Assembly: GCA_964016885.1 (NCBI GenBank)
Contig: CAXHJY010001254.1
Coordinates: 1-64,000 of the forward strand
DNA: 64,000 bases
Direction: 5' to 3'
Source of the DNA: Eledone cirrhosa
Lineage: Eukaryota
Shown here: piece after piece, positions 1 to 64,000 of the stretch
Layout: every line of letters begins with the position of its first letter
Numbering within the stretch: position 1 is the stretch's first letter
The notes under the pieces: model-generated
Databases searched by the model: none
What the model was told of the DNA's origin: nothing
Seen by the model: only the letters and a program-made list of their open reading frames with translations
Position numbers and translations under genes: made by a program

Positions 1-120
1 GATCTGTTGAATATGCATGCCAATTCTAACACATATATTTCCTAGAAACGATCGTTAAATAATGAACTTTTTTTGTTTAATATAAGGAACTGTTTCATTG
101 TTTTATTCATTATTTTTTTA

Positions 121-193
<73 letters not shown>

Positions 194-233
194 CGATATT
201 AATAAATGGAAACTATATTTATAAAACCATATT

Positions 234-298
234 TATTTCATTATACATATTTCAGGGATACCACATAAAATTATGGTATACCTTCATCAGACAAAATA
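234..298 (-). ncRNA. Type I hammerhead ribozyme (minimal stem III)
   Basis: Reverse complement of the 2481-2545 motif. Confidence 0.75.
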
Positions 299-1845
299 CA
301 ATATATAACAGTTTTACAAATAGGTTTGACGTACACTTTAAAATACAACCATTACTTTTGGAGGTTGTCTGGATAGTGATTTGTTTATATAATAAGTCAT
401 AGTGTTAAGCACAATTAGAGAAAGACAGAGAGAAAGAAAGAGAAAAGAACAAAGACAGAGAGAGAGAAAGAAAACCTGGAGAAATATCGGAGAGAGAGAG
501 AGAAATGTATGGAGAAAAGAAAGAGATAGATAAAGATAGGAGGAAATAAAAAAGAAAGAAAAGGAAGGAATAAGAAAAATAAAGGAAGCCAACAGAGAGA
601 TATCAAGTCATCATACAGACAGAGAAACTCAAGAGAGAGAAATACTATATAGAGAGAGGGGGATAGTGACAACTTTACGTCATGTCATATTAAGTTAAGT
701 TAACAATTTATATGAAATGAATAATAAAAATATGAATATAAGTATCAATATTCATGAATGGGACATAGATATATAATATGAGAAATTAAACATTGTTCAA
801 TAATGACCATATGTTTAGTTTAGAAACTTGAGATCAATATACCAAAATCTGAGTTCAAAATGTACCCTTGGTATAGATATTAGTATTTTATGAAAAGACA
901 TACAAATATATATGTATATATTCATACATATAGATACGCACGTCCTGAAAATAGAAATTATGTTTACTCAAGCCAACAATATAGCCATACAAAACGTAAA
1001 TGATTTCTCTTAATCACTGCTATACACTCATTGTGTTATAAAAATTTCACAGTATATTTATACAAATATATACGATTAACAATCATGTCCTCATATATAC
1101 GATTACCATTCATGTGTTTAATATTATGCACATCTGCAACATACCTCTCAATCACATAGATATATACACACACATATATACACATACATATGTATAAATA
1201 AATATTTGCGTACGTCCTTATGCATCACTCATGTATATATACAGACACATATACAAACACAAAAAATCTATAACACTTTCTATGCATGTTAATACACACA
1301 TATGCATTTGTATAGATATAATCCAATATCAATAAATTACCAAAGGATTATAATTTGCAAATATAACCATAACAATACAAATTTAAAATATCAAGGAATA
1401 TATTTTGGAAATGCAACTATATAGTCAAAAGAAATCTAGAAATATCAAAGCATTAAATATCTTTAAAACACTATAGAGTACCTTAAGTTAAAATAATATG
1501 TTTTATATATTTAGTATAGAAATTTATCCTACGTATATCTCAATCAAGATATTGAGAGGGTAGACTTGTGAAAGTTATGAGAAGCTATCATAATCAAAAC
1601 AAATAAAAATAATTTAAAAGATTTAAAAAATTAAAAAAACCCAATGATTCTACAGATAACCTTAAATTTAATATAGAAATTTACCTTACGTATATTTTAT
1701 TTAATACATTGGAAGTATAGACATTTTAGAGTAGTTTATTATATCCATGTTTATATTTAGGAAGAAAGTTTAAAAAGAAAAAGGTGAAGGAATCTAATGG
1801 ATTATCGACAGGTTCTATATATTAACTAAAATTACTTAATTATAC

Positions 1846-2219
1846 TACATTTTAAATTTATATTTATATTTAAACGTTGAGTTCAATCTATGTCTGCAGC
1901 AACTGAATAAATTGTTCCTCAGATTAAGGGAATTTTTGGACTTTAATATAAAGAATATTTCTTCAATACAAAGATCACAATTTTCTGAAGAGGAATTAAA
2001 AGGAGTAGCTTATGAGATAATATTCCAATTTATCGAATATTTAATATTATCTCGTTTTAGGTCCCATAGTAGGCTAGATAGCGAAGTTGAAGATTTTTTG
2101 TTTGGATCTGTGAAAGAATTCTTATGATTATTGAAGCGAAATTTAAATTCTGTAGAGATGGAACCAACATAGTTAAATGAATTTAAATTAGTTTTAACAT
2201 TACAATTGTACACTACATT
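1846..2219 (-). pseudogene. GIY-YIG endonuclease C-terminal fragment of a Naiad-type PLE
   Basis: VVYNCNV..YVGSISTEFKFRFNNHKNSF..LSSLLWDLK..INWNII, then CDLCIEE..CCRH. Homologous to the C-termini at 16430-16906 and 51030-51480. Confidence 0.85.
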
Positions 2220-2480
2220 TTTATTTCCTCCTATCTTTATCTATCTCTTTCTTTTCTCCATACATTTCTCTCTCTCTCCGATATTTCTCCAGGTTTTCTT
2301 TCTCTTTTCTTTCTCTCTCTCTGTCTTTGTTCTTTTCTCTTTCTTTCTCTCCGTCTTTCTCTAATTGTGCTTAACACTATGACTTATTATATAAACAAAT
2401 CACTATCCAGACAGCCTCCAAAAGTAATGGTTGTATTTTAAAGGGTACGTCAAACCTATTTGTAAAACTGTTATATATTG

Positions 2481-2545
2481 TATTTTGTCTGATGAAGGCA
2501 TACCATAATTTAATGTGGTATCCCTGAAATATGTATAATGAAATA
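2481..2545 (+). ncRNA. Type I hammerhead ribozyme (minimal stem III)
   Basis: tattttgt-CTGATGA-aggcatacca..tggtatccct-GAAA-tatgta-TA-atgaaata. Stems I and II pair with G-U wobbles. Confidence 0.75.
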
Positions 2546-2673
2546 AATATGGTTTTATAAATATAGTTTCCATTTATTAATATCGTATATCTACTCCAAA
2601 AATTTGTCGAGTGCTTTATATCAGTTATAAAAATATTTACTTGTTGTATCCCAACAACTTTAAATAGAACTTT

Positions 2674-2746
<73 letters not shown>

Positions 2747-3142
2747 TATTTACTCTTGGTCCAGCAGAATTGAAATTTCCCGGTATAAGGTTAGAATTTC
2801 TTTGTTTATTTTTTATATATGAATATTGATTGTTCCTTATATCTCATTCTGTTATTTTGCCCGAGAAAATATCTGTGTGTCATCAAATATTGTACACACA
2901 TAGTTATTTTTTCAATTTCCAATTGAGTTCTGAGCACGTCGCCTGAATTCCTTTTAGAGTTCATTGTCATGCGCATGTATTGTTTTTTTTTTGGCGGTAA
3001 TTTACTTCCTCATTTTTGAATCAGTTTGAGCATTTCTTTAGAACTGCTGGACTGGCAACCTGACAGATACCTCAGGCACAGATGATGATTATCACTAAAT
3101 ACTGATGTTGGTTAGATTATCAATATTAATATTATTGGGGCA

Positions 3143-3269
3143 CCCACTGATGAATTATAGGAGCCCACTTGAATATATATCTATTGATGGTATACAAGCT
3201 CCTACATAAATTGGTATAATTTAACCCAAATTATAGGAATCCTATAATGAAACGAGACGTCCGTCTGGG
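3143..3269 (+). ncRNA. Type I hammerhead ribozyme with a large loop II, within a TA-flanked non-coding element (about 2740-3450)
   Basis: ccca-CTGATGA-attatagga..tcctataat-GAAAC-gagacgtcc-GTC-tggg. The palindrome gacgtc lies in loop III. Confidence 0.75.
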
Positions 3270-3444
3270 AAGAGATATATTCGATATGTCTCATATGAAA
3301 TAATACAGCCAATTTTCCACGCAATACTTTTAGTTAGCACCCCGAACGCATAATTGGGAATATAATAACTTATTTCCTAATGTTTGTTGAGTGAGTTGGA
3401 ATTTGGCCGGAGTATCGCTAAAAAGCTTTCTCCGATATTGTATT

Positions 3445-3530
<86 letters not shown>

Positions 3531-3648
3531 CATATATATATATATTATACATATATATATATTATACATATATATATATATATATATTATACATATATAT
3601 ATATATATTATACATATATATATATATAATATATATATATATTATATA

Positions 3649-3727
<79 letters not shown>

Positions 3728-3734
3728 TTATATA

Positions 3735-3795
<61 letters not shown>

Positions 3796-3884
3796 ATATT
3801 ATTCTATCTTTTCTTACATGAGACTGTTGCTGTCTCTGGTTGTCGTTCGCCTGATTAAGATCAGTGATCAATTATATATATATA

Positions 3885-3915
<31 letters not shown>

Positions 3916-3937
3916 ATGTATATATTGTATATATATA

Positions 3938-4019
<82 letters not shown>

Positions 4020-4072
4020 TATATATATATAATATATATATATATATAATATATATATATATAATATAGTAT

Positions 4073-4383
4073 AAAAGAGAAAACACAGGTAAGCATTAAG
4101 AGAAGAATTTTATCCAGGTATTTACGACCGTTTCATTGTTAAGTGCAACTTGCAGTATAGCAATATAAGGTTGCACTTACCAATGAAACGGTCGTAAATA
4201 CCTGGATAATATTCTTCTCTTAATGCTTACCTGTGTTTTCTCTTTTAAACTTTATACGCCAAGATTGAACGGAATTCTTACAAACTTGTGGAGTTAACCC
4301 TAACGGTACGTTGAAACCATCCATGAAACTGGCTTTCTTAACCAAGTACTGGATCACAATAAGCAATTTTTTGCTTCTCTAAC
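4073..4383. repeat. TA-flanked foldback of a PLE-like terminus; each arm carries only the 3' half of an HHR
   Basis: 4073-4149 is the reverse complement of 4170-4246. GAAAC-ggtc-GTA is present on each outward-facing strand. Confidence 0.7.
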
Positions 4384-5134
<751 letters not shown>

Positions 5135-5270
5135 TTTATTAAAATAACAGATTAAAGTTTAAGCAAAGAATCACTCTACGGTTCTTATATATTTGATATA
5201 TATTTATCCTTATCGAGCCCTCTTTGGATTTTAGTCTTCAAATTTATTATTATTACTATTATTATTAATA
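5135..5270. mobile_element. Short two-armed remnant of the Naiad-A pLTR end
   Basis: 5135-5172 is the reverse complement of about 17875-17912. 5174-5260 matches about 17920-18003. Confidence 0.8.
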
Positions 5271-5340
<70 letters not shown>

Positions 5341-5464
5341 ATATATTATATATATATATAATATATTATATATATATATATTATATTATATATATAATAT
5401 ATTATATATATATATATTATATATATATAAAATATATATAAAATATATATATAATATATATATA

Positions 5465-5498
<34 letters not shown>

Positions 5499-5526
5499 AT
5501 ATATATATATAATATATATATATATA

Positions 5527-5704
5527 ATTGTTTCTACTTTAGGCACAAGGCCAGCAATTACCCAGTGCATTACTGGTACTTTATTTTATCGACCCCGTAA
5601 GGATGAAAGGCAAAGTCAACCTCGGCGGGATTTGAACTCAGATCGTAAAGGGACGTAACTATGCTGGAAAGCATGGCGTCCGACCCTCTACCGATACTGC
5701 CAAT
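5527..5704 (-). mobile_element. tRNA-derived SINE (Octopus-type family 1)
   Basis: Minus-strand A box (tggcagtatcgg) and B box (gagttcaaatccc). Copies at 20127, 34662 and 43991. Confidence 0.85.
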
Positions 5705-5858
5705 TATATATAATATATATATAATATATAATATATATATATATATATATATAATATATATAAATGAAGTAATACCGTCGGAAAAGTCCAGGAAAAAAGA
5801 GTTCTCTATGTAGGTAACAGAGCTTAATAGTTATGTAATAAACAACATAAGGCAATTA

Positions 5859-5930
5859 TTTCATTTACCAGTGGTTTACCAGTGGTTTCTTAAAAGCCAC
5901 AACATTTTGCTTTCAATCATCAGAATGAAA
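5859..5930 (-). ncRNA. Type I hammerhead ribozyme (11-nt duplication at stem III)
   Basis: Reverse complement: tttcatt-CTGATGA-ttgaaagc..gcttttaa-GAAAC-cactg-GTA-(dup)-aatgaaa. Confidence 0.7.
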
Positions 5931-6038
5931 AAATCCTGGCGTATTTATTGACTTTGGATTTTAAAAACAAAAATGCAATCTATATGAGTGAGGCTGGAGA
6001 AGGAAGAAGGAAAGGAAAAATAAAATAAAAACACACAT

Positions 6039-6069
<31 letters not shown>

Positions 6070-6086
6070 ATTATATACATACATTC

Positions 6087-6535
6087 GCGAATTCAAAAGA
6101 ATCAATCACTGATTGACCTCGATGTCAAGTGATTGATTCTTTTGAATTCGCCACCGACTAAGTAGGCAGTGATTTTTTTAATGTCCTGGAATTTAGTCCT
6201 CGCTTGCTTTTTTCCATCCACTGAATTATTTTTGTATAAGTTCCCTGTGTCCACGCATTGCCTGGGAACTTAGCTGAGAACACATCTCCCTGATGACGAA
6301 AGGATATTTCTCCATGTTGTTCCAATCGGAAACCATGTTTATTCCCTTTCAGAAACAAATTAGTTGGAGTGAAATTTTAGTAAGTAAGTAAATTTTTATA
6401 ATTTTCTTAATTTACGTCTTTCATATAATTGTTCTGCATCCCCATGCATTGAACCACAAAGTTACTAACACAAAACCTATATATTTGCTAGCATAGGTAT
6501 GCATCTGTATATATATGTTAGTAGATATACTAATT

Positions 6536-6540
<5 letters not shown>
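6087..6540 (+). mobile_element. Diverged copy of the 523-nt HHR (retrozyme-like) family, with a short 5' foldback
   Basis: Colinear with 9098-9410 and 8835-9005. HHR at 6286-6369: ctcc-CTGATGA-cgaaagg..cctttca-GAAAC-aaatta-GTT-ggag. Confidence 0.75.
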
Positions 6541-6574
<34 letters not shown>

Positions 6575-7163
6575 TATATAAATTTATATATAATATAATA
6601 TATTATATATATATATATATAATATATTATATATATATATATATATAATATATTATATATATATATATATAATATATATATATATATATAATATATTATA
6701 TATATATATATATAAAATATATATATAATATATTATATATATATATAATATATATATATAATATATATATAATATATATATATAATATATATATAGTATA
6801 TATATATAATATATAGATATATATATAATATATATATAATATATGTATATAGTATATATATATAATATATATATATATATTATAATATATATATAATATA
6901 TATATATATTATATATATATAATATATATATATATAATATATATATAATATATATATATATAATATATATATAATATATATATATAATATATATATATAA
7001 TATATATATATATAGAGAGAGAGATTAGAAAGTGAGGTTTTTTTTACAAAATGAAAAATAACCGAGGTGTCCTACAAGAGTGAAAGTATAAAGAAAAAAA
7101 GATGAAATCGAAAATGCAACTGGAGTCTTATTTTAAAAAAACAAAATATATATTTATTGGTTT

Positions 7164-7200
7164 CCTTTACCGGTTTCGCAGTTCTTCTGCTTTTCAAAAG
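7164..7200 (-). ncRNA. Minimal hammerhead ribozyme, U3-A8 core variant
   Basis: Reverse complement: ctt-TTGAAAA-gcag-aagaa-ctgc-GAAAC-cg-GTA-aag. 7311-7348 is an inverted copy of 7088-7118. Confidence 0.65.
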
Positions 7201-7225
7201 TAGAGTTGAGATGGCGAGTCTGTGG

Positions 7226-7315
<90 letters not shown>

Positions 7316-7361
7316 TTGCATTTTCGATTTCATCTTTTTTTCTTTATATATATATATATAT

Positions 7362-7910
7362 ATGTTATACTTTGGGAGGGTCATGTTGCCAATAAGAAAC
7401 ACACGCACCAGTTGCTTTCACTTCAATTTATTATAATAAAATTATAAATTTAGGAATTTATAAATCTCTGGTTGGTTAGTTGATTCCACAACCAGATGGT
7501 TGTTTATATATTGTCAACGTTCTTTCGTCACACATTCTGTGACCTCTTCAGTGACTGGGGATTCTTTTCTTTGTTTTTTGTGCCTCTCCTTTGTTCTGTC
7601 CTACGCCATCTCTCCTTTGTTCTGTTCTATGCCACACACAAACAAGTTGGCGTAGGACAGAACAAAGTAGAGGCACAAAAAAACAAAGAAAAGAATCCCC
7701 AGTCACTGAAGAGGTCAAGAGAATGTGTGCCGAAAGAACTTTGACAATATATAAACGACCATCTGGTTGTGGAACCAACCAACCAACCAACCAACCAGAA
7801 ATTTATAAATTCCTAAATTTATAAATTTATATATTTATTATAATAAATTGAAGTGAAAGCAACTGGTGCGTGTGTTTCTTATTGGCAACATGACCGTCCC
7901 AAAGTATAAC
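7362..7910. repeat. Long palindrome made of LTR-like 3' ends (TGTTATAC...GTATAACA)
   Basis: 7362-7608 is the reverse complement of 7648-7910. A related terminus (atgaccctccccaagtataaca) occurs at 50800-50822. Confidence 0.75.
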
Positions 7911-7969
7911 AATATCGGTTTCAACACACGTTTACAGATAAAGAATCTTGCTAAACAAATTCAGAAACG

Positions 7970-8049
<80 letters not shown>

Positions 8050-8050
<1 letters not shown>

Positions 8051-8483
8051 CATTGCTGTAGTGGAGTCTGTGCTGCTGTGTGGGTCTGAGACTTGGACAC
8101 TGACCAAGAGACTCACTCAGATGGTGGATGGGTGCTACACGAGAATGCTGAGGATGGCTCTGAACATTAATCAGTATACACTGAGGATGAAAAACTCAGA
8201 GCTGTATGGGAGCATCCCAAAAGTCAGCTCAAAAGTGACACAGAGGAGACTGAGGTTGGCTGGACATGCTCACCGACATCCAGAGTTGACATTGCACTCA
8301 GTTCTCCTTTGGGAGCCCCTACATGGACACACTAGAAGTGGAAGACCAAGGTTAACATATGTTGATGCCCTAAGGACAGACACTGGTCTGTTGGAGATGC
8401 AGGATATGGCAGCGATAATGAGGGACAGAGACCGCTGGAGAGAACTGAACTCGTCCATGGATCTCGGGAATTTTACCCGCCTT

Positions 8484-8485
<2 letters not shown>
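8050..8485 (+). mobile_element. 5'-truncated RTE-clade LINE 3' end inserted in (TA)n
   Basis: VESVLLCGSETWTLT..RMLRMALNI..RRLRLAGH..LLWEP..GRPRLTYVD. Near-identical to 12100-12465. Confidence 0.85.
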
Positions 8486-8548
<63 letters not shown>

Positions 8549-8551
<3 letters not shown>

Positions 8552-9406
8552 AAGAATTCATATCTAGTAACATATATATACATACAGATGCATATCAATG
8601 CTAGCAAATATATAGGTTTTGTCTTAATAACAGTGTGGTTCAATGCATGGGGTTGCAGAACAATAATATAAGAGACGTAAAATAAGTTTCTAATAAGTTT
8701 CTAATAAGTTTCCAGTGTCCTCGCTTTGCCTGGAAACTTACATGAGAATAGACTTTCCTGACGACGGAATGCTTCTCTATATTATTCTTCGGAAAATATA
8801 TTTACTCCATTCCAGAAACTAATTAGTTGGAAGTGATATTTTAGTAAGTAAGTTAATTTTATAATTTTCTTATTTTACGTCTCTTATATTATTGTTCTGC
8901 AACCCCATGCATTGAACCACACTGTTATTAAGACAAAACCTATATATTTGCTAGCATTGATATGCATCTGTATGTATATATATGTTACTAGATATGAATT
9001 CTTTATTATTATCTCCAAATTATTTGTCGAGCAATATTGGCCATGACTGCTGCTACGGTTGTAGGCAGGCCGCTGTCTTATTAGCAAACCACTTTCCACT
9101 GATTGACCTCGATGTCACGTGTTCGATTCTTTTTGAATTTGCCACAGACGTAGAGGCAGTGATTTTCTCAATGGCTTGGAATTCAGTCCACGCTTCGCTA
9201 TTTCCTATCCACTGAATTATTTTTTAATAAGTTTCCAGTGTCCTCGCTTTGCCTGGAAACTTACATGAGAATAGACTTTCCTGACGACGGAATGCTTCTC
9301 TGTATTATTCTTCTGAAAATATATTTACTCCATTCAAGAGACTAATTAGTTGGAAGTGATATTTTAGTAAGTAAGTTAATTTTATAATTTTCTTAATTTT
9401 ACGTCT

Positions 9407-9410
<4 letters not shown>
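8549..9410 (+). mobile_element. Non-coding HHR element: about 1.35 head-to-tail 523-nt units (8703-9410) preceded by an inverted partial unit (8549-8690)
   Basis: aataagtttccagtg at 8703 and 9226; CTGACGA at 8758 and 9281 (period 523). TA flanks. Confidence 0.8.
8752..8834 (+). ncRNA. Type I hammerhead ribozyme (second copy 9275-9357 has GAAAC changed to GAGAC)
   Basis: actttc-CTGACGA-cggaatg..cattcca-GAAAC-taatta-GTT-ggaagt. Palindromic stem III AACTAATTAGTT. Confidence 0.8.
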
Positions 9411-9438
<28 letters not shown>

Positions 9439-9441
<3 letters not shown>

Positions 9442-10661
9442 AAACAAAATGAAAACGAAATTTCATTTCTCACTCAGTATGGCACTTACTTAAATGTAAG
9501 TATGCATGTATACGTACATACATATATGTATACAGACGTACAGTAGCACGCACATATATATATATATACATATATATATACATATGCATACAGGTACACA
9601 TACATATATGCACGTATCAGTTTAGCGGCGCTAACGTCGCTTTGTTCGTTTGTAAACAAACTGAACAGCCTGAATTTATGCCATACGGTGTTAAGGCAAC
9701 CACGTCACCTTTTTGTTCAACACTGACACAGGAACGATGTACTAGTTTCAAGCTTGTTAGCTATCATCAGCACCGTTTACCCATCTGCCAGATAGTTGAA
9801 CGTTCGAAAGTATATACTTTCCTTATGAAAATTAACGGCTGAGCAGCCTAATTTGCATATTGAGTGAGTTAAATCGGTCAGGCATACCGAAAACGATAAA
9901 TTGAAACAAAATGAAAACGAAATTTCATTTCTCACTCTTGAAACTAGTACATCGTTCCTGTGTCAGTGTTGAACAAAAAGGTGACGTGGTTGCCTTAACA
10001 CCGTATGGCATAAATTCAGGCTGTTCAGTTTGTTTACAAACGAACAAAGCGACGTTAGCGCCGCTAAACTGATACGTGCATATATGTATGTGTACCTGTA
10101 TGCATATGTATATATATATGTATATATATATATATATGTGCGTGCTACTGTACGTCTGTATACATATATGTATGTACGTATACATGCATACTTACATTTA
10201 AGTAAGTGCCATACTAAGAGTGAGAAATGAAATTTCGTTTTCATTTTGTTTCAATTTATCGTTTTCGGTATGCCTGACCGATTTAACTCACTCAATATGC
10301 AAATTAGGCTGCTCAGCCGTTAATTTTCATAAGGAAAGTATATACTTTCGAACGTTCAACTATCTGGCAGATGGGTAAACGGTGCTGATGATAGCTAACA
10401 AGCTTGAAACTAGTACATCGTTCCTGTGTCAGTGTTGAACAAAAAGGTGACGTGGTTGCCTTAACACCGTATGGCATAAATTCAGGCTGTTCAGTTTGTT
10501 TACAAACGAACAAAGCGACGTTAGCGCCGCTAAACTGATACGTGCATATATGTATGTGTACCTGTATGCATATGTATATATATATGTATATATATATATA
10601 TATGTGCGTGCTACTGTACGTCTGTATACATATATGTATGTACGTATACATGCATACTTAC

Positions 10662-10665
<4 letters not shown>
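9439..10665. mobile_element. Non-coding HHR element: about 1.1 units on the minus strand (9439-9939) joined to about 1.55 head-to-tail 466-nt units on the plus strand (9938-10665)
   Basis: ttgaaacaaaatgaaaacg at 9439 and 9901. gaaactagtacatcg at 9940 and 10406. The two arms are near-identical reverse complements. Confidence 0.85.
10381..10419 (+). ncRNA. Minimal type I hammerhead ribozyme (copies 9736-9774 minus, 11040-11080 minus; degenerate 36850-36888 minus and 37071-37108 plus)
   Basis: ggtg-CTGATGA-tagct-aaca-agctt-GAAAC-ta-GTA-catc. Stem I changes to cgttg/cagcg in the 11040 copy while still pairing. Confidence 0.85.
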
Positions 10666-10741
<76 letters not shown>

Positions 10742-10764
10742 TATATATATAATATATATATGTA

Positions 10765-11252
10765 CGGAAAAAATGAAACGAAATTTCATTTCTCACTCTT
10801 AGTACGGCTGTTACTTAAATATAAGTATGTATACGTACATACATATATGCATACAGACGTACAGTAGTATGCATATATATATATATATATATACATGCAC
10901 ACATATATATATATATGTACGTATGGATTCACCGATCATTTATTATAATGTTCGGTGTGTTTGTAAATAAACATCCCGAATTAAGCCGTACAGTGTCTAG
11001 CAACCATCGTTGCTCATTTGTTCAACACTGACAAGGGAACGCTGTACTAGTTTCAAGCTAATTAGCTATCGTCAGCAACGTATACCTTCCTGCCAGATGG
11101 TTGAACGTCTGAAAGTATATACTTTCCTTATGCATAATAACGGCTGAGCAGCCTAATTTGCATATCGAGTGAGTTAATCGGCCGGGGTACCGAAAACGAT
11201 AAACGGAAAAAATGAAACGAAATTTCATTTCTCTGTTTATCTGTTTATCGTT
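10765..11252 (-). mobile_element. Diverged subfamily of the 466-nt HHR element: one 439-nt unit plus terminal redundancy
   Basis: ggaaaaaatgaaacgaaatttcatttctc at 10766 and 11205. HHR at 11040-11080. Confidence 0.8.
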
Positions 11253-11419
11253 ATAATATATATAATATATATTTAATATACATAATATATATAATATATA
11301 TAATATATATAATATATATATATAATATATATATATAATATATATATATAATATATATATATATATATAATATATATATATATTATATATAATATATATA
11401 TATATAATATATATATATA

Positions 11420-11520
<101 letters not shown>

Positions 11521-11894
11521 ATAGATAAATATAATATATAATATATATATATAATATGTAAATATAATATATAATATATAATATATATATAATATATATA
11601 TAATATATATATATATATAATATATATATATATAATATATATAATATATATATATAATATATATATATAATATATATATATATAATATATATATATATAA
11701 TATATATATATAATATATATATATAATATATATAATATATATTTAATATATATAATAAATATAATATATAATATATATATATAATATGTAAATATAATAT
11801 ATAATATATAATATATATATAATATATATATATATAATATATATATATAATATATATATATATAATATATATATATAATATATATATATAATAT

Positions 11895-12465
11895 ACAGCA
11901 GCACAGACTCCACTATGAAGAAGCGGATTTTCAGGTCTCTACGAAGGTCCGACTTCCACACCGATCTCAAGCTGTGACACGCCGCCCAGGCCTTTCTCTT
12001 ACTCTTAACCACATCATCTTCCGTATTCCCAATCTTTGCTCCCAAATACAGGAAGTCCTCAACCAATTCCAGCGGCTTCCCGCCTACATTAGTGATCCCC
12101 TCAGATGGTGGATGGGTGCTACACGAGAATGCTGAGGATGGCTCTGAACATTAATCAGTATACACTGAGGATGAAAAACTCAGAGCTGTATGGGAGCATC
12201 CCAAAAGTCAGCTCAAAAGTGACACAGAGGAGACTGAGGTTGGCTGGACATGCTCAGCGACATCCAGAGTTGACATTGCACTCAGTGCTCCTTTGGGAGC
12301 CCCTACATGGACACACTAGAAGTGGAAGACCAAGGTTAACATATGTTGATGCCCTAAGGACAGACACTGGTCTGTTGGAGATGCAGGATATGGCAGCGAT
12401 AATGAGGGACAGAGACCGCTGGAGAGAACTCGTCCATGGATCTCGGGAATTTTACCCGCCTTAGA
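11895..12465. mobile_element. RTE-clade LINE 3' fragment with 5' inversion
   Basis: The minus strand of 11895-12099 encodes VEDFLYLGA..KAWAAC..VESVLL. The plus strand of 12100-12465 encodes the downstream C-terminus. Confidence 0.85.
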
Positions 12466-12733
12466 TAGATAGATATATAATATATATATATATATATAAT
12501 ATATATATATAATATATATATATATAATATATATATATATAATATATATATATAATATATATAATATATATAATATATATTTAATATATATAATATATAT
12601 AATATATATAATATATATATATAATATATATATATAATATATATATATATAATATATATATATATAATATATATAATATATATATATATAATATATATAT
12701 ACAATATATATAATATATATATATATAATATAT

Positions 12734-12767
<34 letters not shown>

Positions 12768-12993
12768 ATATATATAATATATATATATATAATATATATA
12801 TATAATATATATATATAATATATATTTCATTTATATATATATAATATATATATATATAATATATATATAATATATATATATAACATATGTATATATAATA
12901 TATATAATATATATATATATAATATATATAATATATATAATATATATATATTATATATATATAAAATATATAAGATATATATAATATATATAA

Positions 12994-13808
12994 TCTCTAT
13001 ATATAAAACTGTGGTTGTCTGTCTGTCTATCGATTTTTGGCACACATCTCCTCTTAGAATCTTTGACGGAATTGCACCGAAATTGCTATACTTGTACATT
13101 GAGCCCTAGCGAATACATCGGAAAAAAAAAATTTCAAATTGACCCACCCTATGTGACGAAATCGAATATAATGTATCGATTTTTGAGCGTAAGTTATCAG
13201 TTATTTCCCTTTGTTCTGTTTACATTGAGCGTCTTACGTAAAAAATTACGCTGGCTTTTTCAGCGTTTAAAATGACATTAACACAATACACGAACAGTTG
13301 TCGAGCCAGCAAAATATTGACCTGCAAAATTCATCAGTTCGAACACTAAGCTTCCGTTTTGCTTCATTTCCATTTAAAAGCATTTTAAAACAATATTTTT
13401 ACTTGAAAACAAGTCTATTTAAAGACTACGTAAAACAAGCAAATATTTCAGGCGTGCAGACAGACAGTCGTGCAGAGAGGTGATATAGGCGTGCAGACAG
13501 ACATAACTGATAATTTGGTTACGCTAATGTTTTTCTCTGCGTTGCAGTGTTTACATTTTCGATCTTTGTTAATAAATAACCAGTGCAGTTTTTATCCCCA
13601 GCATCCTCTTTTGTTATAACATTCGGGTTATCGTTATGTTTTCTTAACTTCATAAGGCATATTGTTGGTTGAGGGAATATTAATCAAAAACACCACATGC
13701 AAGTCTGCATAGTAGACATTACAGTTTTTAAGCCAAAAAAGAAACTTAACATTGTAACTTTAACACAGCTACTGAGCGACCCCGAGCAACGCCGGGCTTT
13801 ACTGCTAG
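12994..13808 (+). mobile_element. Non-autonomous Helitron
   Basis: 5' TC terminus, (gtct)n near the 5' end, subterminal hairpin cccg-agcaacgc-cggg, and 3' CTAG. Inserted between A and T in a TA tract. Confidence 0.8.
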
Positions 13809-13909
13809 TATATATATATAATATATATATAATATATATAATATATATATATATAATATATATATATAATATATATATTATATATATATATATAATATAT
13901 ATATTATAT

Positions 13910-13970
<61 letters not shown>

Positions 13971-14137
13971 TATATATATAATATATATATATAATATATA
14001 TATAATATATATATAAAATAATATATATATAATATAATATATATATAATATATATATAATATATATATATATATAATATATATATATAAAATATATATAT
14101 ATATATAATATATATATATATAATATATATATATATG

Positions 14138-14245
<108 letters not shown>

Positions 14246-14588
14246 GTAATAATAATAAATTTGAAGACTAAAATCCAAAGAGGGCTCGATAAGAATAAAT
14301 ATATATCAAATATATAAGAACCGTAGAGCAAATATTTATTAAAATAACAGATTAAAGTTTAAGCAAAGAATCGCTGCTTTCACCCTACGACCTCTTTTAT
14401 ACCATAAACGTGGTTCTGTCTTTGCGCGTAATTGTTTTTCACCGCTCCTATTAATGACGTATTATATTCGTTTTTTCCCGTTCTTTGCCAGCGAAGGTTT
14501 CCACGAACCAAAGTATCGTCTTCCTGTCTTCCTCCGGTTGCAAAGTTTTTTGAAATATCCACTTCTGCCTTTACAGATTGACTTTGTT

Positions 14589-14639
14589 AGTTTCAGAAGA
14601 TCCCGTTAAGGGTGAAAGCAGCGATTCTTTGCTTAAACT
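14589..14639 (+). ncRNA. Hammerhead-like ribozyme with a CAGAAGA core in the Naiad-A pLTR (also 17842-17892, 18334-18383, 21517-21567 minus, 22778-22828, 53614-53664)
   Basis: agttt-CAGAAGA-tccc-gttaa-gggt-GAAAGCA..TGCT-T-aaact, with a distal stem I acagatt/aatctgt. Confidence 0.65.
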
Positions 14640-14793
14640 TTAATCTGTTATTTTAATAAATATTTGCTCTACGGTTCTTATATATTTGATATATATTTAT
14701 CCTTATCGAGCCCTCTTTTGATTTTACTCTTGAAATTTATTATTATTACTATTTGGCTCCCTCGGTTGAGCACTCTACTGACTTATATTCATC

Positions 14794-16906
14794 ATGCAGA
14801 AACAACATCTTAATATTTCTAGAAAGAACATACCCGTACCAAGCAGGAAAACATACCTAAAACTCCTGATACAGAAAACAGGCGCGTTCATTAAAAGGTT
14901 GCGTTGGCGTGCCTTTTATTTCGATAATCCGCGAAAAGCAGACAACAAACAGGATAAATTTGGATTTAAAACCTATACTAAACCCCGTGTAACCCAGCAT
15001 TGCTACCCTTCGAAAATGATGTCTTGGAACTCATTCGGAGTATCAAATTACGGAATAGGAGCAATTCCTTCCAGCAAGACCTGAAGAATATAATTCGTTG
15101 TATTAAGGATTCTAATGCCGTGCACGTCCATTCCGACAAAACTGGCAACCTATATCAAGTGGAGTGCAGTACTTACCATCAACTACTACATAATGCTGTA
15201 ACTAAGGATTATCGTAAAACTAATCGGTGCGTCATCAATGAAATCAACGGTTCTGGGTTTAAAATGACATCTGATCTCAACATCCTGGACCGGACCGAAC
15301 CTCTGGACCCTATTTCTCCCCACTTTACCCTGAAGGATCACAAATCCAATTTTCCGAACAACCCCTCTATTCGGCTTATTAACCCTACGAAGTCCGATTT
15401 AGGTAGACTTAGTAAAACGATTCTTGATAGAATTATAGCTGAAATTAGAAGTTTGGCCCCTCTTGCACTGTGGAACAACTCTTTCGCGGTGATTGATTGG
15501 TTCAACGGCATATGTAACAAGGAACATTGCCGTTTTATCCAATTCGACATCAACAATTACTACTCCTCCATCACTTTACCACTTTTCCTTAGAGCTATCA
15601 ATTTCGCTAAAACACTCACAGTGGTTAAGGATTTCGAAGTTGATGTCATCCTCAATGCCCGAAAGTCGGTGATTAATTTCGACGACTCTATTTGGATTAA
15701 AAAATCCAATAGTACCGCATTCGACGTGAGTATGGGCGCCAGTGATTCTGCGGAGGTTACTGATCTTATCGGCCTTTTCTTTCTTTTCTCTATCAAGGAC
15801 GAATTCCCCAACGCGGACGGTGGTTTGTACCGTGACGATGGTCTTTTGACCATGACTAAGTGCGGACCTCGTGCTTGCGACAGGTTCAGAAAAGAACTCA
15901 CAGCCTTCTTTAAAGACTTCAACCTCTCTATACAGGTTGAGGCCAACCTCTCGGTCGTTAATTACCTCGACGTTACCCTCAATTTATTGAATGGGTTGTA
16001 TTACCCGTATAGAAAGCCGAATGATACGCTTAATTACATAAGTAAGCATTCCAATCATCCTGCCAGCATAACCAAGAACCTGGTAAGAAACGTTTCGTTG
16101 AGGCTTTCCCGTCTTTCCACCAACGAGCGTTCCACTTATTACAATGAAGCTCTTGCTCGAAGTGGATTTGTCGATAAGGTAGCATATACAGAGTACGAAA
16201 ATAGACCTAGAAGAAATAGATCCCGTCGCATTTGTTGGTATAACCCACCATATAATATGGAGGTGGCCACACCATTAGCTAAGATCTTTCTTTCCCTTAT
16301 TACGAAGCATTTTCCCCTACACATAAATATAGTAAAATTTTTAATAGAAATACTATTAAAATTTCTTACTCTACGACTCCTAACCTTGCACATAACGCCA
16401 CAGCTTCAAATTTAGCTAAACTACCTAGCCGTAGGAACGCGTGCAACCCTGTAGTTAGTACTAACTGTAATTGTAGGAATCGGGTTGATTGCCCCCTATC
16501 CGGGAAATGCCTCTCTAGCAACATTGTCTACAAATGTAAGGTTGTAACACCCACGTCCCGTAGAGCCTACATAGGGTTAACCGCCAATAGATTCAAGCAG
16601 CGTCTTTAATTGCATACCCATTCTTTTCGTTACCCTCTAAGAAGGAATATAGCGTCGCTTTCAGCTTATATCTGGAGTCTAAAAGACAACCACACCCAAT
16701 ATAAGTTACACTGGGAGATCCTAGCTAGGGCTAGATCGTATAACGGAAATAAAAGACCATGTGACCTCTGCGCCGCTGAGGCTCTGGAAATACTCTACGC
16801 CACAGACCACATCTTAAACAAAAAATCTGAGGCAATTTCGGCTTGTAAACATAAATTGCACAAAACTTTCCTGTATTACAGCCCCACGTTATACCCTAAC
16901 GGATAG
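14794..16906 (+). pseudogene. PLE reverse transcriptase + GIY-YIG endonuclease (frameshifts near 14990 and 16320, TAA near 16608)
   Basis: LKDHK..IRLINP, FIQFDINNYY, FDVSMGA, GLYRDDGL, NYLDVTL, CNCRNRVDCPLSGKCL..IVYKC..AYIGLT..CDLCAAE..CKH. Confidence 0.92.
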
Positions 16907-17999
16907 TGCTATCTATACGTGGATATTTTACGTCTTGATGTGGGAGCTAAGTATGTTTTGTTTATACCATTACTTATTTGCATAGGTAAGTATATATTAG
17001 CCGTATGTTTTGTGAAGGTACGTATACCTTCTCGTACGTATATTTGATTGTTTATGTTATGGCGTATATTTTTATATATTCTGGTACATATGGTTTGGCT
17101 ATGTGTATACGGGAGTTTTGCTTCTGTGTGAGTATGCAGTGTGTACGTATGTAGGGTGTGTGTATGTGTGTACTTCATGTTTTGGTTGACTTACGTATCC
17201 GAACATTCGTGTATTTACATGTAGGTATGTGTGTGCTTTTGTTATATACGTATTTATTTATTTATATACGTTTATATAATTATTTAGTTATTTGTATACA
17301 CGCATACACACACACACATATTTATATGTGCATAGTTTGGTTTACCTATGGTAAGTGTTTTGCGTATGCTTGTGTATGTACGTATTTGTTTGCGTGTATG
17401 TATTTATTTATTTCTATTACTTCTGTATTGTATTTATTTACTTTGTTCTTAACTATGTAGCGGAGATTCATTCGGTCCCCTAGTTAGAATTTTAGTCTAC
17501 GACTTCTGCTATACCATTTACGAGGTTTTGTCTTTGCGTGCTATTGTTCTCCACGATCCATATATGACGTATTATCTTCGTTTTTTTTCGTTCATTGCCA
17601 GAGAACGTCTCTATGAACCACCTAAGAGACAATTAGTCTACGACCTCTTTTATACCATAAACGTGGTTCTGTCTTTGCGCGTAATTGTTTTTCACCGCTC
17701 CTATTAATGACGTATTATATTCGTTTTTTCCCGTTCTTAGCCAGCGAACGTTACCACGAACCAAAGTATCGTCTTCCTGTCTTCCTCCGGTTGCAACGTT
17801 TTTTGAAATATCCACTTCTGCGTTTACAGATTGACTTTGTTAGTTTCAGAAGATCCCGTTAAGGGTGAAAGCAGCGATTCTTTGCTTAAACTTTAATCTG
17901 TTATTTTAATAAATATTTGCTCTACGGTTCTTATATATTTGATATATATTTATCCTTATCGAGCCCTCTTTGGATTTTAGTCTTCAAATTTATTATTAT

Positions 18000-18073
<74 letters not shown>

Positions 18074-18193
18074 CATATATATATTATATATATATATATT
18101 ATATATATATATATTATATATATATATATATTATATATATATATATTATATATATATTATATATATATTATATATATATTATATTATATTATA

Positions 18194-18408
18194 TCGGTCG
18201 TTAATTACCTCGACGTTACCCTCAATTTATTGAATGGGTTGTATTACCCGTATAGAAAGCCGAATGATACGCTTAATTACATAAGTAAGTATTCCGACCA
18301 TCCTGCCAGCATAACCAAGAACCTGGTAAGAAACGTTTCAGAAGATCCCGTTAAGGGTGAAAGCAGCGATTCTTTGCTTAAACTTTAATCTCTTATTTTA
18401 ATAAATAT
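18194..18408 (+). mobile_element. Internally deleted Naiad-A fragment (RT piece fused to pLTR end)
   Basis: 18194-18339 matches 15951-16096 and is joined through shared gtttc to the pLTR HHR. Confidence 0.85.
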
Positions 18409-18489
<81 letters not shown>

Positions 18490-18532
18490 AAATATATATA
18501 TATAACATATATAATATATATATATAATATAA

Positions 18533-20108
18533 TAGGAACGAGTAGGACCCCGACGGCTGAGCTCAAGCCGTTTCGACGGCTAATTCTGGACTAAATGAAA
18601 ATTTTTATCCTGGTATATGAATAGCCGAGCTTCTCAGGAGGTAATTCCATAAATGGTAAAAGTGATTGTCACAAGGATTGGTCAAACGTTTGTTGTTGAG
18701 ACACATAATTCTATCATCGCAATTTGTGGAAGGAAGGGGTAGCTGAACCTGCCAGTAGAAGAAAGAGGGAGAGGGAGTGGAGGAAACCCAGTCGTGCGTT
18801 GATAGTGCCAACTACAGCAGGGCAGGAGGTCAAGCAAGTATACTAGGGAGTGAGAAGGGTAGGAAGTCGAGACAATAAGTAAATCAATATGGAGTAAATA
18901 TATAGAAGAATACCAATAATGTTAAAAATATAAAAAAACAATTTCTGGTTACCATTCCCTAACGACAGTCATCAAGTCTCTCACTGGTCTGCTAAACTAT
19001 AGAAAAGTTTACTAGGTGGGACGGAATTGTAATGAGACCATTTTAAGAGTTAGTAGTAATCAACCGAGTATATCTTACGGTGACAGGTCAACAAGTAGGG
19101 GGCCAAACAACTAAAGAAACTACCACGAAATAATAATTCCGAGTCCCGAAACTAATACGAAATAATTGTTTCTACCCTAGGCACAAGACCAGCAACCACC
19201 CAGTGCAAAAAATAAACTAATACGAAATAATAATTCAGAATCCCGAAAATGAATACTAATACTATCTCCAAGGGTGCCGCTACGATACAAAAATTCTAGT
19301 GCAAACTACATAAATGCTCGTACGAAGTATATGAAAAATTTGATACAGAAAATTAATTCAGAATCCCCCACCCCCACCCTCACCCCCAAAAATAAATACT
19401 GATATACGAGAAATTAAAGCAGAGATACCACTAAGAAATGTAGAAAGCACGGAAATGGGGCAGCCATCGAATAAGAAAGCAAGTATCTGGGGTCTATCAC
19501 ATCTGCTATAAAAAGCGGAGTCAGCCAATTCTATCATAGAATAGGTGGGGGTACTGAGGCTACAAAGGACTGAGGGGCTGCCCCGGGTGGGCGAGAAAGT
19601 GAAAAGGACGACGACAAAGAAGGAGGACTGGGGTGGAAGGACTAGGAAGGGATGGGGGGAAGAAGGAAATATAGAGGAAACGATAAAAAGATATAAAAGA
19701 AGATCTTACGTCTACCTTTGCAAGCAGGGGTTACCCATTACAAAGTCGGCAAGTGGGGTGTTACAGCCCTTGTCTACTCCCACGGGTCATTATGGGGTTT
19801 GATGGCGAGGTAAGTCCTACGCAATCTGTGTTTGCATGCAGTTACCAGTTCATCTTTCTTGTTTAGGAGTTGGTCCGTCGAAAACAGCATTCGTAAAGTT
19901 TCCTCTGAGCATAAATTGCACGGACGGCGTCTTCCCTTGTAAGAGTTGGCTCTGGACAGTAAGCTCCGAGTGAGATCATGGGTAATATTGGTATCTTTAA
20001 GGTCCCAGATGTGGCCAGAAAGTGTGGTGGCGTGACGCCGGGCCGGGTTTCGGAAAGTATGTCTGTGTGGTATAGACGGGTCTTGAAGTCACATGACAAC
20101 ACAGACAT
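18533..20108 (-). mobile_element. Naiad-type PLE family B 3' fragment (GIY-YIG end 19790-20108, 3'UTR, pLTR with HHR 18547-18642)
   Basis: 19720-20095 is highly similar to 50985-51365. The pLTR is shared with 25212-25610 and 54250-55201. Confidence 0.85.
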
Positions 20109-20126
20109 ACTTATATATATTATAAA

Positions 20127-20313
20127 GGCAGTGGATTGGCAGTATCGTTAGAGGGTCGGACGCCATGCTTTGACGCATAGAGTTACGGCCCTTGCCATTC
20201 TGAGTTCAAATCCCGCCGAGGTTAACTTTGCCTTTCATCCTTACGGGGTCGATAAAATGAAGTACCAGTAATACACTGGGTAATTGCTGGCCTTGTGCCT
20301 AACGTAGAAACAA
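20127..20313 (+). mobile_element. tRNA-derived SINE (family 1)
   Basis: B box gagttcaaatccc. Same body as 5527-5704. Confidence 0.85.
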
Positions 20314-20314
20314 T

Positions 20315-21450
20315 TATATATATATATATTATATGTATATATTATATATATATATTATATATATATATTATATATATATATATTATATATATATATTATA
20401 TATATATATTATATATATATATTATATTATATATATATATATTATATATATTATATTATATATATATATATTTTATATATTATATATATATATATTATAT
20501 GTATATATTATATATATATATTATATATATATATATTATATATATATATTATATATATATATATTATATATATATATTATATATATATATTATATTATAT
20601 ATATATATATTATATATATTATATTATATATATATATATTTTATATATTATATATATATATATTATATATATATAGATTATATATATATATATTATATAT
20701 ATATAATATATATATATATATAATATATATTTATATATTTATATAATATATATATATTATATATATATATTATATATATATATTATATATATATTATATA
20801 TATATATAATATATATATATATAATATATATAATATATATATATAATATATATAATATATATATATAATATATATAATATATATATATAATATATATAAT
20901 ATATATAATATATATATAATATATATAATATATATATATATAATATATATATATATACATAAATATAATATATATAATATATATATATATAATATAATAT
21001 ATATAATATATATATATATATAATATATATATAATATATATAATATATATATATATAATATATATATATAAAATATATAAATATATATATATAATATATA
21101 TATATATATAATATGTATATATATAATATATATATATAATATATATATAATATATATATATAATATATATAATATATATATGTAATATATATATATATAT
21201 ATTATAAATATATATATAATATATATATAACATATATATATAATATATATATAATATATATATATAATATATATATAATATATATATGTAATATATATAT
21301 ATATTATAAATATATATATATAGTATATATATAATATATATATATAATATATATATATATATAATATATATATATATAATATATATATAATATATATATA
21401 ATATATATATAATATATATATAATATATATATAATATATATATATAATAT

Positions 21451-21481
<31 letters not shown>

Positions 21482-21495
21482 TACATATATATATA
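20315..21495. repeat. Long degenerate (TA)n tract
   Basis: Direct inspection. Confidence 0.95.
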
Positions 21496-22850
21496 TTTAT
21501 TAAAATAACAGATTAAAGTTTAAGCAAAGAATCGCTGCTTTCACCCTTAACGGGATCTTCTGAAACTAACAAAGTCAATCTGTAAACGCAGAACTGGATA
21601 TTTCAAAAAACGTTGCAACCGGAGGAAGACAGGGAGACGATACTTTAGTTCGTGGAAACCTTCGCTGGCAAAGAACGGGAAAAAACGAATAATACGTCAT
21701 TAATAGGAGCGGTGAAAAACAATTACGCGCAATATATATATATATATAATATATAATGTTTTGTTTATTCCTTTACTTATTTGCATAGGTAAGTATATAT
21801 TACCCGTATGTTTTGTGAAGGTATGTATACTTTCTCGTACGTATATTTGACTGTTATGGCGTATAATTTTTACATAGTCTGGTATTTAGGGTTTGGCTAT
21901 GTGTATACGGGAGTTTTGCGTCTGCGTGAGTATGCAGGTTCGTACGTATGGTGGGTGTGTGTATATGTGTACTTCTTGTTTTAGTTGACTTACGTCTCCG
22001 AACATTCGTGTATTTATATGTAGGTATGCGTGTGCGCTTGTTATATACGTATTTATTTACTTATATACGTTGATATAATTATTTATTTATTTATTTGTAC
22101 ACAAGCATACACATACACACACATATTTATATGTGCGTGGTTTTGTATACCTATGGTAAGGTTTTGCGTATGCTTGTGTATGTACGTATCTGTTTGCATG
22201 TATGTATTTATTTGTTTCTATTACTTCTGTATTGTATTTATTTACTTTGTTCTTAACTCTGTAGCGGAGATTAATTTTAGTCTACGACTTCTGCTATACC
22301 ATTTACGTGGTTTTGTCTTTGCGTGCTATTGTTCTCCACGCTCCACATATGACTTATTATCTTCGTTTTTTCGTTCATTGCCAGAGAACGTCTCTATGCA
22401 CCACCTAAGAGAACATTAGTCTACGACCTCTTTTATACCATAAACGAGGTTCTGTCTTTGCGCGTAATTGTTTTTCACCGCTCCTATTAATGACGTATTA
22501 TATTCGTTTTTTCCCGTTCTTTGCCAGCGAACGTTACCACGAACCTAAGTATCGTCTTCCTGTCTTCCTCCGGTTGCAACGTTTTTTGAAATATCCAGTT
22601 CTGCGTTTACAGAAGTGGATATTTCAAAAAACGTTGCAACCGGAGGAACACAGGAAGACGATACTTTGGTTCGTGGAAACGTTCCCTGGCAAAGAACGGG
22701 AAAAAACGAATATAATACGTCATTAATAGGAGTGTTTTTTTAAATATCTACTTCTGCGTTTACAGATTGACTTTGTTAGTTTCAGAAGATCCCGTTAAGG
22801 GTGAAAGCAGCGATTCTTTGCTTAAACTTTAATCTGTTATATTAATAAAT
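21496..22850. mobile_element. Naiad-A 3'UTR/pLTR two-armed insertion (minus arm 21496-21732; plus arm 21757-22850 with an internal inversion at about 22613-22731)
   Basis: Matches 16955-17915 and its reverse complement. Confidence 0.85.
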
Positions 22851-22914
22851 ATATATATATATATATATAAATATATATATATATAAATATAAATATATAT
22901 AAATATAAATATAT

Positions 22915-22945
<31 letters not shown>

Positions 22946-22987
22946 AATATAAATATATATAAATATAATATATATATATATATAAAT

Positions 22988-23046
<59 letters not shown>

Positions 23047-23049
23047 AAT

Positions 23050-23080
<31 letters not shown>

Positions 23081-23106
23081 AATATAAATATATATAAATA
23101 TAATAT

Positions 23107-23139
<33 letters not shown>

Positions 23140-23189
23140 AATATATATATATATAAATATATATATATAAATATATATAAATATAATAT

Positions 23190-23385
<196 letters not shown>

Positions 23386-23395
23386 TTAAATATAT

Positions 23396-23915
23396 ATACA
23401 AATTAATATAAAATAAATTTTAGTCCCATATAAACGGCTGTTATTTCTAGCGGCACGAGTAAAGGACTGGCTAAGCACTGGGACACCATGTGCGTTCTCT
23501 CAGTCCTCCTAAGTATTTTGAAGTGAAACATACCAATTTCTGGGTACCTGCAGATGAGCACAGAAATGGAATTTTCACTTATTGTTGCGAAACGGATTTG
23601 AGTTATGAAATTCAAATTTGTCCAGGTACCACGGCTATTGCCAATATGGGTTTGTTTTTATTGATTTATTGTTTTAAATCGAGACAGGCAAACTGTATTA
23701 ATTTAATTAGTATTTTTCAATCTAGCTAACTTGGTCATTTACAATACAAACACTTATATAATTGTATTAGTGTTTATCATATATTAATTTATATTAATTT
23801 GTATTTCACGGCTCAGAAATATCTCTTTCTTTGAGCTATTTAATTGTAAAAGACTGTTTGAGTTATAACTCTATATATAGTAAATATATATATATATATA
23901 TATAAATATATATAA

Positions 23916-23948
<33 letters not shown>

Positions 23949-23998
23949 AATATATATATATACATATATAAATATATATAAATATATATATATATATA

Positions 23999-24056
<58 letters not shown>

Positions 24057-24208
24057 AATATATATATATATAAATATATATAAATATATATATATATAAA
24101 TATAAATATATATAAATATAATATATATATATATATATAAATATATATATATAAATATATATATATAAATATATATAAATATAATATATATATATATATA
24201 TATATATA

Positions 24209-24264
<56 letters not shown>

Positions 24265-24636
24265 AATATATATACAAATTAATATAAAATAAATTTTAGT
24301 CCCATATAAACGGCTGTTATTTCTAGCGGCACGAGTAAAGGACTGGCTAGGCACTGGGACACCATGTGCGTTCTCTCAGTCCTCCTAAGTATTTTGAAGT
24401 GAAACATACCAATTTCTGGGTACCTGCAGATGAGCACAGAAATGGAATTTTCACTTATTGTTGCGAAACGGATTTGAGTTATGAAATTCAAATTTGTCCA
24501 GGTACCACGGCTATTGCCAATATGGGTTTGTTTTTATTGATTTATTGTTTTAAATCAAGACAGGCAAACTGTATTAATTTAATTAGTATTTTTCAATCTA
24601 GCTAACTTGGTCATTTACAATACAAACACTTATATA
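23396..24636 (+). mobile_element. Two tandem copies (period 876) of a non-coding HHR element separated by TA/TAAA satellite
   Basis: 23396-23760 is nearly identical to 24272-24636. Confidence 0.85.
23543..23630 (+). ncRNA. Hammerhead-like ribozyme with a CAGATGA core and long stem III (copy 24419-24506)
   Basis: ggtacctg-CAGATGA-gca..tgc-GAAAC-ggatttga..tcaaattt-GTC-caggtacc. Perfect 8-bp stem I. Confidence 0.75.
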
Positions 24637-24654
24637 ACACACACACACACACGC

Positions 24655-24701
<47 letters not shown>

Positions 24702-24704
<3 letters not shown>

Positions 24705-25174
24705 TTGTTGTGAAAGAGTCATTTCTCAATCTTGGCGCAAAACCAAATTTTTATTCACATGACCTCTACCGACCAATCAAAATTGTTTTGACCACAAGAA
24801 TTGTTGCTGGAGCCACTTTTTTAACATAAAAACAGTCTTGGCGCAAAATCAATTTTTTACACTCACATGACCTCTACCGCCAATCAAAATTGTTTTGACC
24901 ACAAGAATTTTTGCAACACCAAAGTAACGCTGGAGCCACTTTTTTAACATAAAAACAGGTAGAATTCCCAAAACTAATCAGATCAGAGCAAACAGCACGG
25001 ACACTCTACCTCAAAATTATTTTTGAAAAGCATTTAGAAATGCGCAACCGGTAAAAACTTAAAAACTTAAAACCACAACTGAATACTAACCCATACAATC
25101 ACTAATACTCTTTTATTCCTAATTAAACCATTTTTCAACTGTGAACAATTTGTCAGCATTTTCTATTCCGTTTA

Positions 25175-25180
<6 letters not shown>
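24702..25180 (+). mobile_element. PLE-like terminal fragment with an internal duplication of about 108 bp and a degenerate U3-A8 HHR (25019-25057)
   Basis: tttt-TTGAAAA-gcattt-ag-aaatgc-GCAAC-cg-GTA-aaaa. tcttggcgcaaaa is repeated at about 24728 and 24836. Confidence 0.55.
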
Positions 25181-25740
<560 letters not shown>

Positions 25741-25799
25741 AATATATATATATAACTTTGAAATGTTTTGGCCAGTATTGGCCCAGGCCATGTCTAACT

Positions 25800-28700
25800 T
25801 TATAGCACCACCTGGCGAAGTCTTTCAATTCAGGATTTGGGCACCATGGCCCATTCGAGAAGAGAATTACTGTTGCGGAGACATATCCGGGTGTGGGTGG
25901 TTTGTCCGGGATTACTTGGAGGAATTTGTCCAAAGACTTCTTGAATTTTGTGTGGTCAGTTTCTGTTTTGACGTGTCCTGGTGTGATGTTGAAGAGAGCA
26001 GGGCCAATTGAGGTGAAATAATTATGCCGTATTGTTGTTATGAGTTGCGATTTAGATTTTTGTTTGGGACGGATAGCACGGGGCCCAAGCCTTGGGTGTA
26101 TTTTGAAGGTGATGCCAACATCATTTGGGCAGTGCTGATGAAACATTTTCCACATCATGCAGATAATATAACGCTCACGGCGACGTTGGAGTGAGTAAAG
26201 TTTCAGCTTTTCTAGTCGACCCCAGTAGTCAAGGTCTGACATGCCATCTATCTTTTTCGTTATTGCTCTTTGGGGAGCTTCAAGTTTCATGATACTTTGT
26301 TTCGTGTGGGGAGACCATAGTGGACAACATTATTCAAGGTGTGGTCGGGCAAAAGTGGAGAAGAGAAGGATAATGGTGTGGGAATCTCTCGACTGGAAGG
26401 TTCTGAGGATCCAGGAACACATTCTGCGGGCCATGTCAACTTTGCTGCTTATATGCGTGGCCCAGCTTATGTTGCTGTCCACGGTTACTCCCAAGTCTCT
26501 GATGTTGTTAGATGCCACGAGAGTTTCACCGGAGGGAAGGGAGTACGGGAGTTTCAGAGCATCCTCTTTTCCAAAGTGGATCAGTTCGAATTTGTCTTCG
26601 TTCAGTAACATGTTGTTCTTTTCCGCCCATTGGGTAACAGCCAGTAGGTCTGACTGAAGGCTTATCCGGTCATCCACGCCATTGATGACCTTTTGGAGCT
26701 TGGAATCATCAGCGAAAATTCTAATGTTGCTGTGTTTGATGATGTCAGTGATGTCATTAATATAGATGATGAAGAGAAGTGGGCCCAACACAGTGCCTTG
26801 TGGGACCCCACTACTGACTTTGGCTGGGCTGGATTTGACTCCTTCGACTACAACATGTTGGGTTCTGTTTGACAGGAAGCTCTTGATCCACTGCAGCAGC
26901 CTTCCAGTGACACCAATATTGGACAGCTTTCTCAGTAAAATGTTGTGATCAGCCCTGTCAAAGGCCTTGCTGAAATCAAGGTAGATAACATCAGTGTTGG
27001 AACCCTCTCCCAAGGCTCTCAAAATGTCATCAAAGTGATGCAGTAGCTGCGTCAGGCAATCCCTTCCATTACGGAATCCATGCTGGTTGGAGTTCAGCAT
27101 ATTGTTACTCTCAAGGAAGTGGGTCATTCGCGATCACACCACTCTCTCAAATACCTTAATGATATGAGAGGTGAGTGAGATTGGACGGTAATTCACGGCA
27201 AGGGATTTGTTTCCTTTTTTGAAAACTGGGACAACAGACTGGGATAGAAGATTTTCTGGCACATATCCAGCATCCAGTGAGTTCCGCCACAGATTGGCAA
27301 GAGGAGATGCAAGTTGGTGTTGACACGCCTTCAAGACACAAGCAGGGAACCTATCGGGACCTACTGCTGAATTATGCTTGATTTCCTTTATTGCCGCTAA
27401 GACATCAGGGGCGCCAAACGTTATGTCCGATAAGGTGTAATGGGGAGTAACATCGCCGATACAGCCCAGATCGGCCATATCAGGATTGCTGAAAACAGAG
27501 CAGTATTGTTTCTGCAGTATCTCACCCATGATTTTAGCATTGTCTTGAAGGGTGCCATTTTCATCAATTAGAGGGCCAACAATAGAGGCAGTGATTTTAT
27601 GTTTTTTTTGCAAATGAAAAGAACACTTTGGGATTGAGTTTGATCTTCTCAATGGCCCAGGCCTCTTCAGTTCTTCTCTGATTGTTGATGAGGGACATTA
27701 TGTTGTTTTGGAGGTTATGTTTTTTAATCTCTAGTCATGAAATGGCAGTCAAGTTGATGTGTTGCTGCTGACAGTATTTCAGCTTGTTGATTTTTTTGTT
27801 AGTTCTCTTAATTTTCCTGATGAGCGTTTTTCTATTTCTAGGGATTCTGCTCTTAGATTTGTTTATAGTTCTTAATGGGGTGTGTTTTGCACATATGTTT
27901 GTAACAGTGTCCACAAATTTCTGCCAGGACTTTTTGATGTTAGTGGGTGTATGAGTGTGCGTGAAGGACCAGTCGAGATGTGCAAGATCATGACTGATCG
28001 CTTCCCAGTTTGCATTGTGGAAATCCATAGCGTCAAACGGATGGACAGGAGAGATGACATTGGGTTTGTATATTGGACGGTGGAATCTCAGATCACAGAA
28101 AACCATGTCATGATCAGAGAGTAGAGTTTTCTTCACTGAAATATTGTGGATATTGTCAGTGTGATTGCTGAAAATTAAGTCTAGGACGTTTTTGTGGCAC
28201 CTCGTTGGTTCGAGCACCAGTTGGGACAGGAAGAAATCATCCATGAAGTCAAGAAGCGATTCCACTGCTTCCCTGTCAGAGGTTGAGGCAGAAGAACCTG
28301 GTGGCAGGCTGTTTGTGGACCAGTCAACTCCGGGGAGGTATGTTGTCAGGGTGACACTCTTGGATGAAACACTTTATGCTGTTGAGGCATTCCTTGAAGC
28401 ATGGTAGAGGCGTTTGGGGTGGCCTATAGAGCCCAACTACTATTAGGGTGTTGGTTTGACTGAATACATTGACTGCTTCGCAGTATCCATTAGTAAATAT
28501 GTTCATAGCCTCTGTTGAGAAAGAATTATGGACATAAATGGCAGTCCCACCCTTTCTTCTGCCAGCGCGATCAGCACGGATGGCTTTGAAATTTTTCACT
28601 TTCACCTCGGCTTCCAAGTGGAGGTTACTGAGATGGGTTTCAGTGAGGACGAAGAAAGGGATGTGGTTTGGATGGACATCAACCCAGTCCTCTAGGAATT

Positions 28701-28830
28701 TGATCTTCCATTTTTGAGTATTGGTGGAAGGGCTGATGCCTTGGGCGTTAAGCAAAAATGCTGAGGCGAGAGTGGATGGTTTTAATTGTTTTGGTGTGTT
28801 GTTAATTTGTTTGTTTGTTAATGGCAGCAA
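25800..28830 (-). pseudogene. LINE ORF2: APE endonuclease + reverse transcriptase (several frameshifts and stops)
   Basis: LLNAQG, LTETHL, RADR..GG, GLYRPP, LDLIFSN, LSDHD; [61 protein letters not shown]. Confidence 0.92.
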
Positions 28831-29425
28831 TGGGAGTTTGTGAAGTGGGGTGATAGTGGAGGGTGGTTCTGGGTGATAGCTCGAATGTTTTTTTCCAGTT
28901 CTTTTGCCAGATTCATTATGGCTAAAAAAGAGGAAGAAGTTTCCTGTTTAGGAGACTGTTGGTGACTGTGGTAGTGGTTATTTTTATGTAGGTTATGGTT
29001 TTTGTTTTTGCATTTATTTTTATTTTTATTTTCATTTGTCCGACGGGTCCCCGGGAGATGGGTAAAGGGACAATCCCGGTGTAAACATAATCTGTCTCGC
29101 ATGTGGGTATGGTGTGGCGTGCGATGGCCGGAGGCGGGGGAGTGCTCGACCGGAAGGGGTCTTTGGCCGGAAGGATGCTCGACCGGAAGGGCCAGCAGAG
29201 GGTCTCTCTCTAGTGGTGACCAGCACACGGTGTGGACGCGAGTTTTGGGCAGCTCCCGGTGTTAAGCAGTTGGACGCACGTGGAAGAGGAGTACCTGCAG
29301 TGGAATTTAGCGGCGCCTGTGAAAAGCGGTAAGTGAGATAGCTTTTTCTAACCACAAGCTATTTCGGCGACTGAAAAAAAAACAAAAAACCAAAAAAAAA
29401 CACTTGCCGCAAGACAAATCAGAAG

Positions 29426-30187
29426 ATGGCAACAAGACTACGGATGAACGAAGCTATCAGGGCATTCACCGGGGAAGGTGATGTTGTCGCTTGGCTGCGG
29501 AAGGTTCGGCTGGTCGCAAGCTTGCAGAAGATAGAGGACGTGGCCGGCCTCATGGCATTGTACCTCGAGGGCGACGCGCTGGTACTCTTCCTTGAGTTGG
29601 ACGAGCACAGCCAAAGAGATGTGCAGAAGATTGAGAGGCGTCTGATGGATGCATTCGCCGAGGGACCGTTGGCGGCTTTTGCTAAGCTGGCGAGAATCAG
29701 GTGGAATGGTGAGCGCGTCGACATTTTCGCAGCGGAAATAAGGCGGTTGGCTATGTTGGCCGGTTACCAGGCGGAATGCGAACGCACGGTGCGGTTGGCG
29801 TTCATCAATGGATTTCCGGACGACATAGCGGTGAAACTGCAGCAAGTCCCGGGTTATAAAGAGATGGAAATGCGTTCACTGGTGGAACAAGCCCGGATCA
29901 TAGCGGAAGATGCCAAAAAGAGTGTTGCGGCGATGGCAACTACGGAGGCTCAGGACACCTGGCAGCGAAATGGTGAAAGGGAGGCAACCTCGACACGCGG
30001 CCGTCCGCATGCGTTTAGGGGGCGCTGTTTTCGGTGCCAGGGCCCGCATATGGCTAGAGACTGTAGAGAGTCGAAGCCGGAGATAATTTGCTACCGGTGT
30101 AAGCGACCGGGCCACATCGCTACTAACTGCGACCAGGGAAACGATCCAAGGGGAACTACTGCGCCGGTAGTTGCCCCTTACGAGTAG
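29426..30187 (+). CDS. gag: Gag with two CCHC-type zinc knuckles
   Basis: CFRCQGPHMARDC and CYRCKRPGHIATNC. Confidence 0.9.
   Translation: MATRLRMNEAIRAFTGEGDVVAWLRKVRLVASLQKIEDVAGLMALYLEGDALVLFLELDEHSQRDVQKIERRLMDAFAEGPLAAFAKLARIRWNGERVDIFAAEIRRLAMLAGYQAECERTVRLAFINGFPDDIAVKLQQVPGYKEMEMRSLVEQARIIAEDAKKSVAAMATTEAQDTWQRNGEREATSTRGRPHAFRGRCFRCQGPHMARDCRESKPEIICYRCKRPGHIATNCDQGNDPRGTTAPVVAPYE
30136..30178 (+). promoter_or_regulatory. Programmed -1 ribosomal frameshift signal
   Basis: In-frame G GGA AAC heptamer, 6-nt spacer, hairpin aggggaactac-tgcgccg-gtagttgcccct. pol is in the -1 frame. Confidence 0.8.
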
Positions 30188-30198
30188 CGGCGCTGCCC

Positions 30199-33013
30199 GT
30201 GGTGGAAGTCTTCGTGAGGGGGAAGCCACAGCGAGCCCTCGTGGATACGGGCTGTACGACGACACTGGTGACCGCGGGGGTGGCGCAGAGGTGGGGAGGG
30301 AAGAGCAGCGTAAGGGCAGTCGACGGCAGGAAAATTGAATGCCGAGGTTGCAGCGAGATGGAAATAGCGGTACGGGGAAGGAGGATAAGGCTTTCCGCCA
30401 TCGTGGTAGACAGTGTGGTGGAAGGGATCGGCGTGGTTATGGGCATGGACGCGATTGGCCGTCTAGGGGGCGTCACGGTGAACAATGTCGGTGTGTCGTT
30501 TGGCGCCGCTGCATCGGTATGCGCTGTGAGTGCACGTCATGAGAACCAGAAGGCCCACGAGGAGGAATACCCCGCTTACACTGTACAGGACAAAGACTTC
30601 AAGGCCGTGTTTGATGGGCAGCGATGGGTTGGTGAGTGGTACTGGAAGGGAGAACCACTAACACTGGAGACCAAAGTGGGCTGCTATCAACACACATTGA
30701 AGGGAAACGCTAGGAGCGAGTTCGAGCGAGAAGTAGAGAGATGGATCGAAGAGGGCATACTGCTTCCCTGGAAGGAGGAGGTGAAGTGCGGAGTATTGCC
30801 GTTGATGGCGGTGGTGCAACCCACGAAGAGCAAGGTGAGGCCGGTGCTGGACTATCGGGAGCTGAACGAGCACGTGTCATGCCACACGGGTGGCGAGGTC
30901 ACGGATATCTGTGGGGAAACCCTGCGTGAGTGGAGACGCATGACGGGGGGTTCAGCGATCGTGGATCTAAAGTCGGCTTACTTGCAGTTGCATATAGATG
31001 AGAAGCTCTGGCGGTATCAGCTGGTCAGGTATAAGGGCCGGACATATTGCCTGACCAGGCTCGGTTTCGGGCTGAGCTCCGCACCGAAGATCATGGCGGC
31101 GGTCCTCAAGACCGCTCTGGGGAGGGCCGACAAGATAAAAAGGGCTACTAACTCCTATATTGACGACATCCTAGTGGACGAGTCGGTGGTGTCGACGGCA
31201 GAGGTCACGAGCCATTTGCGGAGGTATGGACTGACTGCGAAGCCATCAGAAGCATTGGAGGGAGGAGCCGCGCTGGGACTTAGGCTACGGCGAGACAAGA
31301 CGGGCGTTTTGGTGTTCCAGAGGGGAAACGAAGTCCCGGAACTGGGCCCAAGTATGAATAGGCGGGAGCTTTTCTCGGTGTGTGGAAAGCTGGTGGGTCA
31401 CTACCCGATCGCTGGGTGGCTCCGGACGGCATGCAGCTATGTCAAGAGACGAGCGGGAGGGGTGACTTGGAGTGACAGAGTGGGAGAGAGGACGATGGCC
31501 ATGATGCAGGAGATCGTGGGGAGGGTGAAGGCCGACGACCCAGTGCGGGGACGCTGGTACGTTCCCAAATCACAGAGCGGGCCCGTATGGTGCGATGCCA
31601 GCAGCATAGTGCTGGGTGTCACGTTGGAGATAGGAGGTGTTGAGGTCGAGGATGCAGCCTGGCTTAGAAAGAAGGACGACTGCAGCCACATCAATGTGGC
31701 CGAGCTGGACGCGGTGTTGAGAGGAGTGAACCTCGCCCTGCGGTGGGGGCTGCGCACCATCGAGATACGCACCGACTCGGCTACTGTACTCGGATGGGTA
31801 AGATCAGTGCTCACCAGTGAGAAGAGAGTGCGAACGAGAGGCACGGCGGAGATGCTGATAAAGCGCCGCCTGGGAACGTTAGGAGAGCTGGCCACCGAGT
31901 TCGACCTGAAGCTGAGAGCAGTGTTCGTGCCCTCAGAGAAAAATAGGGCGGACATCTTAACTAGAGTGAAGAAAGCCTGGATGGAAGCGCCGGAGGAGGT
32001 GGAGGATGAGATAGCTGCCGTGTGTCGGCTGACCGAGTTAGACCTGAGGGGGTTGCATGACATGCACCACATGGGGGTGGATAGGAGCCTGTTCCTAGCC
32101 AGGAGAATTGACTCGGACGTTAGCAGACACAGTGTTCGGGGGGGGGGGGGGGGTTAGAGGCTGCGTCCGATGTCAGTCCATTGATCCCGCCCCGGGTGTA
32201 CACGAAACGGGAAGCCTCCCGGTGGATCGCGACTGGAAGCGATTAGCGGTGGATGTGACGCACTACCGGCAGGGAACGTACCTCTCGATGGTCGACTGTG
32301 GACCAGGTCGAGTGGCGATATGGAGGGAGATGAAGACTGGAACGGCCGAGGAAATCGTGCGGACGTTGAGAGAGGTGTTCTTGGAGCGGGGCCCTGTGGA
32401 CGAACTGCTGATGGACAACAGCGCAGCGTTCCGCTCGGAGGCACTGAGGGAGATGCTCGATGGATGGAAGGTGGACCGTTTCTTCAGAGCGGCGCACAGG
32501 CCGAGCGGGAATGGAATCGTGGAGCGACACCACCGGACGATCAAGGCAATGGCGGAGCGGGGCCATATCTCACCAATGAAGGCAGTGTTCTGGTACAATA
32601 TGTCCCCTCGGGTTGGACAGGTCGAGGAATCGGTGCCACATAGAGCAGTATTCAAATACGAGTGGCGGCACGCGTGCACGCCACCACAACGGCCAGTGGG
32701 GAGGGAGAGTGCATTCGGGCAGGTGGGCGAAGAAGTCTGGGTTAAGCCCCCAGATGCACGTTGCACATCTCAATGGGGAAGGGGAACGGTGACGGCCGTA
32801 AATTCAAAGAACAATGTGCCCGTGGACGGGGTACCACGTCATGTCCTGGATGTAAGAAGAATCACTGTGTCGACGGACTCCGAGGAAGAGGAAACCCAAG
32901 ATGAGGTGGAAACCCAGAGCTCTGCCCCAATACTACGAAGATCGCAACGAAGTCGTAGACCACCGGCCTGGACAGCAGACTTTCATATGCAGAGGGACGA
33001 GGGGGGAAATTGA
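30199..33013 (+). CDS. pol: Pol (protease, RT, RNase H, integrase); single frame break at the G-run 32137-32153
   Basis: LVDTGC; VDLKSAY, RLGFGL, YIDDI; WCDAS, AELDAV, TDSAT; H-H..CVRC, VDVTH, MDN, GNGIVERHHRTIK. Confidence 0.9.
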
Positions 33014-33284
33014 TCCTTGAGATCAGGGGGCGTGTGGGTATGGTGTGGAGTGCGGTGGCCGGAGGCGGGGGAGTGCTCGACCGGAAGGGTGTGTGGAGTG
33101 CTCGACCGGAAGGGCCAGCAGAGGGCCTCTCTCTAGTGGTGACCAGCACACGGTGTGGACGCGAGTTTTGGGCAGCTCCCGGTGTTAAGCAGTTGGACGC
33201 ACGTGGAAGAGGAGTACCTGCAGTGGAATTTAGCGGCGCCTGTGAAAAGTGGTAAGTGAGATAGCTTTTTCTAACCACATCGCA

Positions 33285-33806
33285 GGGAAAAGCGGCAGAT
33301 TTGTGGATTCCTTGTTTGAGTTATTGGTGGTGTTGGTGTTAAATTAGAGTATGTATTATGGTGGTGGCTGTTTGTGGGGATAGACCGTTTTGTCCTAGGT
33401 AAATGGGTGAATTTGCAGCCACTATCCGTACATATTCTATAGCGTAGAGAGTAACGACAAATGGTGGGGTTTCGAGTGGGTGTGTGTGTGTGTTGTGAGA
33501 GGTGTAGATGATGGTTTGAGTAGGTTTTGACGACCTTTGTGGGCTGTGGGAGGGAGAGTTCATGTACTGGTATTAGAAGGTAAATTCCTTGAGATAGCAG
33601 TAGGCAAAGATGTAGTAGTAGTAGTAGTAGTAGTAGTAGGCAGAGGAGATGTTAGCAGTGGTGATGATTGGACTGCTGGGACAGAGAAAGGAAGTGGCGT
33701 TTCCTGCTGTGAGACAGTGGCTACTATGAGGTCAATAGTTTCATTTAGTAGATCGGCCATTGTTGATGAATCAAGGAGTGGTTCACACTGTTGTTGTTGT
33801 TGCCGT

Positions 33807-33853
<47 letters not shown>

Positions 33854-34084
33854 GACAGCATCCGAAGAAAAAACACACCGTAGTTTATCCAAATGTTTAT
33901 TGATTAATTTATTTTGAATCTGTTGTTCAGATCGGGTTTTCAAAAGGTGAACTGTATGTTTAGCAATGTCGTTCAGACATGAAGAATCTATGTCTTCTGT
34001 TTGGGTAAGGCAATGCCATGTGTTTATTAGAATGTCGATTTCATTATCAGACCAGTTCTGTTTGGATTTTTGCTGGTTAGCCAT
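33285..34084 (-). pseudogene. LINE ORF1 N-terminal part (Myb/SANT-like start, polyQ/polyT linker, CCCH fingers); continues at 29101-28820
   Basis: WSDNEIDILINTW..RSEQQIQNK; ICRYSLRYRICTDSGCKFTH; ICRFSLR/DRLCLHRDCPFTH across the LTR insertion. Confidence 0.7.
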
Positions 34085-34330
34085 TCTAGTTTTGAGTGTG
34101 TGTGTTTTAGTTAAGTATTTCAATATATATATTTTTTGTTTTTTTTTTTGTTTTTCTTGTGTGTGAGTGAGAAGTGTATATATAAATATGAGTATATATA
34201 TATAAATATATTCTGGTTATTTGAAATTAATGAAAGGACGAAAGTATATAATAATTTATAGTTAAAGGAAAATGTACTCACAAGTTGGTAAACACGTGGT
34301 TTCAAATATATAAGAATATATATATACATT

Positions 34331-34520
34331 CAGTGGCGGACTGGCTCTAAAAATATTGGTTGCCAGGAGCTGAAGGGGTGCCCACATACATATTGAATGT
34401 TATCATTTAATTTTTATAATGAATAAATAGCATTTTCGAAAAATACATAAGTTGAAACAAAATGTAATCAAATTTTTGTAGAAAAATATCTTACCTTCTC
34501 CAATAAAAAATATTATGTAT
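34331..34520. mobile_element. hAT-like MITE end fragment
   Basis: Begins CAGTGGCGGACTGG, a typical hAT TIR. No partner end was found. Confidence 0.4.
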
Positions 34521-34535
34521 TTTGCGAAATCAATA

Positions 34536-35184
34536 ATGACCAGAAGTCGACCTTAAATATTACTTATAGCTCTAGGAAAGCCATGAACGACACCACATCT
34601 TTTTAACTTTGATTTTGAAAGTAGTTTATAATTATCAATCTTCATTATACTTTTGTAGCTGGATTGGCAGTGTCGGTAGAGGGTCGGACGCCATGCTTTG
34701 ATGTATTGAGTTACGGCCCTTGCCATTCTGAGTTCAGATCCCGCCGAGGTTAACTTTGCCTTTCATCCTTACGGGGTCGATAAAATAAAGTACCAGTAAT
34801 GTACTGGGTAATTACTGGCCTTGTGCCAAAAGTAGAAGCAATTATACTTTTGTAGCTGTCTCAGTGGCCTAGTTGGAGGAATCATAGACGCTGGTGATCC
34901 TGGTCTGAAGTTCGATCTTGGTCGGTAGTAGGTTTCCCGGTAAACGTTTTCAGTTTTTTTCTATTGGTTGTAAAATAAAAAACTGAAAAAGGTTACATGT
35001 ACTTCTTGACCAGGATTGAACCCAAGGCCACTTCTCCACCGTCTCTAGTACTTACCGCTAGGCCACAGAGACAACTACGAAAATCTTATGAAACTTCATA
35101 CTTATAAACCTACTTTCTAAATTTTCACAAACAAAATGATATGTTGTCGTTCATGTCTTTCTTAATGTCGACTTCTAAATCATT
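34536..35184. mobile_element. Old inverted-repeat (MITE-like) element with two convergent tRNA-like segments
   Basis: agaagtcgac/gtcgacttct, catgaacgaca/tgtcgttcatg and gaaagtag..tata/tata..ctactttc pairs. A/B boxes at 34864-34920 (plus) and 35010-35068 (minus). Confidence 0.6.
34662..34840 (+). mobile_element. tRNA-derived SINE (family 1) with an 18-bp TSD
   Basis: TSD attatacttttgtagctg at 34644-34661 and 34841-34858. Confidence 0.9.
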
Positions 35185-35229
35185 TGGGTGTTCCATAAAG
35201 TTCATCCTCGTTTTATTTCTCATATATCT

Positions 35230-35488
35230 AGACTACATTTTAACCTGTAATAAACTCATTCAGCCTGTTATATAAAAAGAAAATGGCTTCCTCCACCGGT
35301 TGATTGGAGATAATACAACGGGATTCCACACAGTATCGGTCTGCCAACTTTCATTCCCAATTTCACTTTGACATTGGTAATCCTGATACTATATAGTAGA
35401 AGACATTTGTCGAAGGTGCCACACACTTGGATTGAACTCGAAACCACATGGTTGGGAAACAAACTCCTTAACCACACAACCAGTGCCA
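35230..35488 (-). mobile_element. tRNA-derived SINE (family 2); degraded copy at about 41445-41740 (minus)
   Basis: Reverse complement: tggttgtgtggttaag..gagttcaatcc..ggcaccttcgacaaatgtcttct. Confidence 0.75.
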
Positions 35489-36307
35489 GAACCTATAATT
35501 AATTATTTTAACCAACAAATATCCCAGAATTCTCCTTCATAATAAATTTCATTTCATTTTAACTTTTCCCAATAATTTTCACTTCTCTCGATTCAATTTT
35601 TTCAATTAGAAATCCTAGTTTTTCCTGCCGAGACAATAGTTAGCTGTTAAAAAACAAACAATTGGAATAATAAAAAAAAAAAAAACACAATTAAAAAAGT
35701 AATAGATATAAAAACACAACAATACTAAATTTAAATAAAAAAAAACTAGATTATTTCATATTTTATATTCAATAAATTATATAATCATAATGGATGGATT
35801 AAATTATTTCATTGTTTTCTAAGTTCTCCCCTCAAGACAAAACTTTCTTCATCTTTTCTTGTGGTTTATATATTTCTGATTCTTATTTCCTGCCTCGTGG
35901 CTCTTCTTGTTGTTGTTGTTGGTGGTGGTGTTGACGTTGTTGTTGGTGGCGGTGTTGATGGTTTTAATGTTGACGTTGTTGTCTTGGTGGTGGTGATAAT
36001 GTTGTTATTGACTGAATGAAACAGTTCTAGTCCCGTTCAGGTCATGTGTATATATATATATAATATGTATATATAATATGTATATGTATGTATATATATA
36101 TATAGGAAAGTAAGCCCATAGAATCATTAGATATAATATATACAGTATTTCTTCTCCCAATCAGCATAATCAACCATACAAAAAATCATTTAAACGAGGC
36201 GATAGGTTTAAAATATACCTATGAAGAAATAATAGATAATTAAATGATAGCTTTTTATCCGCGATTCACAGCCACAGAAAATTTACCATTTCTCTCTCTA
36301 TCTATCG

Positions 36308-36346
<39 letters not shown>

Positions 36347-36426
36347 TAAAGGTTAAACAAGGTTCAATGAATAAATCAAAGAATTAGTTTAAACAATAGA
36401 TTGGAAGGGTATGTCATGCATCATCT

Positions 36427-36493
36427 TATTTTATCTGATGAGGACGTACTATTGAAGATAGCTCAGTACATCTGAAATATGTATAATAAAATA
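36427..36493 (+). ncRNA. Type I hammerhead ribozyme in a short TA-flanked fragment
   Basis: tattttat-CTGATGA-ggacgtact..agtacatct-GAAA-tatgta-TA-ataaaata. Perfect 8-bp stem I. Confidence 0.8.
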
Positions 36494-36587
36494 CTTGATC
36501 ACACGAATGTCTATTTTTGTTAATATTTTTAATTAATACATATATAATTTACCATTTCTCTCTCGCTCTCTCTCTATATATATATAT

Positions 36588-37325
36588 GGAAAAAATGAAA
36601 TTTCATTTCTCACTCTTAGTACGGCTGATACTTAAATATAAGTATATATACGTACATACATATATGTATACAGACGTACAGTAGTATGTATATACATACA
36701 TACATGCACACATATATATACATGTACGTATGGGTTTACCGAACATTTATTATAATGCTCGGTTTGTTTGTAAACAAAGAGCCCAAATTATTAGCCGTAC
36801 AGTGTTCGGCAACTATCGATGCCCTTTTGTTCAACACTGACAAAAGAACGACAAACTAGTTTCTAGCTTATTAGCTGTCATTAGCACCGTATACCTTCCT
36901 GTCATTTGATTGAACGTTTGAAAATATATACTTTCCTTATGCATATTAATCGTTTTCGGTACGCCCGGCCGACTAACTCACTCGATATGCAAATTAGGCT
37001 GCTCAGCCATTAATATGTATAAGGAAAGTATATACTTTCAAACGTTCAATCAACTGACAGGAAGGTATATGGTGCTAATGACAGCTAATAAGCTAGAACT
37101 AGTTCATCGTTCCTTTGTCAGTGTTGAACAAAATGGCAACGATGGTTGCCGAACACTGTACGGCTAATAATTCGGGCTGTTTGTTTACAAACTGAACATT
37201 ATAATAAATATTCGGTAAACCCATACGTACATGTATATGTGTGTGCATGTATGTATGTACTGTATATACATACTACTGTACGTCTGTATACATATATGTA
37301 TGTACGTATACATACTTATATTTAT
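36588..37325. mobile_element. Older two-armed insertion of the 439/466-nt HHR family
   Basis: 36588-36950 matches 10766-11140. 36950-37325 is the reverse complement of the unit. The HHR cores have decayed (CTAATGA). Confidence 0.8.
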
Positions 37326-40274
37326 ATATATATATATACACACAGACACATATATACACAAACACTTGGCTAGACGCCAGTCTAAGTCTGACTAACAAAC
37401 TCTACTGTCGAATGCCACCTTAGATCTTTCACCAAACTGTAATCCCAACCTTTGATTTTCTCTGCCTAAATTCTACCTCTCCCCTTTCATATAATGGTAG
37501 CAACCGTAGCAGAAAAGGTGATTCCTTTGGTGAGCTGGTACCATTACACGGTTTCAGTTCTTCAAGTCTTTGGAGCTGATATACCATCAAGACGAATATA
37601 GACGGGAGATTTTCTATTTCCCCCCACCACCACCTCCATCACTGCCAGCATTACCAACATTTCAACTACCACCAATACCAATGCCGCCACCACAGCTATT
37701 ACTACTACCATCATCAACGCCACTATCACAACCACCAGTTGTGGCTTTTCTTATTGATTTCATTAAACAGTGAAAGATCTTTCCTTACAACGGACAGTTT
37801 GTCTTTTTCATTATATTGTCGTTTCGTCGAGTTTTAACCTTGAAAGGTACTTTTGTCTATCGTAAGATCTACTACTGATTTCACTTAATTATTTCTATCA
37901 TTGTCATGTTCAACATCATCCTTTCAATGGTCTCTTCTAAATTCTTATATTCCTTTTATTTATAGAAGGTCGTTACCTGCTGATAAAACTATTTGTTAAT
38001 TATGTACCTACCTTTATAAATTGTTCAAATAATGTTTAAAATGACTTTCTCAATGAAGATTAATAACAGTTTGAATACTGTTGAACAATAACGTTCATTT
38101 AAAATACTTTGTTTCATATTCTACAGAATAAGTGTATTCCGCTTCTCCATCTGTGTCTCCGTCAAACATATTTATAGGAGGGAAAAGAGGATTGAAAAAT
38201 TGTTGTTGAGAGCGAAATAGGGGGGGGGGGGATTTGATATTGATGGTATATTATTTACTTTGTTTTCTTTAAGTTATTTGTATTTTTTTCTTTTAATTGT
38301 TTTATTTCGAATTCTATTATTTTTTTTAGCTTTGTGAAGGTCCCTCCTTAAGTTAAACTGATTTTATTTAGTTCTTCACCATTATTGTCCGGTACCTGGT
38401 CATACCAAATTTTCTACGAACTATTTTCCCTACTTTTTATGCATCAAATTTAATGTTTTCCCCTTCGATTGAAAGATATGATTTTTATTTGTATTGTTCG
38501 TGCGAGGTTGTGTATTAGTTGAGAGAATCTGTTTGTTGGTGATATGAGATCTATTTTGTTAGTTTGGAAGGGATATCTAACCACCGTCCAATACAAACAT
38601 TTGTAAGATATCAATTAAATATCGACAAATTAAAAAACCGAAATGACAAAAATGTTTAAAAACATCTCCGTAAATAATACTTGTAAAATTTATCGATCTT
38701 GACCTTGTACAATTAATTTCTAACATAGATACGTGATTGATGGGTATAATTGATTCTATTTACCCTGTACTTGGCTGGTACTTTATTGTTTTATCGACCC
38801 AAGAAGGATGAAAAGGAAAATCAATCCTACTGAGGTCGACTTTAGTATTTCATACTTCCGAGGTCGATAAAATAAGTACCATTGAAATTACTGAATTGAT
38901 TGTGTCCCGGTTTCTCTCTTTGTTATAAATCTTTGTCAATAGTGTTTAATTCTTCACCAAGAGAAAAAATGGAAATGTTTCTTTCAGAGAGAAAGTACTT
39001 TTCTTAGAATATTAACAGTTCCAATAAAAAGCGACTTTTGTATGAAGTTAATGCTTTTATTAGTAGCTGCTCGAGTTGGAATCGAAGATGTCTGTTGAAA
39101 GGATCTTAGGTTGTAGTTCTTTAATTATCATTGTCTTATTGTTGTTTTCTCATTGAATTTTAACCTTGGGAGGTACTTTCGTCTCTTAGAAGATTTTCTA
39201 TTGACTTGAATTCATTATTTCCACCCTGAGAGCGTTATATTCAAGATTTCTATCTTTTGAATGTTTTATTCCACACAAAAACTAACAACAAAAATAGAAG
39301 AACGTATCATTTTACTCAAATTTAATCCTATATGTCATTTGTACATATATGTTGAACACTTGTTGCGTCCTATACTAGGTCACCCATGCCCACAAACACT
39401 CTCTCTCTCCAACATTATCCACTACTGTATCATCCAGCAGTCTTTCAATGTAATTTCTTTTCCTTCTACCTTTGTGTATCCATCTGATGGTTCCAACAAT
39501 CTCCCCCAGAGATAATGTCATGATACAAACGTCATTACTGTAACAGACAGCAAGACACAACTAAACGTAGGGTTTGAATGAAACAGTAAAACAAAGCATT
39601 AAAATTAAAAACAAAACCAACCAAACGATGGAAACAATTTTATGGACTTTATTGAAAGATGAAAACCTCGATTTAGGGAAGGTTTAGCTGCTATTTCAGA
39701 CAGGTCAAACTGCCAATATTGAGGTTCGACACAAGATGTAAACATGATGAGATTATAGAATCAAAACAGTTTTTACACGGTACCCAACATAGCAACAGTC
39801 TAATGGCTAAAACTAGTAAAAGAGAAGAATAAACAATATATACATACATATATACACGTACATACTCTTATACACACACATATATTGTTACATGCTGACA
39901 TTTAGTCATACACACACATGAATTAATACTTTAAACACATACATATACGAATGAATGCATACTTTAAGACATTTATAACAAAAGAAAACAAACTAATGCA
40001 TCAGTACATATAATGCACACACAGCTTCTTTCCTTGGGGAAATATGCTGCCTAAGTAGTAGTAAAAGAGTAAAAAAAACATCAAAGGAGCCAGAGAGATG
40101 TAACAAACAAGGCAGCCACAAAACATGTATATACACACACAGATATACATATATTATATATATACATATATTATATATATATATATATAATATAGTTAAA
40201 ACACCAGTGGCTACATCAAAAGCATGATTTAATTTATTGGTTGTACATCGTCCACAGAAAGAGCAACACAACAC

Positions 40275-40772
40275 ACACACACACACACACACACACAAGG
40301 TCTGTCCCAAATGTAAGAGCAGTGATTTTCCTATGTACGACATGACAATGAAGCACCTCGATGTATAAAGGCGTATTGGTTATGATCTTGGCTGTACATA
40401 CATACTTATTTCAACATAATCGATTGAATTAATCGTGAGTTATTGCTGTTTATGTACAGACATGTTTACAACCTCTGTTACGTTTGTGATGCTGGAAAAT
40501 ATCGAACAATGGTACGTGATCAAATTTTGTGTGAAACTCAACAAATCTGCCACCAAAATATTTAATTCTTTAGTACAAGCTTATGGAGATACCACTCTAT
40601 CGATATGTAAGGTTGTTATGGGACACAAAGACTTAATCTGGTCCAGCATGTCCGAAAGGACATTGCAGGAGATTGGATACTGCACCAGGATAACACGCCT
40701 GCTCACACAGTACTTTCAATTAGTCAATTTCTGGCGAAGAAAAACATCCCCACTCTTCCACATTCTCCCTAC
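40275..40772 (+). mobile_element. Internally deleted mariner transposon
   Basis: EQWYVIKFCVKLNKSATK..AYGD, then WILHQDNTPAH..FLAKKNIPTLPHSPY. Confidence 0.8.
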
Positions 40773-42156
40773 TACTACTACCACTACTAAGAGTGCACTT
40801 AAATTACTTTGTAAACCCTTTAACAACGACACATTGGAGGAATGAAGGAGGGTGAGAGGTGTACAGAAGGAGGGACAAAGTACTGTAAAGGAATGTTACT
40901 TAAAGTAGGTTTCGTGAGATAAAGTGGCTGAATATAATTTAATAAAATTCATTGCTTCGTTTCTAATTGAATTTTATAAGAATAAATAACATTTCTAAGG
41001 TAATTTTCATTTCATTTAATGTTTTAATTAAAATGAGAAGCAGAGATTGTCCACAAAATACAATTATGGGTTTAGAAATCGTTTAATGTACATATACACA
41101 CACACACACATATATATATATATAAATGTACACCTTGACAAAATATATTTGGGAAATATTGTAGCAGAGTTACGGTAATTTTAAGTATACCATGTTCTAC
41201 CTTTACAGTAACTTCATTACATAATTAATTAAAGGTGAATAGCGAAGTATTCTACACGTGATTGTATTATTGTATCGTGAAGAAAAGATAAGAAGACACG
41301 TAAAAGTAGAGATACAAACAAAAAACGCCTTCACTTCTGAACAAAAACTGACAGTGGAAAAATACAACTGTAAAAGATAAAACAAAAATCTATTTACAGT
41401 GTTTAATAGTTAATATTATAAAATATAATTTGACGACGAGCGAAGGACCTCCGTCAATTTCGGCGATGAGTGCTCCAGTTAATGAAACAGCTTGCTTATG
41501 AAATTAACATTTAAGTGGCTGAGTATTCCACAGACGCGTGTACCTTTAACATAATTCAGAGGAAAATTCAGCATAATGTGTGTGAGAAGACTGACCCTCT
41601 AAATAGTTTCCATCTACCCCGTTTCTACCCACAAAGCTTGGATTAACTCTAGGCTATGTTAAATGACAGTTGCCCAACATACTACACAGTAAGATCGAAC
41701 CCGCGATCTTAATGGTAGGGAAACTAACTCCTTAACTATTCCGTAGAATGTAATTTACGTGATAAAGAATAACTAAAACCAACTCCCCTCAACAATATCT
41801 AGGTTGTTCTAATAATTACTAAGGATTTTTATTTAAAAAAATACCCGCAAATGTCAGACAGGGTGTCGACCACAGATTCGTTTGTTAGTCAATCGATTTA
41901 TGCCATTGATTTAATGGCAGTCAATCAATATATAGGCGTGGTGCCTAGTTAGTTAAAGACATTTACCACCAGACTTGAAATACTGTCGACATCAACTTTG
42001 CCTTTCATCCCTCCAGTAGCAGTTAATTACTCTGACTGGTTTGTAATAATTCTTCCCAACAACCATTCTAGATGGTTCTGGAATTATAGTGTTAGAAAAT
42101 TTAAATTGAATGGCGTCATTGAGTCAGGTCGTCAGGTATATGTATGTGTGTGTATA

Positions 42157-42201
<45 letters not shown>

Positions 42202-42466
42202 TGGTGGTTAACAGTGCTGTTATTCAATGCTATACCCCCGCCACACACTACCACCACCACCACCACCACTACAGAATATCTCCTCAGCTATATTCTATAG
42301 TAGAAGTATATCAATAATCTTCTGTCTAAAATATTCAATACCCGTGTAAAAGTTATTTCACTCTTCGGAATATTCTACATTTTAAATCACTCTGAGCCAA
42401 ACTGCGGCTCGTTTCACTTTCTGAATGTCACACCTAATTTCAAAATTACCTTAACTTGTCTAGCAG

Positions 42467-43037
42467 TGTGGCCCACCCTATGATGAGCCACATCCTATGT
42501 GGCCCACCCTATGTTGAGCCACATCCTATGTGGCCCACCCTTATGTTGAGCCACATCCTATGTGGTCCACCTTTATGATGAGCCACATCCTATGTGGTCC
42601 ACCTTTATGATGAGCCACATCCTATGTGGTCCACTTTTATGATGAGCCACATCCTATGTGGTCCACCATTATGATGAGCCACATCCTATATGGTCCACCT
42701 TTATGATGAGCCACATCCTATGTGGTCCACCTTGTGATGAGCTACATCCTATGTGGTCCACCTTGTGATGAGCTACATCCTATGTGGTCCACCTTTATGA
42801 TGAGCCACATCCTATGTGGTCCACCTTGTGATGAGCTACATCCTATGTGGTCCACCATTATGATGAGCCACATCCTATGTGGTCCACCATTATGATGAGC
42901 CACATCCTATGTGGTCCACCTTATGATGAGCTACATCCTATGTGGTCCACTTTATCAGTCACATCCTATGTGGCCCACCTTATCAGTCACATCCTATGTG
43001 GCCCACCTTATTATCAGCCACATCATATGTGGCCCAC
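42467..43037. repeat. Minisatellite of about 30-31 bp (tgtggtccaccttatgatgagccacatccta), probably inside a hAT-type MITE ending near 43064
   Basis: About 18 tandem units followed by aaaaatgttacccatacctg. Confidence 0.9.
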
Positions 43038-43720
43038 TGCGAGAAAAATGTTACCCATACCTGTTTTAAATTTTATTATTATCACCATTTAAATTTTATT
43101 ATTACAGGATCGATAAAATGAAGTACCAGTGATGCACTGGGATCGATTTAATCGACCCCCCCCCAAAAAAAAAATTTGTTGGCCTTGTGTCTAAATCAGA
43201 AGCCATCATTATTGTTGTTAGTATTGTTACTCGGTGAAACTAAAACGAGCTTTCTCCATGCTCCACTATTTCTGTTCAATTGGTGTCTGTAGTCTTTGCT
43301 GATTGTTGTGTGTAGATCTAATCAATAAAGAGAGCAACTCCATGACAGTTCCACTTTTCTGACTGTCGACGGATGCTCCCTTCATCGAAAGATCTCATCA
43401 ATTTCTTTGTCACGTGAAACTTATGGCGGCCATCTTGAAATATAAACTGATGATAGAAATAATATCTTCATTCTTCGACATTTCCTGCGTTTTTTTTCTA
43501 TTGCAACTGATATAAGTTCTGTCGATCGATTGGTCAACGTTTTGTCAGTTATATTGGAGCATTTCTGAAACAACAACAAAATATGTAAAGAAAACATGAC
43601 ATAAATAATTATGAAGAAAAAAAACCACATTAATAAATTACCAATATCATTTTCTAGGCAAATATTGGACATAACTACTGGCATGTCTTTGTCAGACTTC
43701 AGTAGAGTATAGTAGTTTTC

Positions 43721-43761
<41 letters not shown>

Positions 43762-43990
43762 ACACTCTAGCCACCCGATAAAATAAATAACCAACTAGAC
43801 TAAGTAGTGGGATCGATATATACGCCTGATATCCTTAAAAGTGGTGCCCCAGCATGGCCACAGCCTAATGAATGAAATCTAGAACAGCCAGCCAATATCG
43901 ATGGCAGTTCGAATTAAGAATAATCTGTAATTTATGCACACGGCCAAAAAATTTAAGGGAAGGGGAAATATCAATTATATTGATCTCAGT

Positions 43991-44125
43991 ATGTGACTGG
44001 TACTTTTATCGACCTCGAAAAGAAGGCAAAGTTGACCTCTACGGCGGGATTTGAACTCAGAACGTAGAAACTCTTAACTAAACACCACAAAAACATTTAG
44101 TCCGACACTCTACCGATTCTGTCAA
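43991..44125 (-). mobile_element. tRNA-derived SINE (family 1), degraded
   Basis: ctggtacttttatcgacc..ggcgggatttgaactcag. Confidence 0.75.
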
Positions 44126-44172
44126 TCTTCTGTCTTAATCCAAATAACAGTTAGCAACTGACAGGGATTTGT

Positions 44173-44420
44173 AAATTATACGGAAAGCCGTAATAAGAGA
44201 AGCTAGTCTAAAGAGAGGAGTATTATAAAATGTATGGAAAGCAATTGGGGTAACAAATTATACGGAAAGCCAAATGAATAAGAGATCTAAAGAGAGGGGG
44301 ATTATTATATATTGTATGAAAGGCAATTGGGTAACAAATTATACGGAAAGCCAATACAAGAAGAGAAGCTAGTCTAAAGGGAGAGTGTTATATATTGTAT
44401 GGAAGGCAATTGAGGTAAAA
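44173..44420. repeat. Three tandem units of about 82 bp
   Basis: aaattatacggaaagcc at about 44173, 44256 and 44336. Confidence 0.8.
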
Positions 44421-44662
44421 AATGTAAATTTTAAAAGAATGTCCAACTCCGAATCTATTTAAAGTAAATTACAGAGAAGTGGTAAGAAGAAGACTGTCCT
44501 GTGAATTCTTGTAGGACAACAGTAATTATTAGAGAGTAATATAATAGACAACGTCCTTAATTTCCTGTCCACAGACTCGACCAACGATCAATGGTGAATG
44601 TAATGAAGAAAGAAATTATAGTATAAGTAGTGTCGGCATGATGGACAGAGTTCACTGACATA

Positions 44663-44729
<67 letters not shown>

Positions 44730-44793
44730 CAGGTATAACATGCATATATGTATATATATATATATATAACAGGTATAATATGCATATATATAT

Positions 44794-45832
44794 AGGGAAA
44801 TGGCCTTGCTCAGTATGTAGGAAAGGTGTAGGTAGGAACTCCATTCTCTGCCCCAAATGCAAACAATGGGTACACAAGAGATGTAGCGGGATCTCAGGAA
44901 GCTTAATTAAGAATGTAGGCTTCACATGCAGCAGCTGTGCTGAGACAGCAAGCAGCAGACAGCCACAGGAAACAAGTACCACCAATCTCTGGGAGGGCTC
45001 TGTAGAAACAGTTGACAGCTTCTGCTACCTAGGTGACCGAATTAGCAGCGGAGGTGGGTGTTCAGAAAGTGCAATAACTAGGGTAAGGACGGGATGGAAG
45101 AAGTTTAGGGAACTACTACCACTGCTAGCTGCAAAAGGCTTCTCCCTCAGAATGAAAGGCAGACTGTATGATGCGTGTATCTGAACAGCAATGTTGCATG
45201 GTAGTGAGACCTGCTCCGATGGATGTGTAACAGTAATATACGTGAACGACAAAGCATAAATGAATTGAGAGAGAGACTGAGCATAAGAGGAATCAAATGC
45301 TGTGTGCAGGAGAGGTGGTTGCGCTGGTATGGACATGTGATGCGTATGAAAGATGACAGCTGCATAAAACGGTGCAGAGCACTAGAAGTTGATGGAAACC
45401 GCGGAGTGGGGAGACCCAAGATGACCTGGGATGAGGTGATAAAAGCCGACCTTACCCAATTACACCTCTCAAAGGCAATGACACGACCGTGACTTCTGGC
45501 GTCACGCAGTAATACAGAGTACCCGACCTCCCATGGGTACAAGCTGAAGCATATAGACAATATGCCCCCACACCCCCCACCACAAGGTGATCGTGGAGGT
45601 GCCATGGCAAAAAAGCACCCAGCCCACACTGTAAAGTGGACGTGTAGGCGCCACGAAAAAGCACCCAGCACTCACTGTAAATGAGGTTGGTGTTAGGAAG
45701 GGCATCCAGCTGTAGAGATCAGTTCCTGTATGAGCAAGGTATGGTCAGCCGACCAGACACTGCCCACAACAGGACAACCTGTCTAACCCATGCTAGCGTG
45801 GAAGAACGGACGTAAAATGATGATGATGATGA
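44794..45832 (+). mobile_element. RTE-clade LINE 3' fragment with a (ATG)n tail
   Basis: GKWPCSVCRKGVG..FCYLGD..GWKKFRELLPLL..LRWYGHV..GRPKMTW; tail gatgatgatgat. Same family as 55307-55592, 58729-60449 and 61632-63140. Confidence 0.88.
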
Positions 45833-47738
45833 TACACATGACACTAATACACCTACAACTTACCAAATAAAAAACAAATTAATACCACAATGGTAGACAT
45901 CTCTTAAAAACAGGAAATTCTCCTTTTGGAAGATGATACAAAACAATAACAAAGCGGAGCTCTATGAAAAATGGATTAACTCATCCCCATTAATCATCCC
46001 CCGCAAACTACAAATTAAATACATCCCAAATGAACCAAAGACACAAAGACACCCCAGGGAAAGAATGGCACTTGATAACATAAAAACTGAAATTGAACTC
46101 CTTAAATTGAGAGCCCAAGCAAATGAAGATAGGATCAAATAAATCGATGAGGAGATTAATCTAGCAATTATCAATATAACCAAAGACACCACCCTAGAAA
46201 ATATTTCAAAATTATGGTTAGAGGACTGTAATAAGGAAGAATTAAAATCCTTTCAACACTGGGAAATAAACGAAACCTGGTTCTCTAACTATGAAACACT
46301 TTTCCAAAAAGAACACACATCCAAGAACCCCTTCATTAAAACCATAACAAGAAAACTCAATCAACACCCAAACACCACACAACAACCAACAACAACAAAA
46401 AAACAATACCTCCCCACATACCAACAAAAGAAGGCATCACCTTGCCCCTACCTCCTACATCCTCCACACAACTACCACACGGACTCCCAAGCAACAAATA
46501 TAGTAATAGAGAAACATCAGCTACAAGATAGACACAACAACTTCTCTCCCACCAGGAGAAACCATAAAACCCCCCACACTTACAACCCCCTTAACATCCC
46601 CACACAACAAACCCACAACCATCATTACTTCCAACATAGAACCCAAAATACACAACTACCACACATGTCACACAGGGCCTCACAACCACACACCAGCTAT
46701 AAGGAAACCCTAATCTACCCTCCCCCACTAACCACATCCTACTACAACACCACCAGCAGGGGACAATATAACCACACGAGACACCCTAACCACTACAACC
46801 ACCATAGCTACACACCATATAACAGCAACAACAGGACTCAATATGACCACACAAGACAACCCTACTACAACTACCACCAAGTCTACACACCCTACAACAA
46901 CAGCAGTGCTCAACACAACCACACGATACAACCCAACTTCAAGAACCACCACAACTTCACACCCTATAACCACGTCCATCAAATCTACACACCCTACAAC
47001 AACATCAGCAAGGCTCAATACAACCACACGATACAACCTAAACTCAACAACCACCACAGCTACACACCATCTTACAACAACACAATACAACTATAAGAGA
47101 CATCCAAACTTCAACAGCCATCACAACTTCCGTAATCATTTTTTAGACACAGCACACAGACACAGGAGACACAAAATGCAATAAAAATTGTCAATTTAAC
47201 TTCTAAAGAATTAACAACAGACTAAATCAACATACTCTCCAAAGGTCTAAAATTTACACCAACTCCCCAACAACCAAACTACCCCCGAAATGAAGGAAGA
47301 TATTGCAGAATTCTGTAGAAAACTAAGACTCAGCGAACAACTATACAACAAATACAATGAGGATGACTCAATAGCCAGAAATAGAAGCAACTACACCCCA
47401 CCAAAAGGCAAGAACAAATTCCTTGATCAATTCTGTGAACACATTACTTATTACCCATACCACCACCTACACAGACATAAACAAAAACCAAACCCAAGCA
47501 AAAAAGAATGGAATGGTCTTAACAGTCTAAAAGACGACAAAACCCTAACAATCAAAGAGGCAGATAAAGGGAGTGCAGTAGTCCTTATGGAGACAGATTA
47601 TTACACAACTCTAGTACTCTCAACTCTAGAAAACCAAACATATTATGAAAAGGCCCAACACTACACACAACAGAAAATAATGAGAAACCTAAAATCCCTA
47701 ACAACCCTTTACAAAGAAGGCCTTACAGACAAGGAATA
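45833..47738 (+). pseudogene. 5' part of a Penelope-like ORF (N-terminal and pre-RT region), truncated
   Basis: IVNLTSKELT..LSKGLKFTPTP..EFCRKLRL..LTIKEADKGSAVVLM..YY. Confidence 0.8.
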
Positions 47739-50308
47739 CAACAACAACAATAACGGTGAAGTAAACAACAATACGTCTAGCAATCATAACAATAATAATA
47801 ATGCTAATGATAGAAACAACAACAACCACCCTGATAACAACAATAGCAACACACACAACTATGACGATAGATATAATGACAACCCCTTAGAGAAACTATT
47901 TTTCAACCCAGCTGACAAAACATATAAGATGGGTAATATCTATCCTACGAGGTTACCCTTTAATAAAAGAGTTTGCATACCACAGCAAATAGATGACGAG
48001 ACAGAGGCACAGTTCACCATAGCTAGAAATAAGATTAGACAAGTAGTAGACAGGTATACTAAGAGACAGAGCAGACCAGAGGCCCAACAACTTGGGAGGA
48101 AACCTGTAGAAGGCTTGGTTAGCCTCAAGCAGCGCACAAGGGATGGTGAGGTAGTGTGTCTACCCACAGATAAGTCTGGTAGGATGTCAATAGATAGCAT
48201 GCCGAACTACATCGAGGCTATGCAACCCCACATCACCAACACGAGCGAAGTTGCACAACAAACACACGATGGGAGAGAGAAAATCCTCAACGCTCACATG
48301 ATGATGTGGACTGACATCCTAAAGCCAAGCAGCTGACATCCTAAAGCCAAGCAGACGCACTGCCAACAACTTCCAGGCGTCTAACAATGGCATACCACCC
48401 TTGTATGGGCTCCGCAAAGATCACAAGACAGTCGACGACCCGACAACAGGACCACCAACAAGACCCGTATGCGGAGCTAATATAGCTAGCAACTACAGGA
48501 TCTCCTACTTCCTCTCAATGGTTATATGCCCCATAATCAAGATGTCCCCAGATGTATGTGAAAGTACAGAGGACCTCCTCAGCAGAATCAGTGAGTGCAA
48601 CAAAAACAGGAGCCTATCCAACTGCATAATAGGCAGCATGTATGTGGTGTCACTGTACCCATCCATTAACATTGATTTTGTTGTGAAAAGATGTGTGGAG
48701 ATGATCATTGAGAGTGAGGTGGAGTTCTGCGACATCGACACAGACGAACTGGGCCTCCTACTTAGACTTACCTACGACACTGACTACCTAGACAGCCATG
48801 ACCTTAGATGTTTCTGCCCTAGTAGACCTATAAGAGGTAGACCCCCCACCATAACCTCAATGGCAAAAAAGACTCCCATGGGAAGGTGGATTGGGTGGAT
48901 CAAAGCTATACGGACCCCCCAAAACAATGATCAGGTAAGAAAAATGGTCGCACATGCAATAGGGGCTAGTATCAAAACTACCCTAAAGGGCCACATATTT
49001 AAGTTCAATGAGAAAATCTACACCCAAAATGAGGGAGCAGCCATCGGCGTCAGCATAGCTGGTGATGTTGCCAACCTTTTCATGGTATGGTGGGAAAGGA
49101 GACTTAAAGATCTCCTTAATGAAAGCTCCATAGACCTCATCATGTACTCTCGTTATGTAGACGATATCAATATAGTTATAAGAACACCCCCACTAGAGAG
49201 CACTAACAAGTTTGAGTTAGAACGTAGCACGATGGAAAGCATCCAGCAGATAGCTAATTCCATACACCAGAGTATAACTGTAACTATCGACTTCCCTTCC
49301 AAACACCCTAACAATAGACTACCTGTATTAGACACAGAACTCTGGATTAACACTATAGACGAGAGAGCCCAAATTCTCCACTCACACTATGCTAAACCCA
49401 TGGCCTCCAAATACCTGATACTCAAAAACTCAGCAATGTCCAGTAGTGCTAAGTTTAATATTCTGATCGCAGATTTGGTACGAGTGATGAAGAATGTGTC
49501 CAGCATGTGTGACCCAACAGAAATGGAAAGACACATCCAACACTTCATCAACCGCATGCAGTTCTCTGGCTACAACCAAAGAGACAGAATCAGAGTATAC
49601 GAAGGAGCCATGGAGAAGTATAAGACCCTCATAGAACTGGACATGAAAGGAATTTGCCCATTATACAGGAGCAAATCATGGAATAGCTTAGATAGGGCTA
49701 GACATAAGATAGGGAAGGCCACATCATGGTACGACAACCAGAGATATCAGAGTATCATGTTTGTGGACGCCACCCCTAGAGGGAAATTAGCTAACCAGTG
49801 TAGAAAGGCCTTGAGAAAGACCCACTTAAAAATAAAGGTGGTAGAAAAACCAGGAACCACCATAAAATCCCTGATCAGCAAAACCTACCCTTTTAAGAAA
49901 ACCCACTGTACCAATAGGAAATGTATCATATGTAAGGTGAACCCCCGGATAAACTGTAAAACTAGAAACGTAGTCTATAGCATAAGATGTACAGAGGGTA
50001 CTTGCAGAAACATGACAACAACATACATAGGTGAGACAGCTCGTAGCATAGGTGAAAGGATAGACCAACACTGGGGGGAACTAAAAGGACGAAAAAACGG
50101 GTCAGTACTATACGAACATGCTAGACAACATGACGGTAACATAGACAACATAGAAATTAGAATAATATCTAAACATAGGAATGACCCAGCAGATAGGCAA
50201 ATCAGAGAGGCCAGTGAAATAGAAATTAGAAGACCAAAGCTAAACAGAAAGAATGAGTGGAACAACAACAACACCCAAACAAACAACACTGACCTAAGAG
50301 AAGTATAA
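47738..50308 (+). pseudogene. Second, distinct PLE ORF: RT + Cys-rich linker + GIY-YIG; broken by a 22-bp tandem duplication (48311-48354)
   Basis: PTDKSGR, YGLRKDHK..TRPV, SLYPSI, GAAIG, YSRYVDDI, LPVLD, CxxxxCxxC..C, VVYSIRC..YIGETAR..REA..LNRKNEW. Confidence 0.92.
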
Positions 50309-50573
50309 ATAAGTAAATAAAATAAAATAAGATAAATAAATACTTACACAAGCACAATAACAACAAGCACATAAACACACACTAGTCACCCAGCAGACAC
50401 AACACTATACACACTAGTCACACAGCAAACATAACACTATACACACACGCAAACGTATGCGCAAAGAAGACAAAATAAAATAAACAAACAAGCAAATAAA
50501 TAAATAAATATATAGACAGACTGAATAAAAAATGGCGTAGACATACAACACAACAGGAGGAAAAAATATAACA

Positions 50574-50613
50574 CCACTGACGATGTTGCAGATGTGCAAC
50601 GAAAGATTTATGT
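50574..50613 (+). ncRNA. Minimal hammerhead ribozyme in the PLE 3'UTR
   Basis: cca-CTGACGA-t-gttgca-gatg-tgcaac-GAAA-gatt-TA-tgt. Weak stem I. Confidence 0.65.
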
Positions 50614-50679
50614 AAATTATGTAAACTATATATATGTGTTTGTGTCTATATTGTATCTGTATTATTTTTGACCGTCGGT

Positions 50680-50822
50680 CAGTCAATGGCAACATTGAGG
50701 ACCGAGTAAGTTAGATTGCAGATATAAAAGACAGCGAGAAGCGAAAACCAACCAAACAATGAGTGTGTTCTGTTATTAATTCTGGCAATATTACACAAAT
50801 ATGACCCTCCCCAAGTATAACA
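50680..50822 (+). mobile_element. LTR-like 3' end fragment
   Basis: TATAAA box and terminus atgaccctccccaagtataaca, similar to 7889-7910. Confidence 0.5.
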
Positions 50823-50861
50823 ATATATATATATATATATAACAGGTATAATATGCATATA

Positions 50862-50912
<51 letters not shown>

Positions 50913-50923
50913 CAGGTATAATA

Positions 50924-50968
<45 letters not shown>

Positions 50969-50984
50969 AATGGGTAACCCCTTA

Positions 50985-53080
50985 GCAGGAGTTACCCATT
51001 ACAAAATCGGCAAGTGGGTTGTTATAGCCCTAGTCTACCCCCCCCCCCCCCGGGTCATTATGGGGTTTGAGGGCGAGGTAAGTCCTACGCAATCTGTGTT
51101 TACATGCAGTAACCAGTTCATCTTTCTTGTTTAGGAGTTGGTCTGTCGAAAACAGCATTTGTAAAGTTTCCTCCGAGCATAAATTGCACGGACGGCGTCC
51201 TCCCGTGTAAGAGTTGGCTCTGGACAGTAATTTCCAAGTGAGATCATAGGTAATGTTGTTATCCTTGAGGTCCCATATGTGGCCCGAAAGTGTAGTGGCG
51301 TGACGCCGGGCCGGGTTTCGGAAGGTATGTCTGTGTTGGTATAGCCAGGTCTTGAAGTCACATGCGGTTAATCCTATATAAGCTTTGTTGGAGGTGTCCA
51401 TCCTCACGTTACACTGGTAGATCTCATTACAATCTCTGCATCTGTTGTCGAGGGGGAAAATGGATCCATCAGGAGTGTTGCATCTCCTGGTCGGCTCTCC
51501 ACTGCTATTTAGGTTATTTCTTCCATAGGGGTTGAGTTTTTTGTTGTTGGAGGAGACGATGTTTTGTGCAAAGTTTGGTGTAAGAGAGTTTGATGGTATT
51601 TTTGTTAATTATGTGGTAGCGGTGTTGTAGTGGGAAGTGTTTTTCAATGAGCCTAAAGAATATTTTCCCGATAGAAGTTGTCACCTCGGCGTTGTGGGGA
51701 GGATTGAACCATGTTACATTGCGTGAGCGGCGGTGTCGCCTGCTGGTTCCGCTAATGGGAGCTGGACAGTAGGATATTTCCTCCTGGAAACCACTCCGCT
51801 TGAGGGCCTGGTTGTAATAAGGCGCATATTCATCGAATATCTGCTCATTAGCTGACAAACGGGATATGCGGAGGGAGATGTTTTTAACCAGGTTATTGGT
51901 GATGTTCCTAGGATGGTTTGACCGGCGGTGGATGTAGTGCAGGTTGTCGTTAGGTTTCCTGTATGGGTAGTACAGATCATTAGCGAGGTCGAGGGTAACG
52001 TCCAGGAAGTTTACTCGGGTCAGGGACGTTTGTAGGGTTATTTTAAATCCCCAGTCGCGGAAGAAGCTGATTAATTGTTTATGGACCCGATCTGTACTAC
52101 TAGGGTTGTACCCTTTAAGGGTAAGGAGCCCATCATCACAGTACAATCCACCGCCGAATGCAGGAAACATATCGGTGAGTTTGGCTATTAGGAAACATCC
52201 TATAAGATCTGTGACCTCAGCCGAATCCGTCGCGCCCATGCTGACGTCGAAGGGTGAGTCGGGAGCTCTTTTTATCCATTTGGAGTTGTCAAAGAGTAAG
52301 ACTGTCTTCCTGGCGTGGAGGATGATGTTTCTTTCCTGGTCGGTGATGGGCGCAAGTGTTTCGGCGAAGTCCAAGGCAGCCGTAAGTAGCGGTAAGGTGA
52401 TTGAAGCATAGTAACTCTCTATGTCAAACTGGTGTCTCGTTTTTCCTCCATATTGCTGAACCAAGAGATTACTTCTTGGGTGTTGACCCATAGGCTAAGT
52501 CGGGCGTGTTGCTTAACTTTTGGTATCACGCGGTCTAGGATTTTTTTGCTGGTTCTCCCTATGTCGGACTTCGTTGGGTTTATGAGCCTGATAGAAGGTT
52601 TGCGGTCGAAATCGGATTTGTGGTCCTTCAGTGTGAAGTAGGGTGTCCATGGGTCTAGGCGACCCCGAGGCTGGAGGTAATTTGTTGTCCATCTCGATTT
52701 ATGTCCTCGATGCATGAGTGGTTAGCCTTTTTATAGGTGGAGTTTAGGCTGCTCCTGATCAGTGTGTGGTATCTGTCGGGGTTGACAAAGTAGAGGTTAC
52801 CAGTTTTATCCGAGTGCACCATGAAGTCGTTGGTGTTATCATACTCTGTTAAGTTGCTACGGAGTTTTTGTAGGAAACTGTTGTGTCTGGGTTTGAATTT
52901 AATGTTCTTGACCAGTTGGAAAAGGTCATTCTCGAAGGGTAAGAGCATAGGGTTTGGAAGGGGAGATTTGTAGGTAATAAATCCAAATCTCTCCTTGGTA
53001 CCGAAGTCCTGATTGTCGCAATATCTGTCGTAGAAAAAAGTCCTCCATCTAAGTCTTTTCGCAAATAGATCAATTTTTTG
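50985..53080 (-). pseudogene. Naiad-type PLE family B ORF (RT + GIY-YIG), frameshifted
   Basis: HSDKTGNLY, LKDHK..IRLINP, QFDIESYY, FDVSMGA, GLYCDDGL, NFLDVTL, AYIGLT, CNLCSEE, CKH. Confidence 0.92.
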
Positions 53081-53082
53081 CT

Positions 53083-53776
53083 TAACACATATTTATATGT
53101 GCGTGGTTTTGTATACCTATGGTAAGTGTTTTCGCGTATGCTTGTGTATGTACGTTTTTGTATGCGTGTATGTATTTATTTAATTTCTATTATTTCTGTA
53201 TTGTATGTATTTACTTTGTTCTTAACTCTGACGCGGAGATTCATTTGGTCTCCTAGTTGGAATTTTAGTCTACGACTTCTGCTATACCATTTACGTGGTT
53301 TTGTCTTTGCGTGCAATTGTTCTCCACGCTCCACATATGTCGTATTATCTTCGTTTTTTTCGTTCATTGCCAGAGAACGTCTCTATGAACCACCTAAGAG
53401 AACATTAGTCTACGACCTCACTTATACCATAAACGTGGTTCTGTCTTTGCGCGTAATTGTTTTTCACCGCTCCTATTAATGACGTATTATATTCGTTTTT
53501 TCCCGTTCTTTGCAAGGGAACGTTTCCACAAACCAAAGTATCGTCTTCCTGTCTTCCTCCGGTTGCAACGTTTTTTGAAATATCCACTTCTGCGTTTACA
53601 GATTGACTTTGTTAGTTTCAGAAGATCCCGTTAAGGGTGAAAGCAGCGATTCTTTGCTTAAACTTTAATCTTTTATTTTAATAAATATTTGCTCTACGGT
53701 TCTTATATATTTGATATATATTTATCCTTATCGAGCCCTCTTTGGATTTTAGTCTTCAAATTTATTATTATTACTA
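53083..53776 (+). mobile_element. Naiad-A 3'UTR/pLTR joined head-to-head to the family B element
   Basis: Matches about 17313-18003. Confidence 0.88.
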
Positions 53777-53779
53777 AAT

Positions 53780-53911
53780 ATATATATATAACAGGTATAA
53801 TATGCATATATGTATGTATATATATATATATATATTATATATATGTATAACAGGTATAATATGCATATATGAATGTATATATATATATAACAGGTATAAT
53901 ATGCATATATG

Positions 53912-53943
<32 letters not shown>

Positions 53944-54025
53944 ACAGGTATAATATGCATCAGGTATAATATGCATATATGTATATATATATATATATCA
54001 GGTATAATATGCATGTGTATATATA

Positions 54026-54085
<60 letters not shown>

Positions 54086-54248
54086 GTATAATATGCATAT
54101 ATGTATGTATATATATATATATATCAGGTATAATATGCACATATGTATATATATATATATATATATATATCAGGTATAATATGCATATATATATATATAT
54201 ATATATATATAACAGGTATAATATGCATATATGTATATATATATATAT
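53780..54248. repeat. Minisatellite (TA)n-ACAGGTATAATATGCA; further segments at 44725-44793, 50835-50935, 55203-55245 and 55615-55910
   Basis: The same unit flanks four insertion blocks. Confidence 0.9.
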
Positions 54249-55201
54249 AACGGAGGAAATGTGGTAAGGAACAGGTGAACCATAACGCACCAAAGTACTC
54301 AATACTTAGGGTAGTAGAGTGGGTAATAGGAACGAGTAGGACCCCGACGGCTGAGCTCAAGCCGTTTCGATGGCTAATTCTGGACTAAATGAAAATTTTT
54401 ATCCTGGTATTTGAATAGCCGATCTTCTCAAGGGGTAATTCCATATATGGTAAAAGTGATTGTCACAAGGATTGTGGCGGCACCCTTAGAGATAGTATTA
54501 GTATTCTTTTTCGGGATTCTGAATTATTATTTCGTATTAGTTTACTTTTTTGCACTGGGTGGTTGATGGTCTTGTGCCTGGGGTAGAAACCTTTATTTAT
54601 TATTTTGTGGTAATTTCTTTAGTATTTTGGCCCCTCACTTGTTGACCCGTCACCGTAAGATATACTCGGTTTATTACTTATACCTCTTAAAAGGGTCTCA
54701 TTATAATTCCGTCCCACCTAGTATAACTTTCTTTAGCCTAGCAGTACCAGTGAGAGACTTAGCTCGTAGTAACCAGAAATTCTTTATTTTTTTTTACATT
54801 TAATTGCTTTTTAACACTCTCGGTATTTTTCTATATATTTACCCCATATTGTTTTACTAATTGTTTCGACTTCCTGCTCCTCCCCCTCCCTAGTATCTTC
54901 TTTGACCTCATGCCCAACTGTAGTCGGCACTATCAACGCATGACTGGGTCGCCTCCACCCCCTCTCCCTCTTTCTCCCACTGGCAGGATCAGCTACCCCT
55001 TCCCTCCACAAATTGCCATCATAGAATTATGATGTCTCAACAACAAACTTTTGACCAATCCTTGTGACAATCACTTTTACCATATATGGAATTACCCCTT
55101 GAGAAGCTCGGCTATTCAAATACCAGGATAAAAATTTTCATTTAGTCCAGAATTAGCCGTCAAAACGGCTTGAGCTCAGCCGTCGGGTCCTACTCGTTCC
55201 T
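54249..55201. mobile_element. Two-armed family B pLTR insertion with U3-A8 HHRs (54341-54436 minus; 55094-55188 plus, G12 mutated)
   Basis: acccc-TTGAGAA-g.tcggcta..tagcc.tc-GAAAC-ggct-tgagctc-agcc-GTC-ggggt. Confidence 0.85.
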
Positions 55202-55247
55202 ATATATATATAACAGATATAATATGCATATATGTATGTGTATATAT

Positions 55248-55592
55248 ATCATCATCATCACCGTTTTACGGTGATGATGATGATGATGATATATATATAC
55301 ATACATATAGCATGGGTTAGACGTGTTGTCCTGTTGTGGGCAGTGTCTGGTTGGCTGACCATGCCTTGCTCATACAGTAACTGATTTGGCTTGATTTCTA
55401 CAGCTGGATGCCCTTCCTAACACCAACCTCATTTCCAGTGAGTGCTGGGTGCTTTTTCGTGGTGCCTACACGTCCACTTTACAGTGTGGGCTGAGTGCTT
55501 TTTTGCTGTGGCACCTCCACGACCACCTTGCAGTTGGAGGGTGTGGGGGCATATTGTCTATATGCTTCAGCTTGTACCCATGTGAGTTCGGG
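55248..55592 (-). mobile_element. RTE 3'UTR fragment plus a tiny tail-only palindrome (55248-55290)
   Basis: 55307-55592 is the reverse complement of about 45520-45796. atcatcatcaccgt-ttt-acggtgatgatgat. Confidence 0.8.
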
Positions 55593-55712
55593 ATATATAT
55601 ATATATCATATATATATATAACAAGTATAATATGCATATATGTATGTATATATATATATCATATATATATATATATATATCATATATATATATATAACAA
55701 GTATAATATGCA

Positions 55713-55757
<45 letters not shown>

Positions 55758-55773
55758 ACAGGTATAATATGCA

Positions 55774-55824
<51 letters not shown>

Positions 55825-56180
55825 ACAGGTATAATATGCATATATGTATGTATATATATATATTATATATATATTATATATAACAGGTATAATATGCATA
55901 TATGTATGTATACACAGTTCAAGAGTAACCAATCTTAAAGAGAGAGATGGAGATAGGAGAGGAGATATGAGAGGAGAGATTGGTGAATTAGTTAGAAGCC
56001 AAAACGTAATGGCATGTGCTCAATGTGCAATATGCAGTAGAAAACAGCTACGTGGCTGGGTTCATGCAGAAGTTAGGTGCGCAGAGCTGGAAATATTCAT
56101 TAGTTAAGCAAAACAAGTCCACAAATTTTACAAGGAAGACATTAAAAGATTGTCAACATACCTGTATGTATATATATATG

Positions 56181-56199
<19 letters not shown>

Positions 56200-56217
<18 letters not shown>

Positions 56218-59200
56218 AATTATATATATATATATATCTATAATTATATATATATATATCGATAATTATATATATATATATATCTATAATTATATATATA
56301 TATATCTATAATTATATATATATATATCTATAATTATATATATATATATATCTATAATTATATATATATATATATCTATAATTATATATATATATATCTA
56401 TAATTATAGATATATATATATCTATAATTATATATATATATATATCTATAATTATATATATATATATATATCTATAATTATATATATATATATATATCTA
56501 TAATTATATATATATATATATATCTATAATTATATATATATATATATATCTATAATTATATATATATATATATCTATAATTATATATATATATATATCTA
56601 TAATTATATATATATATATCTATAATTATATATATATATATATCTATAATTATATATATATATATATCTATAATTATATATATATATATATCTATAATTA
56701 TATATATATATATATCTATAATTATATATATATATATATCTATAATTATATATATATATATATCTATAATTATATATATATATATATCTATAATTATATA
56801 TATATATATATATCTATAATTATATATATATATATATATCTATAATTATATATATATATCTATATCTATAATTATATATATATATATATATCTATAATTA
56901 TATATATATATATATATCTATAATTATATATATATATCTATATCTATAATTATATATATATATATATATCTATAATTATATATATATATATATATATCTA
57001 TAATATATATATATATATATATATATCTATAATTATATATATATATATATATATCTATAATTATATATATATATATATCTATAATTATATATATATATAT
57101 ATATCTATAATTATATATATATATATATATCTATAATTATATATATATATATATCTATAATTATATATATATATATATATCTATAATTATATATATATAT
57201 ATATATCTATAATTATATATATATATATATATCTATAATTATATATATATATATATATCTATAATTATATATATATATATATATCTATAATTATATATAT
57301 ATATATATATCTATAATTATATATATATATATATATCTATAATTATATATATATATATATATCTATAATTATATATATATATATATATCTATAATTATAT
57401 ATATATATATATATCTATAATTATATATATATATATATATCTATAATTATATATATATATATCTATAATTATATATATATATAAAAATCTATAATTATAT
57501 ATATATATATCTATAATTATATATATATATATATATATATCTATAATTATATATATATATATATCTATAATTATATATATATCTATAATTATATATATAT
57601 ATATATCTATAATTATATATATATATATTTCTATAATTATATATATATATATATCTATAATTATATATATATATATATCTATAATTATATATATATATAT
57701 ATCGATAATTATATATATATATATATATCTATAATTATATATATATATATCTATAATTATATATATATATATCTATAATTATATATATATATATCTATAA
57801 TTATATATATATATATATCTATAATTATATATATATATATCTATAATTATATATATATATATATCTATAATTATATATATATATATATCTATAATTATAT
57901 ATATATATATATATCTATAATTATATATATATATATATCTATAATTATATATATATATATATATCTATAATTATATATATATATATATCTATAATTATAT
58001 ATATATATATATATCTATAATTATATATATATATATATCTATAATTATATATATATATATATCTATAATTATATATATATATATATCTATAATTATATAT
58101 ATATATATATCTATAATTATATATATATATCTATAATTATATATATATATATCTATAATTATATATATATATATCTATAATTATATATATATATATCTAT
58201 AATTATATATATATATATCTATAATTATATATATATATATATCTATAATTATATATATATATATCTATAATTATATATATATATATATCTATAATTATAT
58301 ATATATATATATCTATAATTATATATATATATATATCTATAATTATATATATATATATATCTATAATTATATATATATATATATCTATAATTATATATAT
58401 ATATATATATCTATAATTATATATATATATCTATATCTATAATTATATATATATATCTATATCTATAATTATATATATATATATATATATCTATAATTAT
58501 ATATATATATATCTATAATTATATATATATATATATAATTATATATATATATATATATATATCTATAATTATATATATATATATCTATAATTATATATAT
58601 ATATATATATCTATAATTATATATATATATATATATATCTATAATTATATATATATATATATCTATAATTATATATATATATATATATCTATAATTATAT
58701 ATATATATATATATCTATAATTATATATCATCATCATCATCAACGTTTAACGTCCGTGTTCCACGCTTGCATGGGTTTGGACGGGGGTAGTCCCACTTGA
58801 GGCAAGAGTGATTGTCTTGCTCGCATAGGACTGTCTGGCAGGTTTTCTACAGTTGGATGCCCTTCCTAACACCAACCACATTTACAGTGTGGGTCTGGGA
58901 GGTTTTTACCGTGTTGCCTACACGGCCACATTACAGCGTGGACTGTGTGTTTTTTTGTCGTGACACCTACACGATCTCATTTGTTTCGGCCTGGATGGCG
59001 CGGCACCAACATAACTTTACATAGAACGGGGTGGTGTGGATGGGGTGGGGGTGGCGGCGGGAGGGGTGTATTTTGTTAGAGATGCCTACTGGCAAGGCGG
59101 GTCTTCTCTGTTACTGAGTACCGCCAAAGGTCACGGTCCAGTGACATTGTCTTGGAGAGGTGTAAGTGTGTGAGGTCGGAGTTTATCAGCTCATCCCATG

Positions 59201-60798
59201 TTTTTCTAGGTCTGCCTATTCCGTGGCTACCGTCTATCTTTATTGCCCTGCACTTTGTAATACAGCTATCGACTTTCATGCGCATCACGTGTCCATACCA
59301 ACGCAGCCTTCTCTCGAGTAAACAACATCTGATCCCTCTTATCTCTAATTTTTTCCTTAGTTCGTTTATGCTTTGCCGTTCACGTATATTACTGTTACAC
59401 ATCCAGCGGAGCATGCAAGCTTCGTTCCTCTCTAGTCTGCGTATATCCTCTGCACACAATGCCCAGGTCTCACTACCATGCAACATTGCTGTTCGTATGC
59501 AGGCATCGTACAACCTGCCTTTCATTTTTAGGGAGAACCCTTTAGCAGCTAATAGTGGTATAAGCTCTCTGAACTTTTTCCAACCAGTTCTGACTCTAGC
59601 TACAGTACTTTCAGAGCACCCTCCCCCACTGCTGATTTTATCGCCCAGGTAACGGAAGCTGTCCACTATTTCTATAAAACCCTCTGCGCAATTGAAAGAG
59701 CTAGTATTTTGTGGGCACTTGCTGCTACTTATTGCACCAGAACACCGGCCACATGTAAAGTCTATGTTCTTAGTTAGCTTACCTGTGATCCCACTACGTC
59801 TTTTATGCACCCATACTTTGCATTTAGGACATAAGATGGAGTTTCTACCTACGCCTTTCCTACATACCGAGCACGACCATTTCCCAGAAGGGACCGCCGC
59901 CTTGTTTTCTTTCCTACAAACTAGAACTTTGGTCTTAGCCAGGTTAATTTTAAGTCCTTTTGACTCTAGGCCGTGCTTCCATGTTTGGAATTTCTTCTCT
60001 AGCTCGGCCATTGATTCCGCTATGAGTGTCAGGTCGTCTGCGTATAGGAGTTCCCATGGGCAGCCTGTCTTGAACTCCTCTGTTATAGCCTGAAGGGCAA
60101 TAATAAATAGTAGGGGGCTGAGAACAGAGCCCTGATGGACGCCAACTTTTACGCTAAACTCTTCACTATATTCGTTGTTAATTCTAACCTTGCTGACTGT
60201 TTCTTTATACATGGCTTGTATAGCCCTCACAAGCCATTCGTCAACGCCTAGTTTTCTAAGAGCCCACCAGATAATGGAGCGGGGGACTCTGTCGAAGGCT
60301 TTCTCCAGGTCGACAAAAGCTAAGTAGAGGGGTTTACCTTTAGCTAGGTACTTCTCCTGTAGTTGTCGTACTACAGGAGAAGTACCTAGCTAAAGGTAAA
60401 CCCCTCTACTTAGCTTTTGTCGACCTGGAGAAAGCCTTCGACAGAGTCCATATATATATATCTATAATTATATATATATATATATATCTATAATTATATA
60501 TATATATATATATCTATAATTATATATATATATATATATCTATAATTATATATATATATATATATCTATAATTATATATATATATATATATCTATAATTA
60601 TATATATATATATATATCTATAATTATATATATATATATATATCTATAATTATATATATATATATATATCTATAATTATATATATATATATATATCTATA
60701 ATTATATATATATATATATATCTATAATTATATATATATATATATATCTATAATTATATATATATATATATATCTATAATTATATATATATATATCTA

Positions 60799-60829
<31 letters not shown>

Positions 60830-60974
60830 CTATAATTATATATATATATATCTATAATTATATATATATATAAAAATCTATAATTATATATATATATATC
60901 TATTATTATTTATAAGCATAAAAATCTATAATTATATATATATATATCTATAATTATATATATATATATATCTA

Positions 60975-61005
<31 letters not shown>

Positions 61006-61128
61006 CTATAATTATATATATATATATATATATATATCTATAATTATATATATATATATATATATATATCTATAATTATATATATATATATATCTATAAT
61101 TATATATATATATATATATATATATCTA

Positions 61129-61163
<35 letters not shown>

Positions 61164-61244
61164 ATAATTATATATATATATATCTATAATTATATATATA
61201 TATATATATATATATCTATAATTATATATATATATATATATCTA

Positions 61245-61293
<49 letters not shown>

Positions 61294-61294
61294 A

Positions 61295-61336
<42 letters not shown>

Positions 61337-61413
61337 TATATATATATATATATAATTATATATATATATAATTATATATATATATATATATAATTATATA
61401 TATATATAATTAT
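56200..61413. repeat. (TA)n-TCTATAAT satellite (units of about 20-30 bp), interrupted by an RTE at 58729-60449
   Basis: More than 100 regular units on both sides of the insertion. Confidence 0.95.
58729..60449 (-). mobile_element. 5'-truncated RTE LINE (open RT C-terminal half 59076-60370) with a 5' foldback (60370-60449)
   Basis: AFVDLEKAFD, GVHQGSVLSPLLF, LLYADDL, FRYLGD, HGSETW. (ATG)n tail at 58729. Confidence 0.92.
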
Positions 61414-61632
61414 AGAGAATTTAGTATATCTACTAACATATGCGTACAGATGTACACTAATGCTAGCAAATACATAAGTTATGTCATAGTACCTAGGTGG
61501 TTCAATGCAGGAGGATGCAGAACAATAATATGAAAGACGTAAAATAAGAAAATTTTAAAAAGAATTAAAAAAATTAACTTACTTACTAAAATTTTAGTAA
61601 GTTAATTTTTTTAATTCTTTTTAAAATTTTCT
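61414..61632. mobile_element. Inverted fragment of the 523-nt HHR family with a small foldback
   Basis: Similar to 8549-8690 and to the reverse complement of 6370-6540. 61547-61592 is inverted at 61592-61632. Confidence 0.7.
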
Positions 61633-63140
61633 GATCCTACAGATCAGGGGAACATACCAGCCAGGTAGATTATATCCTTACCAGAAGATGTGACAGAGTG
61701 TCTGTTGTAAACACTAAATCCCTCCCCCATGAAAAATGCACCTCTCAACATAGACTCATAATTAGCGACCTCATAGTCAGGATGAGACGTACTCAACAAC
61801 AGAAGAGGACTATCCTCAGGAGAAAAATATGGAAGCTAAAGGACCCCACAGCCAGTAATAAATTTGAAAGCATATTACTTGATTCTTTCGACAGTCAGGA
61901 AGAGCAATTAGAGTCGTACAATAGAGAGGAACAGTGGGAATTCCTGAAAGCAAACCTGCTGATGGCAGCAGATGAAGTCTGTGGCTGGAGCAGGCCTATA
62001 GGCAAGAGGAGAGTAACTTGGTGATGGAACAGTAAGGTGGAAGAGTCGATCAAGGCCAAAAAGCAGGCTTGGAAAGTATGGGGGAAGTAGAGGAGACTAT
62101 CAAGTGGCCAGGAGGGAAGCTAGGAGACAAGTGTACTTTGCAAGAAGGGAAGCAGAGGCAAGAAAGTTCAAGCATGTTCTACAACGCGAGGACCTAAAAT
62201 GTGAGGTGTTCAGGATTGCTAGGCAATGTGTCAAGGAAAACCGTGATATTGTCGGGCAGAAGTGTGTCCTTAATGATGATGGTGTACTTGCCATAAGAAG
62301 GTAGCTTGGAAGTGTCACTACAAAAGGCTACTAAATGAGGAGAATAAATGGGAGAAAGACAGCCTCCCCCACATCAATCCAATAGAGGGACCAACAGTGT
62401 TAGTTGAAGGTAGTATAATAAGTAAGGCAATCAAAGATATGAAGACGGGTAAGGCACCTGGGCCTTCGGAAATAGTTGCTGAAATGCTGAAAGCTTCTGG
62501 AACGGTGGGACACACTATGGTTACCCGGATATAAACCATGTCATACAGAATGGGGTTGTTCCAAAGGAGTGGCGTAGCAGCATCATCATTAACTGCTACA
62601 AAGGTAAAGGAGATGCCCTAGATAGGGGTAACTATAGAGGCATTAAATTAATCGACTAGGTAATGAAGGTCATAAAAAAAGTAATAGAGCAACTGATAAG
62701 AGAGCGAATTGATCTAGATGAAAAGCAGTTCGGGTTTGTGTCAGACGCTCTTTTCATTGTACGATAACTACAGGAGAAGTACCTAGCTAAAAGTAAACCC
62801 CTATACTTAGCTTTTGTCGACTTGGAGAAAGCCTTTGACAGAGTCTCCCATTCCATTATCTCGTGGGCTCTTAGAAAACTAGGTGTTGATGAATGGCTTG
62901 TGAGAGTTATAAAGAAACAGTCAGCAAGGTTAGAATTAACAACGAATATAGTGAAGAGTTTAGCGTAAAAGTTGGTGTTCATCAGGGCTCTGTTCTTAGC
63001 CCCCTACTATTTATTATTGCCCTTCACACTATAACAGAGTAGTTCAAGACCGGCTGCCCATGGGAACTCCTATACGCAGATGATCTAACGCTATTAGCTG
63101 AATCAATGGTTGAACTAGAGAAGAAATTCCAAACATGGAA
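61632..63140 (+). pseudogene. Degenerate internal RTE ORF fragment (end of APE to RT), followed by a SINE fragment (about 63140-63215)
   Basis: QVDYIL..QHRLII, MKTGKAPGPS, KGKGDALDRGNYRGIKL, FVDLEKAFD, LLYADDL. Confidence 0.85.
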
Positions 63141-63319
63141 TTGTGAGGTTGTGAGTTCAATTCCTGGACCGTGCGATGCGTTATGTCTTTGAGGAAGAGA
63201 CTATATTTCACGTTGTTCCTTCTACCTGGAGTTGCGACCGATAGATAGTATTAGCAATTAGAAAGACCAATGGAAACATTGTTTCCTCGGTCCAATTTGA
63301 CGAATGTCGATCGTTCCAT

Positions 63320-63656
63320 AAATATATATATATATATATATTATATATATAATATATTATATATATATATAATATATTATATATTATATATAATATATAA
63401 TATATAATATATAATATATATATATAATATATAATATATATATATAATATATAATATATATATATAATATATAATATAATATATATTATATATATATAAT
63501 ATATAATATATATATATAATATATATATATATAATATATAATATATATATATAATATATATATATATATAATATATTATATATAATATATTATATATAAT
63601 ATATTATATATAATATATATAATATATTATATATAATATATTATATATAATATATT

Positions 63657-63700
<44 letters not shown>

Positions 63701-63758
63701 AATATATATATATATATATTATATATAATATATATAATATATATATATATAATATATT

Positions 63759-63802
<44 letters not shown>

Positions 63803-63897
63803 AATATATATATATATATATTATATATAATATATATAATATATATATATAATATATTGTATATAATATATATATAATATATATGTATATATATATT

Positions 63898-63942
<45 letters not shown>

Positions 63943-64000
63943 ATATATATATAATATATTATATATATTATATACATTATATATATAATATATATATATA
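63320..64000. repeat. Degenerate (TA)n tract
   Basis: Direct inspection. Confidence 0.95.

Follow-up and report, generated by a model that had tools for sequence, protein, structure and literature searches.

The uridine at core position 4 (U4; hammerhead positions are numbered by standard usage) is treated as invariant in hammerhead ribozymes, and saturation mutagenesis is reported to have turned up nothing that rescues the CUGA turn. A 64,000-nt stretch of the Eledone cirrhosa genome (contig CAXHJY010001254.1, positions 1 to 64,000, hereafter the window) raises the question of whether a hammerhead with adenosine at this position (A4) can be the settled state of a mobile element family and whether such a motif still cleaves. 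An original prediction made from the sequence placed a CAGAAGA-core hammerhead in the pseudo-LTR (pLTR) of an abundant, recently mobile Penelope-like element (PLE) family with A4 as its family state, and our analysis supports this. We consider it somewhat probable, at roughly 0.55, that the motif is a terminal-repeat hammerhead of a Hydra-clade PLE, with predicted slow but functional self-cleavage that would process the element RNA.

The motif, its copies, and the element that carries it

The motif was called from sequence, structure scan, fold, and model match. Its parts, its copies, and the surrounding element are as follows.

14573..14648, + strand: type I hammerhead motif, A4 variant (copy 1, C3 at 14594, in the upstream pLTR)
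14573-14581/14640-14648: distal stem I (9 bp), with a 7-nt bulge at 14582-14588
14589-14593/14635-14639: proximal stem I (5 bp)
14594-14600: core CAGAAGA, A4 at 14595
14601-14613: U10.1-U11.1, 3-bp stem II, and loop GUUAA
14614-14617: GAAA; stem III at 14617-14633 (5 bp); U17 at 14634
17826..17901, + strand: copy 2, C3 at 17847, in the downstream pLTR, 3253 nt from copy 1
18334-18393, + strand: copy 3, C3 at 18339, inside the chimeric piece
18194..18408, + strand: chimeric piece, a reverse transcriptase (RT) fragment (15951-16096) joined to copy 3 at GTTTC microhomology
21508..21583, - strand: copy 4, C3 at 21562, in a 5′-truncated 3′ end of the element
22762..22837, + strand: copy 5, C3 at 22783, behind an inverted rearrangement
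53598..53673, + strand: copy 6, C3 at 53619, one mismatch in the distal stem
14230..14386, - strand: inverted truncated copy of the element 3′ end, beginning inside the motif (14609 equivalent), beside (TA)n
14385..14758, + strand: upstream pLTR, 97.8% identical to the downstream pLTR over 368 nt
14794..16906, + strand: Hydra-clade ORF, RT followed by a C-terminal GIY-YIG endonuclease
16907..18019, + strand: long 3′ UTR and downstream pLTR, ending in (TA)n

All six predicted copies were recovered with A4, and the stretch of 50 nt running from GTTT in stem I through AAACT has the same sequence in 6/6, so the fixed core stands. The type I consensus U4 is not matched and the remaining core positions are: C3, G5, A6, G8, A9, G12-A14, and the A15.1-U16.1 pair (A14617-U14633) are canonical, and the NUH site is CUU, the triplet that had been predicted, placing the predicted cut at 14634/14635 in copy 1 and at 17887/17888 in copy 2. 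A three-way junction with open stem I can form, with stems of 5+9, 3, and 5 bp, as a fold other than that of minimum energy. The motif is a hammerhead variant that lies outside consensus membership. Of the span first proposed, 14574..14648, the end is retained, whereas the distal stem begins at 14573 and can reach 9 bp. The fragment at 18334 has indeed lost the distal stem, its copy (C3 at 18339) keeping a 4-bp stem I. The proposal of an identical core in otherwise diverged copies was right about the identity and overstated the divergence, the copies being 93-99% identical overall. They are also nonindependent, those at 14594 and 17847 belonging to a single insertion as its paired pLTRs and that at 18339 being the RT-fragment chimera, and the fixation of A4 may merely reflect a single founder.

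A chance resemblance to the hammerhead is largely refuted by position and anatomy, and we regard it as highly improbable. A structure-constrained scan of the window with position 4 left free returned eight U4 motifs, eight A4 motifs in two families, and one weak U3-A8 motif, and the eight A4 motifs compare with a mean of 0.05 per window in 20 shuffles. The motif sits exactly at the pLTR position, has Hydra-type features, and occupies an element 3′ end in which neither scan nor model found another hammerhead. What speaks for chance is a folding z-score of -0.4, a low score with the model built from relatives (below), and the lack of any Rfam hammerhead match up to E = 10 in 14300-24700, where the only matches were hairpin-driven miRNA models on inverted repeats. 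Since A4 cores fail CUGANGA descriptors and Rfam likewise gave no hammerhead match, the expectation that standard searches are blind to this class was correct. The bare 7-mer CAGAAGA occurs 18 times in the window, 12 of them unrelated; its excess over 2.85 expected was dropped as evidence because whole-window shuffles mix in TA repeats.

The element had been labeled Naiad-A, a label that did not survive. The Hydra clade is defined by RWK, DKT, a C-terminal GIY-YIG, a CxCX5C linker, and CxxC/CxH, in a single ORF of ~700 aa (Craig et al. 2021, PMC8557442). The window ORF opens with the RT N terminus at 14794 and has an AYIG motif C-terminal to the RT, RLRWRAF (RWR) and HSDKTGN (DKT) in its N-terminal part, a CNCRNRVDC linker (CxCX5C), and an endonuclease with CDLCAAE..LNKKSE..CKH (CxxC and CxH around conserved E and N); RW[KR] is present in 102/120 and DKT in 108/120 homologs. 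The ORF is broken by frameshifts near 14985 and 16310 and by one in-frame stop in the endonuclease; tblastn of a 708-aa homolog (P0006) matched residues 1-692 in order, in three frames, across 14794-16855. Pfam returned no family for the ORF pieces, and the domain calls rest on homology and motifs. Both further Hydra marks, (TA)n insertion and pLTRs, are present, and the inverted truncated copy is an arrangement usual for PLEs (PMC8557442, Fig. 2 legend). The 3253-nt unit lies above the 3-kb length mark of Hydra-clade PLEs, which are "generally" shorter (PMC8557442), owing to a long 3′ UTR in which ~940 nt separate stop codon and core, as against about 50-500 nt in foreign loci.

Judged by these motifs and homology, the element is a Hydra-clade PLE. 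Naiads, as described in PMC8557442, are likewise PLEs with pLTRs and a (TA)n preference, but they have an N-terminal GIY-YIG, a CxC linker, DKA, and IFD, none of which is found in the window element. Canonical hammerheads are reported there as readily detected in the Hydra clade and absent from Naiads, and since the element is Hydra-clade rather than Naiad, that statement on Naiads is unaffected. Among the matches listed for short core terms in the PMC8557442 supplement, with line-wrapped matches missed, none had the stem II and GAAA context of a hidden Naiad A4 hammerhead. A Naiad setting would have been more surprising, and it does not hold.

Relatives and a second A4 family

Ninety related loci were compared, 77 on metagenome contigs (the best 80 of 499) and 13 on genome-bin contigs. 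A scan in which pairing was compulsory and 3-8 had to be C-G or U-A found the motif at the pLTR position in 59 of them (77 matches, 59 distinct), the other 31 loci being short, decayed, or missed. Position 4 in the 59 distinct foreign motifs is U in 57, C in one, and G in one (L072), with no A4; three of the 59 (L003:136, L014:2928, and L056:2826) look like neighbors of another PLE type. U10.1-U11.1 (25/59) and U17 (8/59) are shared with the window motif. The 15.2-16.2 pair is C-G in 58/59, the remaining one being a misparse of L042, whereas the window motif has G15.2-C16.2: both sides are swapped and the pair is kept, a compensated change that points to the fold having been under selection since the families diverged. 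Among the other foreign core variants are G4 (L072:2302-2345), U3-A8 (L030:1932-1979), and C4 (L014:2928). Inspection by eye added G3-C8 cores in L020 (4045-4086) and L052 (about 2600-2640), and L027 (2166-2225) combines A4 with U6; each of the L020, L052, and L027 variants is on one contig, where family state and decay are indistinguishable.

In 30 hand-picked foreign U4 motifs, rows chosen for pairing, double changes occur in 10/12 pairs. Covariation is strong across Hydra families and is represented here by the one compensated swap; the stems do not vary inside the A4 family. A model built from the 30 motifs recovered all six window copies weakly (15 bits, E about 0.05), at ranks 6-11 of 23, with three U4 motifs of another family higher at 24 bits. 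A quick RT tree of 95 rows, which covers 85/90 loci and contains only homologs found here, without published Hydra references or an outgroup, places the element in one group (support 99) with P0001/P0002 and the second Hydra family of the window; the closest proteins reach 56% identity at best. L072, sister to L052 (96), falls elsewhere in the tree than the window element, so its G4 and the A4 arose separately. Hydra-type PLE contigs also turned up inside bacterial genome bins (L078-L090), probably as host contamination. Among viral contigs, none of 54 pattern matches proved to be a relative.

Set beside published systems, the motif is a genuine U4A form of the Hydra-clade PLE hammerhead already known, and it extends to the whole family. 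It resembles the motifs of Hydra-1_aJap and Penelope-5_HM (PMC8557442 File S2) in being a type I motif of the sense strand that lies close to the 3′ end and within the pLTR, and shares with that clade the CNGAAGA core with A7, U10.1-U11.1, a 3-4 bp stem II, a near-palindromic stem III, U17 (frequent in the published motifs), and (TA)n targets. It differs in having A4 where the motifs of File S2 all show U4, G15.2-C16.2 (CUU site) where theirs is C-G (GUH), and a longer stem III loop. The minimal hammerheads of PLEs, with the U3-A8 form known among them (Cervera and de la Pena 2014, PMC4209133), are similar in their pLTR location and predicted dimer, and U3-A8 too is a core change shared by a whole family and overlooked by the standard descriptor; however, U3-A8 is a compensated pair and U4A an uncompensated U-turn change, and the window motif possesses a distal stem I as well as a true stem III. 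Viroid U4C and Bcep176 A6C (Perreault 2011, PMC3088659; PMC7151607) are likewise single core changes, expected to be slower and kept in nature, whereas here a purine occupies position 4, is fixed in a high-copy animal retroelement, and has an activity that is predicted. No natural U4A hammerhead was found in the text passages of the literature searched, and an earlier report is possible.

The window holds a second, independent A4 family and two further Hydra families with hammerheads.

23543..23630, + strand: A4 hammerhead (CAGAUGA, GUC site, 8-bp stem I, 13-bp stem III), C3 at 23551
24419-24506, + strand: second copy of the CAGAUGA/GUC hammerhead, C3 at 24427
23390-23850 and 24270-24640, + strand: parent repeat of the CAGAUGA hammerhead, (TA)n-flanked
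54341-54436, - strand: hammerhead of the second Hydra family (U3-A8 core, long stem II, GUC site)
50984-53090, - strand: ORF of the second Hydra family, with decayed copies near 55140-55225 (+) and 18500-18610 (-)
189-2590: third Hydra family, with an endonuclease fragment at 1890-2225 (-) and a long 3′ UTR
290, - strand: hammerhead of the third Hydra family (U4, AUA site), with an inverted copy at 2489 (+)

That an unrelated family at 23543 shares A4 was confirmed by the CAGAUGA motifs at 23551 and 24427, whose repeat shows no similarity to the Hydra element apart from short AT-rich matches. In this family A4 is the sole core change and the hammerhead fold lies 3 kcal/mol above its own minimum; it is a better test RNA for U4A than the Hydra motif. 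The A4 of this family and the G4 of L072 place a purine at position 4 on other, well-formed scaffolds, and L027 has A4 with U6; these motifs speak for function. The 15.2-16.2 pair is G-C, C-G, and U-A in the window's three Hydra families.

Other repeat families carry further hammerhead motifs at 5923 (-), 7551 (-)/7706 (+), 9770 (-)/10385 (+)/11075 (-), 36435 (+), 50577 (+), and 4134/4185; that at 7706 has U4 with a CUU site, and those at 4134/4185 are inverted 3′ halves only. Another PLE at 46143-50308 (+), with RT and C-terminal GIY-YIG, DKSG, and a CxxC linker, which we take by its motifs to be Neptune-like, is followed by the degenerate hammerhead at 50577. An LTR retrotransposon-like element at 29099-33279 (+) is bounded by direct repeats of 250 nt that enclose gag, protease-RT, and integrase-like frames. 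The sole gathering-level Rfam family in the window is a mir-46/mir-281 precursor at 43315-43396 (-) (64.9 bits), a protostome family.

Variation around A4 in sequencing runs

Parts of the element were found in 20 listed sequencing runs, none of them recorded as RNA. Run X17 yielded no matching contigs, a result given no weight. In run X1, 21,660 contigs match it, and summed depth, which is not a copy number, is 0.6-3.5 million over the pLTR against 0.01-0.07 million over the ORF, a pattern that fits many 5′-truncated copies. Ends running into (TA)n lie at 14663 (148 contigs) and 14752 (50 contigs). Among 40 of the 68 variant rows, all with a frequency of 12% or more in one run or another, none falls in 14587-14634; the 40 include bulge variants at 14582 and 14586, as subfamily polymorphism at 12-27%. 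At 14635 an A>C change that breaks the first stem I pair makes up 0.2% in X1 and is seen in one contig of X12; A>T changes were absent from X9 and X12, with one unplaced in X1. Several inversion joints in X1 have one end inside the motif (14589-14612), and the window's inverted copies likewise begin inside it (14609 and 14620 equivalents).

With 14635 left out, none of the 19 pLTR variants listed for X1 falls in the 69 core and stem positions and two fall in the bulge (P = 0.016); for the 51-nt core region alone P = 0.052, and the 15 variable columns among five window copies all lie outside the 51-nt motif (P = 0.025). The 3′ flank, too, hardly varies (2 sites in 104 nt, compared with 17 in the 199 nt upstream), and because this flank is quiet as well, selection on the motif is no more than suggested. 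In run X9 (three contigs, depth 9-17) the identical motif appears under another species label; contamination or prey is possible, and it was not counted as cross-species conservation. X9 contigs that start at 14634 were rejected as evidence of cleavage, being assembly breakpoints from a branch at 14663.

The same data bear on the possibility that the ribozyme is dead or nearly so, U4A having abolished cleavage in an element that needs none, with A4 inherited from one recent master. We hold this to be a serious contender, if on balance an improbable one. The near-identity of the copies and an invariance that reaches into the 3′ flank would follow from such a founder, whereas the compensated 15.2-16.2 swap, the 12-27% polymorphisms in the bulge, with none in core or stems among those 40 of 68 rows, and the same single core change on the long, well-paired scaffold of the unrelated 23551 family argue against it. 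On the biochemical side, PLE minimal hammerheads are poor cleavers in vitro even with U4. In the type III hammerhead, single and double CUGA-turn mutants all had low activity except a C-G swap (PMC9901934), and Naiads thrive in the account of PMC8557442 without canonical hammerheads, both of which favor a dead founder.

Predicted activity and its meaning

Our preferred reading remains a slow, functional ribozyme. Transcription through the tandem pLTR-ORF-pLTR would give an RNA in which 3253 nt separate two motifs, whose near-palindromic stems III could pair with each other, as in other PLE hammerheads; the predicted stem III energies are -12.9 kcal/mol for the dimer and -3.6 kcal/mol for each hairpin. 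Cleavage after CUU at 14634/14635 and 17887/17888 would then release a unit-length RNA, and loop 2 (GUUAA) may dock on the 7-nt stem I bulge and offset the weak core. Against activity, CUU and U17 are slow cleavage sites. The hammerhead fold lies 2.1 kcal/mol above the minimum, with a pairing probability of 0.05-0.08 for proximal stem I; A4 was considered as the cause of the competing fold and rejected, an in silico A4-to-U change leaving a similar ensemble. In favor of activity, U10.1-U11.1 is described as the mismatch that is tolerated best, and the U4C variant that occurs naturally in a viroid is reported to be sufficient in vivo (PMC3088659).

Genomic copies cross the cut site and end in (TA)n, either 29 or about 118 nt beyond it, so the RNA that was reverse-transcribed must have been uncut or re-ligated there. 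A slow ribozyme would therefore be tolerated, and the absence of cleavage is equally compatible with spread; that templates must span the site anyway is a further point for the dead founder. The fold could also be kept for a noncatalytic job, such as 3′ recognition by the RT or service as a protective or promoter-linked element, with catalysis relaxed, an explanation we consider quite unlikely. The pattern across Hydra families of constant stems and changing cores (A4 in this one, U3-A8 in the second family and L030, G3-C8 in L020/L052, and G4 in L072) would suit it, as would the two 3′ ends directly behind the motif; yet most core variants keep the 3-8 pair, a catalytic need, and G5, A6, G8, and G12-A14 are intact, although a pure structure would not need them. 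Slow catalysis that processes the element RNA remains the reading we prefer.

Two A4 families within 64 kb provide short natural RNAs for testing peripheral rescue of position 4. If the motif is active, the core consensus and search descriptors would need to be wider; if it is inactive, a PLE family is able to amplify although its hammerhead is disabled, a finding relevant to the question of what purpose these ribozymes serve in PLEs. More tentatively, and with more doubt than confidence on our part, purine-4 may be a recurrent working core class of PLE hammerheads, rescued by tertiary contacts, the dimer, or a host factor. Were that true, counts of PLE ribozymes and calls of "no hammerhead" would be underestimates, and the U-turn uridine would be less essential than bench mutagenesis says.
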